From: Patescibacteria group bacterium
Lineage (GTDB): Bacteria > Patescibacteriota > Minisyncoccia > Phycocordibacterales > PALSA-1337
Reading direction: 5' to 3'
Length of the DNA: 64,000 nucleotides
Assembly (NCBI GenBank): GCA_038065395.1
Contig: JBBTRB010000004.1
Coordinates: 70,042-134,041, forward strand
How positions within the stretch are numbered: position 1 is the stretch's first letter; the number at the start of each line of letters is the position of its first letter. Under the pieces are notes generated by a model. It made no database searches, was not told the origin of the DNA, and saw nothing but the letters and a program-made list of their open reading frames with translations. The position numbers and the translations under genes were made by a program. Of the stretch, positions 1 through 64,000 are shown in pieces.

Positions 1-1911
1 CGATCCAAGGTCAAAGTTTCTGCACCTCATACTCCGAAATACGCTCGCTTCGAAGGTAAGCTATTCGAAACTACTGTTGGTCGTATTCTCCTCAACAACA
101 TCCTTCCTGAAGATTATCCATTCATCAATGAAGAAGTCGGTCGCAAGCGTCTCGGTATCGTGATCGACGATATGATCAACCTCCACGGTTCAGAGAAAGT
201 TGCTCCGATCCTCGACCGCGTCAAGAAGTTCGGTTTCGGCTACGCTACCTACTCGGGTACCACATGGGGCATCGATGATATCAAGATCCCTGAAGCCAAA
301 GGCGAGATCGTCGCTCGTGGCAAAGAACAGGCACATCTCGTTACCAAGCAGTTCGAAGAAGGACTCCTCACCGAAGAAGAGCGCATTCGCAAGCACATCG
401 AAATCTGGCAGAAGTCCAAGGGAGAAGTCGAAAAGGCTATTCCTGCATCACTCGACAAGACTGGTTCTGTCTATGACATGATCACTTCAGGTGCTCGCGG
501 ATCGATGTCTCAGATCACTCAAATGGCCGGTATGAAAGGTCTTATCTCCTCAGTTTCAGGAGAGACGATCGAGTTCCCGATCCTTTCATGTGCAAAGGAA
601 GGTTTGACTCCGATCGAATACTTCATCACGACTCACGGATCACGTAAGGGTCTCACTGACACTGCGCTCAACACAGCGAAGGCGGGATACCTCACTCGTA
701 AGTTGTTCGTGGTCGCTCAGGATGTCGTCGTATCAGAAACAGATTGTGGTACCAAAGAGGGCATCGTCATCCACAAACAGAGTGCTTCAGGAATGAACAT
801 TCCATTGTCCAAGAACATCCGTGGCCGACTCCTCGCTGAAGATATCAAGGATGCAGCAGGAACAGTCATGTTCAAGAAGGGTCACCTCGTCTCCAAGGCC
901 GACGCAACTCATATCGAAGAGTCAGGTATCGAGCATGTAAACGTCCGCTCACCACTCTCATGCAAAACCGTTCGTGGTGTGTGTACAAAGTGTTATGGTC
1001 TCGATCTCGGTAAGAATGCACTGGTCAATCTCGGCGAAGCCGTAGGAACTGTCGCTGCTCAAGCGATCGGTGAACCAGGAACACAGCTGACCATGCGTAC
1101 CTTCCACGCCGGAGGAACCGCATCACAAGGTGGAGACATTACTGCAGGTCTGCCACGCGTCGAAGAAATCTTCGAAAAGCGTCGTCCTCGCAACCCGGCT
1201 GTTGTTGCATCTGTTGATGGTACCGTCATGTCAGTAGAAGATATGGGTAAAGAAAAGATCATCCGTGTATTGCCAGATCTCGAAGAGGCAGTAGGCAAGA
1301 AGCGCACAGAAGTCGAGTATGTTTTCCCATACCGCCGTACGACTCTCGTTCGTATCGGAGATAAGGTCAAGAAAGGCCAGCTCATCACCGACGGTTCTGC
1401 TGATATCGATGAAGTATATGAGTTTGGTGGCGAAGAGCGTGCCAAGGAATACGTCATCAGTGAAGTTGGTAAGATCTACGAACTCCAAGGCGAGACCGTG
1501 TCACGCAAGCACATCGAGCTCATCGTCAAGCAGATGTTCTCACGTCGCCGCGTCGTCAAGGCAGGGGATACGGATCTCACCGAAGGTATGATCGTCGATG
1601 ACACTTATCTCTTCGAAGAGAATGCAGAGACCAAGGATGCTGGTGGCATGCCTGCAGAGGCCAAGAAGTTGGTCATGGGTATCACCGAAACATCTCTGTC
1701 TCGCAAGAGTTTCCTCTCGGCCGCGTCGTTCCAACACACTACTCGTGTGCTCATCGCCAACTCCGTTCGTGGTGCACAGGACGACCTCACTGGTCTCATG
1801 GAGAACGTCATCATCGGACGTCTGGTCCCTGCTGGTTCTGGATTTGCTGGATCACCGAAGAAAGAGATGGTAGATAGTCTCAAAGCCAACCGAAAGGCGA
1901 TAGAGGAGTAG
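1..1911 (+). CDS. rpoC: DNA-directed RNA polymerase subunit beta' (C-terminal part; 5' end lies outside the window)
   Basis: Frame 1 is open from position 1 (RSKVKVSAPHTPKYARFEGKLFETTVGRILLNN...). Conserved beta' C-terminal regions are present (NADFDGDQM-downstream segments, trigger loop/bridge-like GEPGTQLTMRTFHAGG). Confidence 0.95.
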   Translation, partial: RSKVKVSAPHTPKYARFEGKLFETTVGRILLNNILPEDYPFINEEVGRKRLGIVIDDMINLHGSEKVAPILDRVKKFGFGYATYSGTTWGIDDIKIPEAKGEIVARGKEQAHLVTKQFEEGLLTEEERIRKHIEIWQKSKGEVEKAIPASLDKTGSVYDMITSGARGSMSQITQMAGMKGLISSVSGETIEFPILSCAKEGLTPIEYFITTHGSRKGLTDTALNTAKAGYLTRKLFVVAQDVVVSETDCGTKEGIVIHKQSASGMNIPLSKNIRGRLLAEDIKDAAGTVMFKKGHLVSKADATHIEESGIEHVNVRSPLSCKTVRGVCTKCYGLDLGKNALVNLGEAVGTVAAQAIGEPGTQLTMRTFHAGGTASQGGDITAGLPRVEEIFEKRRPRNPAVVASVDGTVMSVEDMGKEKIIRVLPDLEEAVGKKRTEVEYVFPYRRTTLVRIGDKVKKGQLITDGSADIDEVYEFGGEERAKEYVISEVGKIYELQGETVSRKHIELIVKQMFSRRRVVKAGDTDLTEGMIVDDTYLFEENAETKDAGGMPAEAKKLVMGITETSLSRKSFLSAASFQHTTRVLIANSVRGAQDDLTGLMENVIIGRLVPAGSGFAGSPKKEMVDSLKANRKAIEE

Positions 1912-1988
1912 AATTCAGCTATTCAACTATTGGACAATTAAAAGATTACACAAAAAAGCCTCGACATCCGATCGGGACTTTTTTGTTT

Positions 1989-2029
1989 TTATTGTTTCTT
2001 GAGACTAAATTCATACGGATTTTATCTCG
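1989..2029 (+). promoter_or_regulatory. Conserved ~42-bp upstream motif, copy A (ttattgtttcttgagactaaattcatacggattttatctcg); putative promoter of the mazF-like gene
   Basis: Near-identical copies occur at 19746, 23779 and 55497 (+) and at 4593, 16162 and 50345 (-). Each is oriented toward the downstream gene, 20-60 nt before its start. A possible -35 TTGAGA, 17-nt spacer, TTATCT arrangement is present. Confidence 0.55.
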
Positions 2030-2047
2030 GGCTGTTACTGTGGGTAC

Positions 2048-2437
2048 ATGAAGAAAGATTACTCCAAATGGAGTGTGCAGAAAGAGGGTATTAATTCGAT
2101 CGAAACCCGGCCGTTATTTCAGCAACGAGATATATGGTTTTGTGCAATTGGTTGCAATATTGGCTATGAAGAAGATGGTGCTGGTGATGATTTCATACGT
2201 CCAATTGTGGTTGTGTGCAAAATTAATTCGAATATGTGCTGGGTAGTGCCTCTTACAAGAACGAGTAAAGCCAATCAATTCTACTTCAAACTATCGGTAT
2301 TTTCTGAAGGATTCTCAATGGCTATACTATCACAATTACGAATTGTGGATGCAAAAAGACTTTCTCGGAAGATTGGATTTGTACCACAGGACGTTTTTCT
2401 TGAAATGCAAGAAAGGCTCAAAAGATTTCTCTCTTGA
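2048..2437 (+). CDS. MazF/PemK-family endoribonuclease toxin-like protein with no adjacent antitoxin
   Basis: RDIWFCAIG...GDDFIRPIVVV...CWVVPLTRTS...LSQLRIVDAKRLSRKIGFVPQDVFLEMQERL aligns block by block with Kid/PemK (RGEIWLV...GTRPVLIV...LPVVVPVTS...RTIDMKARGGKRLERVPETIMNEVLGRL). Confidence 0.6.
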   Translation: MKKDYSKWSVQKEGINSIETRPLFQQRDIWFCAIGCNIGYEEDGAGDDFIRPIVVVCKINSNMCWVVPLTRTSKANQFYFKLSVFSEGFSMAILSQLRIVDAKRLSRKIGFVPQDVFLEMQERLKRFLS

Positions 2438-2603
2438 GCCTTTCTTAAATTTTGTGACCTATCTCTAAGGTGGATAGATGTATACGGATTATTTGTGGGA
2501 ACACCTGCCATTTGCAGGTAGCATTAATCTTAACAGGATTATTTTTGCTGTCAATCTTCTATCGATACTTCATACTTCACACTCCATACGCTATACTTCC
2601 CCC

Positions 2604-4352
2604 ATGAACCGCTCTAACGTCGAAGAGATCAAGAAACGCATCCCCATAGAGGAGCTTTTGGCTTCGTATGTGAAGCTGGAGAAGTCTGGCAAGTCATTCA
2701 AGGCTCGATGTCCGTTTCATAATGAGAAATCAGCATCTTTTTTCGTTTCACCGGAACGGGGAGGATACTATTGTTTTGGCTGTGGTGCTAAGGGTGACAT
2801 ATTCTCTTTCGTCGAGCAGTTCGAGGGGCTCGACTTTCGCGGAGCACTCAAAGTCCTGGCAGAGCGTGCAGGGGTGTCACTTGTCTATGACCAGAAAGCC
2901 GACGGCGAGCGCGACAAGCTCTACGACATCACCGACCAAGCCGCGCGCTACTTTGAAGCATGTTATGCAAAGTCAAAAGAAGCGCAAGACTATGTCACGA
3001 GCCGAGGCATCACCGAGAAGACTCGTGCAGAGTTCCGCATGGGTTGGGCACCGGAAGGGTGGAGTAATCTGTATACATATCTCAAAGGCAAGGGTTGGCA
3101 GGATGCATTGATAGAGAAGGCAGGTCTTGCCAAGAAGGGCGACAAAGGCGACTTCTATGACCGTTTCCGTGGCAGAGTGATGTTCCCGATCTCAGACTCG
3201 AGTGGTAGAGTCATCGCGTTCTCGGGACGCATCCTGAAACCAGATGACAAGTCGGCCAAGTATATCAATAGTCCTGACAGTCCTCTCTATGACAAGTCCT
3301 CTGTCCTCTATGGGCTCGACAAAGCCAAGTCCGAGATACGCCGTCTCAACTACACCATCCTCGTCGAAGGTCAGATGGACCTCGTCATGTCGCATCAGGC
3401 AGATATCAAGAACACCGTGGCTGTCTCGGGTACAGCCATGGCAGAAGACGTCGTCAACAAGGAGGGCATCGTCAACAATCTTGGTCTGATCCGTCGTCTA
3501 TCACCCAACGTGATCATCGCTTTTGATTCTGATGCTGCTGGCAAAAAGGCGGCATTGCGTGCATCGGCTATAGCACTCAGTATCGGCATGGATGTGAAGA
3601 TCGCCGATATCGTCGGTGGCAAAGACCCTGCGGATCTGGTCAAAGAAGATCCAGTGCAGTGGCGTGAGATCCTCCGTAATACAAAACCTGTGATCGAGTT
3701 TGAGCTGACAAATGTTCTCCACGAAGTCACCGACCAACGCAAGCTCCCTCGTGCACTCCAAGATAGAGTCTTTCCTCTAGTTGCCCGTATTGAGAAACAA
3801 ACTGACAAGGATTATTTTGTACAGATGATCGCTGACCGTTCGCATATCAGTGCCAGTGCCATCTGGGACGATATCAGGGTCCTGACGCAACGCTTCTCTG
3901 CAGATGCTTCTGCCACACCGACAGCACAGCCAGTAGCACGCAAGAGTGCGACCGATGTCTCAAAACGTATCGACCTCGTCGAACGTCGCATGTTCGGACT
4001 ACTCGGACTCATGGAGTCAGCCGGAGTTTCTGGTGACTACCGCGAGCGTATCCGTACGATCGCTGGTGCCACCTATGATGACCGTGTGGCACGTATACAA
4101 CCCCTGATGAGTGACGTACTATTCGAGGCTGAGTCTTTCTTCGGTGCTACCCAAGACCGTTGGGGTCTTCATATGCAAGAATTGCTCACTAACTTCGAGG
4201 AAGACATCCTGAGCGAACAGCTCATGTCTGCCATGCAAGACCTCCGTACCGCCGAGAAAGCAGGGGATCATGCTCGTGTCGCAGAGCTTGCCACTGAATG
4301 CCAGCGTTTGTCCCTCCGTAAGGCTGAGGTGCTCAAAAAGAAGAGGGGGTAG
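2604..4352 (+). CDS. dnaG: DNA primase
   Basis: CHC2 zinc finger CPFHNEKSASFFVSPERGGYYCFGCGAKGD. TOPRIM region ILVEGQMDLV...IIAFDSDAAGKKA. The start is placed at ATG 2604 (MNRSNVEEIKK) rather than the track start 2478, whose hydrophobic 42-aa extension is atypical for DnaG. Confidence 0.9.
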   Translation: MNRSNVEEIKKRIPIEELLASYVKLEKSGKSFKARCPFHNEKSASFFVSPERGGYYCFGCGAKGDIFSFVEQFEGLDFRGALKVLAERAGVSLVYDQKADGERDKLYDITDQAARYFEACYAKSKEAQDYVTSRGITEKTRAEFRMGWAPEGWSNLYTYLKGKGWQDALIEKAGLAKKGDKGDFYDRFRGRVMFPISDSSGRVIAFSGRILKPDDKSAKYINSPDSPLYDKSSVLYGLDKAKSEIRRLNYTILVEGQMDLVMSHQADIKNTVAVSGTAMAEDVVNKEGIVNNLGLIRRLSPNVIIAFDSDAAGKKAALRASAIALSIGMDVKIADIVGGKDPADLVKEDPVQWREILRNTKPVIEFELTNVLHEVTDQRKLPRALQDRVFPLVARIEKQTDKDYFVQMIADRSHISASAIWDDIRVLTQRFSADASATPTAQPVARKSATDVSKRIDLVERRMFGLLGLMESAGVSGDYRERIRTIAGATYDDRVARIQPLMSDVLFEAESFFGATQDRWGLHMQELLTNFEEDILSEQLMSAMQDLRTAEKAGDHARVAELATECQRLSLRKAEVLKKKRG

Positions 4353-4375
4353 TGAACTTTATAGAGAAAAGCTAA

Positions 4376-4405
4376 ACAAAAAACCGCGATAAGCGGATTT
4401 TTTGA
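4376..4405. terminator. Bidirectional rho-independent terminator (aaaaaaccgcgataagcggattttttg)
   Basis: GC hairpin ccgcg-ataa-gcgg flanked by an A-run and a T-run. It sits downstream of dnaG (+) and of the minus-strand tRNA-like RNA. Confidence 0.7.
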
Positions 4406-4479
4406 AACATACCCTCGGCAGGACCTCCTTCGACAAGATTAATACAATGGTATTCTTGTTGAAATAAAAAGTCAAGTGA

Positions 4480-4550
4480 TGGTGGAGGTGAGGGGAATCG
4501 AACCCCTATGTTTATCTTGTCGAAGGATAACATCCGGCCTTGGCACCCCC
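4480..4550 (-). ncRNA. tRNA-like small RNA, copy 1 (71 nt)
   Basis: 7-bp acceptor stem GGGGGUG/CACCUCC. T-arm AGGGG-UUCGAUU-CCCCU. Discriminator A and encoded CCA. The body is 67 nt before the discriminator, about 5 nt too short for a cloverleaf. It is preceded by a conserved leader hairpin and by motif copy E. Confidence 0.6.
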
Positions 4551-4592
4551 ACGCGGGAAGATATCTATCCTCCGCAGGGTAACCATATCAGG

Positions 4593-4634
4593 TCGAGATG
4601 AAGAAACGATGAATTTAGGTTAAATTCTTGATAA
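4593..4634 (-). promoter_or_regulatory. Conserved upstream motif, copy E (transcription orientation: ttatcaagaatttaacctaaattcatcgtttcttcatctcgacc)
   Basis: Shares the core TTT(A/T)AC/GAGAC-TAAATTCAT-CGTTTCTT-CATCTC with the other copies. It sits about 45 nt upstream of the tRNA-like RNA 5' end. Confidence 0.55.
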
Positions 4635-4668
4635 AAAACAAAAAAACACACGTATCGAGCCATACCCC

Positions 4669-4698
4669 TTGCATATCTTGACCCCTTCGTTGTATAAT
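4669..4698 (+). promoter_or_regulatory. Sigma70-type promoter of rpoD (TTGCAT, 18-nt spacer, TATAAT)
   Basis: A canonical -35/-10 pair lies 29 nt upstream of the rpoD ATG. Classical sigma70 promoters therefore exist alongside the distinct 42-bp motif. Confidence 0.6.
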
Positions 4699-4726
4699 CG
4701 TCAGAACAACTTAGCTTTCTTTTCTC

Positions 4727-5941
4727 ATGGCAAAATCAAAAAAGACGACCAAATCAAAGCCGGCACGTGCTCGCAAGCCTGTGGCAAAATCCGCATCCAA
4801 GCCCAAGAAAAAGACAAAAGGCGTCTCGTCTCGCAAAGCTGCACCCAAGGTCAAAGCCGACCAGAAGAGTTTCGAATACAAGGCGACCAAACTCATCCAA
4901 AAGGGGCGTGATCGTGGTTTCGTCACGTATGACGAGATCCTCAAAGAGTTCCCACAGATCGAGAATGACATCGTCTTCCTCGATGAGCTCTATTCCAAAC
5001 TTTCTACTGCCAACGTCGACGTCCTCGAAGGGGGGGGCCTCCTCGAAGTCGAAGACCTGACCGTCAAGAAACCTTCGGCATATGGAACACGCCACAGTGC
5101 TGACTCTGCCTACGACTCTATCCAGATGTATCTCAAAGAGATCGGTCAATATCCGCTCATTACCGCCGCCAATGAAAAGGAGCTCGCTCGTCGTATCCAA
5201 GCAGGGGATCTCGAAGCCAAGAACCTCCTTGCAAAGGCCAACCTGCGTCTCGTGGTGTCTATCGCCAAGAAATACGTCGGTCGTAGTCCGGATCTGACAC
5301 TCCTCGACCTGATCCAAGAAGGTAACTTGGGACTTTTCCGTGCGGTAGACAAGTTCGACTGGACCAAAGGCTACAAGTTCTCGACTTATGCTACCTGGTG
5401 GATCCGTCAGGCCATCACCCGCGCATTGGCTGACCAGTCTCGCACTATCCGTGTACCGGTACACATGGTAGAGACCATCGCAAAATACAAACAGATGGTA
5501 CGACGTCTCACCCAAGACCTCGGTCGCGAGCCTTTGCCCGACGAGATCGCTACTGAGATGGGTATGGATGTTAGCAAGATCTACCAGATCGAAAAGATCG
5601 AGCAAGACGTCGTGTCGCTCGAAAGTCCTGTTGGAGACGACAGTGAAGATGGCAAGTCCACTCTCCAAGATTTCGTGGCAGATGACAAGATCCTTTCCCC
5701 TGATCAGGAGTCATCACATCGTATCCTCCGCGACCACGTCAACACGATCCTCGACGATCTCTCAGAGAAAGAACGCAAGATCCTCGAGATGCGTCATGGT
5801 CTCAATGACGGTATCACACATACCCTGGAAGAAGTCGGTCGTGAATTTGGAGTCACTCGCGAACGTATCCGTCAGATCGAAGCCAAGGCTCATGAAAAGA
5901 TCCGTCAGCACGACAATATCGATAGGCTCAAGAACTACTAA
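4727..5941 (+). CDS. rpoD: RNA polymerase sigma factor RpoD (sigma-70)
   Basis: Region 2 ([40 protein letters not shown]), region 3 and region 4 ([22 protein letters not shown]). Lys-rich N-terminus. Confidence 0.95.
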
Positions 5942-6376
5942 GTTGGATTTCAAATAATACACAATAGAAAAAACCCCTCGCTATACTACGCGTGGGGTTT
6001 TGAGTCTGCAGACTTGGGTCACTGGGTCCTGTCGATGCATTCAGGGAGGGCACTTTCTCCGTCTGCATAGACAAGTGCCTGGATACAACTTCCAGTAGAG
6101 TGCTCTTCATTCTGAGTGTGTTCGTTGAGCATGAATCTCGCAATACCGACGCTGTCGGGGAGCAGGGAGTCAGGAGATGTTGGTGATCCGACCGTGGTTA
6201 TACCCAGGAGAACGAATACATTCCCTGGTTTAGTCGTGCGTGGCAATCTGTTTCTCATGCGAATCCTTTCCTTGGTTGGACTTGAAATGAGCGATGTTTT
6301 CTGGAATAGTATCCCTCTTTTTATATATCAAGTCAACCGTTATTGTGTATTGTCTCGGAGTCCTTATAATGAACTC

Positions 6377-9370
6377 ATGTCACTCCCTTCCTCAACTTCT
6401 CCCGTATTCGACCGGGCATATCGAACCCTCAATGCTGCCCAAAAGAAGGCTGTAGATACGATCGAGGGTCCGGTAGTCGTGATCGCAGGTCCAGGTACTG
6501 GTAAGACGACGCTATTGACGCTACGTATCGCAAACATCTTGCGTCTGACCGATACTGCTCCTGACAGTATCCTGGCATTGACCTTCACCGAGTCGGGAGC
6601 TTTTGCGATGCGTCGCAAGCTGCTCGAGACGATAGGTCCTGCGGCGTATCGAGTGGCGATCCATACATTCCACGGGTTTGCCTCGCAGGTGATCGAACAT
6701 CACCAGGATTATTTCCCCCGTATCATCGGTTCGAAGCTCATTACCGAACCAGAACAGATACGGATCATCCAAAAGATCATCGAATCTCGAGACATAGAGA
6801 TGCTCAGACCATTCGGAGATCCAGAGTATTACGTGTCCCCAGTGCTCCGAGAGATACATATTCTCAAGAGAGAGAACATCACTCCGGCAGAGTTAGCACA
6901 GAGTATCGAGGCGGAAGCCTCTCAGGAGGTCAAGCGCTCCGCCACCGAACAGGAGAAATACGAAAAGCGAACTCTCAAAAACAAGGAGCTGGCTCTAGTG
7001 TACGCACGATACGAAAAGGCATTGGCCAAAGAGAAATATTATGACTTCGACGACATGTTGCTCGAGGTCATCCGTATCATGGAGTCACAGCCAGAATTCA
7101 AACTTATCCTACAAGAACAGTACCAGTATATCTTGGCTGATGAACATCAGGATGCCAATGCGGCTCAGAATCGCATATTAGAGCTCCTGTCGGACTTCCA
7201 TGATTCACCCAACCTTTTCATTGTTGGAGATGACAAGCAGGCGATCTATCGATTCCAAGGAGCGTCTCTCGAGAACTTCCTCTATTTTTCTCACAAATAT
7301 CCTGATGCAGTAGTCATCGATCTTGAGCACAACTATCGTTCTCACCAGGTCATACTCGATGCGTCTCATAGTGTGATCACCAACAACCCTGGTATGCCAG
7401 GTAGAACACATGCGAAGCTCATATCTCTCCAAGTCGGTGGGGGACCAGTGCATGTTTCGGAATATATGACAGCAGATGACGAACGTATCGGTGTGATGCA
7501 TGCGATCAAGAAGTTGATCGATGGTGGAGAGAAACATTCCGAAATAGCGATCCTGTATCGCGACAACAAACATTCAGGACCTCTTTCGGACATGCTCCGT
7601 TCGGAAGGTATACCTCATCGAGTCGAATCCGAAACAGATATCATGCACGAAGTCGACGTCGTCAAGATTGTTACATTATGCAAAGCGATCTTCGACCCTT
7701 CGGATGATGCGGTGTTGGCACAAGCGCTCCTCTTGCCAGAACTTGCAGTCGACCCGGCGCATGTCATGGAGATCAGTGAACGTGCCTATCGTGACAAGAA
7801 GCCTCTACATCAGTGTATCAAGTCCTCATCGCGGACAACCTATGCAGACATACACCGTGCCTACGACAAGATCGTCCGCTGGTCACGAGACGCTAACACG
7901 CTCTCATTTACCGTATTTTTGCAGAAGATTATCCAGGAAACAGGCTTCTATACATCGATAGTCGAAGCACCAGACTCACTCGACAGGATGCATGCACTCA
8001 ATGCTTTCTATGAATATATTACTGACGCCTCTCGGTCAATGAAGACCTTCCGTCTCAAAGAGTTTATTGCATATATCACCGTCATCGAGGAACACGGACT
8101 CTCTCGACGCAAAACTCATGGCGAACACACCGTAGGAGTCAGGCTGATGACGGCACATCGGGCCAAAGGTCAAGAATTCAACCATGTATTCATCGTGCAT
8201 GCAGTCGATGGTGTATGGGGGAGTCGTTCTTCTCGTAACCTCTTCCATATACCGGTGATCGAGCATGCTCGTGCCACGGGTCGTATCGATGATGAAAGGA
8301 GACTCTTCTACGTTGCGCTCACTCGTGCACGCGAGACGGTGACTATCAGTTGGGCGCAAGGAGATGGCTCAGAAGGTGCGGTCGCGAGTAGGTTCATCAC
8401 TGAGATAGACCCGAGATGTATGGTCATAGAAAAGAAAGACAAAGGCGTCGCGCATGCAACGCTTCATCGGGTTTTGGGCTCTACTCTCCATCCCTATGCA
8501 GACAAGAACACTCTCCTCAACCCAGAGTTCGTACGTTCGAAATTCCTAGCACAACCACTGTCGGTGACACATCTCAACAACTACATCGAATGTCCCTGGA
8601 GATACTTCTTCGTGAACCTGATCCGCATCCCTCAGGCCGAGAGTAAGCATCAGCTCTATGGAACAGCGATCCATGCAGTATTGCGAACATTCTTTGCGTC
8701 GTATGCACAAGGAGAAGACATGGTCCTCAAACGCATGATCGAGATCTTTCGTGGACAGATAGACATGTTGCCCTTCATGGCTGATGACCGAGAAGACTCC
8801 TTCAAAAAGGGTAAGAAGGCTCTCGAAGGCTATTACAAGACCTATTATCCACACTGGAACCGCGCGGTATTGCTCGAATATGCAGTGCGCGGCACAGAAG
8901 TCTCAGTGGACAAGGATACAGTAGTAACACTGTCGGGTAAGCTCGATAAGATCGAGATCAATACTGATGATTCGGTGACTGTCGTAGACTACAAAACCGG
9001 AAAACCCAAATCCCGTAACCATATCCAGGGTAATGTGTCCTCGGACGCTGGTGGAGAAGGGAACTATTTCCGACAACTGGCTTTCTACAAACTACTGCTC
9101 GATGGTGATACAAAATTCAGGATGAAGTATGGCGAGATCGACTTTGTGGAGCCGAATGATCGCGGTATATACAAAAAAGAAAGATTCGAGATCACGGATA
9201 CAGATATCGAGAAGGTGACCGGAGAGATCGTCTCTATGTCTCGTGCTCTGCTCAGTCTCTCTTTTGTGGGAACAACATGCGATAATAAGAAGTGTGAGTA
9301 TTGCATGCTCGGCAAGATCATATCGCGAGTCAATACAGCCCGTAATTCAACCGAATGGAAACACTTATAA
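6377..9370 (+). CDS. UvrD/PcrA-family SF1 helicase fused to a C-terminal PD-(D/E)xK (RecB/Cas4-like) nuclease with a Cys cluster
   Basis: Helicase motif I VVVIAGPGTGKTT and motif II ILADEHQD. C-terminal GKLDKIEI...VVDYKTGKP...QLAFYKLLL nuclease motifs, plus Cys residues ECPWRY...CDNKKCEYC. The start is placed at ATG 6377 (MSLPSS...) rather than 6116. Confidence 0.85.
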   Translation: MSLPSSTSPVFDRAYRTLNAAQKKAVDTIEGPVVVIAGPGTGKTTLLTLRIANILRLTDTAPDSILALTFTESGAFAMRRKLLETIGPAAYRVAIHTFHGFASQVIEHHQDYFPRIIGSKLITEPEQIRIIQKIIESRDIEMLRPFGDPEYYVSPVLREIHILKRENITPAELAQSIEAEASQEVKRSATEQEKYEKRTLKNKELALVYARYEKALAKEKYYDFDDMLLEVIRIMESQPEFKLILQEQYQYILADEHQDANAAQNRILELLSDFHDSPNLFIVGDDKQAIYRFQGASLENFLYFSHKYPDAVVIDLEHNYRSHQVILDASHSVITNNPGMPGRTHAKLISLQVGGGPVHVSEYMTADDERIGVMHAIKKLIDGGEKHSEIAILYRDNKHSGPLSDMLRSEGIPHRVESETDIMHEVDVVKIVTLCKAIFDPSDDAVLAQALLLPELAVDPAHVMEISERAYRDKKPLHQCIKSSSRTTYADIHRAYDKIVRWSRDANTLSFTVFLQKIIQETGFYTSIVEAPDSLDRMHALNAFYEYITDASRSMKTFRLKEFIAYITVIEEHGLSRRKTHGEHTVGVRLMTAHRAKGQEFNHVFIVHAVDGVWGSRSSRNLFHIPVIEHARATGRIDDERRLFYVALTRARETVTISWAQGDGSEGAVASRFITEIDPRCMVIEKKDKGVAHATLHRVLGSTLHPYADKNTLLNPEFVRSKFLAQPLSVTHLNNYIECPWRYFFVNLIRIPQAESKHQLYGTAIHAVLRTFFASYAQGEDMVLKRMIEIFRGQIDMLPFMADDREDSFKKGKKALEGYYKTYYPHWNRAVLLEYAVRGTEVSVDKDTVVTLSGKLDKIEINTDDSVTVVDYKTGKPKSRNHIQGNVSSDAGGEGNYFRQLAFYKLLLDGDTKFRMKYGEIDFVEPNDRGIYKKERFEITDTDIEKVTGEIVSMSRALLSLSFVGTTCDNKKCEYCMLGKIISRVNTARNSTEWKHL

Positions 9371-9452
9371 TCATTATTATTGTCGCTGCGGTCCTATTCA
9401 AGGCGACACCTAAACCAGAAAAGAAAGGGAAGGGCTAGTTCAGAAGTTGGAA

Positions 9453-10202
9453 CTATCTGATCTCGGCTATCAATCCATCGATGCTCGTCTTGAGGGTACT
9501 GTAGGGTACTGCACCTGTCAGTGGGATCTTGGATCCGGAAGGGGTGATGATGATCGAGTACGGAGTGCCAGTGACACCTGCACCAAGTCCGTCTTGGTAC
9601 TGACTCTCGATCTTGTCGGTGAAGCGTTTGCTGGTGAGACATTCGTTGAATGAAATGACGTCGAGACCGATAGACTGAGCGATCTCAGGGAGTTTGCTCG
9701 GATCGAGACCGTTCGGAGCTTGAGAGGTGACTGCCGGAGTTACGTCGTAGAGCGTGTTCGTGTATTTCCAGAACGCGTCGTTGCCACCGAGTGCCGCGGC
9801 ACATTCCATGGCTTGAGCCTCAGTCCCAGCGTTGGGATGGAGGATACCGCCGTCAGGACGCGTACCTGGCTTGTCGAGAGGAAAATGTCGGTAGACCCAG
9901 GCGACTTTGCCACTATCACCATATTCTGCCATGACCTTGACCATGGTTGGATGAAACATTTTGCAGAACGGACATGAAGAGTCAGAGTATTCTACGATCT
10001 TGATCGGAGCGTTCGGGTTACCGAGGATATGGTCGTTGGCAGTTATATCTGCCATGACAACAGTTGCGACTTGTGTGTCTGACGTGGTGCGAGCAACTTG
10101 ATTCATCGGCTTTTGGGTCCAGATGATAGCCATCGCGATGATAGCTCCAGCGACGATGATGGCTCCCGGGATCGTGACCAATGAATTCTGTTTTTGTTCC
10201 AT
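9453..10202 (-). CDS. DsbA-like thiol:disulfide oxidoreductase (thioredoxin fold, N-terminal TM anchor)
   Basis: CPFC active-site motif (YSDSSCPFCKMFHP). N-terminal hydrophobic helix. Confidence 0.7.
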   Translation of the reverse strand: MEQKQNSLVTIPGAIIVAGAIIAMAIIWTQKPMNQVARTTSDTQVATVVMADITANDHILGNPNAPIKIVEYSDSSCPFCKMFHPTMVKVMAEYGDSGKVAWVYRHFPLDKPGTRPDGGILHPNAGTEAQAMECAAALGGNDAFWKYTNTLYDVTPAVTSQAPNGLDPSKLPEIAQSIGLDVISFNECLTSKRFTDKIESQYQDGLGAGVTGTPYSIIITPSGSKIPLTGAVPYSTLKTSIDGLIAEIR

Positions 10203-10285
10203 GTGGATAATGAGATGTTATGGCCTTAGTAAATGTCGACGTAGTGAGGTATTATTGTATCAGTAAATATACATATTTGCCTACC

Positions 10286-11869
10286 ATGAGTTTTTCGCTC
10301 ATATTCCACAATATTCTCTTTTTGTTGGGTGCACTGATCAGTATCGGCACCGCTTTCTTCGTCTTCTTTTCTACACAGCGCAGTCGTAGTGTTACCACGC
10401 TGACGTTCGCCTTGTCGTGCGTGGCGGTGTCCATATTCCAAGTATCACACCTTCTTGGTATCAACGCATCAGACGCCGAGACGTCTCGCATGCTCCTGAT
10501 GTTCAATCTCGCAGACATATTCATTGGTATGTTTATGACTCACTGGTTCCTCGGGTTTATAGGTAAGATCCATCAGCAACGATACGCACTCTATGCGGTA
10601 TATGCGAGTGGTCTCTCGATCTTCACGTTTTTCATGTTCTATCCTCGGATGTTTCTGATCGAGTCAGTACCCAAGCTGTATCTGCCATTTTATTATGAAC
10701 CAGGACCACTCTATGTTCTGATGCTCGGATGGTTCATGGCAGTCTCGGTGTATCATTTTTACCAACTCATTCAGGCGTATCGTCTCGAGAAAGATTCAAT
10801 ACAAAAAAACAGATACAAATACGTACTTCTGGCGATGTCATATGCGTATGCGTTCGGAACTACAGCATTCATGCTTGTATTTGATCTCCCCCTCAACCCT
10901 GCATTGTCAGCGTTATTCGGACTCTACCCGCTTCTTATTGTGTACGCGATACTGCAGTTCGAAGTGTTTGATATCCGTATTTTTGCCAAGCGCGCCTTCG
11001 TCTATGGGGTGACTATCATGATGGTGGGAGCAGCGATCACACTTACCGATTTCTTGAGTGCGTATTTCGTGACGATTCAACCAGCCGTCCCTCGAAGCTT
11101 CATTCCGATCATAGCCTCTGTGCTGTTCGGCAGTGCAGGTCTCTATGTCTGGCGCAAGACTCAAGATGCAGATTTGGCAAAATACGAGTTTATTACCATC
11201 GTGACGCACAAGTTCCGTACGCCGCTCACACGTATCAAATGGGCAACAGAAGAGATGGTTCGCACATTGCCTGATGACAAAAAAGAGATGTCGAGCATCG
11301 TAGAACAGTCGACCAGTCAGCTCTTCGAACTGACCAATATCCTGGTCAGACTTTCTGATTCTGATGCCAATACTCTCGATCAGACACGCATATCGAGCAG
11401 CGTGTCGGACCTCCTCCAGCAGCTCCAGTCAGAATATGCATCGCCGATGTTGCAGAAGCAGTTGAATTTCAATGTAAAGTATCCGGAGGGTGTGGCTTAT
11501 GCACTGATCAACCAGCAGCAGGTTCGTCTAGTCTTACAGATCTTGCTCGACAATGCGATCAGTTATTCTCCTAAGAATGGAACGATCACTCTCTCAGCCC
11601 AAGTAGTACGTGAAGATATGCAATGTATCCTCTCTGTTCAAGATCAGGGTATCGGTATCTCAAAATCAACAGCAAGACATATTTTCAACCGTTTCTATCG
11701 TGGAGATCGTGCACGTCTGGCTGATACCGAAGGTATGGGTATTGGTCTCTATATGGCACGAAAACTGATCGCAAGACAAGAAGGCAAGATCTGGGTCAAA
11801 TCTCCCGGAGAAGATCTCGGCAGTACCTTTTATGTTTCTATACCTCTCGACGGTTCAAAATATGTCTAA
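10286..11869 (+). CDS. Sensor histidine kinase with N-terminal multi-TM (7TM-like) sensor, paralog 1
   Basis: H-box HKFRTPLTRIKWATEEM. HATPase_c N/G boxes (LLDNAISYSP...DQGIGIS...GMGIGLYMARKL). Six to seven N-terminal TM helices. No adjacent response regulator. The start is placed at ATG 10286. Confidence 0.8.
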   Translation: MSFSLIFHNILFLLGALISIGTAFFVFFSTQRSRSVTTLTFALSCVAVSIFQVSHLLGINASDAETSRMLLMFNLADIFIGMFMTHWFLGFIGKIHQQRYALYAVYASGLSIFTFFMFYPRMFLIESVPKLYLPFYYEPGPLYVLMLGWFMAVSVYHFYQLIQAYRLEKDSIQKNRYKYVLLAMSYAYAFGTTAFMLVFDLPLNPALSALFGLYPLLIVYAILQFEVFDIRIFAKRAFVYGVTIMMVGAAITLTDFLSAYFVTIQPAVPRSFIPIIASVLFGSAGLYVWRKTQDADLAKYEFITIVTHKFRTPLTRIKWATEEMVRTLPDDKKEMSSIVEQSTSQLFELTNILVRLSDSDANTLDQTRISSSVSDLLQQLQSEYASPMLQKQLNFNVKYPEGVAYALINQQQVRLVLQILLDNAISYSPKNGTITLSAQVVREDMQCILSVQDQGIGISKSTARHIFNRFYRGDRARLADTEGMGIGLYMARKLIARQEGKIWVKSPGEDLGSTFYVSIPLDGSKYV

Positions 11870-12441
11870 AAAGGTAATGTATACGTCATCACACTCTCAA
11901 CAGGAACTTCCCATTCGGAGGTGTTGAGCTTGATCTCTTTGAGATTGCCGGCGTCTTTGTATTTGAGATGTTTGTTGGCGAATGCGTAGTCATAGAGTTC
12001 TCTGGTGAGCTTCACATCTTCCTTGCAGTAACGAATGATCTTGTCGATCTCGCCGTTGTTCCACCACTCGATAGCCTCGAGTCCGTGGCCAGATTTGTTC
12101 TTGCCGAGTGTTGCCTCGGCGACTGAGTCGAGCTTGAGACGTCGTCCGAGCGAGAGTTGTACTTCGCGCATCAGGTCGAGACTTTTGATCTTGGAGAGAT
12201 CGCCTGAGTAGTATTTGTTGAGGAGGGGGATGTCAAAATGGTCACCGTTCCAGGTGATGAGCATGTCTGCTTGCTCGATGATCGGCCAGAGGTTCTTGAG
12301 GTCTTCTTGGAGGAAGCTCGCCAGGGTGTCTGTCTCGCTATCGTGTATACAGACTACTGATATATCGAGTGCAGTCGGGTCGTTGGAGCCTACATCAGAG
12401 AATAGATTCCTTGTTTCAATGTCAAACGTAATTTTTCGCAT
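11866..12441 (-). CDS. DEDDy-type 3'-5' exonuclease (RNase H-like, PolB-exonuclease-related/YprB-like)
   Basis: Exo I FDIET, Exo II WNGDHFDIPLL and Exo III YCKEDVKLTRELYDY motifs. Confidence 0.6.
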   Translation of the reverse strand: MRKITFDIETRNLFSDVGSNDPTALDISVVCIHDSETDTLASFLQEDLKNLWPIIEQADMLITWNGDHFDIPLLNKYYSGDLSKIKSLDLMREVQLSLGRRLKLDSVAEATLGKNKSGHGLEAIEWWNNGEIDKIIRYCKEDVKLTRELYDYAFANKHLKYKDAGNLKEIKLNTSEWEVPVESVMTYTLPF

Positions 12442-12532
12442 CGAAATATTGTAGCACAGGAAGGAGATTGGAGACTAGTAATTAGAGATTAGAAAATCAC
12501 ATACGGACCTATGTTTTTCCAATCTCCAATCT
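12442..12532. repeat. Intergenic inverted-repeat element (ggagattggagactagtaattagagattag ... ccaatctccaatctctaattaccaatctcc)
   Basis: Imperfect IR built from TAATTAG/ATTGGAGA units. The 13-mer CTAATTACCAATC is shared with the element at 46426-46571. Confidence 0.5.
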
Positions 12533-13813
12533 CTAATTACCAATCTCCCGCTCCTCTCCTGTAGATAAATTCTTGGTTTTATATACACCCGTCTTGACCT
12601 CTTCGTCACCGATAACGATGATCTTTGGGATGGAGCGCTTGCTGGCATTGGAGATCTGGTCACCGACTTTCTTGCCACCGAGGTCGATCGCAACAGAGGT
12701 GCCTTGTTCGCGGAGTTTCTGGGCAACTTCGAGTGCGTAGGGAGTGTTGTGTTCACCGACCACACAGATCATGATCTCTGCCGAAGGGGTTGCACCAGGG
12801 AGTGCACCGTATGTCTCCATGAGGTCTCGCGCAGTGACGTCTCCAGCACCAAAGCCGACGGCAGTGACTTTGTCATTACCAAAGAGTGAGAGGAGCTCGT
12901 CATAGCGTCCGCCACCCAGCACCGCACGACGGTTGATCGGGTTGAGGTCAAAGACTTCGAAGACAACACCCGTGTAATAGTCGAAACCACGCATCAGTGT
13001 CTGGTCGAAGCGGACATTGGTGATACCGAGACGTTCGAGTCCAGTGATGACCTGTCGGATCTCACGAAGTCCTACGTGTTCCTCGGTTGTCTGGCGTAGA
13101 TGAGTAGTGAACTCTTCGAAGTTCTTGGAGTTGAGGAGAGTGATGAACTTGGCCGTGTTGTCTCCGAGAAGTTCGGTTGCGGCAGCTTCGAACCATTCTG
13201 CTTTGACTTTGTCTTTCTTGTCGATGAGCTTGGAGATCTTGTGAGCTGCGTCGTCAGTGAGAGAAAAGACGTCTTTGGTGACGTAGTTCATGAGTTTGCG
13301 ACTGTTGAGGCGGATCTCAAAGTCTGTAGAGGAGAGTCCGTATGCACGTGTGATGTCGTATGCCATAGAGATGACCTCGACTTCTGCTGACAGTGACTCC
13401 ACGCCAAAGAGGTCGACATTGAGCTGCCAGTGCTCGCGTACTCGGCCGCGCTGAGGTTGTTCGTAACGGAACAGGTTAGGGATTGAATACCAACGTAGAG
13501 GGAAGGTAAGCTCGCGTTTGCGTGCAGCGACCATGCGCGCGAGAGTTGGCGTCATCTCAGGACGGAGGGTGACTTCGCGGTCACCACGGTCAGTGAAGGT
13601 GTAGGTTTGTTCGCTGACAATCTCCTCACCAGTTTTGGCGCGATAGAGGTCGGCAGGTTCGAGAACGGATGCGGCGTATTCTTCGTAGCCGTATTTCCGA
13701 GAAATATTCTCCCAGATGCCGAAAATCTTCTTTTGGACTGCCATATCTTCAGGGAAGAAGTCGCGTACGCCTTTGTATGCATCAGTTGAGAGTTTCTTGG
13801 GTTTGCCGAACAT
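12533..13813 (-). CDS. hisS: Histidyl-tRNA synthetase
   Basis: Class II aaRS motifs (RDFFPEDM, TLRPEMT, YEQPQRGRVREHWQLNVDLFG), full length. Confidence 0.9.
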   Translation of the reverse strand: MFGKPKKLSTDAYKGVRDFFPEDMAVQKKIFGIWENISRKYGYEEYAASVLEPADLYRAKTGEEIVSEQTYTFTDRGDREVTLRPEMTPTLARMVAARKRELTFPLRWYSIPNLFRYEQPQRGRVREHWQLNVDLFGVESLSAEVEVISMAYDITRAYGLSSTDFEIRLNSRKLMNYVTKDVFSLTDDAAHKISKLIDKKDKVKAEWFEAAATELLGDNTAKFITLLNSKNFEEFTTHLRQTTEEHVGLREIRQVITGLERLGITNVRFDQTLMRGFDYYTGVVFEVFDLNPINRRAVLGGGRYDELLSLFGNDKVTAVGFGAGDVTARDLMETYGALPGATPSAEIMICVVGEHNTPYALEVAQKLREQGTSVAIDLGGKKVGDQISNASKRSIPKIIVIGDEEVKTGVYKTKNLSTGEEREIGN

Positions 13814-14169
13814 GATGGGGCTATTGTAGCAGATAAAAAAAGCCTCAGAAAGTGCTCAGGATACTATGTGCACCGTTTTTTAGAACATGTACACCAATCT
13901 CCCAAAGAAAACCCCAGTGGTTAGCTGGGGTATAGGGGAGTGTACAAAAGGACATGTGCTCTGTTCGGGGAGAACAGAACTAAAGTTTCATTTCAAAAAT
14001 AGTGGCTTATACTATCAAAATTATGATTATCCACTATGAAGATAGACAATCTGAGTCCAACCGGTTGGCGGGACCACTATTTTTTGTATTTGAAAGGACT
14101 TAAGAACTCTCGTACATGTATAATCGTATGCTTATTTGAAGCAGTGGTCAATCGTGGTATAAACAAGTT

Positions 14170-14910
14170 GTGAATAAGTGGGCAGTCACTATAAATAAGA
14201 ACCTTGGCGAAACACCTCTCGAAGCCCTCGAGCGTTTTCGTGCTGAGCAGATTGCTCTCGGACGAGTCGAATTGGCCGATGTGCCTATGACGTATGCAGG
14301 TCGACTTGACCCGATGGCAGAAGGGAAGCTCTTGATCCTTATTGGAGAAGAATGCAAACAGAAAGAAAAGTATTTGGGGCTAGATAAAACCTATGAGGTT
14401 GAGGTCTTGTTTGGGATTGAAACAGATACCTATGACATATTAGGGTTGGCCAAAATACACCTCCAAGGCCAAAGTGACAAGAAAGTTGTCACTTCGACCT
14501 ATATAGGCACTTTCACTCAAACCTACCCGCCGTATTCTTCCAAGACTGTTGATGGCAAACAGCTACACACTTTGGCTCGTGCCGATGAACTTCCAGAAGA
14601 ATTACCAACCAAAGAAGTTGAGATTTACTCTATTGAAAAGCTGGAAGATAAGAAAATTTCCGCGCCAGACTTATTAAACCTGATTCAACAGAGAATTGCT
14701 CTGGTAAAAGGCGACTTCAGGCAAAAAGAAATCTTTGAGAAGTGGAATGAGGTATTGGCTCATTCAGTGCAGACCTTCCCGGTCATCAAGTTAAAAGTAA
14801 CCTGTTCAAGCGGCACTTATATGCGTTCATTGGCACAGAGGATTGGCAAAGAAATGGGAATGGGAGCCTGCGCACTATCGATAAAAAGGACGGAAATCGT
14901 GGGGATATAG
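14170..14910 (+). CDS. truB: tRNA pseudouridine synthase (TruB family)
   Basis: AGRLDPMAEGKLLILIGE resembles the TruB GTLDPxAxGvL motif. KTYEVEVLFGIETDTYDILG matches the K-Y...G.eTdT.D motif. Confidence 0.75.
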   Translation: MNKWAVTINKNLGETPLEALERFRAEQIALGRVELADVPMTYAGRLDPMAEGKLLILIGEECKQKEKYLGLDKTYEVEVLFGIETDTYDILGLAKIHLQGQSDKKVVTSTYIGTFTQTYPPYSSKTVDGKQLHTLARADELPEELPTKEVEIYSIEKLEDKKISAPDLLNLIQQRIALVKGDFRQKEIFEKWNEVLAHSVQTFPVIKLKVTCSSGTYMRSLAQRIGKEMGMGACALSIKRTEIVGI

Positions 14911-14914
14911 AGCG

Positions 14915-14940
14915 CAGATCCCCGTCTTCACGGGGATGAC
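14915..14940. repeat. REP-like GC hairpin (gatccccgtcttcacggggatgac), member of a dispersed family
   Basis: Stem ATCCCCG/CGGGGAT. Related copies lie at 45856-45879 and form the termini of the 53179-53364 element. It sits right after the truB stop. Confidence 0.55.
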
Positions 14941-14964
14941 AACAACCTGTGATATGATGAGTTC

Positions 14965-15939
14965 ATGCGACGTATCATCGTCAAAGAAGGCCCCTTGGTA
15001 TTCCTCCGTGATGTTCTGGTCATGGAAATCATTGCTATTATCTTCTTTTTCACCCTGTCATTCTTGGGCAACTATGAGATGATTTTTAAAGGATGGGGCC
15101 TCAACCAGTTCATCCGCTACGACCTCTTTTTGGCGGGAGGTTTCTCCTTGTTCCAACTTGGATATATTATCCTCCTTTTCTTGAACTGGTACTTTTCTCG
15201 CTATGAGATCACCGAGAAAGAGATCATCCGAAGGTCAGGTATCATCTTCAGTCGTCGCAAATCCGTCAACATGCAAGATGTGGCATCCGTCGAGATATAT
15301 CAGTCACCTCTGGGGCGCATGATCCATCATGCAACGATCATACTTGAACATCAGGCAGGTAGAGTCACCAAGATCAAGAACATCTCCAACTTCGAAGAAT
15401 ACGTCCATATCATCAAACAAATGGCACGAGCTTCTTCGGGTCGTATGCCTACGGGAACGATCGAGGATCTGATCCAAGAAGGGGAAAATGCGACGGTTGA
15501 ATTCAAGGAAACATTCCGCTACGACGTACGCAAGAACGAAGTGAGCAAAGATGTCGAACATGCTGTAGCCAAGGCAATCGTCGGCTTTATGAATGCCGAT
15601 GGAGGAACACTTCTCATCGGGGTTGATGATGGTGGGGAAGTGAAGGGACTAGAAAGTGACTACAAGGCCCTCCCCAAGAAGAATCGCGATGGTCTCGAGA
15701 ATCATTTCAATATGCTGGTAAAGACGATGATAGGTCTACCATTTGCAAAATATGTTTCTGTGAAGTTCGAGAAAGTCACGGGCAAAGACGTCTGTATGGT
15801 CATGGTCCGCGAAAGTCACAAACCTGCCTATGTCCGCAACGGCGACAAGAAAGAAGAATTCTTCGTCCGTGTAGGGAACTCCACTCAGCCGTTCTCGATG
15901 AGTGAAGCCGAGGAGTATATCAAGACGCATTGGAAGTAG
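14965..15939 (+). CDS. Membrane protein fusing an N-terminal 2TM + bacterial PH (bPH_2/YdbT-like) domain to a C-terminal AlbA_2 (Schlafen-core-like) domain
   Basis: Two N-terminal TM helices. YEITEKEIIRRSGIIFSRRKSVNMQDVASVEIYQSPLGRMIHHATIIL matches bPH_2. E.ENATVEFKE...VAKAIVGFMNADGGTLLIGVDDGGEVKGL matches the AlbA_2/Schlafen box. Confidence 0.55.
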   Translation: MRRIIVKEGPLVFLRDVLVMEIIAIIFFFTLSFLGNYEMIFKGWGLNQFIRYDLFLAGGFSLFQLGYIILLFLNWYFSRYEITEKEIIRRSGIIFSRRKSVNMQDVASVEIYQSPLGRMIHHATIILEHQAGRVTKIKNISNFEEYVHIIKQMARASSGRMPTGTIEDLIQEGENATVEFKETFRYDVRKNEVSKDVEHAVAKAIVGFMNADGGTLLIGVDDGGEVKGLESDYKALPKKNRDGLENHFNMLVKTMIGLPFAKYVSVKFEKVTGKDVCMVMVRESHKPAYVRNGDKKEEFFVRVGNSTQPFSMSEAEEYIKTHWK

Positions 15940-15947
15940 GGGTTAAA

Positions 15948-15977
15948 CAAAAAACCGCCAATGTGGCGGTTTTTTTG
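15948..15977. terminator. Bidirectional rho-independent terminator (aaaaaaccgccaatgtggcggttttttt)
   Basis: Stem ccgcca/tggcgg flanked by A and T runs. It lies downstream of the 14965-15939 gene and of tRNA-like RNA copy 2. Confidence 0.75.
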
Positions 15978-16046
15978 TTGGGACTTACCTTTTAGAATCC
16001 TCCCTCAGCAATGCAATAAGTGTATTCTAAAGTTAGTAAGAAGTCA

Positions 16047-16116
16047 AGGTGGAGGTGAGGGGAATCGAACTCCCTAAGTCCTTCTTGCTGAGGGAAGACT
16101 TCCTCCAAGGCACCCC
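16047..16116 (-). ncRNA. tRNA-like small RNA, copy 2 (70 nt; CC encoded, terminal A not encoded)
   Basis: Acceptor GGGGGUG/CACCUCC. T-arm AGGGAG-UUCGAUU-CCCCU, with one mismatch. Conserved leader with hairpin GGAAAGUGAAAACUUUCC. Preceded by motif copy F. Confidence 0.5.
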
Positions 16117-16161
16117 CACGCAGGAAAGTTTTCACTTTCCGCAAAGTAACCATAACAGGGT

Positions 16162-16204
16162 GGTATGAAGAAATGATGAATTTAGTCTCAAGAAACGATA
16201 AAAT
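16162..16204 (-). promoter_or_regulatory. Conserved upstream motif, copy F (tttatcgtttcttgagactaaattcatcatttcttcatacc)
   Basis: Near-identical to copies A-C over its first 27 nt. Confidence 0.55.
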
Positions 16205-16314
16205 ATCAAGGATATTGACAGATATGTCACTAACATGGTATAATTGATATGGATTTGAAAGGCTAGAGTTATTAAATACATTGCCCACACGGGTAAATGG
16301 CTCTAGATTGAGAT

Positions 16315-16701
16315 ATGAACAAAGAACAACTCATTGAAAAGAACAAACAGTTGGTTGAAGTATTGGAAGGTCGAGATGCTCTTCGGCATGATCCTCTATT
16401 TTGTCAGGACATGGTGAGCAAACTCACCGACATGATCGCTGAAATGAAAAGACTTGATAATGAAGAACTTTCCGCATTCATTTCCGGTCCATACTTCATC
16501 CTTATCCGGACCTTTGGTTCAGTTGAGCTCAAAGGAGTTAAGGATTCATGTCAGAGCCTCTCTCAGGTTAATGAGGCGCTTGATAATGTTCTGCGTGTAG
16601 TGTGTGATGTACCGGCGACGTTCGGACTGATCTCGAAGATATGCGAAGTTTTGTCTGAGAAGGAAGCACTTCTTCGTCGCTATCTTTCCAGGGATTTGTA
16701 A
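16315..16701 (+). CDS. Hypothetical protein
   Basis: 128-aa ORF with ordinary codon usage and no recognisable motif, followed by a terminator. Confidence 0.45.
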   Translation: MNKEQLIEKNKQLVEVLEGRDALRHDPLFCQDMVSKLTDMIAEMKRLDNEELSAFISGPYFILIRTFGSVELKGVKDSCQSLSQVNEALDNVLRVVCDVPATFGLISKICEVLSEKEALLRRYLSRDL

Positions 16702-16715
16702 TCAATGCTACTGAA

Positions 16716-16756
16716 AACAAAAAACGCTATCCTTGCCGATAGCGTTTTCTTTTTTA
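16716..16756. terminator. Bidirectional rho-independent terminator (aaaacgctatccttgccgatagcgtttt + T-run)
   Basis: Stem aacgctatc/gatagcgtt. Shared by the convergent typA (-) and 16315-16701 (+) genes. Confidence 0.7.
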
Positions 16757-16763
16757 TATTCCC

Positions 16764-18551
16764 CTACTTCAAATCCTTTCTACTGGCCTTCGCTCTATCG
16801 AGTGCGGTCAAGAACTTTTGACGGAGACGGATGTTCTTCGGAGTGATCTCGAGATATTGGTCGTCACGGATGAGTTCGAGGCCGCGTTCGATCGAGAGTT
16901 CGAAGTGGGGTACGAGTGCCAGAGCCTCGTCTTTGCCGGATGAGCGCATGTTACTGAGCTGCTTGCCTTTGCACGGGTTGACCTCCATGTCGTCACCTTT
17001 GGATGTGTCACCGACGACCATACCTTCGTAGACTTCGATAGCAGGAGGGATATACAGACGTCCGCGATCCTGAAGATTCCAGAGAGAGAAGCCGAGAGAC
17101 TTGCCAGAGACCATGGAGGTCATGGCACCCGTCTCGCGACGTTCGATCTCGCCGGCATATGGCTTGAATCCAGTGACACGACTCGACATGATGCCTTCGC
17201 CCTTTGTGTCGATGATGAAAACGTTACGATAGCCGAGCAGTCCACGAGTAGGGATATCGAATGTCATACGGCACTGGTTGCCATGAGTCTTCATGTCACT
17301 CATGATGCCTTTGCGCTTGCCGAGCTTTTCAATGATGGCACCAGAATATTCCTGAGGACAGTCGATGATGAGTTCCTCGAATGGTTCGAGTTTGACACCA
17401 CCCTCTTCTTTGATGATGACTTGTGGTTGAGAGACCTGGACTTCATAGCCTTCGTTACGCATGTTCTCGAGGAGAATAGCGATATGGAGCTCGCCACGAC
17501 CAGAGACGGTGAAATATTCACTCGTAGAAAAGTCGACTTTGAGACCGACGTTGATCTCGAGTTCTTGCTCGAGACGTTCGCGGATCTGGCGTCCAGTCAC
17601 GAAGGTGCCTTCACGTCCAGCGAAAGGTGAATTGTTAACCAAGAATTGCAGGGAAATGGTCGGCTCATCGACAGTGATGGCAGGCATAGCAGGAGTAGTC
17701 TCTGTGTCAGTCAGAGTTTCTCCGATGTAGATGTCGGGTAGACCAGCGACAGTGACGATATCTCCTGACTCTGCTTCGGGGATCTCTACGCGCTTCTTGC
17801 CACTGAAGGTGAAGAGTTTGGTGACGCGACCTTGGACAGACTTGCCTTGCATGTCTTTGACCCATACGGTCTGGCCGTCTTTGATCTTGCCATCATAGAT
17901 ACGGGCGATCGCGAGACGTCCGAGGAAGTTGTCATAGCCAAGGTTGAAAACCTGGGCAGCGAGTGGGGCGTCTACACTCTTGTTGGCAGGGGGGACATGT
18001 TCGAGGACGACGTCAAGAAGTGGCGAGAGGTCCTTGAATTCATCGGTGAGCTTGCGCTTGGCGACACCTTGGCGACCGATGGCGTAGAGTGTAGGGAAGT
18101 CGAGCTGAGCATCGTTGGCACCGAGTTCCATGAAGAGTTCGAGGACTTGGTCATGGGTACGTGCAGGATCTGCGGCCTGCTTGTCGATCTTGTTGATGAT
18201 GACGATAGGCTTGAGACCGAGCTCCAATGACTTTTTGAGCACGAAACGTGTTTGTGGCATCGGGCCTTCCTGAGCGTCAACAACCAGGAGAACTGTGTCG
18301 ATCGAACGGAGTACGCGCTCTACCTCTGAGCCGAAGTCAGCGTGACCAGGAGTGTCGACGATGTTGATCTTAGTGTCTTTGTAGAGGATGGAGGTGTTCT
18401 TGGCATATATAGTAATACCACGCTTTTGTTCGAGCGCGTTGGAGTCCATAGACCCTTCGTCGGCATGACCTGACTGAGTCATCAAAGCATCGGTAAGAGT
18501 AGTCTTGCCGTGGTCTACGTGAGCGATAATGGCGATATTACGAATTTGCAT
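16764..18551 (-). CDS. typA: Translational GTPase TypA/BipA
   Basis: MQIRNIAIIAHVDHGKTTLTDALM G1 motif, DTPGHADF, NKIDK. EF-G-like domain order and length (595 aa). Confidence 0.95.
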   Translation of the reverse strand: MQIRNIAIIAHVDHGKTTLTDALMTQSGHADEGSMDSNALEQKRGITIYAKNTSILYKDTKINIVDTPGHADFGSEVERVLRSIDTVLLVVDAQEGPMPQTRFVLKKSLELGLKPIVIINKIDKQAADPARTHDQVLELFMELGANDAQLDFPTLYAIGRQGVAKRKLTDEFKDLSPLLDVVLEHVPPANKSVDAPLAAQVFNLGYDNFLGRLAIARIYDGKIKDGQTVWVKDMQGKSVQGRVTKLFTFSGKKRVEIPEAESGDIVTVAGLPDIYIGETLTDTETTPAMPAITVDEPTISLQFLVNNSPFAGREGTFVTGRQIRERLEQELEINVGLKVDFSTSEYFTVSGRGELHIAILLENMRNEGYEVQVSQPQVIIKEEGGVKLEPFEELIIDCPQEYSGAIIEKLGKRKGIMSDMKTHGNQCRMTFDIPTRGLLGYRNVFIIDTKGEGIMSSRVTGFKPYAGEIERRETGAMTSMVSGKSLGFSLWNLQDRGRLYIPPAIEVYEGMVVGDTSKGDDMEVNPCKGKQLSNMRSSGKDEALALVPHFELSIERGLELIRDDQYLEITPKNIRLRQKFLTALDRAKASRKDLK

Positions 18552-18697
18552 GAAAATATAAGGTAAAAATCTTGAGGATAATAAAAAGAGCCAAGGGCTC
18601 TGATGCCTCTAGTAAAGCATAAAAACAGGGAATTAGTCAAATATAAAAATCCCCGCCGAAACGACTGGGCGGGGATGTGTGGGGTGAATGGATCGGA

Positions 18698-19567
18698 CTA
18701 GCGGTTGGAAGCCAGCATTGAATCGCCAACAGGTCTCCTGCTTGTATCGAAGTGATACCTGCGAACGACAGGCGGGTCGTCTTGAGTTACGACATTCATA
18801 GGATCATCCGGATGGAGAATCTTATGAATCTCCCGATGGATGGGATGCGTAGGTGTCCTGAGTCTGTTGAGGGCAGTCTGGAAAATGTCCTTCCAGGGTG
18901 ACCCTTGAGCTCTTTTGAGCAATTCTACCAGGAACATATCCAGCCTTTCGGTGAGTTCGACTTCACGAGACAGGTGGATACACTGGGTTCCCATCTGCTT
19001 GAGCATCGGGAATGTGCCAGTGACGCACTGATCCCAGCGTCGGTTGAGTATCTCTGGAGTCAACTCCTTTTCGACTCGTACTTCACTGGTTGCGCCTTGC
19101 ACCATCAACTGCTTCTGTCGTTCTTTGTGACGTTTGAACATCGAGTCGTCAGATTGTTGCCGACTCGCGTCAATGTTCACGGGGTAGGCACGACTGAAGA
19201 TGGTGAGCACTTCTTCCCATTGTGGCCATGTCCGAGGGACACCACCGAGCAGAAATATTCTCGCTGTCGGAATACTCTGTCGGATTTCTGCCAGCCATAC
19301 CCTCAATGTTTCCATTGTTACGTCATCGGGCGCGTAATAACCGAGCGCTGAGGGAGGAAGGCATTTCCTGATGCGAGCCCCGAGAGGCGACTTCAGGTTC
19401 ACTCCCCATTTGAAGAGTATCTGGCTCATGTCGAAACGTATGACGACTCGAGGACTAGCTTTGAATTTCGGCTTCAGGAGTAGTTCGAATAAATCGAGCA
19501 AAGTCGACTTTCCGTTCCCTCCTACTCCTGTTGCTACAACTGCTTCAATCGTATCGTGTACGGGCAT
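18698..19567 (-). CDS. P-loop NTPase of unknown function (Walker A ATGVGGNGKST)
   Basis: GxxGxGKST Walker A near the N-terminus. No further family-specific motifs recognised. Confidence 0.4.
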   Translation of the reverse strand: MPVHDTIEAVVATGVGGNGKSTLLDLFELLLKPKFKASPRVVIRFDMSQILFKWGVNLKSPLGARIRKCLPPSALGYYAPDDVTMETLRVWLAEIRQSIPTARIFLLGGVPRTWPQWEEVLTIFSRAYPVNIDASRQQSDDSMFKRHKERQKQLMVQGATSEVRVEKELTPEILNRRWDQCVTGTFPMLKQMGTQCIHLSREVELTERLDMFLVELLKRAQGSPWKDIFQTALNRLRTPTHPIHREIHKILHPDDPMNVVTQDDPPVVRRYHFDTSRRPVGDSMLASNR

Positions 19568-19745
19568 GCATTAAGTGTGGTTGAGTGTTTTTGTTTGTTT
19601 TTTGAAAAACTGCAAGCTGAACACCAGTCCGTTTCCGGATCCATATTCTGAAGAACAGCCGGCGAAAATCATATCATACTTTTGGAGAAAAGCAACAGGG
19701 TTGGGGAGAACGTGGGGATAGATGCCAGGACAGACTCTGACAGAT

Positions 19746-19787
19746 TTTATCGTTTCTTGAGACTAAATTCATACGGATTTTATCTCG
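19746..19787 (+). promoter_or_regulatory. Conserved upstream motif, copy B (tttatcgtttcttgagactaaattcatacggattttatctcg), upstream of pilB
   Basis: 41/42 identical to copy C and 39/42 identical to copy A. Confidence 0.55.
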
Positions 19788-19805
19788 CTCCTTTATCATA
19801 GCTCC

Positions 19806-20906
19806 ATGGATCATACTGTACTCAATTCACTTTCGGTCATAGAGCTTGTTGATGCACTCCTTCTGCATGCAGTGGGAGTCGGTGCATCAGACATACATTG
19901 CGACCCATGTGAGACGGGTATCTCGGTGCGCATGCGAGTCGATGGTATCGTCGAACATATAGGTGTGTTGTCGCGAGTATCACGTGAGGCGTTCATCGCG
20001 CGGCTCAAGATCCTTTCGGGAGCACGTACTGACATCCATCTCATACCACAAGATGGTAGATGGGCCGCGAACCTCGGTGCGCCGTATACTGTCCGCATTT
20101 CTTTTATGCCGACGTACCATGGAGAGAATGCCGTGATGCGACTCTTGCCCGTGCATACAGTCAGAGATATATCTCTACTCAAACTCGGATTCACTTATAG
20201 TCATATACAGGCACTCTCTACGGCCATATCCAAGACCAGTGGTCTCATATTGGTGACGGGACCGACTGGATCTGGCAAGACGACCACGCTCCATGCATGT
20301 TTGGCACACAAGGCCTCCAGAGACATCTCGATGATCACTCTCGAAGACCCGATCGAGTATGAGATACCAGGGATCCGACAGGTACATGTCAGATACGACC
20401 AGGGTATGAACTTTGCCCAGGGGTTGCGAGCGGCGCTCCGACAGGATCCGGACGTGATCATGGTCGGAGAGATCCGTGATGCAGAGACTGCCCAGGTGGC
20501 TATTCATACGGCGCTGACAGGGCATCTGGTGTTGTCGACACTACATACTAACTCCGCGCTCGAGACTATCCCGCGTCTTGTTGATATGGGAGTAGATCCA
20601 TATCTTCTAGCGGCGACATTGGTAGCTGTTGTGGGGCAACGACTGGTACGTACGCTGTGTTCTGGGTGCAATGGAGAGTTGTGTGTGCAGTGTCGTCAGA
20701 CAGGGTATATGGGAAGGAGTGTGATCGCAGAAGTGTGCGTCATCGATGCCGAACTCAAGAAGCTCATCGCACGGAAGGCGTCTTCAACAGAATACATAGA
20801 GCACGCTTTGGTGCAGGATTTTTGTACCATGGCATATGATGCCGCCGAAAAGGTCGAATGGGGTATTACTACCGAACAAGAAGTTCGTCGCGTTCTCCAT
20901 ATATAA
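19806..20906 (+). CDS. pilB: Type IV pilus/T2SS assembly ATPase (GspE/PilB family, core-only)
   Basis: Walker A LVTGPTGSGKTTTL. Asp box. Walker B VGEIRD. His box LVLSTLHTNSA. Tetracysteine CSGCNGELCVQCRQTGY. Confidence 0.85.
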   Translation: MDHTVLNSLSVIELVDALLLHAVGVGASDIHCDPCETGISVRMRVDGIVEHIGVLSRVSREAFIARLKILSGARTDIHLIPQDGRWAANLGAPYTVRISFMPTYHGENAVMRLLPVHTVRDISLLKLGFTYSHIQALSTAISKTSGLILVTGPTGSGKTTTLHACLAHKASRDISMITLEDPIEYEIPGIRQVHVRYDQGMNFAQGLRAALRQDPDVIMVGEIRDAETAQVAIHTALTGHLVLSTLHTNSALETIPRLVDMGVDPYLLAATLVAVVGQRLVRTLCSGCNGELCVQCRQTGYMGRSVIAEVCVIDAELKKLIARKASSTEYIEHALVQDFCTMAYDAAEKVEWGITTEQEVRRVLHI

Positions 20907-20910
20907 CCTC

Positions 20911-21972
20911 ATGCCTCTACCCTTACCCTCATACAAACAGAAATGGAGTCGTCGTAAGGTGACCCTGTTGCTCGAAAAGATCGAACTCTATCTCTCTGCA
21001 GGACTGAGCCTCGACCGAGCGTGTGATGTTGTATCACAGGGGATAGCAAAGAAAGATGCTCTTCGTATCCAGTCGCTCCGCCAAGATATCGAAAGGGGCG
21101 TTTCGTTGTCTGTCAGTCTGACTGAACACATCGGCATATCGTCGACGACCGCCACACTCATCCGTCATGGTGAGATGTCGGGTCAGCTGCCCAGAGCCTT
21201 GAGAACTTCACGGATATTGATAGAAAAGTCCGACGACATCATCCAGACATGTATATCAGCTCTTGCATACCCGAGTCTGATCGGTCTCTGTACTGCAGGG
21301 ATTACTCTCGGCTTGTTACGTGGAGTGATGCCACAGATCATACCGATGCTCAACAATCTCCATGTCGAACTGCCACTGCTCACCAAGATCGTGATCGCCC
21401 TTTCCGAAGGGATAGTCTTGTATGGCGGGTATGTCGTCTTGATGTTCATGGTGTTCGCGGTTCTGGGCACATATCTCTATCGTCGATATCGAGGTGTTCG
21501 TAGCATATGTCACCGTGTACTGACCTCTCTACCTATTTCAGGGAAGATATTGAACTCCTATCACGTCTCGCTTTTCTTGCGTTCACTGGGGTCACTCGTG
21601 GACTCAGGGTTGTCTATCTCGTATGTGTATCCGCATGTTGCACGAGGAGTGTCACTCGTGCCGCTTCAAGACATGTTGTCGGCTCGAGGGGATGATATCG
21701 AAAGGGGTACAGCGCTCGGTACCATCCTCACACATAGCCGGATCGCAGACTATGTCCCACCACTAGTATCTGCAGGAGAGAAGTCAGGGACACTAGGTCC
21801 GTCACTTATCCGAGCCGCAGATATTCTCGATCGAGATATAGAACGCTCTCTGAAACGTATGACATCGCTCATCGAGCCGCTGATGATGGTCTGTATGGGA
21901 TGCGTGGTCGGGGCGATCGCTTTATCCATCATGTTGCCTATATATGATATATCCAAAGTCTTACAACACTAG
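20911..21972 (+). CDS. pilC: Type IV pilus/T2SS platform protein (GspF/PilC family)
   Basis: Two GspF repeats with three TM segments. The start is placed at ATG 20911, directly after the pilB stop. Confidence 0.8.
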   Translation: MPLPLPSYKQKWSRRKVTLLLEKIELYLSAGLSLDRACDVVSQGIAKKDALRIQSLRQDIERGVSLSVSLTEHIGISSTTATLIRHGEMSGQLPRALRTSRILIEKSDDIIQTCISALAYPSLIGLCTAGITLGLLRGVMPQIIPMLNNLHVELPLLTKIVIALSEGIVLYGGYVVLMFMVFAVLGTYLYRRYRGVRSICHRVLTSLPISGKILNSYHVSLFLRSLGSLVDSGLSISYVYPHVARGVSLVPLQDMLSARGDDIERGTALGTILTHSRIADYVPPLVSAGEKSGTLGPSLIRAADILDRDIERSLKRMTSLIEPLMMVCMGCVVGAIALSIMLPIYDISKVLQH

Positions 21973-23323
21973 AGGTATGATCCTGATCGATATCATGATC
22001 GCCCTTTCGGTAGGGGTGCTTTTCGTTGCGGTTCTTTTTGAATCCTCGAGTACGGCACGGAGCCTCTTCGTTTGGAGTCGTGATCGCAGTAGATTCATGG
22101 ATATATATGAAGCGCATGCAGATGAATTCGAAGGTATGGTTCCTTCGGAGGTACGTACGCTCTCTGTAGTACATGACGCTACTCCTGTCGATCTTGTGGC
22201 CAGGGCACGATGGTATGGCAATGACCGGATCGAAACTGAGGTGACCGTCGGTGGTACGGTGACATTTTCTGCAGTGCGGGCGTATCCGTTTGCTGAGAGG
22301 GATGAGTCAGTATATACACCGATATGCTCCGTTGATCTCTATCGTACAGGAGTCATCAGGGTTGTACCCATTCTTATCCCTGGAATATCCGGCGAACTCA
22401 CTGATATCGAGGTACGCAATACGACAGCCTATATATCAGTTGATTCTGCTCGGGTCTCTGATCCGGATTTTGTAGTCGTGGATATTGCCAGCTCCTCGGA
22501 TCCTCGTATCATCTCGTCTATCCATACTGGTCCCGGCATGAGCTCGTTCTCATTGGTCGGTAGACGTATCTTTGCAGTTACGCAGAGTACGGTGGCACAG
22601 GTGCAGATCCTCGGTCTCGATGATGCGCAAGGTCTGCATCTAGAACAGAGTTACGTCTTGGTACGTCCGAGCACGACGACTCCTCCGACGGTCGGTAGTG
22701 CGACATTTGTGGCAGATGGGATGATGTTCGTCGGTACCGAGAAATGGCAAGGAAATGAGTTTATCGTGCTCGACGTGTCTGACCCTCTCCGCATAGTTCC
22801 GAGAGGGATGTTGGAGATAGGTGGCAAAGTCACCGACATCATCTCGCATCACGGTACGGCATATGTCACGGATGCCGCCGCATACCAGATGATCGCTGTA
22901 GATGTTACGGACCCTAGTGATCCGGTAGTACAGAACTCCTTCGAGCCTCCCGGTTGGAGTAGGCAAGAAGGCAAGACGCTATCGTATTTCGAAGAAGGAC
23001 TGACTCTCGGGCGTACCTCTGGCGGGTTCGACATCAGGTCGGAACATGAGCTGTTCTCCTGGGCTTCGACGTCGCCCCCGTCAGGTATATCTTCTTGGAA
23101 TATGCCCGGTGGAGCATATGGGATAGTGACAGATCGTATGCATACGTTCGTTGCAAGTCGGCAGAGAGATGCGGAGCTCCAGGTATTCGGACGAGACATG
23201 TCGACTGGTCCGATAGCGACATACCCCCTACCCGCATTGGCTCGAGGGCTCGTCTGTGACGGAGACCGTATGTATATGGTAGACAGCTCAACACCCACTC
23301 TGTATGAAATATCATTCAACTAA
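21944..23323 (+). CDS. Large pseudopilin-like protein: prepilin-type N-terminus fused to an LVIVD-repeat beta-propeller
   Basis: Leader MIYPKSYNTRG, then MILIDIMIALSVGVLFVAV (class III signal-like, Asp at +5). Repeated v.DvSdP..P..v units (VVDIASSSDPRII, IVLDVSDPLRIVP, IAVDVTDPSDPVV), i.e. LVIVD repeats. It overlaps the pilC 3' end by 29 nt. Confidence 0.55.
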   Translation: MIYPKSYNTRGMILIDIMIALSVGVLFVAVLFESSSTARSLFVWSRDRSRFMDIYEAHADEFEGMVPSEVRTLSVVHDATPVDLVARARWYGNDRIETEVTVGGTVTFSAVRAYPFAERDESVYTPICSVDLYRTGVIRVVPILIPGISGELTDIEVRNTTAYISVDSARVSDPDFVVVDIASSSDPRIISSIHTGPGMSSFSLVGRRIFAVTQSTVAQVQILGLDDAQGLHLEQSYVLVRPSTTTPPTVGSATFVADGMMFVGTEKWQGNEFIVLDVSDPLRIVPRGMLEIGGKVTDIISHHGTAYVTDAAAYQMIAVDVTDPSDPVVQNSFEPPGWSRQEGKTLSYFEEGLTLGRTSGGFDIRSEHELFSWASTSPPSGISSWNMPGGAYGIVTDRMHTFVASRQRDAELQVFGRDMSTGPIATYPLPALARGLVCDGDRMYMVDSSTPTLYEISFN

Positions 23324-23480
23324 TCACACTCAGTCACAGGGGATGACGTTGATAGAGATCGTCATATACACGTCTCTATTATCGCTCCTCGTGGCCAGTC
23401 ATATTGCCTATACCTATGAGATACAGCTCCATAATATCAACCTATCCCATGAGATCACTGATGCCGAGAACAACCAGTAA
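23304..23480 (+). CDS. Small type IV pilin-like protein (58 aa; below the ORF-track cutoff)
   Basis: Translation MKYHSTNHTQSQG|MTLIEIVIYTSLLSLLVASHIAY... shows the classical prepilin signature: G at -1, Met at +1, Glu at +5 and a hydrophobic helix. It overlaps its neighbours by 20 nt on each side. Confidence 0.5.
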   Translation: MKYHSTNHTQSQGMTLIEIVIYTSLLSLLVASHIAYTYEIQLHNINLSHEITDAENNQ

Positions 23481-23748
23481 AGGCTTCATCGCATTGATAG
23501 CGGTGTGTATGCTTGTCACGGGAACATTGGCAGGGACAGTCGCGATCCTGGTCAGAGCCGATGCCTATGCAGACACAGTCAGGCGACGCGAGATGAGGAT
23601 ACAGAGGAGGCTCGATGTCCATGCATGTCTCGATACGGTCAATCTCATGATCACTCGAGATGTGTTTTTGCGGGGAGCTGTATATATTCGAGATTTTGAT
23701 TGTAGGGTATACGTGGATAGTGATGGTCGTGTGACAGTGATCGAGTAG
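23461..23748 (+). CDS. Pilin-like (minor pilin/pseudopilin) protein
   Basis: MPRTTSKG|FIALIAVCMLVTGTLAGTVAIL is a prepilin-like leader plus hydrophobic helix, with no Glu at +5. The ATG lies inside the 3' end of the preceding small pilin gene. Confidence 0.45.
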   Translation: MPRTTSKGFIALIAVCMLVTGTLAGTVAILVRADAYADTVRRREMRIQRRLDVHACLDTVNLMITRDVFLRGAVYIRDFDCRVYVDSDGRVTVIE

Positions 23749-23778
23749 CAGACTCCCCCTAGGGTAGACCTAGGAAAA

Positions 23779-23821
23779 TTTTATCGTTTCTTGAGACTAA
23801 ATTCATACGGATTTTATCTCG
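23779..23821 (+). promoter_or_regulatory. Conserved upstream motif, copy C, upstream of the major pilin gene
   Basis: tttatcgtttcttgagactaaattcatacggattttatctcg. Confidence 0.55.
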
Positions 23822-23861
23822 TGGTGTTACGGTAGATGTATTACTCATAAACAATACACAT

Positions 23862-24332
23862 ATGTATATACATCAACACAAGAAACAAGGTTTCACCCTT
23901 ATCGAAGTACTCGTAGTCATCGGCATCATCGCACTCTTATCAGCGGTCGTCATCGTTGCAGTCAACCCCGCTCGTCAATTCAAACTAGCTCGAGATTCGC
24001 AGAGAACCAGTAACGTCAATTCGATCGTCAACGCACTTCACCAAAACATGGCAGAGCATCGAGGGTCTCTGGTATGTGCCGGAGTCACTCGGACTATACC
24101 GCTCGTTGCTACCGTGATCAGGAGTGGTGCTGCAGGATATGAGGGCGACATTGCCTCATGCATAGTACCCGACTATATCGGTGCAGTACCATTCGATCCG
24201 GTTATTATGGGAGCACATTTTACAGATAGTACAGACTATATGACAGGCTACGAGATATTCCGTGACGCTCAGGGTAGGATCACTGCAAGCTCAACCGGGG
24301 AGCTTGTTCAGACGATATCGGTGACAAAGTAA
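23862..24332 (+). CDS. pilA: Type IV major pilin (PilA/ComGC-like)
   Basis: MYIHQHKKQG|FTLIEVLVVIGIIALLSAVVIVAV is a canonical class III signal (G-1, F+1, E+5). Confidence 0.75.
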   Translation: MYIHQHKKQGFTLIEVLVVIGIIALLSAVVIVAVNPARQFKLARDSQRTSNVNSIVNALHQNMAEHRGSLVCAGVTRTIPLVATVIRSGAAGYEGDIASCIVPDYIGAVPFDPVIMGAHFTDSTDYMTGYEIFRDAQGRITASSTGELVQTISVTK

Positions 24333-24392
24333 AAAACCACCTTTATACAAATGCCTACTTTAGTAATCAGTATGTTATAATATCGAACACAT

Positions 24393-25019
24393 ATGGCCAA
24401 TACGCTCTCATATCAATCTTCCCTCGAGCAACAGACATCTGTTCCTGTTATGTCTACACCTGTGATCCAGATCGGACACATGGAGGCATTCGTGGGTATT
24501 GTTGTATTTCTCGTAGGTTTGGTTATTTCTTGGGGAACCCTCAGAGCGAAACTTGATCATGTTGCAAGTACTCTCAAAGACAAGATAGAACCAGATCTCA
24601 TGGATGTTCGAGAGAAGTTCACTACGGTGAAGGATCGCGTCGAGACATTGTGGCAAGATAGATTTGCCCCTTCTCGATCACCGAGACAACTCAACGAACG
24701 AGGAGAGAATGTTCTCCGTGAAAGTGGCATTACACACATTCTTTCCAGGATACGACTACAGCTTCTTGATGAGATAAAGACCAAAAATCCTGCGAATGCA
24801 TATGATGCAGAACAAGTTGTATTAGAAGTAGTATCAGATATAACAAAACATCATCCAGAGGTTCTCGACGAACTCAAGAATGGAGCTTTCAGAGTTGGAG
24901 AAAATATAGATACTGTATTGCTCGTAGGAGGTATTCACTTGAGAAATGAGATATTTCCTGAACTCGGTTTCTCGTTGACTGATCTCGATATGCCAACACA
25001 TTCTGAAAGAGGAAAGTAA
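24393..25019 (+). CDS. Hypothetical single-TM protein, possibly a pilus-associated (PilN/PilO-like) component
   Basis: One TM helix followed by predicted coiled coil. Assigned by position after the pilin gene only. Confidence 0.35.
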   Translation: MANTLSYQSSLEQQTSVPVMSTPVIQIGHMEAFVGIVVFLVGLVISWGTLRAKLDHVASTLKDKIEPDLMDVREKFTTVKDRVETLWQDRFAPSRSPRQLNERGENVLRESGITHILSRIRLQLLDEIKTKNPANAYDAEQVVLEVVSDITKHHPEVLDELKNGAFRVGENIDTVLLVGGIHLRNEIFPELGFSLTDLDMPTHSERGK

Positions 25020-25042
25020 TTCACATTCCGATATGCCCATAA

Positions 25043-26056
25043 GTGCGGTACCATAGTAGTATGTCCGTTCCACAAAGGAATATTCTCGTCTTTCTCTTTT
25101 TCTGTATGGGCTTTGCTTCGTCTGCGGTAGGGTTGAGAGCCTATGAACTCCATCGACAGGATGTTGCGTTGGCTGCATTGACAGCTGTTCAAGATGCGCG
25201 ATTGCGTCAGGCGATCGAGATAGCGAAGTCTTCTTTGTCGATACCCGCAGATCCTTTGTCGACAGATACAACTCCGGAAAAAACAGGAGAGGCTCAGGTA
25301 CCAGCAAAACCAAGAGGCTTACCTGGCGTGACTGCCCAGGCCTATATCGTCGGTAACGTAGAGACAGGGGAGATCTATCTTTCGTACAACTCTCAACAAG
25401 CACTACCAGTCGCCTCGATGTCCAAGCTCGTCACAGCATTCGTGGCTACACGAGAGTTGCCGTTGGACAAAGTCATCGAGATCGACAAAGACGCCGCTGA
25501 TGCACCACCTGACAAGAGTTTGCTCAAAGTAGGTGAACTCTTTACTGTCTCAGAACTGATGAAGCCGCTTCTTCTGAGTTCTTCCAATGTGGCCGCCGAG
25601 GCACTCGTCTCCAAGATCGACCGCAACGGCTTCTTGGAACTCATGAGTAGTTATGCCTGGGAGATCGGTATGCCGTCGACATTCTTCGCAGATCCTTCGG
25701 GAGTAAGTCCGCTCAATGTAGCCTCGGCCAAAGATCTCTTTGCTCTCGCACAATATCTCCATGGTTCACGTCCAGATATTCTGGCTCTGACTCGTGATGC
25801 ATATGTTGCAATAGCCACAACCACAGAACATGGATCTCATGAGGTCACGAGCACTCATCCGTTCGTGAAAGATCCACGGTTCATCGGGGGCAAGACGGGC
25901 AGGACTCCTCAGGCTGGTGATACGATGCTGACTATCCTCGAGTTGGGGGGTCAACCGGTTGCTATTGTTGTTCTTGGTTCGCGCTACGAAGGTCGTGCAG
26001 AAGACACTCGACTGCTCGCAGTAAAAGCAGAGGAGTTGATGCAGAAAGAAAGGTAA
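25043..26056 (+). CDS. dacA: D-alanyl-D-alanine carboxypeptidase (S11 peptidase, PBP5/6-like)
   Basis: SxxK (ASMSKLV), SxN (LLLSSSNVA) and KTG (GGKTGRT) motifs. Signal peptide. Confidence 0.8.
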   Translation: MRYHSSMSVPQRNILVFLFFCMGFASSAVGLRAYELHRQDVALAALTAVQDARLRQAIEIAKSSLSIPADPLSTDTTPEKTGEAQVPAKPRGLPGVTAQAYIVGNVETGEIYLSYNSQQALPVASMSKLVTAFVATRELPLDKVIEIDKDAADAPPDKSLLKVGELFTVSELMKPLLLSSSNVAAEALVSKIDRNGFLELMSSYAWEIGMPSTFFADPSGVSPLNVASAKDLFALAQYLHGSRPDILALTRDAYVAIATTTEHGSHEVTSTHPFVKDPRFIGGKTGRTPQAGDTMLTILELGGQPVAIVVLGSRYEGRAEDTRLLAVKAEELMQKER

Positions 26057-26067
26057 AAACATAACTA

Positions 26068-26174
26068 CTTGTAAAAATCTGTGCGGACAGGACACGGATA
26101 TTTTTCTGCTGAAAAATTCCTAGTGCTCGCGCCAGTCGCGCTCGCAATGTCCTGTCCGCACAGATTTTTACAAG
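26068..26174. repeat. Perfect 26-bp inverted repeat (cttgtaaaaatctgtgcggacaggac) flanking a 55-nt spacer
   Basis: Positions 26068-26093 are the exact reverse complement of 26149-26174. The element lies between the convergent dacA and PMM genes. Confidence 0.7.
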
Positions 26175-26196
26175 CAGTTTCGCCTTGGGACAAGCT

Positions 26197-26952
26197 CTAA
26201 GAGATAAGCCAGGTGCGGATAAGTCGTTTCGTCTCTTCGGGACCGGCCACTTGGATACAGTCAACGCCGATGGCTTTGGCAGGGTAGTCGTTGCCTCCAT
26301 GGTAGAGCGCATCACCTACGAAGAGCATGCGATGAATGGGAGTTGCGAGGTGTGTTTCGAGTTTGCGTATGCCGTAGGCCTTGTTGACTCCGCGTCTGGT
26401 GATGTCGATAGATGTGGTGCCACCGAGACGAATATCGAATTCAGGGATCTTATCTTTGAGGATAGTTACGATCTTCTCACGTTTGCTACGGTCCGAGTCC
26501 CAAGCTTCTTTGGCCTCAAGTGGTGCTTCTTGGCCGAGTGCAGAGAAGGTCACTTGTGATCCGCGGTCTTCGATGATCTCACCATATGTTTTGGTAGGCT
26601 TCTGGTATCCACCACGGCGCAAAGCGTCTTGTAGTGCGCTATGGATCTTGTCTTTCTCTGGGGTCGAGAGTTGCTCGGAATATTCTTCATGCCAGGAACC
26701 TTTCCAGGTCAGCATACGTGTACCAGATGTTGGTAACAAGAAGAGATTATCGAAGCCTTCGGCTGTATGGGGCAAGGTGCGGAGAAGTTGTGTTTCGAAC
26801 TGAGGATATCCACCACCAGAGATGATCGCGACTTTCTTCTTCTGGATAAGGCGCACCAGAAGTTCGCTCATCTCGGTATCCATGGTTGACTTGCTCGGGG
26901 CAAGCGTGCCATCGAGGTCGAATATTACAAGAGTTTTGGTTGAGAAATCCAT
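26197..26952 (-). CDS. Eukaryotic-type phosphomannomutase (HAD superfamily, PMM family)
   Basis: LVIFDLDGTLAPSKSTMDTEMSELLVRLIQKKKVAIISGGGYPQFETQL aligns closely with human PMM2 ([49 protein letters not shown]). The C-terminal FVGDALYHGGND matches FFGDKTMPGGND. Confidence 0.8.
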   Translation of the reverse strand: MDFSTKTLVIFDLDGTLAPSKSTMDTEMSELLVRLIQKKKVAIISGGGYPQFETQLLRTLPHTAEGFDNLFLLPTSGTRMLTWKGSWHEEYSEQLSTPEKDKIHSALQDALRRGGYQKPTKTYGEIIEDRGSQVTFSALGQEAPLEAKEAWDSDRSKREKIVTILKDKIPEFDIRLGGTTSIDITRRGVNKAYGIRKLETHLATPIHRMLFVGDALYHGGNDYPAKAIGVDCIQVAGPEETKRLIRTWLIS

Positions 26953-26959
26953 GATGAAG

Positions 26960-28534
26960 TTACGCAGTGATTATCGGTAATGAGAATGAGAAGGTGCTAC
27001 CGGTGCCGAGTCCCGCGGACTCCACCCATATCTTGCCTTTGTGATGCTCGATGATCTCCTTGGACATGAAAAGTCCGATACCCATACCCTCAGTGTCGGT
27101 GACTTTGGCTTTGGTGCCGCGATAGAATTTGGAGAAAAGAAGAGGGACTTCTTCTGCAGGGATGCCAATGCCTGAATCAGTGACAGAACAGACGATATGA
27201 CCAGCTTCTTTTTTCAAGGAAATACGTACTGTTCCACCTGAGGCTGTGTAGTTGATAGCATTCTCTACGAGTGTCTGGATAACAAAGCGGATACGGTGCT
27301 CATCGAACACGCTGGTGATGTTCGGTTCGATGTTCTTGCTAAGCGTAATATGTTTGGCGATGGATTCTTGGATGAGTGACTGTGCAAGTGTCTCGGCGAT
27401 CTCAGATATGGAATTCGTCTTGAGCCTATAGTCCTCAGTTCCTTTTTCTTCCTCGGATACATTAACAAGCAAGTTGGTAAGCTCTACCAGTTTGCTGTTG
27501 GCGTTCTGAATATACTCGACTTGGGTTTTGTCTTCTGCGGGTAGATTTCGATTGGAGAGATTCTCCGAAGCCCATTTGATATGAGTGAGCGGTGTACGGA
27601 ATTTGTGAGTGACGGTCGTGATGAACTCGTATTTGAGGATGTCGGTTTTGCGGAGATTCCTCCAGGCGAGTACTCCGATCGTTACAACGAGTACTGATGA
27701 TATGAGCGCGATGATCCATCCAGGGAAGTTGGGTATGAGCAATCGGATCCATTGTTGTGACGAGTTCAGCAAGATGATGAATCCGCCAACTCCGACGATC
27801 GCGAGACTGTAGAAGAATGCTTGTTTTGCGATAACTTTGATATCGAAGAGCTCATAGCGGATAGCTCCATAGGTGAATACGGTCGCGAAGACCATTGAGA
27901 ACGCCATGCCCCAGAGAGGGTCGATAGCGATATCATATACCAAGAAGTTCGGAATAAAGCCGATCGCATAGCCGATGAGCATGGTCAAAAAGAGATATGT
28001 GTAACGCTTACTGTCGATCGGAGTCGAAGCGGTCTTACGGGCACCGTAAAGAATATAGAGACAATACGGAACGACGAGGCCGTAGAGAAATATGATGCGT
28101 GAAATATTGAGTATTCCTGGCTCATAGTAGTTGGGGAAATACATTTTCGGAACAGAATCAATCAAGAAAAGCTGAGGGAAGAATGAGAAAAATATCACTG
28201 CACCTGAGGCGATTGCGTAGCTTGTATATATCAACCATTTTTTCTTGTCGGCGAGTCCGCAGAATGCCAGTACTGAATGGAGGTTGAATGCGGCAATGAA
28301 GAACAGAGATACATTGAAGGTCAGTACGATCCGGGATATGGCTGGATTGTCTATGTTGACTCCGATGACATGAGATATGGTGAATACGGTGATCGCAAGC
28401 ATCATCAGACTCCACGCAACATTGGCTGTCTTGTGTCTGCCGTTGAGGAAGGTGAAGAACGCCATAGCGAACAGGGTGATGGTCGATATGATGCAAACGA
28501 TATTATGGATGATGAGATGAAGAGAAGAGTTCAT
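26960..28534 (-). CDS. Sensor histidine kinase with N-terminal multi-TM sensor, paralog 2
   Basis: H-box HKFRTPLTHIKWASENL and HATPase_c motifs. The architecture and TM region are similar to the kinase at 10286-11869. No adjacent response regulator. Confidence 0.8.
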   Translation of the reverse strand: MNSSLHLIIHNIVCIISTITLFAMAFFTFLNGRHKTANVAWSLMMLAITVFTISHVIGVNIDNPAISRIVLTFNVSLFFIAAFNLHSVLAFCGLADKKKWLIYTSYAIASGAVIFFSFFPQLFLIDSVPKMYFPNYYEPGILNISRIIFLYGLVVPYCLYILYGARKTASTPIDSKRYTYLFLTMLIGYAIGFIPNFLVYDIAIDPLWGMAFSMVFATVFTYGAIRYELFDIKVIAKQAFFYSLAIVGVGGFIILLNSSQQWIRLLIPNFPGWIIALISSVLVVTIGVLAWRNLRKTDILKYEFITTVTHKFRTPLTHIKWASENLSNRNLPAEDKTQVEYIQNANSKLVELTNLLVNVSEEEKGTEDYRLKTNSISEIAETLAQSLIQESIAKHITLSKNIEPNITSVFDEHRIRFVIQTLVENAINYTASGGTVRISLKKEAGHIVCSVTDSGIGIPAEEVPLLFSKFYRGTKAKVTDTEGMGIGLFMSKEIIEHHKGKIWVESAGLGTGSTFSFSLPIITA

Positions 28535-28543
28535 GGTGAGAGG

Positions 28544-30424
28544 TTATGTCTTGAGCATGTCGAGCAACGTGTCCATGCGGATAGTTGCAACACCGACGAC
28601 GCTGTCTCCGCCACCATAATATATGTAGGCAGTACCACCACGGACGACCATGCCGCAAGGGAAGACGACATTGGGTACGATGCCTTTGCGCTCGTATTCT
28701 TCTTTGGGTTCAAAGAGGGGGATAGCCGTACGTGCGATCACTACAGTGGGATCTTTGAGGTCGAGCAGCACAGCTCCTACGCGATAGGTCGTGCTCCAGG
28801 ATACACCATGATAGAGCAGGAGCCAGCCGGCCTTGGTCTTGATCGGAGGACTAGCGATACCGACCTTGCCGCCATCCCACATGCCTCTGCGAGGTGCGAT
28901 GATCTCGATGCATTGGTTGATGCGTTCTTTGATGAAGTCGAGCGAAGAGACAAAGTCAGCGCAAATACTTTCATTCACTCGATGGAAGATCAGATATTTG
29001 CCATTAATCGGTTCGGGAAGGATGGCTGAGTCCTTGTTGACGACACCCGGAGGAGTGATCACCTGAGGCATAGACCAGCCGCTCCATTTCCGGGCAAGAA
29101 AATCTTTCGTGGAGATCGAACTCACGGCTACTCGTGGGGTGGTGCCATCGTAGCCGGTGTAGGTTATGTAGACGTGGTCGCCGATAATGCCAAGACGTGG
29201 ATCTTCGCAGCCATGTTTTTCGAAATCTGCACGGGGGAAATAAACGGGCTTGTCGAGGCGTTCGTCGATCGAGAATCCGTCGCTACTCGTGGCATATCCT
29301 ATGGTCGATACATTGTCTTTGGAGCAAGCGCGATAGAGGATATGAGTTTTGTTGCCGAGGTCGATCGCCGCTGGGTTGATCGTGCCACCTTCTTCCCAGA
29401 GCATGCCAGGGCGCGGGGTGATGATCGGGTTGCCGGGAAACCGTTTGATATGAGCGTGAGGTTTGTCGATGATGCTCTCGAGAAGATTGTCGAGTGGGAT
29501 GGTCGCTATGGCACAATGGGTATCAGCGGCGCCATAGTGTATCTCGAGGTTCTCTCCGCGAATGAGTGCCCCTGACGGGAAGGTGATATGAGGTACGAGG
29601 CCGGTATGTTCGTAGTAGGTATCTGGCACCATGAAAGGTCCTTTGGTACGGCCGATGATCTTGCGAGGATTCTTGAGGTCAAGAAGGACAACTTCGATAC
29701 CAAAAGCCACATCAGGACGGTCGTAGCGTTGCATATGAGAGTATACCACCAGCCAACCTTTGTCGGTCTTGAGCGGTGGTGCACCGAGCTCGAGATGGTC
29801 ACTGTCGAGTCTGCGGATATGGAGCTTGTGACCGTCGATGTTCTTGTACCATTCATCCCAATATTCCTTGGACCAAAGCTGTTCTAGAGTATCGAACTCG
29901 GCATAACAGATCTCGGCAGGGCGATGGTCAGGGTTGACTGTCAGGAGTGCTGCGTATTTGCCTCCGATCTTGTTCGGAAAAAGCGCCATAGCTTTTGCAT
30001 TGAAAGGGGTGACAAGATGTTTCTCGTCGACCGTTTTGAGATCTTTGGAAAGAGCAACAGCTACTTTGACGTTGTCAGCAGAGAAAGGGAATCCGCCAAG
30101 TCCAGTATAGAAAATATAATATGTCCCCTCGATCTTGGTGATACGAGGATCTTCACATCCGTAGCGGTCATAGTCAGTGCTCGGTTCGATGAGCACTGCT
30201 CGGTCGGTAAAATTGATACCGTCAGTGGATACAGCGTGGCCGATGACTGACATGCGGATATGAGGCTCCTTGAGGAGTTGTGGTTCTGACATCGCACGAT
30301 AGACGAGATGGGTTTTCTTGCCCTGCACGATCGGGCACCCATTGAACGCCGCCGCCGCCTCCCATGGGTGACTTTTGAGAGGAGAGAGGATTGGGTTGTG
30401 TTCTGAACGGTTGAGAGTGAACAT
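28544..30424 (-). CDS. Tandem-duplicated GH130-family glycoside phosphorylase (two beta-mannoside phosphorylase-like domains)
   Basis: Two GH130/DUF377-like halves (HNPILSP...HLVYRAMS... and NPIITPRPG...HILYRACS...), each with repeated beta-propeller blades. The single-domain paralog 30435-31553 is conserved Asp-rich. Confidence 0.7.
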   Translation of the reverse strand: MFTLNRSEHNPILSPLKSHPWEAAAAFNGCPIVQGKKTHLVYRAMSEPQLLKEPHIRMSVIGHAVSTDGINFTDRAVLIEPSTDYDRYGCEDPRITKIEGTYYIFYTGLGGFPFSADNVKVAVALSKDLKTVDEKHLVTPFNAKAMALFPNKIGGKYAALLTVNPDHRPAEICYAEFDTLEQLWSKEYWDEWYKNIDGHKLHIRRLDSDHLELGAPPLKTDKGWLVVYSHMQRYDRPDVAFGIEVVLLDLKNPRKIIGRTKGPFMVPDTYYEHTGLVPHITFPSGALIRGENLEIHYGAADTHCAIATIPLDNLLESIIDKPHAHIKRFPGNPIITPRPGMLWEEGGTINPAAIDLGNKTHILYRACSKDNVSTIGYATSSDGFSIDERLDKPVYFPRADFEKHGCEDPRLGIIGDHVYITYTGYDGTTPRVAVSSISTKDFLARKWSGWSMPQVITPPGVVNKDSAILPEPINGKYLIFHRVNESICADFVSSLDFIKERINQCIEIIAPRRGMWDGGKVGIASPPIKTKAGWLLLYHGVSWSTTYRVGAVLLDLKDPTVVIARTAIPLFEPKEEYERKGIVPNVVFPCGMVVRGGTAYIYYGGGDSVVGVATIRMDTLLDMLKT

Positions 30425-30434
30425 GAAATTAAAG

Positions 30435-31553
30435 TTATACTTTGCCGTATTTCATCAACCACGTTAATAACGCATCGACATTCGTCTGGGCTACACAGGC
30501 ATGCTTGTCACCACCGCCATAGTAGACGGTCAGTGTGCCATCCTTGATCAGAGCTCCGCAGGCATAGACGACTCCTGGTTTCCAGTCATTCTCATAATGT
30601 GCGCATGGTGAGAGGATCGGTGCAGGAGAGCGATAGAGTATCTTGGTCGGATCTTCGAGATCGAGGATCATCGCACCGACGTTGTAGCCACCTTTGTATA
30701 TGGCATGATAGAGAACGAGCCAGCCTTTGTCGGTTCGCAGTGGTGCTGCACCGGCACCCTTCATGACTTTGTCCCAATGATCCTCTCGTCCAGGGTCATG
30801 CGCGCCGTATCCTCCATGATCGCGAGAACTCTGGATCGGCGGTACTGCATCGAGACTGTCGACATAGGCCACCAGCACTTTGGGTGCCACACTATGAAGG
30901 ATGGCGTATTTGCCACGGATCTTCTCGGGGAAGATCACCCAGTTTTTCGCACGAGCCTTCGCTGGGGAGATGAGTGCAGTGCGTCGCCAGTTCCAACGAC
31001 GCTTCTTGATATTCTCGAGAGAGATAGACGTCAGAGCGATACGCATATCATTCCAGCCTTCGAAAGCGGTGTATGTCATATAGACTTTGTCACCGATTCT
31101 TGTGGCGCGAGGATCTTCTGCGCCGCCCCAGCCACCACCAGACGGGTTGAGCGCACTATGTCTCCTGTGTTCGTCGGTCACCGAAGTCGGCTCCGGCATG
31201 CCGTATCCTGGTAGGGGTACATAGACAGGGTAAGGGGACAGTTCGTCGATGTGTGTGCCATCAGAAGAGAAGGCGTGACAAATGCGTGATATGCCATCAG
31301 ACCCGATAGCACGATAGAAGAGATGCACGCCCCCATCGTCATCCTCGATAGCTGTAGGGTTGAAGGTTCCTTGAGATTCCCATTCGCGATGGCCTTGTGG
31401 ACTGATGACAGGATTGGCATGATGACGTTCGAGCTCGTGCTTCCAGTACGTCGCTGATCCGCGCTTCCTCGAGCTCCACCAGGTATATATGATTGCACCA
31501 ATGATGGCGATGCTCGCAAATATGATGACAAATGTATTGAGGGAATAGTCCAT
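30435..31553 (-). CDS. GH130-family glycoside phosphorylase with N-terminal TM anchor
   Basis: N-terminal TM helix, then ANPVISP...GTFNPTAIEDDDGGVHLFYRAIG, typical of the GH130 beta-propeller. Confidence 0.7.
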   Translation of the reverse strand: MDYSLNTFVIIFASIAIIGAIIYTWWSSRKRGSATYWKHELERHHANPVISPQGHREWESQGTFNPTAIEDDDGGVHLFYRAIGSDGISRICHAFSSDGTHIDELSPYPVYVPLPGYGMPEPTSVTDEHRRHSALNPSGGGWGGAEDPRATRIGDKVYMTYTAFEGWNDMRIALTSISLENIKKRRWNWRRTALISPAKARAKNWVIFPEKIRGKYAILHSVAPKVLVAYVDSLDAVPPIQSSRDHGGYGAHDPGREDHWDKVMKGAGAAPLRTDKGWLVLYHAIYKGGYNVGAMILDLEDPTKILYRSPAPILSPCAHYENDWKPGVVYACGALIKDGTLTVYYGGGDKHACVAQTNVDALLTWLMKYGKV

Positions 31554-31571
31554 GGGTACGTTACATATATA

Positions 31572-31928
31572 TTATGACGATGCGGTTCGCCCATACCTGT
31601 CTTCGAGGCGAGTGATATCTTTTTCATCAAAGGTGCCAAATGATATTTCGAGAAATACGACTGGAGTATCACCAGCCTGGATGCGATGCGCTGTTTCTCG
31701 GGGTACGAAATAGTCACCAGTTACGATCGGACGTGATGTGTCGCCGATAATGACCGTGCCAGTACCAGAGAGAATGTGCCAGAATTCATCGCGGTTATGG
31801 TGAGTCTGAAGACTAAAAGCCTCACCTGGGTTTACAGTGATGATCTTGATAGTCGAAGGTACGTTACACGTATATTCTATGAAGTCTCCCCACGGTTTTT
31901 TTTCTTGAAATGGTTTCGGAGGTTGCAT
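31572..31928 (-). CDS. Cupin-type mannose-6-phosphate isomerase-like protein (COG0662-like)
   Basis: PWG.F.....IK.ITV.PG...SLQ.H..R.E.W.ILSG.G.V..GD......GDYF.VP....HRI.AGDTP..FLEI fits the small PMI cupin pattern. Confidence 0.6.
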   Translation of the reverse strand: MQPPKPFQEKKPWGDFIEYTCNVPSTIKIITVNPGEAFSLQTHHNRDEFWHILSGTGTVIIGDTSRPIVTGDYFVPRETAHRIQAGDTPVVFLEISFGTFDEKDITRLEDRYGRTASS

Positions 31929-32939
31929 GGAGGCAGTGCCTCAATTATATGATGGAAAGGGGTTCTTTTGCTTGTGCATAACTATTAAAGATGAATCTAA
32001 TATATAATTAGAGAAGGAATGATAATTTAGATAACTATCTTAGTGAGATAAATGAATCCTTAAAAGGGATCGTCACTTTTCTATTTTTGTTGGCGGCGGT
32101 CGTATTTGTAGCAGTACGGCATTTTTGGTAAAAATATAGCGTATTATTTAATATGAAGAATATGTACAATATTTCAAAAGGGCAATTAGTAACAGTGTGG
32201 GTTTTTGCGGTATTTATATTTTTCTGGGCAATGAATGAAAATGAATACTCTTCTAATTCATTCTACGCATTCTTTGGATTAACCATTCCTTTTGTGGTTA
32301 TTTTTTACACTGTTGGTTGGAGGAATAATAAAAACAAAAAATAGATAGAGGTGTTGCATTTTTTGTTGTAGTTAAATGGGCATTTCGGGCAGTTTTCAAA
32401 ACGCCCTTGAGATATTACATGGGTGTGTATATTTATGATTGACAATCAAGAAAATGCGCGCGACAATAGTCTTGTCATTAGGAAAGTTTACCATCGAAGT
32501 AGACGGACTTAATGAGCCCCGCAGGGGTTCTTTATAAGTATAAGTCATATTATTATGGCAAATATTTTGAAGACTCCTTCTCTTAATAACCAGATCATAT
32601 AGCGAGACAGTTGTATCAAAGCAAGGCAACTGGAAGAAGTGTGATCAAGTTTCAGGCTCAAGGGGTTAAGTGCACTTAGTGTACAAAATGTTATGTTTGG
32701 CATGAGTTAGTTATGGATATGTAAAGGACCTGCCAGGTCTTCCTACCTTGTGAACACTTTGATGTTTATGTATGGTGAGGACGATCCAATATTAAGGGAG
32801 CTGGACATAAAGGCTAAAACACACCATGGCTGGTGTGTTTTTGTTTGATGTTGGTTTTTATAAAAAGGGGTGTACAATCCCTGCTCGAGCAGTAATATTA
32901 TATCACGTAATTAATTTTGTTATCCACAGAAAAATATTT
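31929..32939. other. AT-rich, essentially ORF-free 1-kb region (only a 63-aa TM ORF at 32153-32344)
   Basis: Marked drop in GC relative to the flanks. No ORF above 76 aa. Contains the zupT terminator at 32819-32845. Confidence 0.5.
32819..32845 (-). terminator. Rho-independent terminator of the ZIP transporter gene (acacacca-loop-tggtgtgt + T-run)
   Basis: Read on the minus strand it is acacaccagccatggtgtgtTTTT, about 95 nt after the zupT stop. Confidence 0.6.
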
Positions 32940-33707
32940 CTAATGCGCCAGACTTACCAAATATCCGATAGAAACGAGTCCGAGGAGGAAGAAAAAGAGG
33001 ATAGAATAGAGTGCTTTGTGTCCGGCACGATGATGGATCTCGGGGATGAGATCTGATGCGGCGATGTAGAGGAATACACCCGCAGTACCTGCCAAGAGAT
33101 AGGGGAGAGAAGGTTGGAACAGTCCGACCGCGAGATAGCCGACCAATGCACCGACTATCGTCAGGAGTGATGACAATATGTTGATCAGGAAGATCTTGCC
33201 TTTTGACCAGCCTTGGTCGAGAAGGATCGCAAAGTCGCCGATCTCCTGGGGGATTTCGTGAGCGGCGATCGCAAGGGCAGTAGGGAGGCCGAGGAGCGGG
33301 TTCGCCACAAAGGCAAGACCGATCACGATACCATCGAGGAAGTTATGGAATGTATCGCCGATCACGACCAGTACAGGGAGCGACTCCGTATGGTCGTCGT
33401 GAGCCTTCTTTTCATGGGAATGCTTCATATAACGCATCAGTGTTCTCTCTAATGCAAAAAAGAGGAAGAATCCGACCACTGCCGCGATGAATACCGGATG
33501 AGGTTCCTCGACCATTTCGACCGCTTCGGGGAGGAGATCCAAGAAACTCACCCCTAGGAATGCTCCGGCACCGAAGGTGATCAAAGGGTTGATGAACTTC
33601 ATCACCTGAGCGCTCCGCCAGATGACGAGTGCACCGCCGAGCAGAGAGAACAGTCCAGCGAGGAGGCTATAGAGAATAAGAGAAAGCATTGCCGTATAAC
33701 ATACCAC
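32940..33707 (-). CDS. zupT: ZIP-family divalent metal (zinc) transporter, ZupT-like
   Basis: HEIPQEIGDFAILL signature, eight TM helices and a His-rich loop. Confidence 0.8.
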   Translation of the reverse strand: MVCYTAMLSLILYSLLAGLFSLLGGALVIWRSAQVMKFINPLITFGAGAFLGVSFLDLLPEAVEMVEEPHPVFIAAVVGFFLFFALERTLMRYMKHSHEKKAHDDHTESLPVLVVIGDTFHNFLDGIVIGLAFVANPLLGLPTALAIAAHEIPQEIGDFAILLDQGWSKGKIFLINILSSLLTIVGALVGYLAVGLFQPSLPYLLAGTAGVFLYIAASDLIPEIHHRAGHKALYSILFFFLLGLVSIGYLVSLAH

Positions 33708-33766
33708 AGATATTGGACTTATGGTAGGCCTAGGTCTACCCTAGGCTTACATGTTATAGTCAGCAG

Positions 33767-35815
33767 GTGAATCCAGAGCCTCAAACGATCATTGGTACCA
33801 TAACTACCACCCGCAAAGGTGCAGGATATGTCGATCTTGTAGCGCGCAAGAAGGGCAGATCTGTCGAACCGTCCATATATATAGAAGAAGGAACACTCAA
33901 TACCGCTCTCAATGGCGATAGTGTCGAAGTCTCCGTCAAAGAAAAAACTATCCGTGGGGTCAAACAAAAAGTCGGAGAGATCCTCCGTATCGTTACGCGT
34001 GCCAAAGATACATTTGTAGGTATCGTCACTTCTACACCCGAAGGACTTGTCGCTGTACCTGATGACAAGAAAATGTATACCAACATTGCTCTAGAACCGA
34101 GTGATATTCCGGGGATAGAAGTAGATGCAAAAGTTCAGGTCAAACTAGCTCCATGGGTAGATCCCAAGAAGTTGCCAACGGGGACAGTCTTGCGTGTACT
34201 GGGCAAAAAGGGTGATAACAATGTGGAGATGGAGTCGATCGTACTCGAAAGTGGCTTCGAGATAGACTTTCCTCATGCAGTCGAGGCTGAGGCGGATGAG
34301 ATTGGTCGTACCAAAGACGAGATCATGGCACATGAGCTGACTATCCGTCGTGATATCCGTTCGACTCCGACCTATACGATCGACCCCTACGATGCAAAAG
34401 ATTTTGACGATGCGATCTCTTTCCGGGTTTTGACCGAGGCAGAGTCGGCGAAGTTCGCAACCAAAGGCACTCTCTACGAGATCGGTGTACATATCGCCGA
34501 TGTGTCCCACTATGTCCAAGAAGGCACAGCGCTCGATGCAGAGGCACTGAAACGTGGTTGCTCAGTGTATCTCGTTGATCGTACGATACCGATGCTCCCA
34601 GAAGTTCTCTCCAATGATGTCTGTAGTCTCAATCCACATGAAGACAAGCTGACCTTCTCAGCGATATTTGTCATGGACGAGCAGGCTGCCATCCACGATC
34701 GTTGGTTCGGTCGCACCGTCATGAACTCTACACACAGATTCACCTATGAAACTGCCCAGGCAGCGATCGATGGTGATGCGCAGAATATCACGAAGTATTC
34801 CAAAGGCATTCAACCATTGGCGCTGGCCGAGTCTGGCATGCAATACCGTGAACCATTAGTCACTCTCAACCGCCTCGCCAAGATTTTGCAAAAAGAAAAG
34901 TTCGCCAAAGGCGCGATCGAGTTCGAACAAGAAGAGATCAAGTTCCGTCTCGATGCACAGGGCAAACCGGTCGGCGTGTATGTCTATGAGCGTCTCGATA
35001 CCCACAAGCTCGTAGAAGAATACATGCTCTTGGCGAACCGTGAGGTGGCCAAATATATCTTCGATGCGATCAAGAAAAAGGGTCCTCGCGATACCGGAGC
35101 GATATATCGTACTCACGAAGTCCCTGACAAAGATAAGATCAAGAACCTGGCCACATTCGTAAAAGCCCTCGGGTATGATCTGTGTGTTAACAAAGACGGC
35201 GAAGTCACGCCACGAGATATCAACCATCTCCTCGAACAGATCGAAGGTACACCGCACGAATCTCTCGTTCGCACTGCCGCGATACGCTCGATGCAAAAGG
35301 CGATTTATTCCACCAAGAATATTGGTCACTTTGGTTTGGCCTTCGAATTTTATACACATTTTACCTCGCCGATCCGTCGCTATCCGGACCTGCTCGTCCA
35401 TCGTGTGCTCGCAAAACATCTTGCGCATGAACCTTTTGGTGATCGCGACATCATACGCTTCCAGCATATCGCTGAGAGTTCGACTGCGCGTGAGATCGAT
35501 GCCGCTGATGCCGAACGTACGTCCAAGAAGCTCAAACAAGTCGAATACATGAGTACTCGTATCGGTCAGACGTTCAAGGGTACTATCTCGGGTGTTGCCA
35601 AGTGGGGTCTCTATGTCGAAGAAAAAGAGAGTAGATCAGAAGGTATGATACCGATCCGTAATATCGGCACGGATTTCTACGTGTTCGACGAAAAGACCTA
35701 TTCGATCTCAGGCGAACGAACTGGAGAGAAATTCACCCTCGGTGACACCATCACCTTCAAAGTAGTTTCTGCTGATCTCGACAAACGAGCTCTCGACTAT
35801 AGTTTGGTGAAGTAG
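33767..35815 (+). CDS. rnr: Ribonuclease R / RNase II family 3'-5' exoribonuclease
   Basis: RNB catalytic domain (DDAISF...HIADVSHYV, SPIRRYPDLLVHR). N-terminal cold-shock-like domain and C-terminal S1 domain. Confidence 0.9.
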   Translation: MNPEPQTIIGTITTTRKGAGYVDLVARKKGRSVEPSIYIEEGTLNTALNGDSVEVSVKEKTIRGVKQKVGEILRIVTRAKDTFVGIVTSTPEGLVAVPDDKKMYTNIALEPSDIPGIEVDAKVQVKLAPWVDPKKLPTGTVLRVLGKKGDNNVEMESIVLESGFEIDFPHAVEAEADEIGRTKDEIMAHELTIRRDIRSTPTYTIDPYDAKDFDDAISFRVLTEAESAKFATKGTLYEIGVHIADVSHYVQEGTALDAEALKRGCSVYLVDRTIPMLPEVLSNDVCSLNPHEDKLTFSAIFVMDEQAAIHDRWFGRTVMNSTHRFTYETAQAAIDGDAQNITKYSKGIQPLALAESGMQYREPLVTLNRLAKILQKEKFAKGAIEFEQEEIKFRLDAQGKPVGVYVYERLDTHKLVEEYMLLANREVAKYIFDAIKKKGPRDTGAIYRTHEVPDKDKIKNLATFVKALGYDLCVNKDGEVTPRDINHLLEQIEGTPHESLVRTAAIRSMQKAIYSTKNIGHFGLAFEFYTHFTSPIRRYPDLLVHRVLAKHLAHEPFGDRDIIRFQHIAESSTAREIDAADAERTSKKLKQVEYMSTRIGQTFKGTISGVAKWGLYVEEKESRSEGMIPIRNIGTDFYVFDEKTYSISGERTGEKFTLGDTITFKVVSADLDKRALDYSLVK

Positions 35816-35827
35816 GACTTTTTGAAA

Positions 35828-36175
35828 TTATTTCTTGCGAGTAGCCTTTTTCTTCTTGGCTGAGACTTTTTTCCATTGCTTCTTGAGATCTTGGGCGAGT
35901 GCCTTGATCTCGGTGGTGCCGGCTTTTTGGCCTGTTGCATACTCGGTAGCTATGGTGTCGATGAGTTGGTGATACATCGGCTCACTGAGCTCGCGAGCTT
36001 GCTCGAGCTTTTCGATAACGTCTGCCTTCATGCGTATTGACCAAGCTTTGGCATGTGCACGGTGTTGTTTACTCTTGGGGCTGAGGAAGAAGTATGCGGT
36101 CGCAGCAAGACCTGCAACAGCGGCACCGACGACGGTGGCAGTTACTACAGGAGAACCTTTGGAGGATTTTTTCAT
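35828..36175 (-). CDS. Hypothetical Lys-rich membrane-anchored protein
   Basis: N-terminal hydrophobic segment and a Lys-rich C-terminus. No family assigned. Confidence 0.4.
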   Translation of the reverse strand: MKKSSKGSPVVTATVVGAAVAGLAATAYFFLSPKSKQHRAHAKAWSIRMKADVIEKLEQARELSEPMYHQLIDTIATEYATGQKAGTTEIKALAQDLKKQWKKVSAKKKKATRKK

Positions 36176-36194
36176 ATGATGTATAGGTTAGATA

Positions 36195-36500
36195 TTAATC
36201 GGTCGTGGACTCGCGTGAACGGACGCGTCGACGACGTGCTGGAGGGAAGAAGAGCTGGAAGACCAGATTGTTCTCCAGACGTTCTTTGAGTTCAATAACG
36301 AATTCTTCTGAATCTTTGAATCCTTCTTTGAGAGCTTCTGACAACGCATGGAGATTGCGTGCAGCTCTGATGACGTAGAAGAGAAGGATGGAGATGAGAA
36401 TCGTTATGAGACCAGTAGCGATACTGGCGATAAAAAAGAAAATATCTGCTTTGATAAACGAGTCCATGTAGGTACTATAGCATAATAAAAAAGACCGCAA
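36195..36500 (-). CDS. Hypothetical small membrane protein (DUF948-like organisation)
   Basis: N-terminal TM helix followed by predicted coiled coil. Confidence 0.35.
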   Translation of the reverse strand: MRSFLLCYSTYMDSFIKADIFFFIASIATGLITILISILLFYVIRAARNLHALSEALKEGFKDSEEFVIELKERLENNLVFQLFFPPARRRRVRSRESTTD

Positions 36501-36542
36501 GGAGGTTGTCCTTGCGATCCTGAGGTGAAAGGGTGCACGCTA

Positions 36543-36938
36543 TTATTGACTGATTGTGCGTGTGGCGCGTTGCGGAGCGAATTCATACCACGTCTCCTGC
36601 GGAGAAGGAGATGTCTCGGTCTTACGATGTCCTCGTAGTGGTGTGTACGGAGGAATCAGTCCGTGTTCGATACCCGATCGAACCGCTAAGACTCGATTCA
36701 TGTAAGTCTGCCCAGTGAGTCTCTTAAGTTTACTGAATATATTGACGAGATGAGTGTTCGTTGTTCTGATGCTGATACCATGTCTACTTGCAATGTCTTT
36801 ATCACACAGTCCTTCTGAGAGTGACTCGAGAATTTCCGTTTCCCGAGGAGTCAACTGAGTAGTTGATGTTAATGCGAGGTTAATTTTTCCCGTTACGTTC
36901 ATAAGGTACAGATATCTAATCCCAAAAGCATTATACAT
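36543..36938 (-). CDS. LuxR/GerE-type helix-turn-helix transcriptional regulator (stand-alone)
   Basis: LTPRETEILESLSEGLCDKDIASRHGISIRTTNTHLVNIFSKL is a LuxR-type HTH. Confidence 0.6.
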   Translation of the reverse strand: MYNAFGIRYLYLMNVTGKINLALTSTTQLTPRETEILESLSEGLCDKDIASRHGISIRTTNTHLVNIFSKLKRLTGQTYMNRVLAVRSGIEHGLIPPYTPLRGHRKTETSPSPQETWYEFAPQRATRTISQ

Positions 36939-36988
36939 ATGTTATATGTATAAGTCAAACAACCTCTCCTTAGAATTAAAGAGCACTC

Positions 36989-37831
36989 CTACTTCTTGAA
37001 GAAGATCTTGCCTACATATATACCTACAACGAGAGCGAGGAGTACTGCGAGAATGAGGGTGCCATATCTGCGGGTAGGGTCAGTGCCATCGGCGGAGGCG
37101 AGGGTTTCTGGTTCGAAGACGATGAGAGTTGCCTCGTTCGGTACGAGTGGTGACTCGAAGTGTTTGTATTGATTCGACGGGGTAGGGTCGATGAGGGTCA
37201 CGTTGCTGACAACATGGAGACTCTCTCCGGTATAGCCACCTTCGAAACAATCACTCTTGGTCGAAGACAAGAGGACAATCTTCTTTTCGAATCCAGGGAT
37301 CATGTATCCAGCGAAGGTGAATGGTTGCTCGATGTTGCAGCCTTTGATAGAGAACTCGTCGATCTTGGAGCCGTTCTGGTATACGGTTGCAGTGAAGAGG
37401 GAATGAATGATCCATGTGGGGTCGGATTCCAAGGTCTCTGACTTGTTGAACGTTATATCGATGGCTATGTTATTCTTGAGAAGATTGAGCGGGGTAAGGT
37501 CCTTGTATTCTGAGATCATCTTGGAGATCTCCTCGAGCACCTTGGGTTGGATATCAGAGTAGTTGCCCGAGTACAGCGCCTCCCCTTGGTCGCATGAAAA
37601 GGCGGTGTCTATATTCCCTGAAACGAGAGAGATTTTCTGGAGTACTGGAGGACATCCTCTGCCACTCAGTGAGAGTTGGGTGAAATACACAGACTCGTCT
37701 GCTTTGTTGTATTTGAATGATCCGATATAGGTCGGTCCACCAACAGTTGCCTGTGCAGAGTGTATGGAAAGTATTCCGTATACTGATAATGCAAGGATGA
37801 ATATGCTGAGGTGTCGTAATGTGTTTTTCAT
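36989..37831 (-). CDS. Hypothetical exported protein with C-terminal TM anchor
   Basis: Signal peptide MKNTLRHLSIFILALSVYGILSIHSAQA and C-terminal hydrophobic anchor GTLILAVLLALVVGIYVGKIFFKK. Several Cys residues. The start is chosen at the internal Met (track start 37885). Confidence 0.45.
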   Translation of the reverse strand: MKNTLRHLSIFILALSVYGILSIHSAQATVGGPTYIGSFKYNKADESVYFTQLSLSGRGCPPVLQKISLVSGNIDTAFSCDQGEALYSGNYSDIQPKVLEEISKMISEYKDLTPLNLLKNNIAIDITFNKSETLESDPTWIIHSLFTATVYQNGSKIDEFSIKGCNIEQPFTFAGYMIPGFEKKIVLLSSTKSDCFEGGYTGESLHVVSNVTLIDPTPSNQYKHFESPLVPNEATLIVFEPETLASADGTDPTRRYGTLILAVLLALVVGIYVGKIFFKK

Positions 37832-37897
37832 AGAGTAAGTATAGTACATGAAAGGGTGAATGGGTATAAAAAACCGCAACCTCACTCGAGATTGCGA

Positions 37898-38404
37898 TTA
37901 GAGTTCCTTCGGAGGAGCTTTCAGGGCCGTTTCCAGGAAGATGCGGATACCACGCCTGAACCTTTCCCGAGTCATCGGCTCCTCACCTCGCAGCTCATCC
38001 GGTAGCATTGGTGGAGAGAATGTCGGGAACCGGGTCATAACATCAGGCTCAGGTGGCATCTGTGCATCTATCTTTTCCATCAAGGCTACAAGTTTCTCAT
38101 GTGGAAGAGGTTCATCTTGTGTGCTGGACGAAAGCATCAGCTGTACCAAAAGTATGTTTCTCCTCAAGTCTGCCTGTGATATCCAGACACTGTGCAGTTC
38201 CTCATGGAGCTCTTTTTGTTGGGCTCGGATAGGGAAGAGCGTGATGCAAAGCCGGATCTCGTCTCGCTCCAACCCTCCAGAGACTCTGCTAGGGCTGAAG
38301 AATTGCTGAAGTGCGTCGGCGTCTTTCTTGTTCGTGATATACCCATGTCGGATGTAGCGGCACATTTCTGTATCATGGGTATATCGTTGTAACAGATCGT
38401 GCAT
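37898..38404 (-). CDS. Hypothetical protein
   Basis: 168-aa ORF, no recognisable motif. Confidence 0.4.
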   Translation of the reverse strand: MHDLLQRYTHDTEMCRYIRHGYITNKKDADALQQFFSPSRVSGGLERDEIRLCITLFPIRAQQKELHEELHSVWISQADLRRNILLVQLMLSSSTQDEPLPHEKLVALMEKIDAQMPPEPDVMTRFPTFSPPMLPDELRGEEPMTRERFRRGIRIFLETALKAPPKEL

Positions 38405-38466
38405 ATGTCTCCTTTCTGTTGAGTTTTGGTGGCATTCTATAGAGGATCATAGTACACCTGGATATT

Positions 38467-39273
38467 TTGTACAGTCGCAGGCATAATACTTCCATGCATC
38501 GACGTATCATAGAACTCTGGTATTTCTTCCTGGCCAATCTACGCGCCAGCTATTTTGGTGTGTTCCTCCTCTCTATATTCCTGTTGACCGAAGTGTTCAC
38601 TATTCCGGTGATCAGCCGCTATGACTTCATTTTCTTTGCGGCGGTTTTATTCCAGATCTGTATGCTGGTATTCCGACTCGAAACTCCTCGAGAATTCTTC
38701 GTGATCATCCTCTTCCATATATTGGCGACAGGCATGGAATTATTCAAAACTCATCCCGCGATCGGCTCATGGACATACCCTGGTATCGGAGAGTCGATCT
38801 TTGTCTTGAGTACCGTGCCACTCTTCACCGGCTTTCTCTACTCGGCGATTGGTAGCTATATTTCGCGAGCTTTTAGGGAGCTCAACCTTTCGTATGAACA
38901 CTTTCCTTCGTACATCCATATGTGGGTGCTGGCGATCCTGATCTACATAAACTTCTTTGCGCATCATTTTGTCTACGACATCCGCTATCTACTTTTCGCC
39001 TACGCGATCATTATTTTCTATCGAACACGACTGCATTTCAGAGTTTACCAGAAAGTCCGCACTATGCCGTTCCTCGTCTCGGCACTCCTCACCGCGCTGT
39101 TCGTCTGGCTGGCAGAGAACATCGGCACTTTCACCAATATCTGGCTCTACCCGAGCCAGATCACTTCGTGGCATCTGGTCTCATTCAATAAGACGGGTTC
39201 ATGGTTCCTGTTGCTCATTCTGAGTTTTGCATTGGTGTCGATCATTTATCGGGAGAGGTTGATGAGGAAATAA
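38467..39273 (+). CDS. Integral membrane protein (DUF817-like; about 8 TM helices)
   Basis: Multiple hydrophobic helices. The family call is tentative. Confidence 0.45.
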   Translation: MYSRRHNTSMHRRIIELWYFFLANLRASYFGVFLLSIFLLTEVFTIPVISRYDFIFFAAVLFQICMLVFRLETPREFFVIILFHILATGMELFKTHPAIGSWTYPGIGESIFVLSTVPLFTGFLYSAIGSYISRAFRELNLSYEHFPSYIHMWVLAILIYINFFAHHFVYDIRYLLFAYAIIIFYRTRLHFRVYQKVRTMPFLVSALLTALFVWLAENIGTFTNIWLYPSQITSWHLVSFNKTGSWFLLLILSFALVSIIYRERLMRK

Positions 39274-39301
39274 AAAATCTCAGATTTGCTACTATACACG
39301 T

Positions 39302-39604
39302 ATGAAGAAAAAGATCTCCAACGGCATCGTACATACTCTGTCAGACGACCTACGCAAGGCACTCTCAACTTCTTCTAGAGCACTTACGGCCTGGGAAGAT
39401 ATTTCACCGCTCGCACGCAATGAGTGGATCTGTTGGGTGGAGTCCGTCAAGAAACCAGAGACACGCAGACAACATGTCGAGAGGACAGTCGAGGAGCTTG
39501 TAGAAGGCAAACGTCGCCCCTGCTGTTGGGTCGGATGTATTCATCGGAAAGATAAAAAGATGAGTGCTGCACAGAGGTGTGTGAGTAAGAGGGGTGGGAT
39601 ATAA
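39302..39604 (+). CDS. YdeI/OmpD-associated family protein
   Basis: DLRKAL....AW..ISPLARNEWICWVESVKKPETRRQHVERTV matches the YdeI/OmdA C-terminal domain pattern. Confidence 0.5.
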   Translation: MKKKISNGIVHTLSDDLRKALSTSSRALTAWEDISPLARNEWICWVESVKKPETRRQHVERTVEELVEGKRRPCCWVGCIHRKDKKMSAAQRCVSKRGGI

Positions 39605-39666
39605 AAAGAATAAAAAACACCCCGCTGTCGCGACGGGGTGCATGAATGGGAATCGAACGAGAGGTG

Positions 39667-40470
39667 TCACTTCACCAGCCTCAGAGCATGGATGAGGTAT
39701 TTTTCCGTATGCGCGAGGTCGAGAGGATCTCCCTGATGACCTCTGGTACTGAGTTTCCCTTCGGCATCAATGCTTATGTCCGGGAACTCAGCAAGAATCG
39801 GCTTGAGAATTTCGAGACCGTGTGGTCCCAAACCTCCCGCAACTCCGAGTCCCAGATCAGGAAGACTTTGGCTCAAGGCTCTGAGATAAGGGAGGAGCCT
39901 GTCTGGATTCATGGGCTCACCTTGACCCATGCTTTCGTCGAGGAGTACTCGATGGATCACTCCTTGGTAGGGTTTGAGTTTCTCTACGAGGTTCGCGGGG
40001 CTTTGTCCTGCTTCGTTGAGGATGTACTTGTCGATCTGCAAGATCACTTCGATCCGTCTTGTATCGTCGCGAAGAGCCTCGGCGATCCTCTCCGGACGTG
40101 GCCACCTGAGATCGAGTTGTATCGCGTCAAGGTTATAGCCGCCCAGGGCAACGGCCTTTCTGAGGTCTGCGGCCAAGGTCTTGCGATGTGCCATATCTGC
40201 ATAGTGCAGACAGTTGTATACCTGAACCTCGGGTGAGCAAAAGACACTCGCGATCCGGTCGTTGGCAATGAATGAACTCGCTGATTCGCCAGAAGTTTCA
40301 TTTACTCTGTGGTAGTGCGTCATCACGCCCACATGTAAGAGGCGTTCTGAGTGAAGTCTTCGATGTCTCATGAAGACTTGAAGCATTTCTGCGACTTCCT
40401 TGTACGTCCGGAAGCCGGTGATACCGATATAGGGTAGTTTTTTCATAGTGCATGTACTTTTTTTCTGCAC
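39667..40470 (-). CDS. Phosphoribosylanthranilate isomerase-like TIM-barrel protein (TrpF family, tentative)
   Basis: N-terminal IGITGF and C-terminal VLLDESMGQGEP...LGLGVAGGLGPHGLE...ISIDAEGKLSTRGHQGDPLDLAHTEKYL resemble TrpF (LlDs..GGtG...LAGGL.peNv...GVDvsSGvE..G.KD). The start could be the internal Met at 40446. Confidence 0.4.
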   Translation of the reverse strand: MQKKSTCTMKKLPYIGITGFRTYKEVAEMLQVFMRHRRLHSERLLHVGVMTHYHRVNETSGESASSFIANDRIASVFCSPEVQVYNCLHYADMAHRKTLAADLRKAVALGGYNLDAIQLDLRWPRPERIAEALRDDTRRIEVILQIDKYILNEAGQSPANLVEKLKPYQGVIHRVLLDESMGQGEPMNPDRLLPYLRALSQSLPDLGLGVAGGLGPHGLEILKPILAEFPDISIDAEGKLSTRGHQGDPLDLAHTEKYLIHALRLVK

Positions 40471-40517
40471 TGAATACTACACAAATAATGCTGAGGTGCA
40501 ATGTCGGTAAACCCCTT

Positions 40518-40847
40518 CTAACACCCTCTCCCACCCCAGAAGAAACAAGGCCACTGGTCGATGATGAGTGTCACCCATGCCCAGGCAAGGATTCCGGAGA
40601 GGATTATCTGGAGGGCGAGGAGGAGTGGCTTCCGGGAAGCGGTGCGGTTTTTGAATGTGTGCAGGATCGAGGTGAGGAGGTATGCGAGGAGGGTCATCTC
40701 GACCCATAACACTATGAAGAGATGGACAGGGAAGCCTGTACGCGGACCCGAGGTTTCACGAGTTATGAATTCTCCGATAGCAAAAGGCGCATTGATGAGG
40801 ATGCTGACGAGTACGGCAGTACGGATTTTGGAAAGTAATAAAGTCAT
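40518..40847 (-). CDS. Hypothetical small membrane protein
   Basis: Three or four hydrophobic helices. Confidence 0.35.
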   Translation of the reverse strand: MTLLLSKIRTAVLVSILINAPFAIGEFITRETSGPRTGFPVHLFIVLWVEMTLLAYLLTSILHTFKNRTASRKPLLLALQIILSGILAWAWVTLIIDQWPCFFWGGRGC

Positions 40848-40866
40848 AAAAGTTTGTTACGTTAGT

Positions 40867-41166
40867 TTAGCGTAGTTTCAGATAGAAGGTAACTGTTGAA
40901 TGATCAAAAATATCCTCCATCTTTCGTATCTTGGCTTTGAGAGGGAGCAGATATGTGCCTGATTTCTTGTCGGGGAATATAGAAGTATTCCACCGTGTCG
41001 TGCCGATGGTAACCGAGACAGGGAGAGATCCCCATCCTCGGGCATGCACACCGAATTTCTCTTTGATCTCTTGGGCTTGGGGTTTTGGGAGTGCGAGAAA
41101 TCTCCATGCACTCATGCCGGGATATACGAACACTTTCGAAGTCAGAGTATATGTGTTCGTCGACAT
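40867..41166 (-). CDS. DUF1905 domain protein
   Basis: VYPGMSAWRFLALPK...SLPVSVTIGTTRWNTSIFP...GTYLLPLKA fits DUF1905. Confidence 0.5.
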   Translation of the reverse strand: MSTNTYTLTSKVFVYPGMSAWRFLALPKPQAQEIKEKFGVHARGWGSLPVSVTIGTTRWNTSIFPDKKSGTYLLPLKAKIRKMEDIFDHSTVTFYLKLR

Positions 41167-41169
41167 ATG

Positions 41170-41388
41170 TTAGTCCGCGACTCGGGTATCGAACTCCTTT
41201 TGCATCCGTGCCATCCATTGATCTTGAGTCTCACCAGTACGCTTCTCCATATCCATGATACTCGCCTTATGTGCTTCGTCGGCCATCATATGAGGCATAG
41301 CTTGCTGTATGATCTCCATGAGGGAACCACCAGAAAATCTCTGATCGCACGTACCACCCAACTCTTTGCAGGTAAATGTTTTGTTCAT
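41170..41388 (-). CDS. DUF1059-like small metal-binding protein
   Basis: MNKTFTCKELGGTCDQ...H-rich helix pattern. Confidence 0.45.
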   Translation of the reverse strand: MNKTFTCKELGGTCDQRFSGGSLMEIIQQAMPHMMADEAHKASIMDMEKRTGETQDQWMARMQKEFDTRVAD

Positions 41389-41530
41389 GTCGGCATTATC
41401 TCAGGAAGTTTGGTGAAATGCCAGCAGTAGGTTTCTTTGGAATCGTGAAGTCGATTGAGGTCGAGATAAAGAAATATAAATGAAAAACCCGCTGCGACGA
41501 GTTTCCCAATGGAACTGTCGAGCGGGTAGC

Positions 41531-42289
41531 TTATTTGTGCGGAAGGTTATCGAGCAAACCATACACGCTCTCCAGGACTTCTTGCCAGGCGGGATGCCCA
41601 GTATCTCCATTCGATAGTTTCCAGGCAACGTAGAATCTATTCTGAATCTGGAACGTAGGGAGATTGTATAGCTCTACCAATGGAGTAATCGTGTGGCGGC
41701 AGGTTTCTGCCCATGCCCGAGATTCCTCTTCCTTTGTTACTGCTGCTGTAGCTGAGCGTCCATCATAGCCAGCATGTTCCATTTCATGCATGAGCATGAT
41801 GGTGAAATAAGTCTCAAACAATTTTCTCCAGTCCGCTCTTCCAGATCCTCGTACCTCTTTGAACGTGTCAAGAAGTGCGGGGACATGAAGGACGAATGTG
41901 ACTTGGTGTTCGTTGGTGTTAAAACCTGTGGTGGCGCTGATGGTCTTTCCTGCCCAGTGGTAATTGAAACTCGCGTGAGTACGAATACCTTTCTGAGTTC
42001 GTTCCAAGACTCTAGACTTAAGATGCGCACTACGCGCATTGATTTCTGGGTAAGGAAACTGCGCTCCTGCCCACTGATCAACGGCAATAGGTTTGAGCTC
42101 GCTACTCCAAAAAGATTTGAGCTCATCGGAGCTGTATGAAGAATTTCCCATATTTACCACTGGAGAAGTGGCTACGGGTACACTCTTTTTGTTGTGGAGT
42201 AGTGCGAATCCGGTAGCGAGAATAACGATAGTGATAATCGTCCATGTCACTGGGCGAAGATTGTTTCGCCGTTTCTTTTTTGTATTCAT
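41531..42289 (-). CDS. Membrane-anchored putative zinc metallopeptidase (HExxH)
   Basis: N-terminal TM helix. LMHEMEHAGY contains an HExxH motif. Confidence 0.4.
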   Translation of the reverse strand: MNTKKKRRNNLRPVTWTIITIVILATGFALLHNKKSVPVATSPVVNMGNSSYSSDELKSFWSSELKPIAVDQWAGAQFPYPEINARSAHLKSRVLERTQKGIRTHASFNYHWAGKTISATTGFNTNEHQVTFVLHVPALLDTFKEVRGSGRADWRKLFETYFTIMLMHEMEHAGYDGRSATAAVTKEEESRAWAETCRHTITPLVELYNLPTFQIQNRFYVAWKLSNGDTGHPAWQEVLESVYGLLDNLPHK

Positions 42290-42460
42290 TTAGATTCCTT
42301 GGGTTGATGTCAAAAACCAAAACTACTATTTTGAAGATAACATTAAATACTGAATATGTCAATTAAGGTGGGGTCTGCTTCAAAACTAATAAACAAAAAA
42401 CACCAAAGTTGTCGGTGTTTTTATTCAGTGCTCCAGATGTGTGGGGAAGTTAGAACTCAC

Positions 42461-43417
42461 TTAGGAAGTAACAAGTACGTCCTTTGTCTTTTCTAAATAG
42501 GTTTGCAGATCATTTATTCCTTGTTCTTTTCCTGTTTTGCTCCAAAGGGTAAAAAGTATATGACTTTGAATAATTATCGCGGCTTGAAGGACTTTTCGGT
42601 TTAACGCTGTTGTGTCCTCAGAATAACCTCTAATAAGTTGCTCAGCAACCTCACCATCTATTCCGCGTCCTATTGCTTTGCAGATGGCACTTGCCAAGTC
42701 CATATAAGGGTGATTAAGAGTTGGAATAGGATCAAAAATTGTTATAGGGTCAGTATCAAAGACATTCTGGTAGGCAAAATCGTTATGGCAGTAGCTACTT
42801 TCTGAGGAATTTCCAACGTATTCCACAAGGATTTTAATAGCAAGCGGGAAATTGTCACTTGTTTCATCCAGGTCAGGTCTTTTCTTATCAATTGCATCCT
42901 GGAGCCAGTTTCTAAACTGAGTATAATTACCTTTTCCATTTTTTATAGAACCAAAACCTTCTGATTTGGCAGTATGCATTGTACGTAATGCCCTGCCCAT
43001 TTTTACAAACATTTCTTTCTGTAGAACCTCACCTTTTTTGTATGCTTCGTGAAGTGTCTTGGCATCTATGAAGTCCATGAGCAAGTAATGGCTCCCATCG
43101 ATAGTACCTTCTTCGATAACATGAGGTACGTTGACACCAACTTTTTCCCAGGCCTTCAGGAACATGCCCTCATATTCATAAAAAGATTTAGCACTAAGAG
43201 GAATTTTCAAGACCTTTTTTGTGTCACCGGTATCAAGGATGCAAGTGAGGGAAGCGACTCCAGCCGAAGGAAAAAACACGTGTACGTCCTTGTCTTTAAA
43301 TAATATATGTTGATTCAGAAATGTTTCTATATGAGGTAGAAGACTCATGCGGCGCTTATTTGAATCTGAATAGTGGTCAAGCTCGGAAACTTTGGGTTGA
43401 TTGAGAAAAGTAATCAT
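42461..43417 (-). CDS. Aminoglycoside phosphotransferase/choline kinase-family protein kinase-like enzyme
   Basis: Brenner motif HNDFAYQNVFD (HxDxxxxN) and a downstream D-x-[DE] region. APH-like length. Confidence 0.6.
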   Translation of the reverse strand: MITFLNQPKVSELDHYSDSNKRRMSLLPHIETFLNQHILFKDKDVHVFFPSAGVASLTCILDTGDTKKVLKIPLSAKSFYEYEGMFLKAWEKVGVNVPHVIEEGTIDGSHYLLMDFIDAKTLHEAYKKGEVLQKEMFVKMGRALRTMHTAKSEGFGSIKNGKGNYTQFRNWLQDAIDKKRPDLDETSDNFPLAIKILVEYVGNSSESSYCHNDFAYQNVFDTDPITIFDPIPTLNHPYMDLASAICKAIGRGIDGEVAEQLIRGYSEDTTALNRKVLQAAIIIQSHILFTLWSKTGKEQGINDLQTYLEKTKDVLVTS

Positions 43418-43485
43418 ATAGAAAGTATAACAAAGACATTTAAAAGAAAAAACGCCCGTTAGGACGTTTTCTCATTTTTCATTTG

Positions 43486-43794
43486 CTCCGGAGACAGGAT
43501 TCGAACCTGTGACCAATCGCTTACGTATACTCCACTATTACTAATGGTACGGACTATATCATTCCCATATTCCACGGTCAGTGGAAGTTAGGGAAGAGGC
43601 GCTTCGTCCGATGCAACATCGGACTACTCCCCGAAGGGATAGTCTCTACACCTTCCCCGACATGATGTCGGGGCTTGGCTCGGTATTGCCCATGGGGATG
43701 GGTTTCACCGAATTCACCTCTTTTTCGATCCGTCTTTCAACGAAAAGCTGCAATAAGTTTACAGGCGACTGCTCTACCGCTGAGCTACTCCGGA
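43486..43794 (-). tRNA. tRNA-Asn(GUU) interrupted by a 237-nt group I intron between anticodon-loop positions 35 and 36
   Basis: 5' exon 43761-43794: UCCGGAG-UA-GCUC-AGCGGUA-GAGC-A-GUCGC-CUGU. 3' exon 43486-43523: UAA-GCGAU-UGGUC-ACAGG-UUCGAAU-CCUGU-CUCCGGA-G. The spliced product is close to E. coli tRNA-Asn, with the identical CUGUUAA loop and G73. The intron starts after U. Its internal guide GCAG pairs with exon CUGU (U.G at the splice site). It has AGACUA...UAGUC P7-like strands and ends in G. Confidence 0.75.
43524..43760 (-). other. Group I intron (no internal ORF)
   Basis: See the tRNA-Asn entry. The P1 helix, ~237-nt size and terminal G fit a tRNA-type group I intron. The track ORFs inside it are spurious. 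Confidence 0.65.
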
Positions 43795-44039
43795 ATGTAT
43801 TTTTTAAGGAACTCCTTTCCGTATCCACTCTTCAATCTTTTCTCTTCTTGCCTTGCCGCAGACCTATCCTTTCCTACTAACTTACAATATATCATTTTCC
43901 ACGGTCTGTATGGTCGAGTAGAAGTTACTTCACCGGCATTATGTTCGATAAGCCTTTTCTCTGGGTGATAACTCATGCCGACATATATCCTGTGGTCTAC
44001 TTCGCTGAGTAGTGCATATACGTAGTACATCTTCTCCAT
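43785..44039 (-). CDS. Small GIY-YIG nuclease-domain protein (84 aa); its stop codon overlaps the first 10 nt of the tRNA-Asn 5' exon
   Basis: MEKMYYVYALLSEVDHRIYVGMSYHPEKRLIEHNAGEVTSTRPYRPW... shows the GIY-(10-11 aa)-YVG pattern plus the conserved R and E/N. The start is placed at the internal Met; the upstream part of the track ORF overlaps the duplicated exon. Confidence 0.55.
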   Translation of the reverse strand: MEKMYYVYALLSEVDHRIYVGMSYHPEKRLIEHNAGEVTSTRPYRPWKMIYCKLVGKDRSAARQEEKRLKSGYGKEFLKKYIPE

Positions 44040-44050
44040 GAGATAGAGTT

Positions 44051-44112
44051 TATCACAGGCAACTGCTCCCTGCCTGCCGGCAGGCAGGTACCGCTGAGCT
44101 ATCCCGGAATAG
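44051..44112 (-). repeat. Degenerate duplicate of the tRNA-Asn 5' exon and exon-intron junction, carrying a 20-nt perfect palindrome insertion (cctgcctgccggcaggcagg)
   Basis: Minus-strand reading: UCCGGGAUAGCUCAGCGGUA[CCUGCCUGCCGGCAGGCAGG]GAGCAGUUGCCUGU-GAU-AAAC. The true gene reads UCCGGAGUAGCUCAGCGGUAGAGCAGUCGCCUGU|AAAC. Confidence 0.6.
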
Positions 44113-44171
44113 GTCTCTATCTCAATGCGAACATGAGAAAATGTACCACATATGGTACCGTAAATCAAAAC

Positions 44172-44396
44172 ATGTACATACACGTCAGAGTTATTGCCGA
44201 TGCACGGAAAGAAGAGGTTACGCATACCTCGAAGGATCATATGGTCATACGAGTGACAGAGAAGGCCGAACGCAATCAGGCCAACAAAAGAATTCTGGAA
44301 ATACTTCGAAGTTTATACCCGAATACCTTCATCCGTATTATCAATGGTCACCATTCACCATCGAAACTCATATCAGTCGATACGAAAGATGAGTAG
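44172..44396 (+). CDS. DUF167 (YggU-like) family protein
   Basis: IHVRVIADARKEEV.....MVIRVTEKAERNQANKRILEILRSLYPNTFIRIINGHHSPSKLISV matches v.v.a.P.A..n.....l.v.v.a.P..GkAN..l...La..l......i.iv.G..sr.K.i.i. Confidence 0.5.
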   Translation: MYIHVRVIADARKEEVTHTSKDHMVIRVTEKAERNQANKRILEILRSLYPNTFIRIINGHHSPSKLISVDTKDE

Positions 44397-44451
44397 TGGG
44401 CTGGTTCCCGATGCGATATAATAAGAGTATTAGTAATTAACCAATACTTCT

Positions 44452-44820
44452 ATGAACATCAACATCAAGACCACCGCCCTTACCATGACCGATGCGATAT
44501 CCGAGTATATAGCGAAACGACTCGAAAAGGTTACCAAGCTCATTGGAGAAGATCCTTCTGTTCAGTGTGATGTTGAACTTGCACGTACGACCAGCCATCA
44601 CAACAAGGGTGATATTTTCAAGGCTGAGATCCATATCGTCGGTGCAGGCAAGAATCTCTACGCCAGTAGCGAGAAGGAAGACCTGTACACTGCCATCGAT
44701 GATGTTCAGAATGAGATCGTACGAGAACTCACTACCGACAAAGAGAAGAAGCAGTCGATGATCCGCAAAGGAGGTGCTCGCATGAAGGCGATGATGAAGG
44801 GGCTCTGGCCTTGGAAGTAG
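44452..44820 (+). CDS. hpf: Ribosome hibernation-promoting factor / RaiA family protein
   Basis: MNINIKTTALTMTDAISEYIAKRLEKVTKL...FKAEIHIV...EDLYTAIDDVQNEIVREL is an S30EA-family pattern. Confidence 0.8.
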   Translation: MNINIKTTALTMTDAISEYIAKRLEKVTKLIGEDPSVQCDVELARTTSHHNKGDIFKAEIHIVGAGKNLYASSEKEDLYTAIDDVQNEIVRELTTDKEKKQSMIRKGGARMKAMMKGLWPWK

Positions 44821-44980
44821 ACATGTATGAGTGATCAACCCTTTTTCAATTTTTCAGGGAAACAGATCATCAACCAGTGGTTGGGAATATCACTGATATC
44901 GTTGATGTGTTTCTGGACGGTACTCTACTATGTCGTGAACAAAGCTCAAGATGTCGGACAGAGTCTCGTCGTTGGTACTA

Positions 44981-45850
44981 CTATCTCGACGAAGCATTGA
45001 GAGCTCCGTACCCACGGACGAAGTCTGCATAGGGCATAGCAGTGCCACCTTCAGGAATAACACGCTCAATTGCGAGTGTGTTATTCGTATATGAAGCCTC
45101 AGTGATCTTGACTCGGATCTGTGTGCCGTTGTGTGTGTGCATGACATAGGCAACTGGCCATGTATTGTAAGCTTGGATCTTACGGAAGTTCTTGTATGCG
45201 TCGTCAGTAAGATCGAGCAGTCCGTCTTCTTTGTGAATCTTTTTTGTAAAAGTCGCTGATGGGTGTTCTTGTTCTTGTTCAGTGATCTTGCCCTCTATCC
45301 AGAGTGGTAGGGTATCTGCCAAGAGATTGGCCCCCTCGGTTGCCATCAGAGTTTCGAATGCTTCATAGGTTGGCCAGGTGTCGATGGATATTCCTTTGTG
45401 AGCAAGGAGTGGTCCATGGTCCATCTTGTCATCGATGCGCATGATCGTGATGCCGGTATTTTTTGTATCTTCGAGCATCGCGGATTGAAGAGGAGATGCT
45501 CCGCGGTATTGAGGCAAGAGAGAAGGGTGAATATTGAGAGTCTTGTGAGGAGGGATGTCTATGACTGCAGAAGGGAGGATTTTGCCATATGAAGCAACAA
45601 TGAAGACGTCACTTGCTATACGCTTCAATAGTTCAATGGTTTCATTGTTGAATTGTTCAGGTATTTCTACAGGGATAGAATGTTCGACTGCCCAGGTCTT
45701 CACTACGTTAGGAGTCAGAACCATCTTCCTGCCTTGAGGCTTGTCTGGAGTAGTGACGATGAGGGTAGGGACGAGGCCTCTCTGTGTCAGTGTGTCGAGC
45801 ACGATGACTGAGAAGCGTGATGAACCGAAGTATGTAAATGGGATGTTCAT
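44981..45850 (-). CDS. fmt: Methionyl-tRNA formyltransferase
   Basis: HPSLLPQYRGASPLQSAML matches the Fmt HASLLPRWRGAAPIQ motif. N-terminal formyl-transferase fold plus C-terminal domain. Operon with def. Confidence 0.85.
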   Translation of the reverse strand: MNIPFTYFGSSRFSVIVLDTLTQRGLVPTLIVTTPDKPQGRKMVLTPNVVKTWAVEHSIPVEIPEQFNNETIELLKRIASDVFIVASYGKILPSAVIDIPPHKTLNIHPSLLPQYRGASPLQSAMLEDTKNTGITIMRIDDKMDHGPLLAHKGISIDTWPTYEAFETLMATEGANLLADTLPLWIEGKITEQEQEHPSATFTKKIHKEDGLLDLTDDAYKNFRKIQAYNTWPVAYVMHTHNGTQIRVKITEASYTNNTLAIERVIPEGGTAMPYADFVRGYGALNASSR

Positions 45851-45855
45851 AGTAT

Positions 45856-45879
45856 GTCATCCCCGCTCAGGCGGGGATC
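45856..45879. repeat. REP-like GC hairpin (gtcatccccgctcaggcggggatc)
   Basis: Same family as 14915-14940 and the termini of the element at 53179-53364. Confidence 0.55.
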
Positions 45880-45891
45880 TGCGGGTTAGTT

Positions 45892-46425
45892 TTATTTCTT
45901 TTTCTTCAGTTCCTCGACCTCCGCCTCCTCCATTTCCCATATGTCAGTTGCACGATCTATGAAAAGTATTCCTTCGAGATGGTCGACCTCGTGCTGGAAT
46001 ATCTGTGCCAGGAGGCCACTGGCACCACGTTCGATCTTCTCGCCTTTCTCATTGAGGGCACGGACAGTGGCACGGACAGAACGAGGGACTTTGCCATAGA
46101 GCCAACGAACAGAGAGACAACCTTCTTCGACGACGTTCTTCTCGCGAGACAGACGAGTGATAGTTGGGTTGATGAATACGAGATGTCCTGCTTCGCCCGT
46201 GTATTCAGGATCTGCTTGTCTGAGAAGAGTCCCAGAGACGATGAAGATGCGCAGCGGTACACCGATCTGAGGTGCGGCGATCGCGATGCCATCGTGTTGC
46301 GAGTCGAGGGCAGTGATCATGTTAGCGAGGATTTTCGCCAGTTTGGCTGTGCCAATATCTGAAGAGGCCACATCTTTGGCCTTGGCATGGAGTACCGGGT
46401 TGTCGCGTTGCACGATGTCGATCAT
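45892..46425 (-). CDS. def: Peptide deformylase
   Basis: GIAIAAPQIG, EGCLSV and QHEVDHLEG motifs. The start is placed at Met 46425 (MIDIVQRD...). Confidence 0.85.
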   Translation of the reverse strand: MIDIVQRDNPVLHAKAKDVASSDIGTAKLAKILANMITALDSQHDGIAIAAPQIGVPLRIFIVSGTLLRQADPEYTGEAGHLVFINPTITRLSREKNVVEEGCLSVRWLYGKVPRSVRATVRALNEKGEKIERGASGLLAQIFQHEVDHLEGILFIDRATDIWEMEEAEVEELKKKK

Positions 46426-46571
46426 GGAATAACTGTAACAGGAGAAACAAAAACAGTAAATAGTAACTAGAAAAATGTAACTTGTAACTAGAGATGTGTC
46501 TCTGCGATTTTCCAATTACTAATTACCAATCCCTAGTTACATTTTTCTAGTTACCAGTTACTAATCTCCTA
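46426..46571. repeat. Intergenic inverted-repeat element (gtaactagaaaaatgtaacttgtaactag ... ctagttacatttttctagttaccagttac)
   Basis: About 28-bp arms with a ~45-nt spacer, containing CTAATTACCAATC. It is related in motif content to 12442-12532, 51472-51515 and 53940-54012. Confidence 0.55.
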
Positions 46572-48482
46572 TTACAAAAGTGATTCCGGATTCACCTTGA
46601 CCTTGACCGAAGGAGGGAGAGAGCGGAGTTTTGCTACCAGAGTAGAGTTTGGCCAAGTGTGAGGTTCGATCTTGATCAGTCCATGGATGATCGAGTTGCC
46701 ACGAATGCTGGCAGTGAATGCAGGGAAGATGTCGATCGTGTAGGGGTCGAGCAGTTTTTGGATCTCGGCCATCTCGTGGGCGATCGGGTCTTTCTTGCCT
46801 TCGATACTGATCTTGATGAGTGTGCCACAGGGTGGATAGCGGAACTGCCGACGTTCTTCGAGAGTAGCACGGTAGAAGTCACTGAGGTTGCCCTTGAGAC
46901 CGTACTCGAATACTTTTTCTTCAGCACGACGCGTCTGTACCAATATCGAACGCGTGGCGATATTGCGCAGACGGATCAGCGTGTACATGATCTTTTCTTG
47001 TATACGGAAGTCTGGCAAGGCGAAGAGTGCATCCATCGATACGATCGCTACATGGTCGATCTTGTCAGGAAGATAGGCTAGTGCCATCTCGGTGCCGAGC
47101 AGGATGCTGCCCGGTCGCATGATGAAGTCGTTGTAGACGGCATGAGTTTTCTCACTGGTATCAGTTGTGTCACTGTCTATCTTGAAGATATCGATATCAG
47201 GGAACCGAGTACGGATCTCTTCTTCGACGCGTTGGATACCGATGCCGAGCGGGGTGAGTCTCCAGCCGCCACAGACACGACACATCTCGGCTGCACTGCG
47301 TCGTTCGCCACACGCATGACACATGAAGAAATTCCTGCCAGAATCTTTGGACGTATGGAGTACAACTGGTGCCGAACACTGCGTACAGGCGACGATAGTC
47401 TCGCAGTCGGCGCAGACGGTCGACGGTGAGATTCCTCGCCGAGTAGTAAGGATGAAGAGATGAGTGCTCTCTTGCTTACTTCTGGTGATCAGGGTTTCGA
47501 GCTCAGGAGACAAGACGCGGAAATTGTTCTCTGCCCCTTTGTACACCTTCATATCGACCAGAGTTTCTTGGGCAGTAGAGATCGAGCGCCACTTGAAAGG
47601 CGAGCCTTCATAGATGTCGTGTTCGGCGAGGCGATAGAGTGTCTCGGTGCGCAGGAGACTGTCAGATATATGTACGGTACGTTGCTCTGCTCGATGATAG
47701 ACTTCGAGTGCATGTCGTATGTCAATATATGGTGCTCGTTGGGTGACCCATCCTCGGCCATGCTCACGTTCGATGATGACTGTCTGTATGTCAGATCGAG
47801 GGAGGAGCAGGAATGATCCGGTGGCGATGATGACGACCGGATGAATACTCTCGGCGATTGCCTTCCATGTATCGAGCGTCTTCTTGGGAGACAAGTCTCC
47901 ATGAAGGACGAAGATATACCCCTCAATTCCTTTTTCGAGAGTAGTGAAGAGTCGCTCAGCATCTTCGATCGTCGATACATAGAGAGCAACCGACTGTGCC
48001 TGAGCGAACTTCTGGCGGATCAGACTACGCCAAGAACTATGTCTGTCGGCAGTGTCGCCCTGTACTGCATATGTGTCACCGGTACGCCGAGAAGATGTGG
48101 AAACAGTCTTGGTAGGTTGAGAGGAGAGCGGAGGGGGTATCTTGTGGGCGTTGGTCAGGAGCACCTCCGCAACGAGAGCGTCGATGACAGATCCGACGGT
48201 AGTAGCATAGTGGTCTGCCAAGAGGCTACATGAATCCAGGAATGAGACCGGGAAGAATGCTGTAGCCTTGACCTTGCCGAGTTTGCGGATCTCGAAGGGG
48301 GCGTTCTTGATCTCGCTCTTGATATCTTCGGCAGGACGTATCGCGATGATGATGGCATATATGGTCTTGGAGCGCAGTGGCACCGATACGACCGCTCCGA
48401 CGGGGAGTTCTGTCGAAGTGAAGTACGAGAGGGTCGGACTGAGCTTCGACCTGCTCAAAGGTATGACAGTGATGATATACAT
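46572..48482 (-). CDS. priA: Primosomal protein N' (PriA) homolog with degenerate Walker A and DExH motifs
   Basis: PriA N-terminal 3'-DNA-binding domain and Cys-rich zinc region (CADCETIVACTQCSAPVV...CHACGERRSAAEMCRVCGG) are intact. The motif I position reads YAVQGDTADRHS where GvTGSGKT is expected. Motif II reads VIIEREHG where viDEEHd is expected. Confidence 0.75.
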   Translation of the reverse strand: MYIITVIPLSRSKLSPTLSYFTSTELPVGAVVSVPLRSKTIYAIIIAIRPAEDIKSEIKNAPFEIRKLGKVKATAFFPVSFLDSCSLLADHYATTVGSVIDALVAEVLLTNAHKIPPPLSSQPTKTVSTSSRRTGDTYAVQGDTADRHSSWRSLIRQKFAQAQSVALYVSTIEDAERLFTTLEKGIEGYIFVLHGDLSPKKTLDTWKAIAESIHPVVIIATGSFLLLPRSDIQTVIIEREHGRGWVTQRAPYIDIRHALEVYHRAEQRTVHISDSLLRTETLYRLAEHDIYEGSPFKWRSISTAQETLVDMKVYKGAENNFRVLSPELETLITRSKQESTHLFILTTRRGISPSTVCADCETIVACTQCSAPVVLHTSKDSGRNFFMCHACGERRSAAEMCRVCGGWRLTPLGIGIQRVEEEIRTRFPDIDIFKIDSDTTDTSEKTHAVYNDFIMRPGSILLGTEMALAYLPDKIDHVAIVSMDALFALPDFRIQEKIMYTLIRLRNIATRSILVQTRRAEEKVFEYGLKGNLSDFYRATLEERRQFRYPPCGTLIKISIEGKKDPIAHEMAEIQKLLDPYTIDIFPAFTASIRGNSIIHGLIKIEPHTWPNSTLVAKLRSLPPSVKVKVNPESLL

Positions 48483-48539
48483 ATATATAGTTATACCGCC
48501 TCTGCTCGTATTTGTGAAATTGCCTTGTAACGATTAGAA

Positions 48540-48790
48540 TGGGAAAGGTAGGCAACTCAAGAAAAAATCATTTCTCTCAAATCCAAAGGTCAAGACAATT
48601 CCGTGATTCTTACACACCCTCTTGTTTTGATAGAAATGATTTTTTCTTGAGTTGCCTACCAGAAGGTCCAGAATGAGAAGCCTACAGGAATATTTCTGGA
48701 CTCAAAACAAGAGGGTGTGTAAAGTTTTCGAAGTCGCCTCAACCTTTGGATTTGAGGTAAGAAATATTCCTGTAGGGTTCTCATAGATTT
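48540..48790. repeat. Highly structured divergent-promoter region with four interleaved inverted-repeat pairs
   Basis: A ggtaggcaactcaagaaaaaatcatttct(c/a)tcaaa pairs with A' at 48624-48660. B tccaaaggt pairs with acctttgga. C cttacacaccctcttgttttga pairs with tcaaaacaagagggtgtgtaag. D agaagcctacaggaatatttct pairs with agaaatattcctgtaggg. The order is A B C A' D C' B' D'. Confidence 0.6.
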
Positions 48791-48795
48791 AGTAT

Positions 48796-50106
48796 ATGTC
48801 CAACAACACCAAAGAAACATTCGTCATACAGGGTCTCAATGGCAAGCAGACACTTTCTGGCTCGATCGCTGTGCATGGAGCAAAAAACGCCGCGCTCAAG
48901 GCTATGGCTGCGGCAGTGCTGTTCGATGGGCCAGTGACACTCGAGAATATTCCTGACAACGCTGACGTCGGTGTGATGGGCGAAGTACTATCCAAGCTCG
49001 GTGCCTCCGTACAAAGAACTTCAGAACACTCATTCATTATTGATCCTTCCTCTATCGCCACTACCGATATCGATGCCGAGCTCGCTCAGAATATGCGTTC
49101 GTCGGTCGTGCTTACCGGGCCGCTCCTCGCGCGCTTCGGTAAGGTCTCATTCCCTGCACCTGGTGGTTGTGTCATCGGTACTCGCCCGATCGATCTGTTC
49201 GTCGAAGGGTACAAGAAGATGGGTGCAACCGTGAACATCATCGATGATGCCACTTATGACATCTCAGTTGCCTCAGGTGTTGCTGCTACAGAAATCTTTT
49301 TTAATATTCAGTCAGTCGGTGGTACCGAGACGCTGATGATGGCTGCCGTGTTGGGCACAGGCACGACGATCCTTCGCAACTGTGCGATGGAGCCGGAGAT
49401 CGTCAATGTCGCCGAGTGGCTCAATGCCGCCGGTGCAGATATCCAGGGTGTTGGTACAACCACGATTATCATTACAGGGACCGGAGGGAAGTTGCTTGCC
49501 TCAAAGGTGTCTTATCGTGCGATCCCTGACCGTATCGAAGCTGCAAGTTTCCTGATCATGGGAGCATTGTCTGCACGCGAGATCACTATTGAAAACTGTG
49601 AACCACGACATATGGAGGCCGTCATTCATCTCTTGCAAGGATCTGGTGTCGAGATGAAGATCGGTAAGGATCGCGTCACTGTCAAAGGACTCTCCGGTCC
49701 ACGACCATTCAATGTACGCACTCACGAATATCCAGGTTTCCCGACAGACATCCAGGCACCGATCGTCACGTATCTGACTCAGGCAACGGGTGAGTCGACC
49801 ATTTTCGAAACTATTTTTGAGGGAAGATTCAAGTACGTCGAAGATCTTTCCCAGATGGGCGCATCTATCACGGTCATGAACCCTCGTGAGATCCTGATCA
49901 AAGGTGCAACGCCCCTGCGACAGTTACCCGAAAAAGACGAGCTCCGTGCCCATGATATCCGTGCTGGCTTTGCGGTCGTTCTCGCAGCTATTATCGGTAC
50001 AGGAACTTTCACTATCCATAACATCCATCTGATCGATAGGGGATATGAGAGGCTGGAGGAGAGACTTTCGAAGCTGGGGGTTGGTATTGTGAGGAAGGTG
50101 GTTTAA
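48796..50106 (+). CDS. murA: UDP-N-acetylglucosamine 1-carboxyvinyltransferase
   Basis: EPSP-synthase-like fold. KNAALK, catalytic-loop Cys region (PGGCVIGTRPID) and full length. Confidence 0.9.
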   Translation: MSNNTKETFVIQGLNGKQTLSGSIAVHGAKNAALKAMAAAVLFDGPVTLENIPDNADVGVMGEVLSKLGASVQRTSEHSFIIDPSSIATTDIDAELAQNMRSSVVLTGPLLARFGKVSFPAPGGCVIGTRPIDLFVEGYKKMGATVNIIDDATYDISVASGVAATEIFFNIQSVGGTETLMMAAVLGTGTTILRNCAMEPEIVNVAEWLNAAGADIQGVGTTTIIITGTGGKLLASKVSYRAIPDRIEAASFLIMGALSAREITIENCEPRHMEAVIHLLQGSGVEMKIGKDRVTVKGLSGPRPFNVRTHEYPGFPTDIQAPIVTYLTQATGESTIFETIFEGRFKYVEDLSQMGASITVMNPREILIKGATPLRQLPEKDELRAHDIRAGFAVVLAAIIGTGTFTIHNIHLIDRGYERLEERLSKLGVGIVRKVV

Positions 50107-50234
50107 GAGTTTGTACCAGAAACACAAAATCCGCCGAAGCGGATCTTGTAGAAATTTATTGTTCGATACCTCGCAACCTCTCCTCATCAGTGCTAACAAG
50201 TATACTCTTTCTAGATAGCAAGTCAAATTCAAAC

Positions 50235-50305
50235 TGGTGGACCGAACGGGAATCGAACCCGTACGCCTCAGCTGATGAGGAGAGGCTGGCACCATGCCTC
50301 GGCCC
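50235..50305 (-). ncRNA. tRNA-like small RNA, copy 3 (71 nt, CCA encoded)
   Basis: Acceptor GGGCCGA/UCGGUCC, compensatory relative to copies 1 and 2. T-arm ACGGG-UUCGAUU-CCCGU. Leader hairpin GCGGAAGAC-ucu-GUCUUCCCGC. Preceded by motif copy G. Confidence 0.6.
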
Positions 50306-50344
50306 ACGCGGGAAGACAGAGTCTTCCGCACATACACCGTAACA

Positions 50345-50390
50345 GGTTGAAATGAAGAAACGATGAATTTAGGTTAAAGAAACGATAAAG
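50345..50390 (-). promoter_or_regulatory. Conserved upstream motif, copy G (ctttatcgtttctttaacctaaattcatcgtttcttcatttcaacc)
   Basis: Same core as copies D and E. Confidence 0.55.
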
Positions 50391-50457
50391 ATTTTGAAGG
50401 AGAATGAAGCCAAAACCTCCTTTTCCTTGCGATTTTGTGATATAGTCGCCACTACGT

Positions 50458-51471
50458 ATGAAGTTTTTCTCACCGAAACTAGGGATAGATCTCGGTACCG
50501 CCAATACGCTTGTTTTCGCCCCTGGTAGAGGCATCATCCTCAATGAACCTTCGGTCGTGGCAGTGTCAGAAGTCGACAAGAAAGTCTTGGCTGTTGGCAA
50601 TGAAGCCAAGGAGATGGTAGGCCGAACGCCCGATAGTATCGTGGCATATCGTCCGATCAAAGACGGCGTGATCGCAGACTACCGTGTGACCGAAGCCATG
50701 CTCCGTTATTTCATCGACAAAGCTCTGGGACGTTTTTCTATATTCAAACCCGAGGTGATGGTTTCGGTACCTGCGGGTATAACCTCAACCGAACGTCGTG
50801 CAGTCGTAGAGGCAGCTCTTCGTGCTGGTGCGCGCAATGCCTACGTGGTGAAAGAGCCGATCCTTGCGGCGATTGGTGCCGGTATCCCGATCCAAGAACC
50901 GCGTGGTCATATGATCATCGACATTGGTGGCGGTACGACCGATGTGGCAGTGATCTCACTCGGTGGTATCGTTGCATCCAACTCGGTCAAATGTGCTGGC
51001 GACAAGATGGACAGCGCGATCGCCGACTATGTCAAGAAAACGTTCAACCTGGCGATCGGTGACCATATGGCCGAGCTCATCAAGATCACCATCGGCTCTG
51101 CTATCCCACTCGAACAAGAGCTCTCGATGATCGTCAAAGGCCGCGATTTCATTTCAGGGATGCCTCGTTCGACTGAGATCAAGACCAACGAGATCGTCAA
51201 AGCCCTTGCTACGCCTCTACGTGACATGATCAAAGCCATCAAGGACGTTCTCCAAGACACTCCGCCCGAGCTTGCAGCTGATATCATCGACCAAGGCATC
51301 ACCATGACTGGTGGCTCCTCGATGCTCCGCAACTTGCCAGAACTTGTCTTCCGTCGTACAGGTGTGAAGGCTCAACTTGCCGAAGATGCACTCCTCTGTG
51401 TCGTGAAGGGGACGGGTATAGCGCTCGAACATCTGGATGTATACAAGAAGAGTATTATTTCGAAGAGGTAG
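50458..51471 (+). CDS. mreB: Rod shape-determining actin homolog MreB (paralog 1, stand-alone)
   Basis: IGIDLGTANTLVF phosphate-1 motif and MIIDIGGGTTDVAVISLGG phosphate-2 motif. Full length. Confidence 0.9.
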   Translation: MKFFSPKLGIDLGTANTLVFAPGRGIILNEPSVVAVSEVDKKVLAVGNEAKEMVGRTPDSIVAYRPIKDGVIADYRVTEAMLRYFIDKALGRFSIFKPEVMVSVPAGITSTERRAVVEAALRAGARNAYVVKEPILAAIGAGIPIQEPRGHMIIDIGGGTTDVAVISLGGIVASNSVKCAGDKMDSAIADYVKKTFNLAIGDHMAELIKITIGSAIPLEQELSMIVKGRDFISGMPRSTEIKTNEIVKALATPLRDMIKAIKDVLQDTPPELAADIIDQGITMTGGSSMLRNLPELVFRRTGVKAQLAEDALLCVVKGTGIALEHLDVYKKSIISKR

Positions 51472-51562
51472 GGAGGTGTAATTGGAAAAAAGTAACTAGT
51501 AACTAGAAAAAGGCTTAGAATAAGGGTTGTTGTGATTCAGGCTAGAATTCACCGTTTTGGAC

Positions 51563-51590
51563 TTGACAAATAACATGGCTGTGCTATACT
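51563..51590 (+). promoter_or_regulatory. Sigma70-type promoter (TTGACA, 16-nt spacer, TATACT)
   Basis: Consensus -35 with a near-consensus -10. It heads a ~420-nt ORF-free transcribed region. Confidence 0.55.
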
Positions 51591-51597
51591 GTTACCA

Positions 51598-52017
51598 GTT
51601 AAGTTCATTACAGTATTTCCAGTTTTCGCTCGTTCCATAGTGTATTTATAAGCCTTGAATACAGTATGGAGCGAGCGTGAGCGAGAGAAGGGTAAATCTC
51701 CCTTCCCGCTAGACACGAAAGCGGCCGACCCCCATCAGGCGGGTCTCCAGTGCCTTCATCAAAATCTCAAGGCAATTGGCGCATCCGGAAGTGTGCAGGT
51801 TGGTGGCTTCACTAGTTGCCAAAAAACGAGTTCTCATCTTTGGCGCATCGAACGCTGACTAGGAGAGTAAGTTTTTAGGACTTGTGCACTGTGCCGACAA
51901 ACAGGAAAAAGACCTCTGCTTTGCAAACAGGGGTCACAGACTCCGATCGGGTTCGAGATTTCCCTGATCGTTTTTCCCGGCGCGGCCTCCCTTTGGAGAC
52001 CGCGCCATTTTCTTTTA
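51598..52017 (+). ncRNA. Candidate ~420-nt non-coding RNA or long regulatory leader, ending in a rho-independent terminator
   Basis: No credible ORF; only a 67-aa track ORF. The 3' hairpin ggcgcgg-cctccctttggaga-ccgcgcc followed by ttttcttttat lies at 51979-52017. Internal hairpins include gaccc-ccatcagg-cgggtc. The class of RNA is unidentified. Confidence 0.35.
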
Positions 52018-52045
52018 TATTCAAATATTTTGCTATACTGCTGAC

Positions 52046-52492
52046 ATGAAACCAGGCTTTGAATACATCGGTATTGCCACTCCTTTTTATTGTCATGACG
52101 GCAAGGGGAATTTACTTATGCACAAAAGAACCACGGCTTGTAGAGATGAGCATGAGAGATGGGATACGGGTTCCGGGCAGCTCGAGCACGGACTTTCGCT
52201 TGAAGAAAATGTTTTGAAAGAAGTATTGGAAGAATATGGGTGCAAAGGAGAGATCGAAGGAAGTGTTCCTGCACATGATATTTTCCGAGAACAACATGGG
52301 CAACATACTCATTGGGTAGTCGCGCCTTTTTTCGTAAGAGTCAATCCGGATGAGGTCAAAAACAATGAGCCTCACAAGATGGAAGAGATAAGCTGGTTCA
52401 CTCTAGATACATTGCCTCAGCCTCTTCATTCTGGCTTTGCATATACATTCAAAAAGTACACAGATCATTTCAGGAAACATATCAAAAAATGA
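52046..52492 (+). CDS. Nudix hydrolase
   Basis: Nudix box GSGQLEHGLSLEENVLKEVLEEYG (Gx5Ex7REuxEExGu). A TATACT -10 lies about 9 nt before the ATG, so the mRNA may be leaderless. Confidence 0.75.
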   Translation: MKPGFEYIGIATPFYCHDGKGNLLMHKRTTACRDEHERWDTGSGQLEHGLSLEENVLKEVLEEYGCKGEIEGSVPAHDIFREQHGQHTHWVVAPFFVRVNPDEVKNNEPHKMEEISWFTLDTLPQPLHSGFAYTFKKYTDHFRKHIKK

Positions 52493-53166
52493 AACCCTCA
52501 TTCTCTCTGCCACACCTTTCAAGTCACTCCCACTACCTCATCGGTTCAGATGAGTTGCGAGCACAATTGAAAACAATCCTTGAAGAAGTACACGGTATCT
52601 CTATTCATGGCAACCCAGACTTTTTTGAGTCTACACACGAAGTCTTCACGATAGACGACTCGCGCAAACTTATTGAGATGCACGGGATTCGCCCAGTTCA
52701 CATTTCAGGGAAAAAGATCGTGATCATCACCATGCAGGGTATCACTGGCGAAGCGCAAAATGCACTGTTGAAGTTGCTCGAAGAGCCGGCAGAGTTTGCG
52801 TACTTTTTCTTGATAGTTCCCTCGGCACATCTACTATTACCAACCGTGAAGTCGCGCCTTACATTGATCGAGACTTCTCGAGCTGAAGTAGAGACGGATA
52901 CGACTGAAGCCATAGCATTCATGAAGGCTTCACCTGCAAAACGTCTCGATATTATCAAAAAGTTACTTGATGATATTTCCAAAGAAAAAAAGACCAAACA
53001 AGACGCGATAAACTTCCTAGATCAAGTACAACGTGTCGTCTATGAAAAGAGGGGAGTGAAGGATGGGTTGAAGAGTCTCGAAACGATCGAGATGGCGCGA
53101 ACGTATATTCATGACCGTGCTCCGTCGCTCAAGATGTTGTTGGAGGGGGTGGCTCTCAGTATTTAA
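52489..53166 (+). CDS. holB: DNA polymerase III delta' subunit-like clamp-loader protein (short)
   Basis: QNALLKLLEEP and TVKSRL (sensor-2/SRC-like) motifs. It lacks a Walker A, as is typical of delta'. 4-nt overlap with the nudix gene. Confidence 0.65.
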   Translation: MKPSFSLPHLSSHSHYLIGSDELRAQLKTILEEVHGISIHGNPDFFESTHEVFTIDDSRKLIEMHGIRPVHISGKKIVIITMQGITGEAQNALLKLLEEPAEFAYFFLIVPSAHLLLPTVKSRLTLIETSRAEVETDTTEAIAFMKASPAKRLDIIKKLLDDISKEKKTKQDAINFLDQVQRVVYEKRGVKDGLKSLETIEMARTYIHDRAPSLKMLLEGVALSI

Positions 53167-53178
53167 GTATAGTAGTCT

Positions 53179-53364
53179 GTCATCCCCGCGAAGGCGGGGA
53201 TCCAGGAGCAAGGGCGTGACAACTTAATTAGATCTACACAACCACCAAATACTGAAGACTTGGCTCTGTAAGTAAATGCCGAACTCCCCAAGTTTATTAT
53301 TTATATAACCTAAGTGAATTATATACTGGAAGTGATTCTGGATCCCCGCCTTCGCGGGGATGAC
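53179..53364. mobile_element. MITE-like element: 27-bp terminal inverted repeats (gtcatccccgcgaaggcggggatccag / ctggatccccgccttcgcggggatgac) flanking ~130 bp of AT-rich non-coding DNA
   Basis: 53179-53205 is the reverse complement of 53338-53364, with a single internal difference. Each TIR is itself a GC hairpin of the REP-like family. Confidence 0.5.
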
Positions 53365-53387
53365 ACACTGTGCTATGATGTGCCCAT

Positions 53388-53939
53388 ATGGCATACGATT
53401 TTTCCCCATTCAAAAAAGAGCTTGTAGGCACCGAGGAGTGGTTCAAGCGTGAGGCAGGTACTATCCGGACTGGTCAGGCCAACCCAGCAGTCCTCGATGG
53501 TGTCAAGGTAGAGGTATATGGTGCGCCGATGAACCTCAAAGAAGTCGCGGCGGTCGTGATCGAAGGTGCTCGCACTCTCCGCGTTACTCCGTGGGATACT
53601 GCACAGACCAAGGAGATAGAGAAGGCTCTCACTGCGTCGAACCTTGGTCTTTCGATCGCATCGGATGATCAGGGTGTGCGCATTAGCTTCCCAGAGCTCA
53701 CTTCCGAGCGTCGAGCAGAGATCGCAAAGATTGCCAAAGAGAAGCTCGAAGGTGCACGTACTCAGGTGCGTCATCATCGCGACGCCATCATTAAGGACCT
53801 CCAGGCTCGTGAGAAGGCTGGTGGCATGGGCAAAGACGAGATCTTCCGTCTCAAGAACGAAACTCAGAAGCTCGTCGATGATGCCAACAAGAAGCTCGAG
53901 GCTCTGTACGAAAAGAAAGAGAAGGAGATATTAGGCTAA
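53388..53939 (+). CDS. frr: Ribosome recycling factor
   Basis: Full-length RRF (183 aa) with the conserved VEVYG and RVTPWD regions. Confidence 0.9.
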   Translation: MAYDFSPFKKELVGTEEWFKREAGTIRTGQANPAVLDGVKVEVYGAPMNLKEVAAVVIEGARTLRVTPWDTAQTKEIEKALTASNLGLSIASDDQGVRISFPELTSERRAEIAKIAKEKLEGARTQVRHHRDAIIKDLQAREKAGGMGKDEIFRLKNETQKLVDDANKKLEALYEKKEKEILG

Positions 53940-54012
53940 TTCCTAAGGACTAATTTCTAATTGACCTAAAGAGGTTTTTTAGAAATTAGGTAATTAGAAT
54001 AATTAGAAATTC
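53940..54012. repeat. Intergenic inverted-repeat element (aatttctaatt ... ttagaaattaggtaattagaataattagaaatt)
   Basis: TAATTAG/AATTAGAAAT units arranged as an imperfect palindrome between frr and rseP. Confidence 0.45.
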
Positions 54013-55086
54013 ATGACTGTAATTATATTCCTCATAGTACTCGCCGTCCTCATCTTCGTCCATGAGTTAGGGCATTTTCTGGCTGCCCGATCGTGCGGCA
54101 TACGAGTAGATACATTTGCGCTGGGGTTTGGTCCACGGCTTTTCTCCTGGAAAGTCAAAGAGACCGAATACGCCCTCAACGCTATCCCGTTCGGTGGATA
54201 CGTGAAGATCTTCGGAGAGAATCCTGACGAAGAATCTCTACGTGGTCCTGATGCGCATCGCAGTTTCGTCAACAAACCACGCTGGCAACAGGCGATCGTA
54301 CTCGTAGCCGGAGTCTTTTTCAATTTTGTATTTGCGTGGTTCCTCTACTCAATCATTTTTGCTGTAGGGATCACCGCAACGACGAGCGGGTTCGAACATT
54401 ATGCCGATCGTTTTGAGAATCCGCGGATTATGGTGACCTATGTTACCCCTGCTTCTCCAGCAGAAGTCGCTGGTCTCAAGATGGGAGATATTCTTGTTGG
54501 CTCACCAACGGTTGAAGCCATCCAAGAATCGATCAACCAGAGCAAGGGCGCGCCGATCTCACTTCAGTATGTGCGTGACGAGGAGACTCGAACCCTCAAC
54601 ATCATTTCCAAAGAGGGAATAGTTGAAGGGAGATTTGCAATCGGTATTTCTATGGATACGGTCGGAGATCTGAAGCTGCCTTTCTTCGCCTCCATCAAGG
54701 AAGGTTTTGTATATACCAAAGGAATGATCGCGATGACAGCGATCGGCCTCAAGGACTTTTTCTTGAATCTGTTCCGTGGTACTGCTGACTTTGCTTCTGT
54801 TGCTGGACCTATCGGTATTGCTGGTATCGTAGGGGATGCGGCAGGTCTTGGCTTCACGTATCTTCTGATGATCACTGCGCTGATCTCGATCAACCTCGGT
54901 GTCATCAACCTGATCCCATTCCCGGCACTCGATGGAGGTAGACTCCTTTTTGTCATTATCGAATCGATCGTTCGTAGACGCATCCCTGCGAATTTCGCCA
55001 ATATCGTCAATATGATCGGCTTCGCACTCCTCATGCTCCTGATGGTCGTTGTTACCTACAAGGATATTGCGAAGATGTTCGTGTAG
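54013..55086 (+). CDS. rseP: RseP-like site-2 protease (M50 zinc metalloprotease with PDZ domain)
   Basis: HELGHFLAAR HExxH in TM1, a PDZ domain and the LIPFPALDGGRLL LDG motif. Confidence 0.85.
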   Translation: MTVIIFLIVLAVLIFVHELGHFLAARSCGIRVDTFALGFGPRLFSWKVKETEYALNAIPFGGYVKIFGENPDEESLRGPDAHRSFVNKPRWQQAIVLVAGVFFNFVFAWFLYSIIFAVGITATTSGFEHYADRFENPRIMVTYVTPASPAEVAGLKMGDILVGSPTVEAIQESINQSKGAPISLQYVRDEETRTLNIISKEGIVEGRFAIGISMDTVGDLKLPFFASIKEGFVYTKGMIAMTAIGLKDFFLNLFRGTADFASVAGPIGIAGIVGDAAGLGFTYLLMITALISINLGVINLIPFPALDGGRLLFVIIESIVRRRIPANFANIVNMIGFALLMLLMVVVTYKDIAKMFV

Positions 55087-55496
55087 CCCGTGTCTATTTA
55101 GTGATGTTTGTTTCGTCGAATATCTCGTGTGATCCATATACCCATAAGAGTAAGAGCGATAAGTATGAGCACTCCTATCGCGTGAACAAGGAGCAAATTA
55201 GTATTGAGTGTTTCCATGTAAAGATTTGATTAGGCGGATACTTAGATACCAAAAAGAAAGTGATAAAAATATTCCGAGGCTAATAATGAACAGGTTTCCT
55301 TTTTCTATATATGAACCGACAACCATTGTGCCAAAGAATATCTGAGCAATATCCCGGCTGATCTCCGAATAAGTGACAATGGTTATGTTAACAGATTCTC
55401 GATTCATCCGCTAATTATAGCAATCCTATATATCCGTCAATCGAAAAATAAAATCGACCCACGAAAGTAAGCCATACTCAGTAAAAATTTAATCTG

Positions 55497-55540
55497 TTTT
55501 TATCGTTTCTTTAACCTAAATTTATACGGATTTCATCTCA
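55497..55540 (+). promoter_or_regulatory. Conserved upstream motif, copy D (tttttatcgtttctttaacctaaatttatacggatttcatctca), upstream of proS
   Basis: TTTAAC-variant of the motif, otherwise as copies A-C. Confidence 0.5.
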
Positions 55541-55577
55541 GTAGAGAAAAAATCGCTTTTACGGTATCATTTTACCC

Positions 55578-56813
55578 ATGAAACAATCCCACCTATTCAC
55601 TCGTACTCGTCGTGAAGCGCCAAAAGACGAAGTGGCCAAGAATGCAGAGCTCTTGATCCGTGCAGGGTATATATCAAAAGACATGGCAGGAGTGTATTCT
55701 TTTTTGCCGTTGGGGGTACGGACTCTCAACAAGATCGTACAGATCATCCGTGAAGAGATGGATGCCATCGGCGGCCAAGAGATCCATCTGACATCACTCC
55801 AAGACAAGAAGACCTGGGAGACCACGGGGCGCTGGAGTGACGAAGTTGTCGACAACTGGTTCAAAACAAAACTCAAGAATGATACCGAGGTAGGTCTGGC
55901 CTTCACTCACGAAGAACCGTTGACGCTCCTCATGAAAGATCATATTCGTTCATTCCGTGACTTGCCTGCACTGCCGTACCAGTTCCAGACCAAGTTCCGC
56001 AACGAAGCACGCGCCAAGTCGGGTATCTTGCGTGGTCGTGAATTCTTGATGAAAGATCTCTATACATTCTCTCGTGACACTGCTCAACATGAAGGTCTCT
56101 ACGAACAAGCAAAACAAGCCTATCGACGTATCTTCGACCGACTCGGTATTGGAGGTGATACGTATGTGACATTCGCCAGTGGTGGGTCTTTCGCAAAATA
56201 CTCCCATGAATTTCAGACGGTCTGTGAAGCCGGTGAAGATATGATCTATGTCCATGAAGGCAAGAAGATCGCGGTGAACAAAGAAGTCTTGAATGATGAA
56301 GTGTTGGCTGATCTCGGGGTAAAGAGAGAAGAATTGGTAGAGAAAAAGGCCATAGAAGTCGGAAATATCTTCAGTCTCGGTACCAAGTTCTCCGATGCGT
56401 TCGAGCTCTCATACCAAGACGAAGATGGCACCTCCAAGTCAGTAGTGATGGGTAGTTATGGTATCGGTCCATCTCGTGTGATGGGAACGATCGCTGAGTT
56501 GTGGTCCGACGACAAGGGCCTCGTCTGGCCAGAAGCCGTGGCACCATTCAAAGTTCACCTCATCGCTCTCTACGACAAAGCCGGCAAGGTCAAACCAGTT
56601 GTCGAAGAGCTCTATACGCGTTTGACCAGTGCGGGTGTCGAGGTCTTATATGATGACCGTGAAGTCGGTGCAGGCGAAAAATTCAGCGACTCTGACCTCA
56701 TCGGTATTCCTCGAAGGATCATCGTCAGCGAAAAGACCCTAGCTACAGACTCTGCTGAGGTCAAAGACAGACAGACGGGGAAAGTGGAGATGATGAAGTT
56801 GGAAAAATTATAA
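55578..56813 (+). CDS. proS: Prolyl-tRNA synthetase (short form without the INS editing domain)
   Basis: Class II motifs (FRDLPALPYQFQTKFRNE, RGREFLMKDLYTF) and an anticodon-binding C-terminal domain. 411 aa. Confidence 0.9.
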   Translation: MKQSHLFTRTRREAPKDEVAKNAELLIRAGYISKDMAGVYSFLPLGVRTLNKIVQIIREEMDAIGGQEIHLTSLQDKKTWETTGRWSDEVVDNWFKTKLKNDTEVGLAFTHEEPLTLLMKDHIRSFRDLPALPYQFQTKFRNEARAKSGILRGREFLMKDLYTFSRDTAQHEGLYEQAKQAYRRIFDRLGIGGDTYVTFASGGSFAKYSHEFQTVCEAGEDMIYVHEGKKIAVNKEVLNDEVLADLGVKREELVEKKAIEVGNIFSLGTKFSDAFELSYQDEDGTSKSVVMGSYGIGPSRVMGTIAELWSDDKGLVWPEAVAPFKVHLIALYDKAGKVKPVVEELYTRLTSAGVEVLYDDREVGAGEKFSDSDLIGIPRRIIVSEKTLATDSAEVKDRQTGKVEMMKLEKL

Positions 56814-56828
56814 TTATATTTAAATAAC

Positions 56829-57131
56829 ATGACACCACAACAAATAATCTTTCTTATAGTTTTAGCTACAACAATTTACATAATGATTAAAGAGAAGAAG
56901 TCTGTCTCCTCAGGTCAGACTTCCCAGGAGCCTCTTACGAAAAATTTAAAAATAATAATTTGGGTTTTGTGCATACTTAATCCTCTTATTGCCGGAACAA
57001 TTCTTTACTATGGTTGGAAAAAGAAACTCCCTATAAAGGCTCATAAGGCAAATCAGATTTCTCTCTGGGCATTTTTCATCCTTCTAGTCATTGGAATTGG
57101 ACTATTCTTTGTTCTTCCTCCGAGTTTGTAG
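56829..57131 (+). CDS. Hypothetical small 2-TM membrane protein (AT-rich gene)
   Basis: Two hydrophobic helices. GC lower than the flanks. Confidence 0.4.
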   Translation: MTPQQIIFLIVLATTIYIMIKEKKSVSSGQTSQEPLTKNLKIIIWVLCILNPLIAGTILYYGWKKKLPIKAHKANQISLWAFFILLVIGIGLFFVLPPSL

Positions 57132-57323
57132 AATAAGAAAAAGCCCACCTTACTGTTTATTGCAGATAAGGCGGGCGGAACCTTTGAACCGCGAGACTGT
57201 TAGACCAAGATACCGATAAACCATAAGACAGCTAAACCGTCGAACTGTTCCAAGGAACAATCTAACAAAGCAATCGCGAAGTGTCAATTCCTGGGATACA
57301 GTCATATATGATAGTGTTGTCCT

Positions 57324-58388
57324 ATGGATTTCAAAGAGCGTATTCAACACTTTCTCAATCGTTTCTCCAATGAGATCGGTATCGATCTCGGTACTGCCAA
57401 CACGCTCGTCTATGTGCGTGGCAAGGGTATCGTCGTTGACGAACCTTCGGTAGTAGCAGTGAACCAGAAGACCGGACAGGTAGTGGCGATCGGCAAAGCC
57501 GCAAAAGAGATGCTCGGTCGCACCCCGCAACATATCGTAGCTATTCGTCCGCTCGTTGACGGTGTGATATCTGACTTCGAAGTCACCGAAGAAATGCTCG
57601 CCTATCTCATGAAGCGCGCAGGGGAGTTCATGCCTCGCAAACTCCTCGGCCCACGAGTGGTCGTCGGTATTCCGTCGGGTGTCACCAATGTCGAGGCGCG
57701 TGCTGTCCGTGATGCAACCAAGAACGCAGGTGCACGCGAAGTACATATCGTAGAACAGCCGATGGCAGGAGCGATCGGTATTCGTCTGCCGATCCACGAA
57801 CCAGTCGGAAGTCTGATCATCGACATTGGTGGTGGTACGACTGATATTGCGGTGATATCACTCGGCGGCATCGTCCGCTCCAAGAGTCTGCGTATCGCTG
57901 GCGACAAACTCAACAACGACATCATTTCTTATATTCGCAATGAATTCAAAATCCTGATCGGTGAGACGACTGCAGAACAGGTCAAGCTTGCCGTCGGTGC
58001 AGTCATCCCTGGAGATCCACTCGAGACAACGATCCGTGGTCGAGATCTCATCACCGGTCTCCCTCGTGAAGTTGTGATCACTGACTCTGACATCCGTGAG
58101 GCGATGAATCATTCCATTTCTATACTTCTCGATGCTACGCGCGAAGTCCTCGAGACAACACCACCAGAGATCTTGGCAGACATCATGCGTCGGGGTCTCT
58201 ACATGGTCGGTGGAGGAGCGTTGATCAAAGGCTTGGCAGAACTCATACATGATACCTTCAGGCTCCCTGTGACAGTGGCAGATGAACCATTGACCGCTAT
58301 TGCACGTGGTGCCGGTATCATCCTCGAAGATCTGGAGAAATATCGCAGTGTCCTTATCCACGAAGATGATGTATCTCATACCTCATAA
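57324..58388 (+). CDS. mreB: Rod shape-determining protein MreB (paralog 2, heading mreCD-pbp2)
   Basis: IGIDLGTANTLVYV and LIIDIGGGTTDIAVISLGG motifs. Confidence 0.85.
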   Translation: MDFKERIQHFLNRFSNEIGIDLGTANTLVYVRGKGIVVDEPSVVAVNQKTGQVVAIGKAAKEMLGRTPQHIVAIRPLVDGVISDFEVTEEMLAYLMKRAGEFMPRKLLGPRVVVGIPSGVTNVEARAVRDATKNAGAREVHIVEQPMAGAIGIRLPIHEPVGSLIIDIGGGTTDIAVISLGGIVRSKSLRIAGDKLNNDIISYIRNEFKILIGETTAEQVKLAVGAVIPGDPLETTIRGRDLITGLPREVVITDSDIREAMNHSISILLDATREVLETTPPEILADIMRRGLYMVGGGALIKGLAELIHDTFRLPVTVADEPLTAIARGAGIILEDLEKYRSVLIHEDDVSHTS

Positions 58389-59178
58389 TGCATCACGAAG
58401 GGGTAGACGTGTCCTCATCCTGGTCGTCGGGGTATGTGTGCTCGTCGTAGGCTTCACCTATCTCGTCATACCGCATGTTTTTGCAGGTATGGTCACGGCT
58501 CTAGCAACACCTTTTTGGCGAGCATCATTCTCGATAGAGAGTGGGGCACTGCGATCTACTCCACAGCTCCTCGAAGAGCTCGAGTCATTGCGTAGGGAAC
58601 ATGCAGACTACGAGGTTCGTCTCGAGACGATCCGTGCAGTCGAACGAGAGAACAGTGAACTCAAGAAGATCCTCGGTCGAGATATGATCATCTCAACGAC
58701 GTCAGCGCAGATAGAAGATCAGGGACTCCTGGCCGCAGTGCTCAAGCGCCCACCGATACAAGTCTATGATGAGTTGATAGTCGATGTCGGGAGTGACGAC
58801 GGAGTGACCTCGGGGGATCTCGTCTATGCACCTGGCAGGGTACTCGTCGGCAAGGTGAGCTCGGTGCTCGGCTCCAGTGCGCATGTACTCCTCTTCTCGT
58901 CTCCGGGGCAGCAGTACGAGGTCATGATCGGTTCGCATCATATCCCTGCCACGGCGGTCGGTCGAGGTGGAGGTCAATACGAAGCCCAGGTCGCTCGTGA
59001 TATATCCGTGACAGAAGGAGACTTTGTCGAAGTACCGTCTCTGGATGATCGACCATTCGCTACGGTGACTACGGTCATATCTGATCCGACACAACCGTTC
59101 AAGACGATCCTCTTTGCTCCGACGGTCAATATGTATGAGCTACGCTGGGTGATGGTAAAGAAAAAGACACATGACTAG
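58366..59178 (+). CDS. mreC: Rod shape-determining protein MreC
   Basis: N-terminal TM, coiled coil (LLEELESLRREHADYEVRLETIRAVERENSELKKIL) and beta-rich C-terminal domain. The position after mreB supports the call. The start is uncertain (ATG 58366/58369). Confidence 0.6.
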   Translation: MMYLIPHNASRRGRRVLILVVGVCVLVVGFTYLVIPHVFAGMVTALATPFWRASFSIESGALRSTPQLLEELESLRREHADYEVRLETIRAVERENSELKKILGRDMIISTTSAQIEDQGLLAAVLKRPPIQVYDELIVDVGSDDGVTSGDLVYAPGRVLVGKVSSVLGSSAHVLLFSSPGQQYEVMIGSHHIPATAVGRGGGQYEAQVARDISVTEGDFVEVPSLDDRPFATVTTVISDPTQPFKTILFAPTVNMYELRWVMVKKKTHD

Positions 59179-59431
59179 TACATTCGTTCGTATTATATTC
59201 GGCCTCCTGCTCGGTGTCAGTGTTCTCAATGGCTGGTGGCTCGTCGCTCTGCCTCTGTGTGCACTCGGTGTATGGTTCTTTCCTTTGTATATAGAATGTA
59301 TCATTGCGGGAATTGTATTTGATGCGTTGTTCGGACTCACGCCGGGTATCGGTCTCTGGGCGTATGTTGGTACGATCGGGTCAGTTGTCGTATTTGGTGT
59401 TGTCGGATTTTTCAAGAACAAGATGAGGTAG
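59171..59431 (+). CDS. mreD: MreD-like small membrane protein
   Basis: 86 aa, three hydrophobic helices. Assigned by position between mreC and pbp2 only. Confidence 0.35.
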   Translation: MTSTFVRIIFGLLLGVSVLNGWWLVALPLCALGVWFFPLYIECIIAGIVFDALFGLTPGIGLWAYVGTIGSVVVFGVVGFFKNKMR

Positions 59432-59457
59432 AGGATTATCCATGATACGATACCCGT

Positions 59458-61197
59458 ATGCCTCATTCTTGGAAAAAGTTTTTCATACGTCGCAGGCGCA
59501 GAAGTCATGAGATCGACCCAGACCAGGTAATGCTCGACTCGAGCAATCTGCCCAACTTCGACACGTCACAGTTCGAGGGTCGTATCACCAAACCGATCTC
59601 GCTCGTAGCACTCTACGGTGTGGGGGTATTTTTCCTGTTGTGTCTGGGAGTATTCATATTCCAGGCGGGGACACTGCAGATAGTCCAAGGTCAAGAATAT
59701 CGAGAGAGGAGTGAGCGCAACACGTTGCGACCGATACCACTCTTTGCGGGGAGAGGAGTGTTGTACGACCGCAACGGTGTCACGCTGGCATGGAACGCGC
59801 CACATGATGTGAGCACTCCAGATGCTCAGGCCACCTCGTCTCTCTTTTCGAGTGACCTGGTACCACAACGCGAATACGCAACTTCTTCTGGTCTCTCGCA
59901 TGTACTCGGATATGTAAAATATCCTTCCAAAGACAACAATGGTTTTTATTACCAAGGTGATTTCGAAGGAGTCGATGGAACAGAGGAATATTTTGATGAA
60001 CGGCTCAAAGGGGAAAATGGTTCGCGACTGGTTGAAGTCGATGCGCGTGGCAATGCGCTCTCGCATAATACGATCCGTCCACCACAACAAGGAGAGAGTG
60101 TAACACTCTCGATCGACTCGAAAGTTCAGTCGGCCCTCTATCGCAACATCAAAGACATCGCCGAGCGAGTCGGATTTACCGGTGGCGCTGGGGTGATCAT
60201 GGATATTCACACCGGAGAGCTGATCGCCCTGACCAGTTATCCAGAATACGATTCGCAGGTTATGTCCGACAAGACGGACTCTACGGCAGTACGTGCGATG
60301 CTCAATGATTCACGGCTTCCATTCCTGGATAGGGCGGTCGACGGTCTCTACACCCCTGGATCGATCATCAAGCCCTACATGGCACTGGCCGCGCTCAATG
60401 AAAAGGTCATCGAACCTACTACCGTCATCACTTCTAGTGGCTCGATCTCGATACCCAACCCATATGACAAGACAAAGTCGACGATATTCCGTGACTGGAA
60501 ATCTCATGGACCAGTCGATATGAGGAAGGCTCTGGCGGTGTCGTCTGACGTATATTTCTATATTGTCGGCGGAGGATACAATGATCAGAAAGGTCTCGGG
60601 GTTGCACGTATCGATGCGTATCTGATGAAGTTCGGATTCGGTGCACCCATAGGCGAGTCATTCGTCAGTGGCAAGACAGGTGTCATCCCGACTCCACAAT
60701 GGAAAAAGGAGACCTTCGATGAAGATTGGTACCTCGGAGATACGTACAACACCTCTATCGGTCAATATGGCTTCTTGGTGACACCGGTACAGATGGTACG
60801 AGCAGTTGCCTCGGTCGCCAATGGTGGCAGAATACTGACTCCTCATATAGAAAAGACCAATACTCCAGAAGTAGAGAGTACGGTCGATATCCCTGAAAAT
60901 TATTTCAAGATTGTACGCGAAGGTATGCGCATGAGTGTGTTGCCCGGAGGCACGGGAGTAGCGCTCAGTGTGCCGTATGTAGAGATTGCTGCCAAGTCGG
61001 GTACCGCAGAGCTCGGTGTAGCAAAAGACAAGGTCAACTCATGGATCACCGGCTTCTGGCCATATGAGAATCCACGCTACGCCTTTGCGGTGATGCTCGA
61101 GAAGGGCTCAGTCCACAACCTGATCGGTGCAGCCGCAGCGACCCGTCAACAGCTCGACTGGATGCATCTCAATACGCCAGAGTATTTCGAGGAGTAA
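59458..61197 (+). CDS. mrdA: Penicillin-binding protein 2 (elongasome transpeptidase)
   Basis: SxxK (GSIIKPY), SxN (SSDVYF) and K[ST]G (KSGTAE) motifs. N-terminal TM plus dimerisation domain. Confidence 0.85.
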   Translation: MPHSWKKFFIRRRRRSHEIDPDQVMLDSSNLPNFDTSQFEGRITKPISLVALYGVGVFFLLCLGVFIFQAGTLQIVQGQEYRERSERNTLRPIPLFAGRGVLYDRNGVTLAWNAPHDVSTPDAQATSSLFSSDLVPQREYATSSGLSHVLGYVKYPSKDNNGFYYQGDFEGVDGTEEYFDERLKGENGSRLVEVDARGNALSHNTIRPPQQGESVTLSIDSKVQSALYRNIKDIAERVGFTGGAGVIMDIHTGELIALTSYPEYDSQVMSDKTDSTAVRAMLNDSRLPFLDRAVDGLYTPGSIIKPYMALAALNEKVIEPTTVITSSGSISIPNPYDKTKSTIFRDWKSHGPVDMRKALAVSSDVYFYIVGGGYNDQKGLGVARIDAYLMKFGFGAPIGESFVSGKTGVIPTPQWKKETFDEDWYLGDTYNTSIGQYGFLVTPVQMVRAVASVANGGRILTPHIEKTNTPEVESTVDIPENYFKIVREGMRMSVLPGGTGVALSVPYVEIAAKSGTAELGVAKDKVNSWITGFWPYENPRYAFAVMLEKGSVHNLIGAAAATRQQLDWMHLNTPEYFEE

Positions 61198-61283
61198 AAA
61201 GCCTATTCTTCTATTCTTTTACATGATATACTAGAGTCCTTACTGTTTTAATGCACATCTTAGACCCCTAAGAGCTTTTTATT

Positions 61284-61751
61284 ATGTCCAACGAAGCACA
61301 ATATCTGACCCAAGAGAAACACACAGAACTTACCAAAGAACTCACCGTCCTCAAGACAGAGCGTCGCAAAGAAGTCGCCGAGCAGCTCGAATATGCCAAG
61401 AGACTCGGAGATCTCTCTGAGAATGCCGAGTACCACCAGGCTCGCGAAGAACAGGCTGAGGTCGAAGACCGTATCGGACGTCTTGAGAATCTCCTCAAGA
61501 ACGCAACCATCACCAGCGTCCACAGCAAAGACGTCGTCACTATTGGTTCTACCGTCAAAGTCGAGAAACAAGGTGAAGGCAAGACAAGCCTCTTCACCAT
61601 CGTTGGTTCCGAAGAAGCAGACACTATGCAAGGCAAGATATCCAATGTATCGCCACTGGGCTCTGCACTTCTCGGTCACAAAAAGGGCGATCAGGTCACC
61701 GTCGCTACTCCAAAAGGCAAGATGATCTACGTCATTTCGGCTATTCAATAA
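61284..61751 (+). CDS. greA: Transcription elongation factor GreA
   Basis: N-terminal coiled coil carrying the acidic DxxE tip (RLGDLSENAEYHQARE) and a C-terminal FKBP-like domain. Confidence 0.9.
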   Translation: MSNEAQYLTQEKHTELTKELTVLKTERRKEVAEQLEYAKRLGDLSENAEYHQAREEQAEVEDRIGRLENLLKNATITSVHSKDVVTIGSTVKVEKQGEGKTSLFTIVGSEEADTMQGKISNVSPLGSALLGHKKGDQVTVATPKGKMIYVISAIQ

Positions 61752-61760
61752 TATACTCAT

Positions 61761-63203
61761 ATGGCTTCACTCGAAGAACTTCGTGCAATTCGCCTAGCAA
61801 AACTTGAGATTTTGAAGAAAAATGGCATGGAAGCCTATCCCGTTTTTGTCCCACGTAGTTTGAGTCTTGCTGATGCGCAGAATAATTTCGATGAACATGA
61901 AACCTCCGCAAAGGAAATTTCTCTTACGGGTCGCATCAAAGCAATTCGTGGGCAAGGTGCTATTTTCTTCCTTGTATTAGATGACGGGTCGGCAACATTT
62001 CAGGCTGTTATCAAAAAAGATGTTCTCGACCCTCGTCTATTCGAATTGTTTAATCAAACAGTCGATATCGGAGATATTATCGGTGTTACTGGTACATTCT
62101 TCAAAACTCAAAGAGGGGAGAAGAGTCTGCAGGTTGCATCGTGGGTCATGGCCTCAAAATCACTTCTTCCATTACCAGAAAAGTGGCACGGCCTTCAGGA
62201 TCTTGATGAAAAGTTTCGTAAACGATATTTGGATTTCATCATGGATAGTGATGTACGAGATCTTTTCAAGAAAAAAGCTCTGTTCTGGACGGCTACGCGT
62301 CGTATTTTAAATCAGGCTGATTTTCTTGAAGTAGAAACTCCTACACTGGAAACTACGACGGGAGGTGCAGAAGCAAACCCATTCGAGACATATCACAACG
62401 ATTATGATATGGAAGTCTTTTTGCGTATTTCTGTAGGTGAATTGTGGCAGAAACGTTTGATGGCGGGAGGTTTTCCTCGAACATTTGAGATCGGGAGAGT
62501 ATACCGTAATGAAGGTTCTAGTCCTGAACATACGCAGGAATTCACTAATATTGAATTTTATGCTTCTTACATGTCTTTTGATGAAGGGGTAATGTTTACT
62601 GAGAAATTGATAAAAGATGTAGTTCAAGAATCTTTCGACACTCTCTCTTTTGAAAAGTTTGATTTATCGGGCACATGGAAACGTATTGATTATGTTGAGA
62701 CGGTGAAAAAAGAGACGGGTATTGATATTCTTTCTGCATCAGAAAAGGATTTGGAAAAGAAAGTGAAAGAACTTGGCATATCATTTGATGGTACAAATCG
62801 AGAACGACTGACGGATACGCTTTGGAAATATTGTCGCAAACAAATTTCTGGACCTGTCTGGTTAATGGGTCATCCAAAACTTGTTTCACCGCTCGCAAAA
62901 TCAGATCCATCTAATCCAGAAAAGACATTGCGCGCACAACTTATTCTCAACGGTGCTGAAATGGCAAATGGATACGCGGAACTTAACGATCCTATTGAAC
63001 AGCGAGAACGTTTCGAACAGCAGCGAAAACTTATTGATAAAGGAGATAAGGAGGCAATGATGCCTGATTATGAGTATGTAGAAATGCTCGAACATGCCAT
63101 GCCCCCTGTATGTAGTTTTGGTTGGGGAGAAAGGCTATTCGCAGCACTTGCTGGACGGCCACTGCGCGAGACTCAAATGTTTCCTTTGATGCGCCCGAAG
63201 TAA
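61761..63203 (+). CDS. lysS: Lysyl-tRNA synthetase, class II
   Basis: N-terminal OB anticodon-binding domain and class II motifs (FLEVETP, RNEGSSPEHTQEFT, GWGERL). Confidence 0.9.
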   Translation: MASLEELRAIRLAKLEILKKNGMEAYPVFVPRSLSLADAQNNFDEHETSAKEISLTGRIKAIRGQGAIFFLVLDDGSATFQAVIKKDVLDPRLFELFNQTVDIGDIIGVTGTFFKTQRGEKSLQVASWVMASKSLLPLPEKWHGLQDLDEKFRKRYLDFIMDSDVRDLFKKKALFWTATRRILNQADFLEVETPTLETTTGGAEANPFETYHNDYDMEVFLRISVGELWQKRLMAGGFPRTFEIGRVYRNEGSSPEHTQEFTNIEFYASYMSFDEGVMFTEKLIKDVVQESFDTLSFEKFDLSGTWKRIDYVETVKKETGIDILSASEKDLEKKVKELGISFDGTNRERLTDTLWKYCRKQISGPVWLMGHPKLVSPLAKSDPSNPEKTLRAQLILNGAEMANGYAELNDPIEQRERFEQQRKLIDKGDKEAMMPDYEYVEMLEHAMPPVCSFGWGERLFAALAGRPLRETQMFPLMRPK

Positions 63204-63258
63204 GTGATCTGTGAATATTCAAATTGTTATTTGGGGTGTACTGTACTAAAATGGTGGG

Positions 63259-63999
63259 ATGATTGGTCGACATATTCTGAATTTCTTGCGCGTCGCTGGT
63301 ACAAGCCTCTTCGCTCTGGCGCTGCTCTATAGTTTCGTCGCTATACCGAATGCTCATGCGGTCTACCCACTCGGTACCGAAGTCATCTTGTATCACTTCG
63401 AAGATACTGCCACAGGAACAACGACTGATGCTATAACAGCAACAACCACTAACAGTGGTTCGGGTGGCACTGCGTACGACGGACTACTCGTCAACAACGC
63501 GAGTACCACTGCAGCTTCGAAACTCTTCGGCTCTCGGAGTGCGATCTTCTCGGAAACACTCGATTTCATGAGGACATATTTTGGTAGTGGTGTTGACCCG
63601 ACCACACAGTCGGTCTCGGTGAGTTTCTGGGTGAATAAAAACAACAATACCTGTAACAGTGGTGATGACGATCACCTGTTCGGAGTTAGCGGCTCACCGA
63701 CTGCCAACCGTTTCTATATCCGTTGTCGTACATCTACTACCAACAAATGGGGATATCGTATCCAGGGCAATGCCGAAGTCTTCTCAACCAATACGATCGA
63801 TCCTGCTGCATGGACGCACATTACGCTTGTACTCAATGCATCGACAGACACGGCAACTTTTTATATAAATAACGTTGCTATCGGTAGTCCGGTCGCATAT
63901 ACAACATATACATTACCTGGCATGTTCTATGTGGGGAACTTCAATGATATGGCACTAGATCTGTCACAAGGTTCGGGTGCATATATCGATGAAGTGGCG
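63259..63999 (+). CDS. Secreted LamG/concanavalin-like domain protein (3' end beyond the window)
   Basis: Signal peptide MIGRHILNFLRVAGTSLFALALLYSFVAIPNAHA. LamG-like pattern (SVSFWVNKNNN...HLFGVSGSP...FYIRCRTSTTNKWGYRIQGN...WTHITLVLN...ATFYINNVAIG). The frame is open to the end of the window and is not in the ORF track because no stop is reached. Confidence 0.55.
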   Translation, partial: MIGRHILNFLRVAGTSLFALALLYSFVAIPNAHAVYPLGTEVILYHFEDTATGTTTDAITATTTNSGSGGTAYDGLLVNNASTTAASKLFGSRSAIFSETLDFMRTYFGSGVDPTTQSVSVSFWVNKNNNTCNSGDDDHLFGVSGSPTANRFYIRCRTSTTNKWGYRIQGNAEVFSTNTIDPAAWTHITLVLNASTDTATFYINNVAIGSPVAYTTYTLPGMFYVGNFNDMALDLSQGSGAYIDEVA

Positions 64000-64000
64000 A

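Follow-up and report, generated by a model that had tools for sequence, protein, structure and literature searches.

Seven copies of one short sequence, each facing a gene, occur in the 64,000-nt stretch of DNA analyzed here (the window), and they raise the question of what reads them. The initial annotation offered two options, a promoter class for an alternative sigma factor and an operator for a dedicated regulator. The evidence favors the second of these readings. Related species retain the box at the corresponding promoters, so that it most probably serves as the docking array for a single putative transcription regulator and not as a new -35/-10 pair. The host is a groundwater Patescibacteria genome.

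Seven boxes and their target genes

A profile built from the copies of the 41-bp box (nhmmer) recovered exactly seven sites in the window at 28.9 to 44.6 bits, the next best site scoring 4.4 bits. The 11-base skeleton TTNA-N7-TTNAT-N6-TTNAT matched only the same seven sites in the window against a shuffle expectation of 0.04, and the 13-mer TTTATCGTTTCTT, with up to two mismatches allowed, gave 11 matches versus 1.9 expected. All seven boxes are oriented toward the adjoining downstream gene. By Pfam assignment, the four boxes on the plus strand precede a PemK/MazF-like gene (2048), a T2SSE/PilB gene (19806), an N_methyl pilin gene (23862), and proS (55578), and the three on the minus strand precede structured RNAs. 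The seven gene-facing copies reported in the initial annotation were thus recovered by the profile, at positions 0 to 4 nt away from those given there, and the view of the box as a promoter-associated, orientation-specific element is likewise supported. The boxes and the promoter elements predicted downstream of them are as follows, with nhmmer scores in bits.

1988-2028, plus strand: box copy 1 (protein-gene type), facing the PemK/MazF-like gene; 40.8 bits, one mismatch to copies 2 and 3
2033-2041, plus strand: extended -10 TGTTACTGT of box promoter 1; hexamer TACTGT (box positions 49-54) separated from the ATG by 6 nt
2048, plus strand: predicted transcription start site (TSS) of box promoter 1, the A of a leaderless ATG
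2048-2437, plus strand: solitary PemK/MazF-like toxin gene, target of box 1; Pfam PF02452, E = 7e-11
19746-19786, plus strand: box copy 2, facing the operon of pilB (T2SSE ATPase); 44.6 bits
19794-19799, plus strand: box promoter 2, -10 TATCAT; TSS predicted at 19806, where the pilB ATG begins
23780-23820, plus strand: box copy 3, facing the major pilin gene (23862-24332); same sequence as copy 2, 44.6 bits
23825-23833, plus strand: box promoter 3, extended -10 TGTTACGGT; the TSS predicted at ~23840 leaves 22 nt of leader ahead of the pilin ATG
55499-55539, plus strand: box copy 4, TTTAACC variant, out of register, upstream of proS (55578-56813); 37.8 bits
55565-55570, plus strand: usable -10 TATCAT at proS, 25 bp after the box instead of 7 (18 bp out of register)
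4635-4595, minus strand: box copy 5, RNA-gene type with a diverged first unit, predicted to drive the tRNA-like RNA1a; 28.9 bits
4590-4582, minus strand: extended -10 TGATATGGT of box promoter 5; predicted TSS 4575
16202-16162, minus strand: box copy 6, RNA-gene type, predicted to drive RNA1b; 37.3 bits
16154-16149, minus strand: -10 TATGGT of box promoter 6; predicted TSS 16142
50389-50349, minus strand: box copy 7, RNA-gene type, predicted to drive RNA1c; 34.1 bits
50341-50336, minus strand: -10 TACGGT of box promoter 7; predicted TSS 50329

Box copy 1 lies directly 3' of the rpoC terminator hairpin. An eighth copy was found upstream of rpsF-ssb (the S6-SSB operon) on a contig from the same Hainich well (L039). 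Pairwise identity among the seven window boxes ranges from 61 to 100% (mean, 79%), with the RNA-gene boxes 73 to 85% alike; the 85 to 100% first reported for all copies applies only to the four protein-gene boxes. Three copies in this genome are identical over the full 41 bp, spacers between the cores included, and a fourth is one base off. Such near-identity exceeds what a transcription factor site typically needs, which suggests recent copying or gene conversion in addition.

Repeats within the box are less widely shared. A 13-bp direct repeat, TT(T/C)ATCGTTTCTT, with 22-bp spacing, occurs upstream of the -10 in the RNA-gene copies only and is missing from the protein-gene copies and most relatives; the internal CGTTTCTT repeat described earlier is present, but at a distance of 22 bp, not 24. 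The inverted repeat GAGACTAAAT/ATTTTATCTC (8 of 10 positions) is confined to the protein-gene copies, having been lost from the RNA-gene copies and the relative L082, and it is therefore not the conserved feature of the box. As for DnaA boxes, only the TTATC half matches the box and the CACA half is absent, and this was not counted as a match.

Searches beyond the window added little. An exact-pattern scan of a genome collection, from which the source species is apparently absent, returned only 10 single matches to ATYGTTTCTTNNNNCTAAATTYAT, taken as chance. A metagenome scan with a degenerate 27-mer returned 61 loci, 60 of which are AT-rich chance matches, with the S6-SSB contig as the only true copy, and viral contigs held no box match.

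Box anatomy and the predicted transcription start

Four units of 11 bp make up the box. In 16 copies, drawn from five or more Paceibacteria-like genomes, the elements that never vary, TTnA, TTnAT, and TTnAT, lie 11 bp apart (T12, T13, A15; T23, T24, A26, T27; T34, T35, A37, T38), and the autocorrelation of the box peaks at 11 bp in five sequence variants (shuffle P values of 1e-4 to 1e-2), with no other period from 7 to 13 bp being prominent. Downstream of the box come 7 bp, a TAnnnT hexamer at positions 49-54 that is usually extended to TGnTAnnnT, 6 nt, and position 61, which is either the initial base of a leaderless ATG or, in a structured RNA, the opening G of GCGGA. This register is kept in 15 of the 16 copies and in 6 of the 7 in the window. 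Because box, -10, and predicted start are in fixed register, the box spans about -60 to -20; its last core ends at position 38-40, and the -10 hexamer begins at position 49. The TT(Y)AT cores would begin at about -60, -49, -38, and -27 and thus lie on one helix face. The sequence of the pilin leader is similar in the pilin promoters of relatives.

The same arrangement is widespread in the window, where TAnnnT stands 5 to 9 nt before the start codon of 25 of 62 genes, versus 2 to 8 at shifted control positions. SD-like motifs precede 6 of the 62 genes, which is the background level, and the window looks leaderless and SD-poor on this evidence. Transcription most likely starts ~20 bp 3' of the box rather than ~7 bp after TCATCT, because a TAnnnT in fixed register precedes the ATG by 6 nt, as it does window-wide, and SD motifs are not enriched. 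This 6-nt spacing holds for the mazF-like gene, for pilB, and for pilB in three relatives.

Canonical sigma-70 promoters are present in the same genome, namely, that of rpoD (TTGCAT-18-TATAAT), which is conserved in relatives, and three RNA2 promoters (TTGACT-16/17-TAnnnT), so that the box class is distinct from these. Promoters devoid of a -35 are the norm in this genome, and the missing -35 alone is therefore no argument for an activator. The promoter of tRNA-Glu, a true tRNA of this genome, has no box. Within the -10, positions 3-5 hold on average 0.87 A/T bases in box promoters, compared with 1.81 in leaderless promoters that have no box (P = 0.0003). Box promoters thus have -10 hexamers that are G/C-rich and weaker than elsewhere, which fits dependence on an upstream activating element.

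Conservation and competing explanations

Boxes occupy the orthologous pilB promoters of five relatives (L080, L081, L082, L170, and L171) and the orthologous pilin promoters of three (L080, L082, and L170), in register at both, with PilB identities to the relatives of 82, 80, 68, 68, and 65%. The L171 box keeps little except the TTYAT phasing. In the murA-mreB gap of L169, an orthologous box with its array kept accompanies an RNA module, the counterpart of RNA1c. At the proS locus of L168, an in-register box is placed to drive hicB-like/hicA and then proS, and L169 has no box before proS. Matches to the skeleton in ~165 kb of the relatives' loci are confined to these promoters. Preservation of the array at orthologous promoters, with decay to the phased core, marks a recognition site under selection; as judged from these sequences, the array is under purifying selection as a recognition pattern. 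Boxes within a genome are more alike than orthologues, as unit 1 and position 19 agree within lineages and differ between them.

These features recall several known systems. Streptomyces PhoP binds 11-nt direct repeat units, two to six per promoter (PMC3479208). Like the PHO boxes of E. coli PhoB and of Bacillus and Streptomyces PhoP, the box is a tandem array of 11-bp direct repeats, here with four units (a PHO box requires at least two) followed by a weak -10, and it lies over the -35 region, on the coding-strand side of the promoter, and stops ~10 bp short of the -10. The PhoB array likewise overlies the -35 region and stops at the same distance from the -10. Unlike PHO boxes, the array has a core, TT(Y)AT, that is no known PHO-box core; the ~85 kb inspected encode neither PhoB/PhoR nor any other regulator of the OmpR type; the targets are pili, toxins, tRNA-like RNAs, S6, and proS rather than a phosphate regulon; and the promoters drive leaderless mRNAs in a genome where most promoters are -35-less. 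The sites of LytTR regulators (AgrA, ComE, and AlgR, the last of which controls pilus genes in Pseudomonas) consist of two 9-bp direct repeats 12 to 13 bp apart. The RNA-gene boxes do carry a 13-bp repeat at 22-bp spacing, but this repeat is missing from the four protein-gene copies and most relatives, whereas the 11-bp phasing is universal, and the box does not correspond to a LytTR site. With the UP elements of rRNA promoters, the box shares a conserved block upstream of the core promoter and the expectation of strong promoters; UP elements, however, are A/T tracts at -40 to -60, whereas the box runs to -20 with phased TTnAT cores and conserved G/C, and it does not classify as one.

RNA polymerase might read the box directly, with no separate regulator, either through an alternative sigma factor (recognizing TTGAGA plus TATCTC/CATCTC, or TTCAT plus the downstream TAnnnT) or through an UP-like or extended element, a reading that we consider unlikely. 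Highly conserved TTGAGA matches five of the six bases of TTGACA; the 17 bp separating it from TTATCT, as given in the initial annotation, are correct as sequence; the -10 composition of box promoters differs from that of other promoters, as a different sigma factor would produce; and no regulator gene was found near any copy. Against the proposal that TTGAGA/TTTAAC and TTATCT/TCATCT are the -35 and -10 of an alternative sigma factor stands the poor quality of the hexamer compared with the TAnnnT in register downstream. TTATCT/TCATCT has no A at position 2, the shifted frame TATCTC/CATCTC has no T at position 6, and a sigma-70-type consensus scan of 19600-24000 called no site in either box there. 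A start from within the box is predicted to give SD-less leaders of 12 to 14 nt, although the ATG lies exactly 6 nt after a good TGnTAnnnT. Moreover, TTTAACC stands in for TTGAGAC in three copies, as does TTTATCG in L171, with the 11-bp phasing intact, the three to four equivalent phased units suggest a multimeric binder rather than a sigma factor, and TTCAT is 20 bp from the -10. The UP-like variant is at odds with the conserved G/C positions and with the reach to -20.

A quite improbable alternative is that the box is a strong constitutive promoter module, copied before unrelated genes by duplication or gene conversion and devoid of regulon logic. Promoter reuse is documented in prokaryotes, and the reused or putative mobile promoters described by Nijveen, Matus-Garcia and van Passel (PMC3575422) are, like the box, near-identical promoter sequences before nonhomologous genes of one genome. 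Four copies before unrelated genes are 98 to 100% identical, the copies within this genome are closer to one another than to their orthologues (unit 1 and position 19), and box-carrying RNA modules are inserted at the dnaG-rpoD locus here but absent there in three relatives. Unlike in reused promoters, however, only the upstream element is conserved. The shared unit ends sharply at 41 bp, upstream flanks are unrelated, the -10 is all that is shared downstream and varies by copy, and there are no terminal inverted repeats (as a MITE/REP-like element would have) or other hallmarks of mobility. The array is also kept at the orthologous pilB, pilin, and RNA promoters of other species at 65 to 82% PilB identity, decaying to its phased core, which indicates selection rather than recent copying. 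The possibility that the motif belongs to a larger mobile repeat, raised along with the motif itself, is contradicted by the same flanks and orthologous positions. Copying would explain the spread of the box but not its reader, and it is therefore compatible with a phased operator. Slightly less probable again is a repressor operator, in which a direct-repeat binder would coat -60 to -20 and keep the promoters off until a signal arrives. A phased-repeat anatomy is equally expected for a repressor, the proximal unit lies in the spacer beside the -10, where a bound protein could occlude RNA polymerase, and toxin genes are among the targets (mazF-like here, hicAB in L168). However, the -10 hexamers of box promoters are weaker than those of other promoters, whereas repressed promoters are usually intrinsically strong, the whole array is upstream of the -10, and high expression is to be expected of some targets (such as the major pilin gene and the S6-SSB operon).

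We therefore give a little better than an even chance to the box being a helically phased direct-repeat operator, PHO-box-like, for a putative activator, that is, the upstream half of a promoter and not a -35/-10 pair. The promoters that carry it would form a class of their own within one clade of Paceibacteria-like Patescibacteria. One direct-repeat-binding protein may sit on the array as at least two head-to-tail dimers, and an OmpR/PhoB-type winged-helix response regulator, acting as PhoB and PhoP do on PHO boxes, is the most economical guess for it. Once bound, the regulator would touch RNA polymerase in place of a -35 and so activate together the promoters of type IV pilus genes, toxin genes, proS, the S6-SSB operon, and the family of tRNA-like RNAs. 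What points to activation over repression is solely the weakness of the -10 hexamers. Counting against the phased operator are the proS copy, which is out of register, the near-identity of the spacers between cores, and the lack of a nearby candidate regulator. No OmpR-type Trans_reg_C or LytTR protein is encoded among the ~62 window genes and the flanks, which amount to ~85 kb, the genome measuring at least 760 kb; the only regulators there are histidine kinases (HisKA) and one GerE-type HTH protein.

tRNA-like RNA modules and the scope of the box

The three minus-strand boxes belong to paralogous modules of ~290 bp, one of which is an insertion relative to three relatives. Each module comprises an RNA1 and an RNA2 unit, all on the minus strand.

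4479-4575, minus strand: RNA1a, a 5' leader hairpin and then a tRNA-like body (G3:U70 acceptor, T arm, ACCA)
16049-16142, minus strand: RNA1b, a paralogue of RNA1a
50235-50329, minus strand: RNA1c, a further paralogue, with an orthologue in L169
4374-4475, minus strand: RNA2a unit, promoter TTGACT-17-TACCAT, sRNA of ~67 nt, and intrinsic terminator
15945-16047, minus strand: RNA2b unit, promoter TTGACT-17-TACACT, sRNA complementary to the RNA1b loop, and terminator
50124-50226, minus strand: RNA2c unit, promoter TTGACT-16-TATACT, sRNA complementary to the RNA1c loop, and terminator

RNA1 has a 7-bp acceptor stem with an invariant G3:U70, an A discriminator, and a canonical T arm; CCA is encoded in two of four copies, the D arm is reduced, and an anticodon loop of 7 nt is missing. 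RNA2 is predicted to be transcribed from its own canonical promoter immediately 3' of RNA1, with starts near 4440, 16012, and 50192, and the 5' 14 nt of the sRNA are complementary to the anticodon-arm-like loop of the cognate RNA1, a pairing that the RNA1/RNA2 orthologue of L169 retains through compensatory changes. The RNA1 loops are rich in CCUC/CCUU, like an anti-SD sequence, and GGAGG follows the sRNA seed. By these features, the RNA1 transcripts are predicted to be undescribed tRNA-like RNAs of Ala identity, each paired with a cognate antisense sRNA. ARAGORN at default settings found no tRNA or tmRNA for RNA1, and Rfam gave no match at the gathering threshold, its sub-threshold scores being 22.3 versus 29 for tRNA and 19.7 to 22.8 versus 47 for tmRNA, with tmRNA_permuted also below threshold; RNA1 does not classify as a canonical tRNA or tmRNA. 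The acceptor stem with G3:U70 and the T arm resemble those of tRNA-Ala and of the tRNA-like domain of tmRNA. In contrast to tmRNA, RNA1 occurs in three paralogues, each with its own complementary sRNA, and RNA2 lacks a conserved tag frame (reading by eye revealed no reading frame conserved among the RNA2 copies). A two-piece or permuted tmRNA composed of RNA1 and RNA2, as suggested by the 22.8-bit match, was rejected: the acceptor stem forms in cis with covariation, the proposed trans pairing with GGAGG shows no covariation in copy c, and a conserved tag frame is lacking.

Apart from the cognate RNA1, the RNA2 seeds have no target matching at 12 or more of 14 positions in ~85 kb of the genome, and an RNA1 covariance model detected no further copies in 241 kb, where its only extra matches were weak and fell on the true tRNA-His and tRNA-Glu genes. 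A loose pattern for the RNA1 leader had 85 matches in viral contigs, all without a T arm. The RNA1-RNA2 pairs could constitute a new RNA-RNA regulatory or decoy system, e.g., a tRNA-mimic sponge or a toxin decoy. Their host appears to translate mostly leaderless mRNAs.

A broader reading, which we put forward tentatively and regard as rather doubtful, is that the box is a lineage-specific regulon mark of Paceibacteria-like CPR bacteria, through which one repeat-binder would govern pili, toxins, and undescribed RNA modules acting as an RNA-RNA regulatory or decoy system. Our literature searches found no paper on promoters, transcriptional regulation, or leaderless transcription in Patescibacteria or on these RNAs. 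Annotation is affected as well, the lineage being largely leaderless and SD-poor by these predictions: on the source contig, the interval from rpoC to dnaG, with the mazF-like ORF in it, has no called gene, and the called pilB start of L080 falls within the predicted -10. In these bacteria, type IV pili play a central part in attachment and DNA uptake. The box represents a concrete cis-regulatory code, an 11-base skeleton that links type IV pili, toxins, translation genes, and tRNA-like RNAs, and its model provides exact start-site predictions, a regulon that is enumerable in complete genomes, and a bait for the putative regulator.

Copies of the box

The window sequence comes from Hainich groundwater, well H41 (ENA ERZ1292619), where it forms part of a contig of 249.6 kb; it has a G+C content of 48% and carries ordinary chromosomal genes (rpoC, a PemK/MazF-like gene, dnaG, rpoD, murA, mreB, proS, and others), including a type IV pilus cluster (pilB, pilC, and the pilin gene). 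The window RpoD has an identical counterpart, annotated "Patescibacteria group bacterium", on a 761-kb NCBI contig, and the closest homologues belong to Paceibacterota/Parcubacteria. Seven copies of a 41-bp box, four on the plus strand and three on the minus strand, were delimited in the window.

Box copies in the window
Copy 1, 1988-2028, plus strand, upstream of the PemK/MazF-like gene
Copy 2, 19746-19786, plus strand, upstream of pilB
Copy 3, 23780-23820, plus strand, upstream of the pilin gene
Copy 4, 55499-55539, plus strand, upstream of proS
Copy 5, 4635-4595, minus strand, RNA-gene copy
Copy 6, 16202-16162, minus strand, RNA-gene copy
Copy 7, 50389-50349, minus strand, RNA-gene copy

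A profile HMM built from these copies scored 28.9 to 44.6 bits at the seven sites and 4.4 bits at the runner-up in the 64 kb, confirming the seven-copy motif reported by the initial annotation; its orientation toward the adjoining downstream gene likewise holds for 7/7 copies. The identity of 85 to 100% originally claimed applies among the four protein-gene copies, two of which are identical and a third of which differs by one base, but not among the RNA-gene copies (73 to 85%) or overall (61 to 100%). A check for a larger repeated sequence with conserved flanks revealed that the sequences 5′ of the window boxes are unrelated to one another. The same well yielded an eighth copy, on the 5-kb contig L039, where a box with the sequence of copies 2 and 3 stands before rpsF (S6) and ssb; apart from it, scans of public genome and metagenome collections returned chance AT-rich matches only.

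Two other repeats were observed. Four copies of the hairpin ATCCCCG-N6-CGGGGAT(GAC) are present in the window (0.14 expected), at the following sites.

14918-14937
45859-45878
53182-53201
53342-53361

Three of the four lie just upstream of a -10 hexamer or ATG (genes starting at 14965, 45850 on the minus strand, and 53388), and the copies at 53182 and 53342, in opposite orientation, flank ~140 bp that are 84% identical to L039 2608-2707; this hairpin may act as an operator or represent a small MITE-like element. The palindromic hairpin CCTAGGGTAGACCTAGG recurs at 23758-23774, 33729-33745 (minus strand), and about 1015-1033 of L039. Two of its copies stand directly 5′ of a box (pilin gene and rpsF), and these hairpins may be terminators insulating box promoters.

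Box anatomy and promoter register

Protein-gene boxes are divisible into 11-bp units, TTTATCGTTTC/TTGAGACTAAA/TTCATACGGAT/TTTATCTCGnn, as are RNA-gene boxes (TTTATCGTTTC, TTGAGAC or TTTAACC plus TAAA, TTCATCGTTTC, and TTCATCTCGAC). Autocorrelation in five box variants was maximal at 11 bp (shuffle p 1e-4 to 1e-2), and none of the other periods from 7 to 13 stood out. Bases T12, T13, A15, T23, T24, A26, T27, T34, T35, A37, and T38, as well as T1 and the A of the -10, are invariant in 16 copies from at least five genomes, i.e., TTnA(T) recurs once per 11 bp. A search with the 11-base skeleton (TTNA-N7-TTNAT-N6-TTNAT) returned precisely the seven boxes in the window (0.04 expected) and, in ~165 kb of relatives' loci, matched only at the described box promoters. 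Orthologous promoters in relatives keep the array in the same register.

Boxes at loci of relatives (protein identity to the window)
L080 and L081, PilB 82% and 80%, box at pilB (both) and pilin (L080)
L082, PilB 68%, box at pilB and pilin
L076, same scaffold as L082, box at an unrelated 121-aa gene downstream of rpoC
L170, PilB 68%, box at pilB and pilin
L171, PilB 65%, box at pilB
L168, ProS 93%, box at the hicB-like/hicA operon preceding proS
L169, ProS 82%, box at an RNA module in the murA-mreB gap

The most divergent pilB promoter, that of L171, is reduced almost entirely to its phased TTYAT cores, an extended -10, and a leaderless ATG, which is the signature of selection on a recognition pattern. 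Lineage-specific details shared by copies within one genome (unit 1, position 19, and the tail of unit 2) point to co-evolution with one reader protein, gene conversion, or both.

Exactly 7 bp separate the box from TAnnnT (box positions 49 to 54) in six of the seven window copies, L039, and all copies found in relatives; a preceding TG makes this an extended -10 in 9 of the 16. Position 61, 6 nt after TAnnnT, is the A of the ATG at the mazF-like gene, pilB, and pilB of L081, L082, L170, and L171, and, at the RNA genes, the first G of the conserved GCGGA with which they open. TAnnnT, often as TGnTAnnnT, lies 5 to 9 nt before the start codon in 25 of the 62 window genes of at least 90 aa, versus 2 to 8 in shifted controls (for example, 11866-12441 and 42461-43417, both minus strand, and starts at 14965, 39302, 52046, and 59458). 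SD-like motifs precede 6 of these 62 genes, a background level without enrichment; the leaderless candidate promoters of the window have no good -35, and a sigma-70-type scan of 19600-24000 found no clear one. From these features, most mRNAs of the organism appear to be leaderless, with transcription from (extended) -10 promoters.

The initial annotation had suggested that TTGAGA-17-TTATCT inside the box could belong to a promoter class of an alternative sigma factor, or else that the box could be an operator. The -10 that this yields lacks either the key A (position 2) or the T (position 6), a consensus scanner makes no call there, and the resulting leaders would lack an SD. This hexamer and sigma-factor assignment is not supported by the sequence, while the box does associate with promoters and is probably an operator. 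Given these failed hexamers and the fixed TAnnnT register, we infer that the box occupies about -60 to -20, with a predicted start ~20 bp downstream. Box-promoter -10 hexamers average 0.87 A/T bases at positions 3 to 5, versus 1.81 in other leaderless promoters (p = 0.0003), and are therefore, being G/C-richer, weaker. Canonical -35/-10 promoters coexist in the genome (rpoD, conserved in relatives, and three sRNA genes, RNA2), and a true tRNA-Glu gene 7.6 kb outside the window has no box; the box thus defines a distinct promoter class and is no general trait of promoters that are strong or serve stable RNAs. The promoter of rpoD, CCTTGCAy-18-TATAAT followed by a ~28-nt leader, is conserved between window 4353-4726 and the spacers of L075, L076, and L077. 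At L080 3113, the called pilB start codon falls within the predicted -10 hexamer, and the leaderless register is matched by a GTG 12 nt further on; start codons in this lineage are probably misplaced by gene callers.

The window proS box is 18 bp out of register and may be a remnant, because the same locus in L168 has its box in register, there driving a hicB-like/hicA pair that precedes proS. The solitary PemK/MazF-like toxin gene (2048-2437, plus strand), leaderless and box-driven, has no adjacent antitoxin gene, and the source contig annotation calls no gene between rpoC and dnaG, where this ORF lies. At comparable places in relatives, the box drives hicB-like/hicA (L168) or an unknown 121-aa protein (L076).

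tRNA-like RNA1 and sRNA RNA2 modules

Each minus-strand box starts a predicted ~96-nt transcript, RNA1, in a two-gene unit with RNA2.

Paralogous modules in the window, and one ortholog
4374-4575, minus strand
15945-16142, minus strand
50124-50329, minus strand
L169, about 4800-5006, minus strand, orthologous module in one relative

RNA1 opens with a 5′ leader hairpin, after which come GU and a tRNA-like body. The acceptor stem of this body has 7 bp, its T arm is canonical, its D arm is reduced, and its anticodon-arm-like hairpin lacks a 7-nt loop; the discriminator is A, and CCA comes next in two of the three window copies. Across the three paralogs and the L169 ortholog, pairing holds in 97% of cells, compensatory changes occur at 14 of 26 pairs, and the alanine identity pair G3:U70 never varies. 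ARAGORN made no call on these modules, and Rfam gave no match at gathering thresholds, with tRNA and tmRNA as sub-threshold matches only.

Directly downstream of RNA1, a canonical promoter (TTGACT-16/17-TAnnnT) precedes RNA2, a ~70-nt sRNA ending in an intrinsic terminator, whose first ~14 nt are complementary to the anticodon-arm-like loop of the adjoining RNA1. The pairing sequences differ in every module, compensatory changes keep pairing in the L169 ortholog, and cognate duplexes of the window paralogs are 5.9 to 20 kcal/mol more stable than noncognate ones. No further RNA2 targets besides the cognate RNA1 were found in the available sequence of this genome. Compared with three relatives (L075, L076, and L077), the dnaG-rpoD module and its box form a ~290-bp insertion between dnaG and the rpoD promoter, present among these spacers in the window genome only. 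A two-piece tmRNA composed of RNA1 and RNA2 was considered and rejected. L082 carries a stand-alone RNA2-like gene (6905-7170, minus strand) directly after bipA/typA, with a TGTTATAAT promoter, the seed UUGUCGAAGGAGG, the conserved AAAGGUAAGU motif, and a terminator, and no adjoining RNA1.

Candidate mode of action

On one face of the helix, three or four equivalent cores would extend into the -35 region of weak -10 promoters. As this is the layout of tandem direct-repeat activator sites such as PHO boxes, we propose that the box would be occupied by an activator that binds direct repeats, possibly a response regulator of the OmpR type. PhoB sits on the -35 region and touches sigma region 4. 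The box would work like a PHO box, with no claim of family membership: both share the activator-site layout of tandem direct repeats in 11-nt units, whereas core sequence and regulon differ. Streptomyces PhoP binds 11-nt direct repeat units, two to six per promoter (PMC3479208). In the ~85 kb of this genome inspected, no OmpR-type or other direct-repeat-binding regulator was found, only HisKA kinases and one GerE-type protein. Apart from the latter (36543-36938, minus strand; 131 aa, GerE/LuxR-type HTH), no stand-alone DNA-binding regulator turned up in the window, and two HisKA kinases (10220-11869 and 26960-28534) lack an adjoining response regulator.

That an alternative sigma factor, or RNA polymerase itself, recognizes the box directly is unlikely. 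Propagation of the box as a promoter cassette without a dedicated factor (compare PMC3575422) would account for the 100% identity between copies but leaves conservation at orthologous sites unexplained, and we consider it improbable; a repressor operator seems more doubtful still. The tRNA-like/sRNA modules, which appear undescribed, are a more novel lead than the box. The box itself, as a probable phased direct-repeat upstream operator, belongs to a phylum whose transcriptional regulation is essentially uncharted.

What the first reader, a model, noticed from the sequence alone, without database searches (positions are those of the whole stretch)
4480..4640. Three paralogous promoter-driven tRNA-like small RNA genes with a conserved structured leader
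Three minus-strand loci (4480-4550, 16047-16116, 50235-50305) each encode a 70-71 nt RNA with a 7-bp acceptor stem, a canonical T-arm (UUCGAUU loop), discriminator A and CCA or CC. The acceptor stems covary between copies (GGGGGUG/CACCUCC in copies 1 and 2 versus GGGCCGA/UCGGUCC in copy 3), which shows selection for the helix rather than recent copying.

The bodies are only 67 nt before the discriminator, about 5 nt too short for a cloverleaf. They fold at best into acceptor, one central hairpin with a 9-12 nt loop, and the T-arm. There is no D-arm and no canonical 7-nt anticodon loop.

All three carry a conserved ~45-nt leader ending in CCCGCGUG immediately before the mature 5' end. That leader contains a hairpin with compensatory changes (GGAgGAUAgaUAUCuUCC, GGAAAGUgaaaACUUUCC, GGAAGACucuGUCUUCC). 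All three are preceded by the same 42-bp upstream motif.

They sit among housekeeping genes (dnaG/rpoD, murA/mreB) and are transcribed divergently from them. They could be a novel ncRNA family such as tRNA mimics or decoys, or highly non-canonical tRNAs.

A speculative link: the window also encodes an orphan MazF-like RNase and a membrane protein with a Schlafen-like (AlbA_2) domain. Both domain families include nucleases that act on tRNA or mRNA, so an antitoxin or decoy role for the RNAs is conceivable. This is entirely inference.
Basis: seen in the sequence. Interest (0 to 1): 0.85.

Follow-up and report, generated by a model that had tools for sequence, protein, structure and literature searches.

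The report
tRNA-like RNA with antisense partner
Each of the three loci is a small protein-free cassette from a Patescibacteria genome that encodes a compact alanine-type tRNA/tmRNA look-alike plus, from a second promoter right behind it, a short RNA whose 5' end is complementary to that look-alike's central hairpin; I found no description of such a pair of co-evolving RNAs.

Summary
Three minus-strand loci encode 69-nt tRNA-like RNAs (TLRs) with a 7-bp acceptor stem, a canonical T-arm, G3·U70 and A73. ARAGORN calls no tRNA, and nothing in Rfam reaches its threshold. The nearest match is tmRNA aligned end to end with its interior deleted.

One to ten nt after each TLR lies a σ70-type promoter match (9–10 of 12; 10.1 family mean). 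Its predicted transcript starts with 14–17 nt perfectly complementary to the loop and 5' strand of that TLR's long hairpin, and it ends in a terminator.

The same cassette occurs in at least 15 independent Patescibacteria-type contigs. In two of them the partner gene is convergent, which argues for pairing in trans. Loop and seed co-vary at one orthologous site. Cognate duplexes average −37 kcal/mol against −21 for non-cognate ones. The cassette is a clean indel of about 300 bp between close relatives, and no protein neighbour recurs.

Best reading: a closed two-RNA module in which an alanine-type tRNA/tmRNA mimic is controlled by a private antisense sRNA. A toxin–antitoxin-like role is inference only. 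No link to MazF or AlbA_2 is supported.

The parts
4598..4634 (-). Copy 1 upstream motif. It contains ATCGTTTCTT-type direct repeats about 22 bp apart and may be a regulator or UP-like site for P1.
   Evidence: Conserved block in alignment A1. The 19-mer AAATTCATCNTTTCTTCAT occurs 3 times in the window against 0.09 expected. A function as a binding site is inferred.
4582..4590 (-). Copy 1 P1, an extended -10 box (TG-A-TATGGT)
   Evidence: Conserved as TGnTAyGGT in the three copies, and as TGATACGCT or TGATAAGGT in L002, L047, L123 and L124. There is no matching -35. Inferred promoter.
4551..4575 (-). Copy 1 leader: a 5'-terminal hairpin followed by GCGU, with a predicted RNase P cut after U4551
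   Evidence: Sequence. The hairpin covaries among copies and orthologs. U at -1 precedes G1. The cleavage is inferred.
4480..4550 (-). Copy 1 tRNA-like RNA (TLR): acceptor 4550-4544/4490-4484 with G3·U70, long hairpin about 4533-4508 (loop CUUCGACAA), T-arm 4507-4491, A73 at 4483, CCA at 4482-4480
   Evidence: fold; 71.2 bits; tmRNA RF00023 at 35.5 bits, model positions 1-374.
4447..4475 (-). Copy 1 P2 promoter, TTGACT-17-TACCAT
   Evidence: Called by the promoter scan, 9 of 12. Conserved across the family.
4374..4440 (-). Copy 1 antisense sRNA (about 66 nt). The seed at 4439-4426 is complementary to TLR 4527-4514. The terminator hairpin plus U-run is at about 4403-4374.
   Evidence: Inverted repeat I1. 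Exact 14-16-nt match. Duplex -32.6 kcal/mol, z -5.1. Terminator hairpin in the fold.
16165..16199 (-). Copy 2 upstream motif (ATCGTTTCTT ... ATCATTTCTT)
16149..16157 (-). Copy 2 P1, an extended -10 box (TG-T-TATGGT)
   Evidence: Inferred.
16118..16142 (-). Copy 2 leader hairpin followed by GCGU
16048..16117 (-). Copy 2 TLR (G1 at 16117, A73 at 16050, CC at 16049-16048; loop CCUCAGCAA)
   Evidence: 58.4 bits; tmRNA at 24.8 bits, model positions 1-374.
16019..16047 (-). Copy 2 P2 promoter, TTGACT-17-TACACT. It starts one base after the encoded CC.
15943..16012 (-). Copy 2 antisense sRNA. The seed at 16012-15998 is complementary to TLR 16098-16085. The terminator is at 15975-15949 plus a U-run.
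   Evidence: (I1 at 93%, and I2, a perfect 12-bp hairpin), (duplex -31.0, z -3.3).
50352..50386 (-). Copy 3 upstream motif (ATCGTTTCTT twice, 22-bp period)
50336..50344 (-). Copy 3 P1, an extended -10 box (TG-T-TACGGT)
   Evidence: Inferred.
50306..50329 (-). Copy 3 leader hairpin followed by GCGU
   Evidence: and (covaries in orthologs).
50235..50305 (-). Copy 3 TLR (acceptor GGGCCGA/UCGGUCC with G3·U70, D-like hairpin GGCA-UGG-UGCC, 12-nt loop, A73 at 50238, CCA at 50237-50235)
   Evidence: and 41 (66.1 bits).
50199..50226 (-). Copy 3 P2 promoter, TTGACT-16-TATACT
   Evidence: Promoter scan, 10 of 12.
50113..50192 (-). Copy 3 antisense sRNA. The seed at 50191-50174 is complementary to TLR 50288-50272. 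The terminator is at 50150-50123 plus a U-run.
   Evidence: (17 nt, 94%), (12-pair terminator; duplex -40.0, z -5.0).

Best explanation
Each locus is a self-contained, protein-free cassette of about 300 bp with two RNA genes on the same strand.

Gene 1 is driven by P1, an extended -10 promoter preceded by a conserved direct-repeat motif. It gives a precursor whose leader ends in GCGU. RNase P-type cleavage would release a 69-nt compact cloverleaf, the TLR. The TLR has a 7-bp acceptor stem with the alanine identity set shared by tRNA-Ala and tmRNA (G1:C72, G2:C71, G3·U70, A73), a canonical T-arm, a tiny D-like hairpin with a UGG loop, and one long hairpin whose sequence is free to vary. After 3' trimming and CCA addition where CCA is not encoded, AlaRS could charge it, because alanine identity does not depend on an anticodon.

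Gene 2 starts 1-33 nt behind the TLR from a near-consensus σ70 promoter, P2. It gives a 65-80-nt, terminator-ended sRNA whose first 14-17 nt are perfectly complementary to the loop and 5' strand of the long hairpin of its own neighbour.

The two RNAs pair in trans, with the 5' end nucleating on the loop as in IS10 RNA-IN/RNA-OUT. This turns the hairpin into an intermolecular duplex, so the sRNA acts as a private inhibitor or destabiliser of its TLR.

Because loop and seed drift together and have no other detectable partner, the pair is a closed control circuit. Its logic is that of type I or type VIII toxin-antitoxin loci: a stable structured RNA from a weak promoter, and an antisense RNA from a strong one.

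Shown: the anatomy, the fold, the complementarity, the co-evolution, the cassette behaviour and the lack of a protein partner. Inferred: processing, alanylation, the direction of control and the cellular role.
For: **Fold.** The compact cloverleaf is the MFE for most members. On 13 homologs 87% of cells pair against 65% in shuffles, and 63 cells show double-sided changes against 22. No shuffle of 500 does as well, and slid controls give 42-59%.

**Identity set.** G1:C72, G2:C71, G3·U70 and A73 are kept in all three window copies. They are also kept in five members that my pattern did not select (L061b, L061c, L123, L124, L127), while pairs 4-7 covary.

**tmRNA resemblance.** The best Rfam match is tmRNA over model positions 1-374 with the interior deleted: 35.5 and 24.8 bits for window copies 1 and 2, up to 42.9 in L118.

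**Antisense partner.** The top inverted repeat in each window gap joins the TLR centre to a site after P2 (26 nt at 81%, 14 nt at 93%, 17 nt at 94%), with a different sequence in each copy. The same holds in L002, L016, L024, L032, L053, L061 (three units), L080, L089, L118, L123, L124, L127 and L132, with 0-1 of 200 shuffles as good or duplex z values of -2.2 to -8.2 (-4.6 or lower in most units).

**P2.** It averages 10.1 of 12 matches to consensus, while the best two-hexamer site upstream of the TLR scores 7.9. The scan tool calls it independently. Its -10 box ends 6-7 nt before the seed (together with 70 and 71).

**Action in trans.** In L031 and L076 the complementary RNA is on the opposite strand, beyond a shared terminator. 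Each has its own tool-called promoter placed to start transcription at the seed.

**Co-evolution at one orthologous site upstream of mreB.** The arm reads GCCTCTCCTCATCAG, GCTCCCTCTTGTCAG or GCTCCCAACTTGTCAT. The seeds read CTGATGAGGAGAGG, CTGACAAGGGGGAG or ATGACAAGTTGGGAG.

**Specificity.** Cognate duplexes average -37.4 kcal/mol against -20.8 ± 4.8 for non-cognate ones, and the cognate partner is best in 14 of 16 rows. The seeds have no other good sites in the 64 kb.

**Cassette behaviour.** There is a clean indel of about 300 bp between relatives with 92% identical MreB. The unit is present in 3 of 6 mreB neighbourhoods. Three units sit in tandem in 3 kb of L061. Neighbouring proteins are unrelated.
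Against: - There are no expression data, so both promoters, the processing sites and the two separate transcripts are predictions.
- No terminator separates the TLR from P2. P1 transcripts must therefore read into the sRNA region, and the pairing could also form in cis; the MFE of the whole unit predicts this.
- G3·U70 and A73 were imposed by my metagenome search pattern, so their universality rests on the 3 window copies plus 5 members found by model or synteny.
- Alanylation, SmpB or EF-Tu binding and any toxicity are untested.
- The D-like hairpin is not a tmRNA feature, and all tmRNA scores are below Rfam's threshold.
- A second, post-seed complementarity that would open the acceptor stem is not significant across the family (mean z -0.45). 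How pairing would inactivate the TLR is therefore not clear.
- The direction of control could be the reverse, with the TLR titrating the sRNA.
Confidence: 0.6

Rival explanations
1. The unit is one cis-folding RNA. P1 makes a single transcript of about 230 nt, and the complementarity forms an intramolecular long-range helix, for example a structured ncRNA or a self-masking precursor. P2 would then be only an A/T-rich linker.
For: MFE folds of the whole units form exactly this helix, with z values of -4.4 to -5.2. There is no terminator between the TLR and the downstream segment.
Against: P2 is near-consensus in every tandem unit, at the right spacing for transcription to start at the seed. A linker has no reason to keep TTGACA-17-TATAAT. 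In L031 and L076 the partner is on the opposite strand behind its own promoter, so it cannot be part of the same transcript.
Confidence: 0.12
2. The direction of control is reversed. The sRNA is the effector, a trans-acting regulator of mRNAs, and the TLR is its stable, tRNA-shaped sponge or decoy.
For: The sRNA has the classic build of a trans-acting sRNA: a 5' seed, an A/C-rich linker and an intrinsic terminator. Sponges derived from tRNA precursors are known; I am citing this from my own knowledge, the 3'ETS-leuZ case.
Against: The seeds change quickly between orthologs together with the TLR arm, which is hard to reconcile with conserved external targets. No other target-like sites occur in the 64 kb. 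The conserved part of the system is the TLR's acceptor/T minihelix, not the sRNA.
Confidence: 0.1
3. These are genuine but unusual decoding tRNAs with a conserved leader, for example compact tRNA-Ala or tRNA-Asp.
For: The fold is a cloverleaf. ARAGORN calls some relatives with 7-nt loops as tRNA-Asp, tRNA-Ser or tRNA-Arg. L080 is a full-size cloverleaf with anticodon GUC. Many loops look like Y-U-NNN-A-A.
Against: ARAGORN finds none of the window copies. Their loops are 9-12 nt, and the D-arm is 2-4 bp with a 3-6-nt loop. Every member has alanine identity whatever the 'anticodon'. The units are absent from close relatives. Each one has an RNA dedicated to pairing with its anticodon-arm analogue.
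Confidence: 0.08
4. The pair is a split, tmRNA-like ribosome-rescue RNA. The TLR is the tRNA-like domain and the paired sRNA supplies a template in trans, or the TLR acts alone like the reduced mitochondrial tmRNAs.
For: The TLR aligns end to end with the tmRNA model. It has the alanine identity set. Two-piece tmRNAs held together by RNA-RNA pairing, and reduced tmRNAs lacking the mRNA-like domain, both exist (PMC3590771).
Against: There are three diverged copies in 64 kb, the distribution is patchy, and the units can be tandem. The sRNAs of the three window copies and L002, read by eye in three frames, share no reading frame, resume codon or stop; I did not check the other sRNAs. The sRNA leaves the helix at the elbow-proximal end, not the distal end as in tmRNA. 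Scores are below Rfam's threshold.
Confidence: 0.07
5. The loci are a DNA-level feature or a relic: decayed tRNA or tmRNA pseudogenes, inverted repeats of an invertible promoter, or a recombination site.
For: The inverted repeats flank a promoter. The cassette is an indel between relatives.
Against: Helices are kept by compensatory changes. The repeat sequences differ in every unit, so no common recombinase site exists. The convergent arrangement in L031 and L076 places the partner beyond the terminator, not around a promoter. No recombinase gene is linked.
Confidence: 0.03

Closest known systems
tmRNA (SsrA), especially the reduced forms of jakobid mitochondria that lack the mRNA-like domain (contiguous in Jakoba libera)
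   Same: A 7-bp acceptor stem with G3·U70 and A73, a canonical T-arm, a GG-containing D-loop analogue, and a helix where the anticodon arm would be. The Rfam tmRNA model aligns at both ends. The reduced mitochondrial forms show that a tRNA-like domain alone can persist (PMC3590771).
   Different: There is no mRNA-like domain, no pseudoknots and no tag reading frame. The D-region forms a small hairpin. The RNA is multi-copy, patchy and cassette-like. It has a dedicated antisense RNA. Scores are below the Rfam threshold. SmpB dependence is unknown.
Type I toxin-antitoxin loci with adjacent, non-overlapping antisense sRNA genes (tisB/istR-1, zorO/orzO, shoB/ohsC; recalled from my own knowledge), and type VIII systems with an RNA toxin and an RNA antitoxin, such as SdsR/RyeA
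   Same: Two small neighbouring genes. The sRNA comes from a strong promoter and has 14-20 nt of complementarity to its partner. Paralogues have private specificity, occur in multiple copies, are patchily distributed, and need no other target. Type VIII systems have an RNA as the toxin (PMC8610362).
   Different: The target is not an mRNA and encodes no peptide. The partner RNA is tRNA-shaped. Toxicity has not been shown. SdsR/RyeA are cis-antisense, overlapping on opposite strands, whereas these genes do not overlap.
IS10 RNA-IN/RNA-OUT and other loop-initiated antisense pairs with YUNR U-turn loops (recalled from my own knowledge)
   Same: The geometry of recognition: the 5' end of one RNA pairs with the hairpin loop of the other and proceeds down one strand of the stem. 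Many TLR loops begin Y-U-N-R, like an anticodon loop.
   Different: It is a different genetic context, with no transposase mRNA. Here the hairpin sits inside a tRNA-like fold.
Other tRNA-like non-coding RNAs: YrlA, mascRNA and Bacillus cereus tRNA-Other
   Same: Small stable RNAs that borrow the tRNA fold and its processing. mascRNA was the second-best Rfam match, at 32 bits and below threshold.
   Different: None of them carries alanine identity together with a cognate antisense sRNA gene. There is no sequence relationship.

Membership tests
Canonical decoding tRNA | Acceptor stem of 7 bp and a T-arm with a GTTCRA-type loop | tested here: met
   Acceptor cells are 98.7% paired and T-stem cells 96.9% paired, with covariation.
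Canonical decoding tRNA | A normal D-arm, a 5-bp anticodon stem with a 7-nt loop, and detection by a tRNA finder | tested here: not met
   ARAGORN finds 0 genes in the window. The window loops are 9-12 nt, the stems are 5-9 bp, and the D-like hairpin has 2-4 bp with a 3-6-nt loop. A few relatives with 7-nt loops are called.
Canonical decoding tRNA | Acceptor identity agrees with the anticodon | tested here: not met
   All members have G3·U70 and A73 (alanine), while the loops read GUC, AUC, UGA, GCG, UAAC, UCGAC and so on.
tmRNA (Rfam RF00023) | A tRNA-like domain with G3·U70, A73, a T-arm and a GG-containing D-loop analogue | tested here: met
   The alignment to model positions 1-19 and 346-374 is shown.
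tmRNA (Rfam RF00023) | An mRNA-like domain with a resume codon, a tag ORF and a stop codon, plus pseudoknots | tested here: not met
   Only 22 nt stand in place of 326 model positions. ARAGORN calls no tmRNA. The window and L002 sRNAs share no reading frame; this is from my own reading of the sequences.
tmRNA (Rfam RF00023) | Score at or above the curated threshold of 47 bits | tested here: not met
   35.5 bits for copy 1, 24.8 for copy 2, and no match for copy 3 at E <= 0.01. The best relative scores 42.9.
tmRNA (Rfam RF00023) | Binds SmpB, is alanylated and rescues ribosomes; usually a single-copy gene | not testable with these tools
   Copy number argues against it: 3 in 64 kb and 3 in 3 kb of L061. 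No smpB or ssrA occurs in any sequence I hold that carries a unit.
Type I toxin-antitoxin | An adjacent antisense sRNA gene with partial complementarity to its partner transcript | tested here: met
Type I toxin-antitoxin | The partner transcript encodes a small toxic peptide | tested here: not met
   There is no conserved ORF. The only short ORFs differ between copies (and my reading).
Type VIII toxin-antitoxin (RNA toxin / RNA antitoxin) | Two non-coding RNAs, one neutralising the other by base pairing | tested here: inconclusive
   Pairing, specificity and co-evolution are shown in silico. Neutralisation is not shown.
Type VIII toxin-antitoxin (RNA toxin / RNA antitoxin) | The RNA toxin inhibits growth when it is not opposed | not testable with these tools
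   This needs expression of the TLR with and without the sRNA in a host.
Invertible promoter (inverton) | Inverted repeats of a sequence shared between loci, flanking a promoter, with a linked invertase | tested here: not met
   The repeats differ in every unit. No recombinase neighbour occurs. In L031 and L076 the repeat lies beyond a terminator.

The most novel reading that the evidence does not exclude
The cassette is an RNA-only addiction or defence module of a new type. The stable TLR is charged with alanine and acts as a mimic of the tmRNA tRNA-like domain, or as a mischarging tRNA. It would poison ribosome rescue or translation, or tie up AlaRS, SmpB or EF-Tu. Only a constantly made, cognate antisense sRNA holds it in check. 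Loss of the cassette, or a shut-off of transcription such as during phage attack, would free the toxin. It would be the first toxin-antitoxin-like system in which the toxin is a tRNA mimic, found in the reduced genomes of Patescibacteria.
Probability: 0.25. Interest if true: 0.9.

Novelty: new variant of a known kind. Interest (0 to 1): 0.8.

Why it matters
Patescibacteria make up a large share of bacterial diversity and have very small genomes, yet they keep several copies of this protein-free cassette. If the reading is right, it adds a new class of tRNA/tmRNA mimic and a new kind of RNA-RNA control circuit. The variable hairpin of a tRNA-shaped RNA would serve purely as an address for a private antisense RNA.

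The idea is directly testable with two short RNAs: RNase P cleavage, AlaRS charging, gel shifts with compensatory mutants, and toxicity in a surrogate host.

There is also a practical consequence. tRNA finders label some family members as tRNA-Asp, tRNA-Ser or tRNA-Arg, which can distort tRNA inventories in a phylum where missing tRNA-Asp and tRNA-Asn genes are already a debated issue (PMC13011429).

Tried and rejected
- **Downstream gene controlled through a Shine-Dalgarno site.** The window seeds are purine-rich (GAAGGAGG and similar), but no ORF follows them, and the seeds of relatives are not SD-like.
- **Other targets of the seeds or loops in the window.** Only the self pairs are found.
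- **A second, post-seed complementarity that would open the acceptor stem.** Co-folds of the window copies suggested it, but it is not significant over 16 units: mean z -0.45, and only 2 of 16 with z below -1.65. I dropped it.
- **Tag-peptide reading frames in the sRNAs** (the split-tmRNA idea). By eye, in three frames, the sRNAs of the window copies and L002 show no common frame or stop; the rest of the family was not checked.
- **A recurring protein partner.** Neighbours are unrelated. The AlbA_2 domain is confirmed but is linked only by synteny at one site. I did not locate the MazF-like gene.
- **Phage association.** One complete unit occurs in a 7-kb IMG/VR contig (L132). The other viral hits are plain tRNAs or have no detectable partner (one is a TLR-like body).
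- **Known RNA families.** Nothing appears at gathering thresholds. Permissive scans give only sub-threshold tmRNA and mascRNA matches.
- **Literature.** Seven full-text searches found no description.
- **MAFFT alignments of the bodies.** They kept shifting the 5' strand. I used a restricted structure on A4 and a covariance model instead.
- **Genome collection scan.** The pattern was too strict and gave only one relevant locus.
Full report
**1. The observation**

The three loci are real and are not chance. On the minus strand, 4550-4480, 16117-16048 and 50305-50235 each read as follows:
- a 7-bp acceptor stem;
- a short junction;
- one long hairpin;
- a canonical T-arm (GGUUCGAUUCC);
- the acceptor 3' strand, then A, then CCA or CC.

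A combined leader/body/T-loop pattern hits exactly these three sites, where 0.00 are expected. The upstream motif does the same, where 0.09 are expected. A covariance model built later and run without filters finds only these three, at 71, 66 and 58 bits, with the next hit at 13 bits. ARAGORN reports no tRNA or tmRNA in the window, and no Rfam family reaches its threshold.

All three sit in gaps of 350-375 bp between plus-strand genes: dnaG|rpoD, an AlbA_2/bPH membrane protein|ORF128, and murA|mreB. No minus-strand gene follows any of them.

**2.

Aligning the whole gaps shows that the conserved unit is longer than the tRNA-like part. In order it contains:
- an upstream motif with two ATCGTTTCTT-type repeats about 22 bp apart;
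- an extended -10 box (TGnTAyGGT);
- a leader hairpin ending in GCGU;
- the tRNA-like RNA (TLR);
- TTGACT-N16/17-TAnnnT, starting 1-10 nt after the TLR;
- a variable stretch;
- a hairpin followed by a U-run.

The strongest inverted repeat in each gap joins the centre of the TLR to the stretch just after that second promoter: 26 nt at 81%, 14 nt at 93% and 17 nt at 94%. The sequence is different in each copy.

The promoter scan calls the second promoter (P2) in copies 1 and 3, and calls the copy 3 terminator. The -10 box ends 6-7 nt before the first complementary base. A P2 transcript would therefore begin with the complementary 'seed'. No conserved ORF follows it.

**3. The family**

The window's MreB lies on a 761,713-bp contig labelled 'Patescibacteria group bacterium'. 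A pattern scan of species genomes found one relevant relative, Parcubacteria bacterium C7867-002 (L002), with the same architecture but no encoded CCA.

A metagenome scan returned many plain tRNA-Ala genes and also a class of 67-69-nt bodies. Of these, L016, L024, L032, L053, L061, L089 and L118 have P2 plus a downstream complement of 10-16 exact nt, with 0-1 of 200 shuffles as good. Model searches added:
- two more units in L061, giving three tandem units in 3 kb;
- orthologs upstream of mreB in L123, L124 and L127;
- one unit in a 7-kb IMG/VR contig, L132.

**4. The fold**

Most bodies fold on their own into a compact cloverleaf:
- a 7-bp acceptor stem;
- a D-like hairpin of 2-4 bp with a 3-6-nt loop, usually containing UGG;
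- a 5-9-bp stem with a 7-12-nt loop;
- no variable region;
- the T-arm.

On 13 homologs, 87% of cells pair against 65% in shuffles, and 63 cells carry double-sided changes against 22. No shuffle of 500 does as well, and slid controls give 42-59%.

G1:C72, G2:C71, G3·U70 and A73 never vary while pairs 4-7 covary. My metagenome pattern imposed these positions. However, they also hold in the three window copies and in five members found by model or synteny.

This is the alanine identity set common to tRNA-Ala and tmRNA (PMC3590771). In line with that, the best Rfam match is tmRNA aligned at both ends with the interior deleted: 35.5 and 24.8 bits for window copies 1 and 2, and 42.9 for L118, against a threshold of 47.

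**5. Two RNAs, acting in trans**

In L031 and L076 the TLR gene ends at its own terminator. The complementary segment lies on the opposite strand beyond it. In each case a tool-called promoter is placed to start transcription at the seed: TTGATT-16-TATAAT in L031, and TTGAAA-18-TACACT with an upstream TG in L076. That arrangement cannot be a single folded transcript or an inverted repeat around a promoter.

P2 averages 10.1 of 12 consensus matches across 18 units. No comparable two-hexamer promoter precedes the TLR, where the best site scores 7.9. This fits a weaker, extended -10 P1.

**6. Co-evolution and specificity**

At the single orthologous site upstream of mreB, the arm and the seed change together, keeping 14-15 bp in each case:

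| Source | TLR arm | sRNA seed |
|---|---|---|
| Window copy 3 | GCCTCTCCTCATCAG | CTGATGAGGAGAGG |
| L123 / L124 | GCTCCCTCTTGTCAG | CTGACAAGGGGGAG |
| L127 | GCTCCCAACTTGTCAT | ATGACAAGTTGGGAG |

In a 16 × 16 matrix, cognate duplexes average -37.4 kcal/mol against -20.8 ± 4.8 for non-cognate ones. The cognate partner is best in 14 rows, and the two exceptions are orthologs or near-identical copies. The seeds have no other good site in the 64 kb. The pair therefore looks closed: only mutual pairing is conserved.

**7. Cassette behaviour**

A relative with 92% identical MreB (L125) has murA and mreB 37 bp apart. Aligning it with occupied sites shows a clean indel of about 300 bp running from the terminator to the upstream motif. 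The mreB -10 box lies outside it.

The unit is present in 3 of 6 mreB neighbourhoods. L002 sits at the syntenic site of window copy 2 but carries a copy-1-type pair. Neighbouring proteins are unrelated from locus to locus.

**8. Mechanism**

Shown:
- the anatomy, the fold and the alanine-type identity positions;
- the complementarity with its statistics;
- the trans arrangement, the co-evolution and the cassette behaviour.

Inferred:
- RNase P cleavage after GCGU (U at -1), 3' trimming and CCA addition;
- charging by AlaRS;
- nucleation of pairing between the sRNA 5' end and the loop;
- the sRNA as a specific inhibitor of the TLR.

The combination recalls type I and type VIII toxin-antitoxin loci (PMC8610362). 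That combination is a stable structured RNA from a weak promoter, an antisense RNA from a strong one, private specificity, multiple copies and patchy distribution. Toxicity is unproven. I give the toxin-antitoxin-like role about 0.25, and the two-RNA antisense description about 0.6 or higher.

Co-folds of the window pairs suggested that the acceptor stem also opens. That extension is not significant across the family, so I do not claim it.

**9. Rivals**

- **A single cis-folding RNA.** The MFE folds fit it, but P2 conservation and the convergent cases do not.
- **Reversed control, with the TLR as a sponge.** This is possible but fits poorly with the fast drift of the seeds.
- **Unusual decoding tRNAs.** The loop sizes, the uniform alanine identity and the patchiness argue against it. 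L080, however, is a full-size cloverleaf with anticodon GUC, G3·U70 and its own antisense partner, which shows a continuum with real tRNA shapes.
- **A split or reduced tmRNA.** Copy number and the lack of a shared reading frame in the window and L002 sRNAs argue against it. It cannot be excluded without knowing whether these genomes have ssrA; none of the sequence I hold settles that.

**10. Novelty**

Seven full-text searches found no description, and no Rfam family covers either RNA. The parts and the pairing principle are of known kinds: a tRNA/tmRNA-like RNA and a trans-encoded antisense sRNA. Their combination as a co-evolving, protein-free cassette was not found described. I therefore rate it a new variant of a known kind, with a substantial chance of being something more novel.

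Noticed in passing
window 43480-43800 (-): A tRNA-Asn(GUU) gene is split by a group I intron between anticodon positions 35 and 36. The 5' exon is ...GTCGCCTGT, the intron scores 61.6 bits for RF00028, and the 3' exon is TAAGCGAT...CTCCGGAGCA. ARAGORN misses the gene. Four of the six relatives fetched (L123-L126) have an intron-less tRNA-Asn at the syntenic place. This matches the case described for Patescibacteria in PMC13011429, so it is already known.
   Followed up: yes
window 43531-43770: The whole-window Rfam scan at gathering thresholds did not report the group I intron. A local scan scores it at 61.6 bits, above its threshold of 50. The speed filters can therefore lose true matches in long inputs.
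   Followed up: partly
window 4598-4634, 16165-16199, 50352-50386 (-): The motif upstream of P1 is more conserved than the RNAs themselves. It consists of two ATCGTTTCTT-type direct repeats about 22 bp apart, lying between P1 and the divergent promoters of rpoD, ORF128 and mreB. It looks like a binding site for a regulator. It is only partly kept in relatives (L002, L123, L124).
   Followed up: partly
L080 5613-5800 (+): This is a full-size, canonical cloverleaf with anticodon GUC but alanine-type G3·U70 and A73. About 47 nt downstream is a perfect antisense copy of its anticodon arm (duplex -44.7 kcal/mol, z -7.5). It sits between a transposase-like ORF and an unknown ORF. It could be an ancestral form of the family, or a tRNA that would insert alanine at aspartate codons.
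   Followed up: partly
L061 314-2698 (-): Three complete units lie in tandem within 3 kb, each with its own P2 and its own seed. Two of them have a GTTCAATTC T-loop.
   Followed up: partly
L002 600-1000 (-) compared with window 15943-16199: The unit in Parcubacteria C7867-002 lies between typA and the AlbA_2 gene, which is the site of window copy 2. Its TLR and seed, however, are almost identical to window copy 1. This suggests replacement or gene conversion between cassettes.
   Followed up: no
L016, L069, L076, L046, L080: ARAGORN labels these family members as tRNA-Asp(gtc or atc), tRNA-Ser(tga) and tRNA-Arg(gcg), although all of them carry alanine-type acceptor identity. This is a source of error for tRNA inventories of Patescibacteria.
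   Followed up: partly
window 4384-4403, 15949-15975, 50123-50150: The sRNA terminators are A-run/hairpin/U-run structures. They would also terminate the convergent plus-strand genes (dnaG, the AlbA_2 gene and murA), so the cassette supplies a bidirectional terminator to its neighbour.
   Followed up: no
L132 (IMGVR_UViG_3300044698_000441), about 6603-6800 of the reverse strand: One complete unit (TLR, P2 TTGACG-17-TATAAT and a 17-nt seed) lies on a 7-kb contig of the viral collection. In L037, a TLR without a detectable partner lies next to a capsid-like ORF.
   Followed up: partly
window 53162-53381 (+): There is a weak Rfam match to WsnRNA46 (35.6 bits against a threshold of 65.3, E = 0.0014). 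It is probably chance.
   Followed up: no

Follow-up and report, generated by a model that had tools for sequence, protein, structure and literature searches.

A locus in a groundwater Patescibacteria MAG probably codes for the motor of a type IV pilus and for its tip (priming) complex, in which a β-propeller protein would serve as the adhesin of an episymbiont of the class Paceibacteria. It lies within a 64 kb window (the whole stretch of DNA that was analyzed) out of the 761 kb genome, and consists of pilB and pilC followed by three co-oriented overlapping genes, whose products each carry a short polar leader, an invariant glycine and ∼22 hydrophobic residues, and then by the gene for a 156-aa pilin. 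A six-frame scan of the 64 kb for the class III signal pattern (G and a hydrophobic stretch, with an acidic residue at +5) gave three occurrences, all of them within this locus, a clustering that is not due to chance. The gene coordinates of a first-pass annotation were all reproduced from the ORF positions, and its proposal of a type IV filament locus with genes for an assembly ATPase and a platform is borne out by matches to PF00437 and T2SSF and by the solved relatives of the ATPase. All features described below from the first promoter-like motif through the 156-aa pilin gene are on the + strand.

The pilB gene (19,806–20,906) encodes a 366-aa assembly ATPase that matches T2SSE (PF00437) at 3e-104; NCBI lists the product as MEK7646443.1 and names it GspE/PulE family. 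It aligns to positions 180–460 of the PilB model and 108–387 of the GspE model, so that the N-terminal ∼180 aa of these models are absent, and the Walker A, Walker B, Asp and His boxes are all present. Residues 285–296 form a condensed zinc knuckle (CxxC-x4-CxxC) whose spacing is retained in 54 of 69 family members; the protein is thus the core-only ATPase with a tetracysteine motif that had been described. Its nearest solved relatives are EpsE, PilF and PilB, and the match to PilT is much weaker. Downstream, pilC (20,911–21,972) encodes the platform protein, as previously assigned, with two T2SSF domains (PF00482) in two stretches (4e-29); the GspF, PilC and ComGB models align with it end to end at scores under their cut-offs. 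The ORF can be read from 20,836 (20,836–21,972), but the true start is most likely at 20,911, giving 353 aa, because NCBI MEK7646444.1 has that length and the family median is 354 aa; the longer ORF is probably unused.

The next gene (21,944–23,323) overlaps pilC by 29 nt and encodes a 459-aa protein that begins with the leader MIYPKSYNTRG followed by MILID. Gly-1 is present in 61 of 61 loci, 55 of which have D at +5 and the other 6 E; since Met occupies +1 in just 10 of the 61, the leader must be translated. An AlphaFold2 model (pLDDT 90.4, pTM 0.84), the kind of check that had been recommended, has a pilin module made up of a helix (residues 8–62) and four strands (70–113), and then, at residues 138–458, a seven-bladed LVIVD-type β-propeller with 28 strands in seven blades. 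The analysis thus supports a pilin fused to a β-propeller, as was first suggested, with prepilin cleavage predicted at the glycine. The LVIVD assignment (PF08309) is marginal for the window protein itself (20.5 bits, cut-off 20.2) and holds up across the family, where 29 of 45 members are hit, the strongest at E = 5.9e-13. No other Pfam match, including to the PilY1 C-terminal domain family, was found in the propeller pilin family, and N_methyl matched none of its 45 members. There are 76 full-length homologs, and a profile search returned 2455 representatives at E ≤ 1e-30, giant LVIVD-type repeat proteins among them. In the best 50 Foldseek matches listed, the propeller domain is matched by generic propellers alone.

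The mini-pilin gene (23,304–23,480) shares exactly 20 nt with each of its neighbors, an arrangement that the first-pass annotation had given correctly. Its 58-aa precursor begins with the leader MKYHSTNHTQSQG followed by MTLIE, and the predicted mature form of 45 aa is a helix only, without a globular domain, which is atypical for a pilin. Of 81 loci, 74 have a mini-pilin with the G-xTLIE motif directly 3′ of the propeller gene. Its mature length is 40–51 aa in 67 of the 68 cases where it is a separate ORF (33 aa in the remaining one), and it overlaps the propeller gene in 47 of those 68 loci; the overlap with the downstream gene is mostly 4–20 nt. Identity among species-level loci is ∼19–55%, yet G13 and E18 (Gly-1 and Glu5) are invariant in 67 orthologs, 60 of which match N_methyl at E ≤ 0.01. 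The window protein scores 19.2 bits against N_methyl, just short of the cut-off of 21.2, and NCBI annotates it as MEK7646446.1. By this conservation the 58-aa ORF is a genuine gene, as had been claimed, and its product a conserved mini-pilin.

The last of the three overlapping genes (23,461–23,748) encodes a 95-aa protein (p95), read within a 114-aa ORF that starts with TTG. Its N-terminus is MPRTTSKG followed by FIALIAV, without Glu5, and the hydrophobic stretch is flanked by charges similar to those seen in the propeller and major pilins. By tblastn it is present 3′ of the mini-pilin in 69 loci; G8, R46 and C56 are invariant, and conservation reaches at least 90% at F9 and C81. N_methyl and PilX_N matched none of 61 members, NCBIfam searches gave only noise and no known family, and hhalign against pilin profiles gave probabilities below 5%. 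The description of p95 as pilin-like therefore stands with respect to its predicted architecture alone (G-F, long helix, hairpin, two Cys), and pilin homology found no match in these models and profiles. In six loci, and in no fewer than 10 database proteins, the mini-pilin continues in frame into p95, a recurrent fusion overlooked by the first-pass annotation. These fusions span one whole clade, have an essentially zero-length linker and keep the G-F of p95. In the AlphaFold2 model of a fused homolog there are two long helices with a hinge, the p95 part being a ∼60-residue helix plus a β-hairpin; the packing of the helices is not confident (pTM 0.42).

A 43 nt motif is present in two exact copies, at 19,745–19,787 (18 nt 5′ of the pilB start codon) and 23,779–23,821 (40 nt 5′ of the 156-aa pilin gene). 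The 156-aa pilin thus does have its own copy, as had been noted, but a meaning specific to the pilus does not hold: a further copy with one mismatch lies at 1987, and diverged copies precede proS and three tRNA-like genes. The motif appears to be a general, genome-wide promoter-like element. A consensus scan placed a terminator-like hairpin, CCTAGGGTAGACCTAGG (23,758–23,774), between the p95 stop codon (23,748) and the second copy, and the promoter-like motif upstream together with this hairpin downstream set the putative borders of the operon. The 156-aa protein encoded beyond it (23,862–24,332) begins with a short basic leader, MYIHQHKKQG, followed by FTLIE. It matches N_methyl (8e-9, 35.1 bits; cut-off 21.2) and TIGR02532 (30.7 bits; cut-off 16.3), and solved major pilins align with it across α1. 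By these matches it is a canonical T4a-like pilin, in agreement with the earlier assignment, and it is the probable major subunit. It adjoins the module in 33 of 81 loci at 52–81% identity, and is the best conserved pilin of the set. A 208-aa ORF lies beyond it at 24,393–25,019.

The order pilB–pilC–propeller pilin–mini-pilin–p95 is kept in about 70–80 species-level Paceibacteria genomes, and the genes that flank this module vary and are of the housekeeping type (scpAB, ftsW, murG, ftsZ, trxB, dac). Among the plausible ORFs of at least 110 aa in the 64 kb window there is no match to Peptidase_A24, PilT or PilM/N/O/Q, in accord with what had been reported. In 80 related loci no membrane ORF within 8 kb has the prepilin peptidase motif GxGD[VI]K, a second PilB/PilT-like ATPase was found neither in the window nor, in 76 loci, within 8 kb, and PilM/N/O were not found near the module in related loci. 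The system had been called minimal, but the window is 64 kb of a 761 kb genome, and pilD, pilT and pilM may lie elsewhere in it.

We infer the cleavage, filament incorporation, tip position and ligand of the operon pilins as follows. A prepilin peptidase encoded elsewhere would cut behind the glycine of each. The p95 protein, which like GspK-type tip subunits has no acidic +5 residue, would cap the filament, the 45-residue mini-pilin (Glu5) would supply a core helix only, and the propeller pilin (Asp5) would enter the filament through its pilin module. Since neither of its small partners has more than a minimal globular head, the tip would have room for a seven-bladed propeller, which might bind a ligand on the host surface (probably a glycan or glycoprotein). 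The three proteins would be made in a fixed ratio and in low amounts because overlapping start codons couple their translation, and the 156-aa pilin, expressed from its own strong promoter-like copy, would polymerize below them as the shaft. The in-frame fusion that physically couples the mini-pilin and p95 across a clade favors this explanation. Against it are the silence of N_methyl on the propeller pilin (0/45) and p95 (0/61), the failure of the models and profiles to link p95 to any pilin, the lack of a prepilin peptidase both in the window and in the 8 kb next to related modules, and the presence of the 156-aa pilin beside only 33 of 81 modules, which weakens its link to the motor. The fused precursor is also hard to square with two parallel pilins, as the second G-F would be at the outer membrane face, and its model does not pack the two helices with confidence.

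Other readings of the locus were weighed. It might encode a Com-like DNA-uptake pseudopilus, a short retractile fiber that captures extracellular DNA for nucleotide scavenging, with the propeller or the small pilins as the DNA receptor; we consider this rather unlikely. The gene order of comG operons is ATPase–platform–pilins, the same as here, the ATPase is core-only as is ComGA, PilT and PilM/N/O were not found nearby, and the ComGA and ComGB models match at 7e-68 and 6e-36. The N-terminus of p95 (G-F, no Glu5) may also resemble that of ComGG. But the ComGA and ComGB scores (228.5 and 124.4, against cut-offs of 300 and 240) are lower than those of GspE, PilB and GspF, and the ComGC through ComGG models have no match above noise to any pilin (those of ComGC/D/E/F align, well under the cut-offs, just with the 156-aa pilin's signal peptide). 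Moreover, comEA, comEC and dprA adjoin the module in no locus, and the propeller-pilin system of TM7x made no contribution to competence (PMC11623550).

A second kind of reading moves the small proteins within the machine. If the mini-pilin and p95 were a membrane-embedded, PilN/PilO-like platform pair, with the propeller pilin and the 156-aa pilin alone in the filament, the zero-length fusion linker would be accommodated by the simplest topology (N-terminus in, first transmembrane segment, short outside loop, second transmembrane segment); the modeled fused homolog has two long helices joined through a hinge, pilin models do not match p95, and PilM/N/O were not found near the module. This is unlikely, since the class III signal of the mini-pilin is a textbook one (Gly-1 and Glu5 are invariant, and 60 of 67 orthologs match N_methyl), of a kind with no known role outside pilins; in addition, the p95 G-F is invariant even when fused, its two near-invariant Cys suggest an extracytoplasmic disulfide comparable to the pilin D-region, and its flanking charges resemble those of the propeller and major pilins. 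Alternatively, a filament that is very thin, helix-only and tipped by the propeller pilin could have the mini-pilin as its major subunit, the 156-aa pilin belonging to another system. The mini-pilin is always in the operon, while the 156-aa pilin adjoins it in a minority of loci (33/81); very thin type IV pili are known in Saccharibacteria (PMC11623550), and helix-only pilins in Geobacter (PMC5174107), whose solved chains were matched. We nevertheless find this improbable: the mini-pilin gene lacks a separate promoter and is translationally coupled within the motor operon, as would be fitting for a subunit made in low amounts, the 156-aa pilin combines a strong promoter-like copy with the highest pilin conservation, and the major pilin of the thin TM7x pilus is described as a normal "lollipop" pilin (PMC11623550). 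Finally, the 58-aa ORF might be a chance untranslated frame in the overlap region, as it is short, overlaps both neighbors, lacks a Shine-Dalgarno-like sequence and was skipped by one gene caller on the identical ENA contig. The recurrence of the same motif, position and length in 74 of 81 divergent loci, the N_methyl matches, the clade-wide in-frame fusion and the NCBI annotation for practical purposes refute this, and its probability is close to nil.

The locus was also compared with known systems. It does not fit type IVa systems (PilM/N/O/P/Q, PilT), as these genes are missing from the window and no second PilB/PilT-like ATPase was found within 8 kb in 76 loci. It shares with the Com pilus an operon that combines a short ATPase with a platform and small pilins, a monoderm envelope and the lack (here, near the locus) of PilT, PilM/N/O and secretin, but the Com pilus has no counterpart of the propeller pilin, DNA-uptake genes are not adjacent here, and the Com models score under their cut-offs or not at all. 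The GspI–GspJ–GspK and FimU–PilV–PilW–PilX proteins are low-abundance pilin sets, in which one member without Glu5 caps the fiber. Here too a low-abundance set would be encoded together and p95 lacks Glu5 like the GspK-type cap, but there are three proteins, one without a globular domain and one of only 95 aa, and the GspH/I/J/K and PilV/W/X models gave no match beyond noise to the operon pilins. The PilY1/PilC tip adhesins of type IVa pili present a seven-bladed propeller at the tip with minor pilins, as the propeller pilin would here. PilY1 is not a pilin and docks onto the minor-pilin complex, whereas here the propeller is covalently joined to a pilin module. With LVIVD as its sole Pfam match, and with PilY1 not among the best 50 Foldseek matches listed, the propeller pilin does not belong with these adhesins, and the distinction from PilY1 drawn in the first-pass annotation is upheld.

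Geobacter PilA-N and PilA-C (PMC5174107) similarly are a helix-only pilin beside a small partner gene, with fused and split forms among related lineages. PilA-N is a major pilin of 61 aa when mature, whereas the mini-pilin is 43–45 aa and probably minor; p95, unlike PilA-C, keeps a leader-Gly-hydrophobic start, so that the fused form is two such segments in tandem rather than a single pilin that was split. The modular pilins of Streptococcus sanguinis, PilB (vWA module) and PilC (lectin module), have the same plan of pilin module, short linker and bulky module and, like the propeller pilin, are proposed tip adhesins of type IV pili on monoderm cells; the proposed position of modular pilins is at the tip (PMC8179133). 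In the present case a β-propeller is grafted and +5 is mostly Asp rather than Glu. Since the N_methyl/IPR012902 signature finds none of the 45 propeller pilins, this family would have been missed by the modular-pilin survey (PMC8179133).

The closest precedent is T4P-2/PilX2 of Nanosynbacter lyticus TM7x, where PilX2 is a heptabladed-propeller pilin with a non-canonical signal; host binding depends on this pilin, whereas filament extrusion and competence do not (PMC11623550). Both systems are from Patescibacteria, pair PilB with PilC in a locus that has no retraction ATPase, and carry a C-terminal seven-bladed propeller on a pilin whose signal peptide is unrecognized by standard predictors; the tip-adhesin role first suggested for the 459-aa protein is consistent, by analogy, with this one experimental case. 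The PilX2 propeller consists of RCC1 repeats, whereas that of the 459-aa protein is of the LVIVD type with no RCC1 match, and the two, compared by description, are analogous rather than shown to be homologous. The second TM7x locus has PilM/N/O and none are nearby here, and the TM7x report describes neither a 45-aa mini-pilin nor a mini-pilin/p95 fusion. The propeller pilin and small genes had been called unusual; a propeller-bearing pilin was in fact already known from Saccharibacteria, and the module is the rule in a large Paceibacteria clade, while the in-frame fusion of mini-pilin and p95 in one clade is a new observation.

The pilus locus comprises seven ORFs in the ORF list of the window, all on the plus strand: pilB (19806–20906, 366 aa), pilC (20836–21972, 378 aa), a propeller pilin gene (21944–23323, 459 aa), a mini-pilin gene (23304–23480, 58 aa), p95 (23461–23748, a 95-aa reading that starts at Met20 of a 114-aa TTG ORF), a canonical pilin gene (23862–24332, 156 aa) and a 208-aa ORF (24393–25019). 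The first-pass annotation had placed the ORFs in just these positions, and the 20 nt overlap it gave for the mini-pilin gene with each of its neighbors is exact. The class III signal pattern (a glycine, a hydrophobic stretch and an acidic residue at +5 relative to the predicted cleavage site) occurs only three times in the six frames of the 64 kb, in the 459-, 58- and 156-aa proteins, and the locus as described is accurate and is not a chance pattern. An exact copy of the 459-aa protein lies on an ENA contig from the 0.2 µm fraction of Hainich groundwater.

The first five of these genes form a module that is conserved well beyond this genome. A scan of one genome per species gave 80 loci with a relative of the 459-aa protein, all of them in Parcubacteria/Paceibacteria-type MAGs (Taylorbacteria, Paceibacterota, Minisyncoccia and others). 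The window proteins have tblastn matches in 79 (PilC), 75 (PilB), 69 (p95) and 54 (mini-pilin) of these loci, always in the same order and orientation, and clustering of all ORFs across the loci leaves only the five module genes constant. The 208-aa ORF, which encodes one hydrophobic segment and has no family match, was included within the earlier coordinates of the locus; none of the 80 related loci has an equivalent, and it lies outside the conserved module. Three alternative contexts lie 3′ of the module: the 156-aa pilin gene followed by a D-Ala-D-Ala carboxypeptidase gene and a mannose-metabolism cluster; scpA-scpB-ftsW-murG; or trxB and ftsZ on the opposite strand. The co-directional downstream genes that might be taken for pilus genes in some loci are scpA, scpB, ftsW, murG and gltX, and no further linked pilus gene was found among the clustered ORFs. 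Within 8 kb of the module no related locus has a second PilB/PilT-like ATPase or a prepilin-peptidase-like motif. Divergently upstream of pilB lies a gene for a 289-aa protein (18698–19567, minus strand) with weak adenylate-kinase/P-loop similarity, which is found at the same position in about 22 related loci. The block 3′ of the pilin gene (25043–31928), conserved in about 20–30 related loci, encodes a D-Ala-D-Ala carboxypeptidase, a phosphomannomutase-like HAD protein, a histidine kinase, two GH130 mannoside phosphorylases and a cupin-type mannose-6-phosphate isomerase. These genes, which adjoin those of the surface filament, might serve the salvage of mannan or mannosides.

PilB matches the T2SSE model end to end (3e-104) and covers just the C-terminal two thirds of the models for PilB and GspE, which makes it a core-only ATPase. 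Among solved structures it is closest to EpsE, PilF and PilB, with PilT far weaker, and Walker A, Walker B and the His boxes are all present. Its tetracysteine motif takes the condensed form CxxC-x4-CxxC (residues 285–296), a spacing common to 54 of 69 family members. PilC carries two T2SSF domains, and its true start is most likely at 20911; this would give a protein of 353 aa, which is the NCBI protein and is close to the family median of 354 aa.

The propeller pilin has 76 full-length homologs that are 31–60% identical to it. An exhaustive profile search retrieved 2455 representatives at E ≤ 1e-30; full-length propeller pilins number on the order of a hundred or more among the best 150 of these matches, and the search also retrieves giant repeat proteins that share the blades. 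An AlphaFold2 model built from a 45-sequence alignment (pLDDT 90.4, pTM 0.84) has a classical pilin module at the N-terminus (helix 8–62 and a four-stranded sheet, 70–113), followed after a linker by 28 strands in seven blades (138–458). The LVIVD match is marginal for the window protein, and 29 of 45 family members match. Foldseek comparison of the model with the PDB returned only generic propellers of the WD40, BamB and PON types, and the family profile found no relative among PDB sequences. Cys 128 and Cys 438 are invariant in the alignment and could close the propeller ring. At the DNA level, a glycine precedes the hydrophobic helix in all 61 loci and the +5 residue is Asp in 55 and Glu in six, and yet the N_methyl model matches none of 45 members. 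The NCBI entry (MEK7646445.1, 448 aa) begins at Met12 of the window protein (region 21944–21976). The +1 residue is Met in only ten of the 61 loci and another residue in 51, so translation in this family must begin further upstream and include a leader, and the NCBI annotation probably omits the leader MIYPKSYNTRG.

A motif search for G|[MFILV]TLIE..IY..LLS finds a mini-pilin straight after the propeller gene in 74 of 81 loci. In 68 of these it forms an ORF of its own, with a mature length of 33–51 aa (median 44; 43–45 aa in 48 of the 68); the mature protein is scarcely more than a pilin α1 helix. Gly-1 and Glu5 are invariant, N_methyl matches 60 of 67 members, and the NCBI entry for the window copy (MEK7646446.1) begins at this same start. 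The 58-aa ORF is thus a real gene, as the first-pass annotation had supposed, and the notion that it is spurious is effectively excluded by this conservation. An overlap with the propeller gene is seen at 47 of 68 loci, 14 of which show exactly 20 nt. The start codons of all three pilin-type genes sit within conserved codons of the preceding gene: that of the propeller pilin within Tyr-Asp codons of PilC, that of the mini-pilin within Tyr-Glu codons of the propeller C-terminus, and that of p95 within Asp-Ala codons of the mini-pilin tail.

The p95 family has the consensus leader-(K/R/N)G|F(I/M)A..AV.LLA.G.LAFSL...SYADSV.RRE.RIQ..LN..AC.D...LM.AKDYF..G.....EFGC, in which the G, one Arg and one Cys are invariant, and F+1 and a second Cys are at least 90% conserved. 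It lacks an acidic residue at +5, and many members are 110–130 aa long with extra strands. No relative was found in Pfam, NCBIfam or the PDB: NCBIfam gave noise on 61 members, the p95 profile gave only spurious PsbM transmembrane matches to PDB sequences, and hhalign against the mini-pilin and propeller-pilin families aligned only the leader-Gly-hydrophobic part (probability <5%). PADLOC likewise returned nothing for the proteins without an assigned family. The net charge is +2.0 on the N-terminal side of the hydrophobic stretch and +0.5 on the C-terminal side, similar to the propeller pilin and the major pilin and consistent with an N-in, C-out orientation. A cytoplasmic C-terminal domain, an idea that came from the gene fusions described below, was rejected because the N-terminal flank carries more net charge than the C-terminal one, as in the other pilins.

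A single ORF encodes both the mini-pilin and p95 in six loci, and at least ten more such fused proteins came from a profile search; a word-indexed homolog search with p95 alone found only two proteins, and a profile of the concatenated pair was needed. The junction retains the invariant G|F of p95, and the p95 leader is replaced by the acidic mini-pilin tail. Within one clade the fusion persists although its members have diverged to about 67% identity. For three singletons, all on short contigs, the nearest relatives are unfused, so either the fusion arose repeatedly or these three are frameshift errors. The fusions show that the mini-pilin and p95 act together. AlphaFold2 models one natural fusion (P0098) as a helix (14–46), a low-confidence hinge (47–52), a second helix (53–113) and a hairpin (120–131), with pLDDT 79, pTM 0.42 and no confident mutual placement of the two helices; Foldseek found no match to the model. 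With its long helix and hairpin, the modelled p95 part looks like a minimal "lollipop".

Exact copies of a 43-nt motif are found 18 nt upstream of pilB and 40 nt upstream of the pilin gene. This promoter-like motif (TTTTATCGTTTCTTGAGACTAAATTCAT...) occurs at least seven times in the 64 kb, at 1987–2029, 19745–19787, 23779–23821 and 55498–55561 on the plus strand and in reverse orientation at about 4598–4636, 16165–16203 and 50352–50390; three of the plus-strand copies are identical at 42–43 of 43 positions. It also precedes a PemK-like/dnaG unit and, in diverged form, proS and three minus-strand tRNA-like genes, so it is not pilus-specific and is a general promoter-like element. Since a copy precedes both pilB and the pilin gene and a hairpin (23758–23774) follows p95, the five-gene module and the pilin gene are probably separate transcription units.

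Three related small-RNA-like genes lie behind such a motif on the minus strand (4480–4600, 16047–16167 and 50235–50354). Each has a 5′ hairpin, and the stretch of about 73 nt that comes next combines an acceptor-like stem, a long hairpin, a T-arm (GGTTCGATTCC) and a CCA-like end. ARAGORN reports no tRNA anywhere in the window and Rfam gives nothing at gathering score; two of these genes give weak scores for the tRNA-like ends of tmRNA, and the three copies show compensatory changes in 12 of 40 predicted pairs. A sequence resembling a tRNA 5′ half (GGAGTAGCTCAGCGGTAGAGC...) occurs at 43775–43796 and, as a partial duplicate 314 nt away, at 44089–44110 (minus strand); the two copies flank an ORF (43785–44240, minus strand) with a GIY-YIG nuclease domain, which could be a homing-endonuclease insertion in or beside a tRNA gene. 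A weak Rfam match to WsnRNA46 between holB-like and frr genes (53162–53381, plus strand; 35.6 bits against a gathering score of 65.3, E 0.0014) is probably due to chance. The rest of the window is housekeeping in character, as is usual in a genome of this kind (rpoC, dnaG, rpoD, hisS, typA, mreC, PBP2, two mreB, several tRNA synthetases and GH130 enzymes). The MreB paralogs (50458–51471 and 57324–58388, plus strand) lie 7 kb apart and share about 158 nt at 70% identity, and mreC and a gene for a PBP2-type transpeptidase come after the second.

It seems rather probable that the pilins of the operon make up a tip complex that carries a propeller adhesin on a shaft of the 156-aa pilin. A prepilin peptidase encoded elsewhere would cleave the leaders; p95, which has no Glu5, would cap the fiber, the helix-only mini-pilin with its Glu5 would be added after it, and the propeller pilin with its Asp5 after that. 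The propeller would then be seated on the tip, where it would find room because its two small partners are nearly headless, the abundant 156-aa pilin would polymerize beneath under the drive of PilB and PilC, and the propeller would bind a ligand on the host surface. A more speculative extension, which we would not expect to hold, is a tip unit of two chains, the mini-pilin and p95, which would be obligate partners and could also be produced as one tandem prepilin with two leader-Gly-hydrophobic segments, either cut twice by prepilin peptidase or used as a double-length subunit. If true, no type IV filament has been described with such a precursor type and tip architecture, which would be conserved throughout a large class of episymbionts.

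Other readings of the module fare less well than a tip complex. A Com-like DNA-uptake fiber is unlikely, if the best placed among them, as every Com model scores below its cut-off and DNA-uptake genes are not linked to the module. The fusions would also suit a mini-pilin and p95 that stay in the membrane as an assembly pair, but the textbook pilin signal and the conserved Cys pair speak against this and make it quite doubtful. It is very unlikely that a very thin filament is built mainly from the mini-pilin as its major subunit, given the operon position of the gene and the promoter arrangement.

Paceibacteria are a very abundant and almost wholly uncultured class, and to our knowledge little is known of how ultrasmall Patescibacteria find and hold their hosts beyond a few cultured Saccharibacteria. 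Compact, sharply delimited and widely conserved, the module is a candidate for host attachment in this class, and its propeller domain is a testable adhesin candidate. A limited full-text literature search, in which absence is not proof, found no description of this five-gene module conserved across Paceibacteria, of the LVIVD-type propeller pilin family missed by the standard signature, of the 43–45-residue helix-only pilin, or of the recurrent fusion of such a pilin to a partner without Glu5. The propeller pilins are a modular pilin family that the standard pilin signature misses, and the probable lack of a leader peptide at the NCBI start calls for an annotation correction; a very small helix-only pilin that is recurrently fused to its neighbor bears on filament nucleation by minor pilins. 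Type IV pili in Patescibacteria, modular pilins and a propeller-bearing pilin are already known. Modular pilins are widespread and are thought to be located at the tip (PMC8179133). The sole experimental precedent is Nanosynbacter lyticus TM7x, a member of the Saccharibacteria, whose minor pilin PilX2 has a non-canonical signal and a heptabladed propeller of RCC1 repeats, and in which host binding needs PilX2 whereas filament extrusion and competence do not (PMC11623550).
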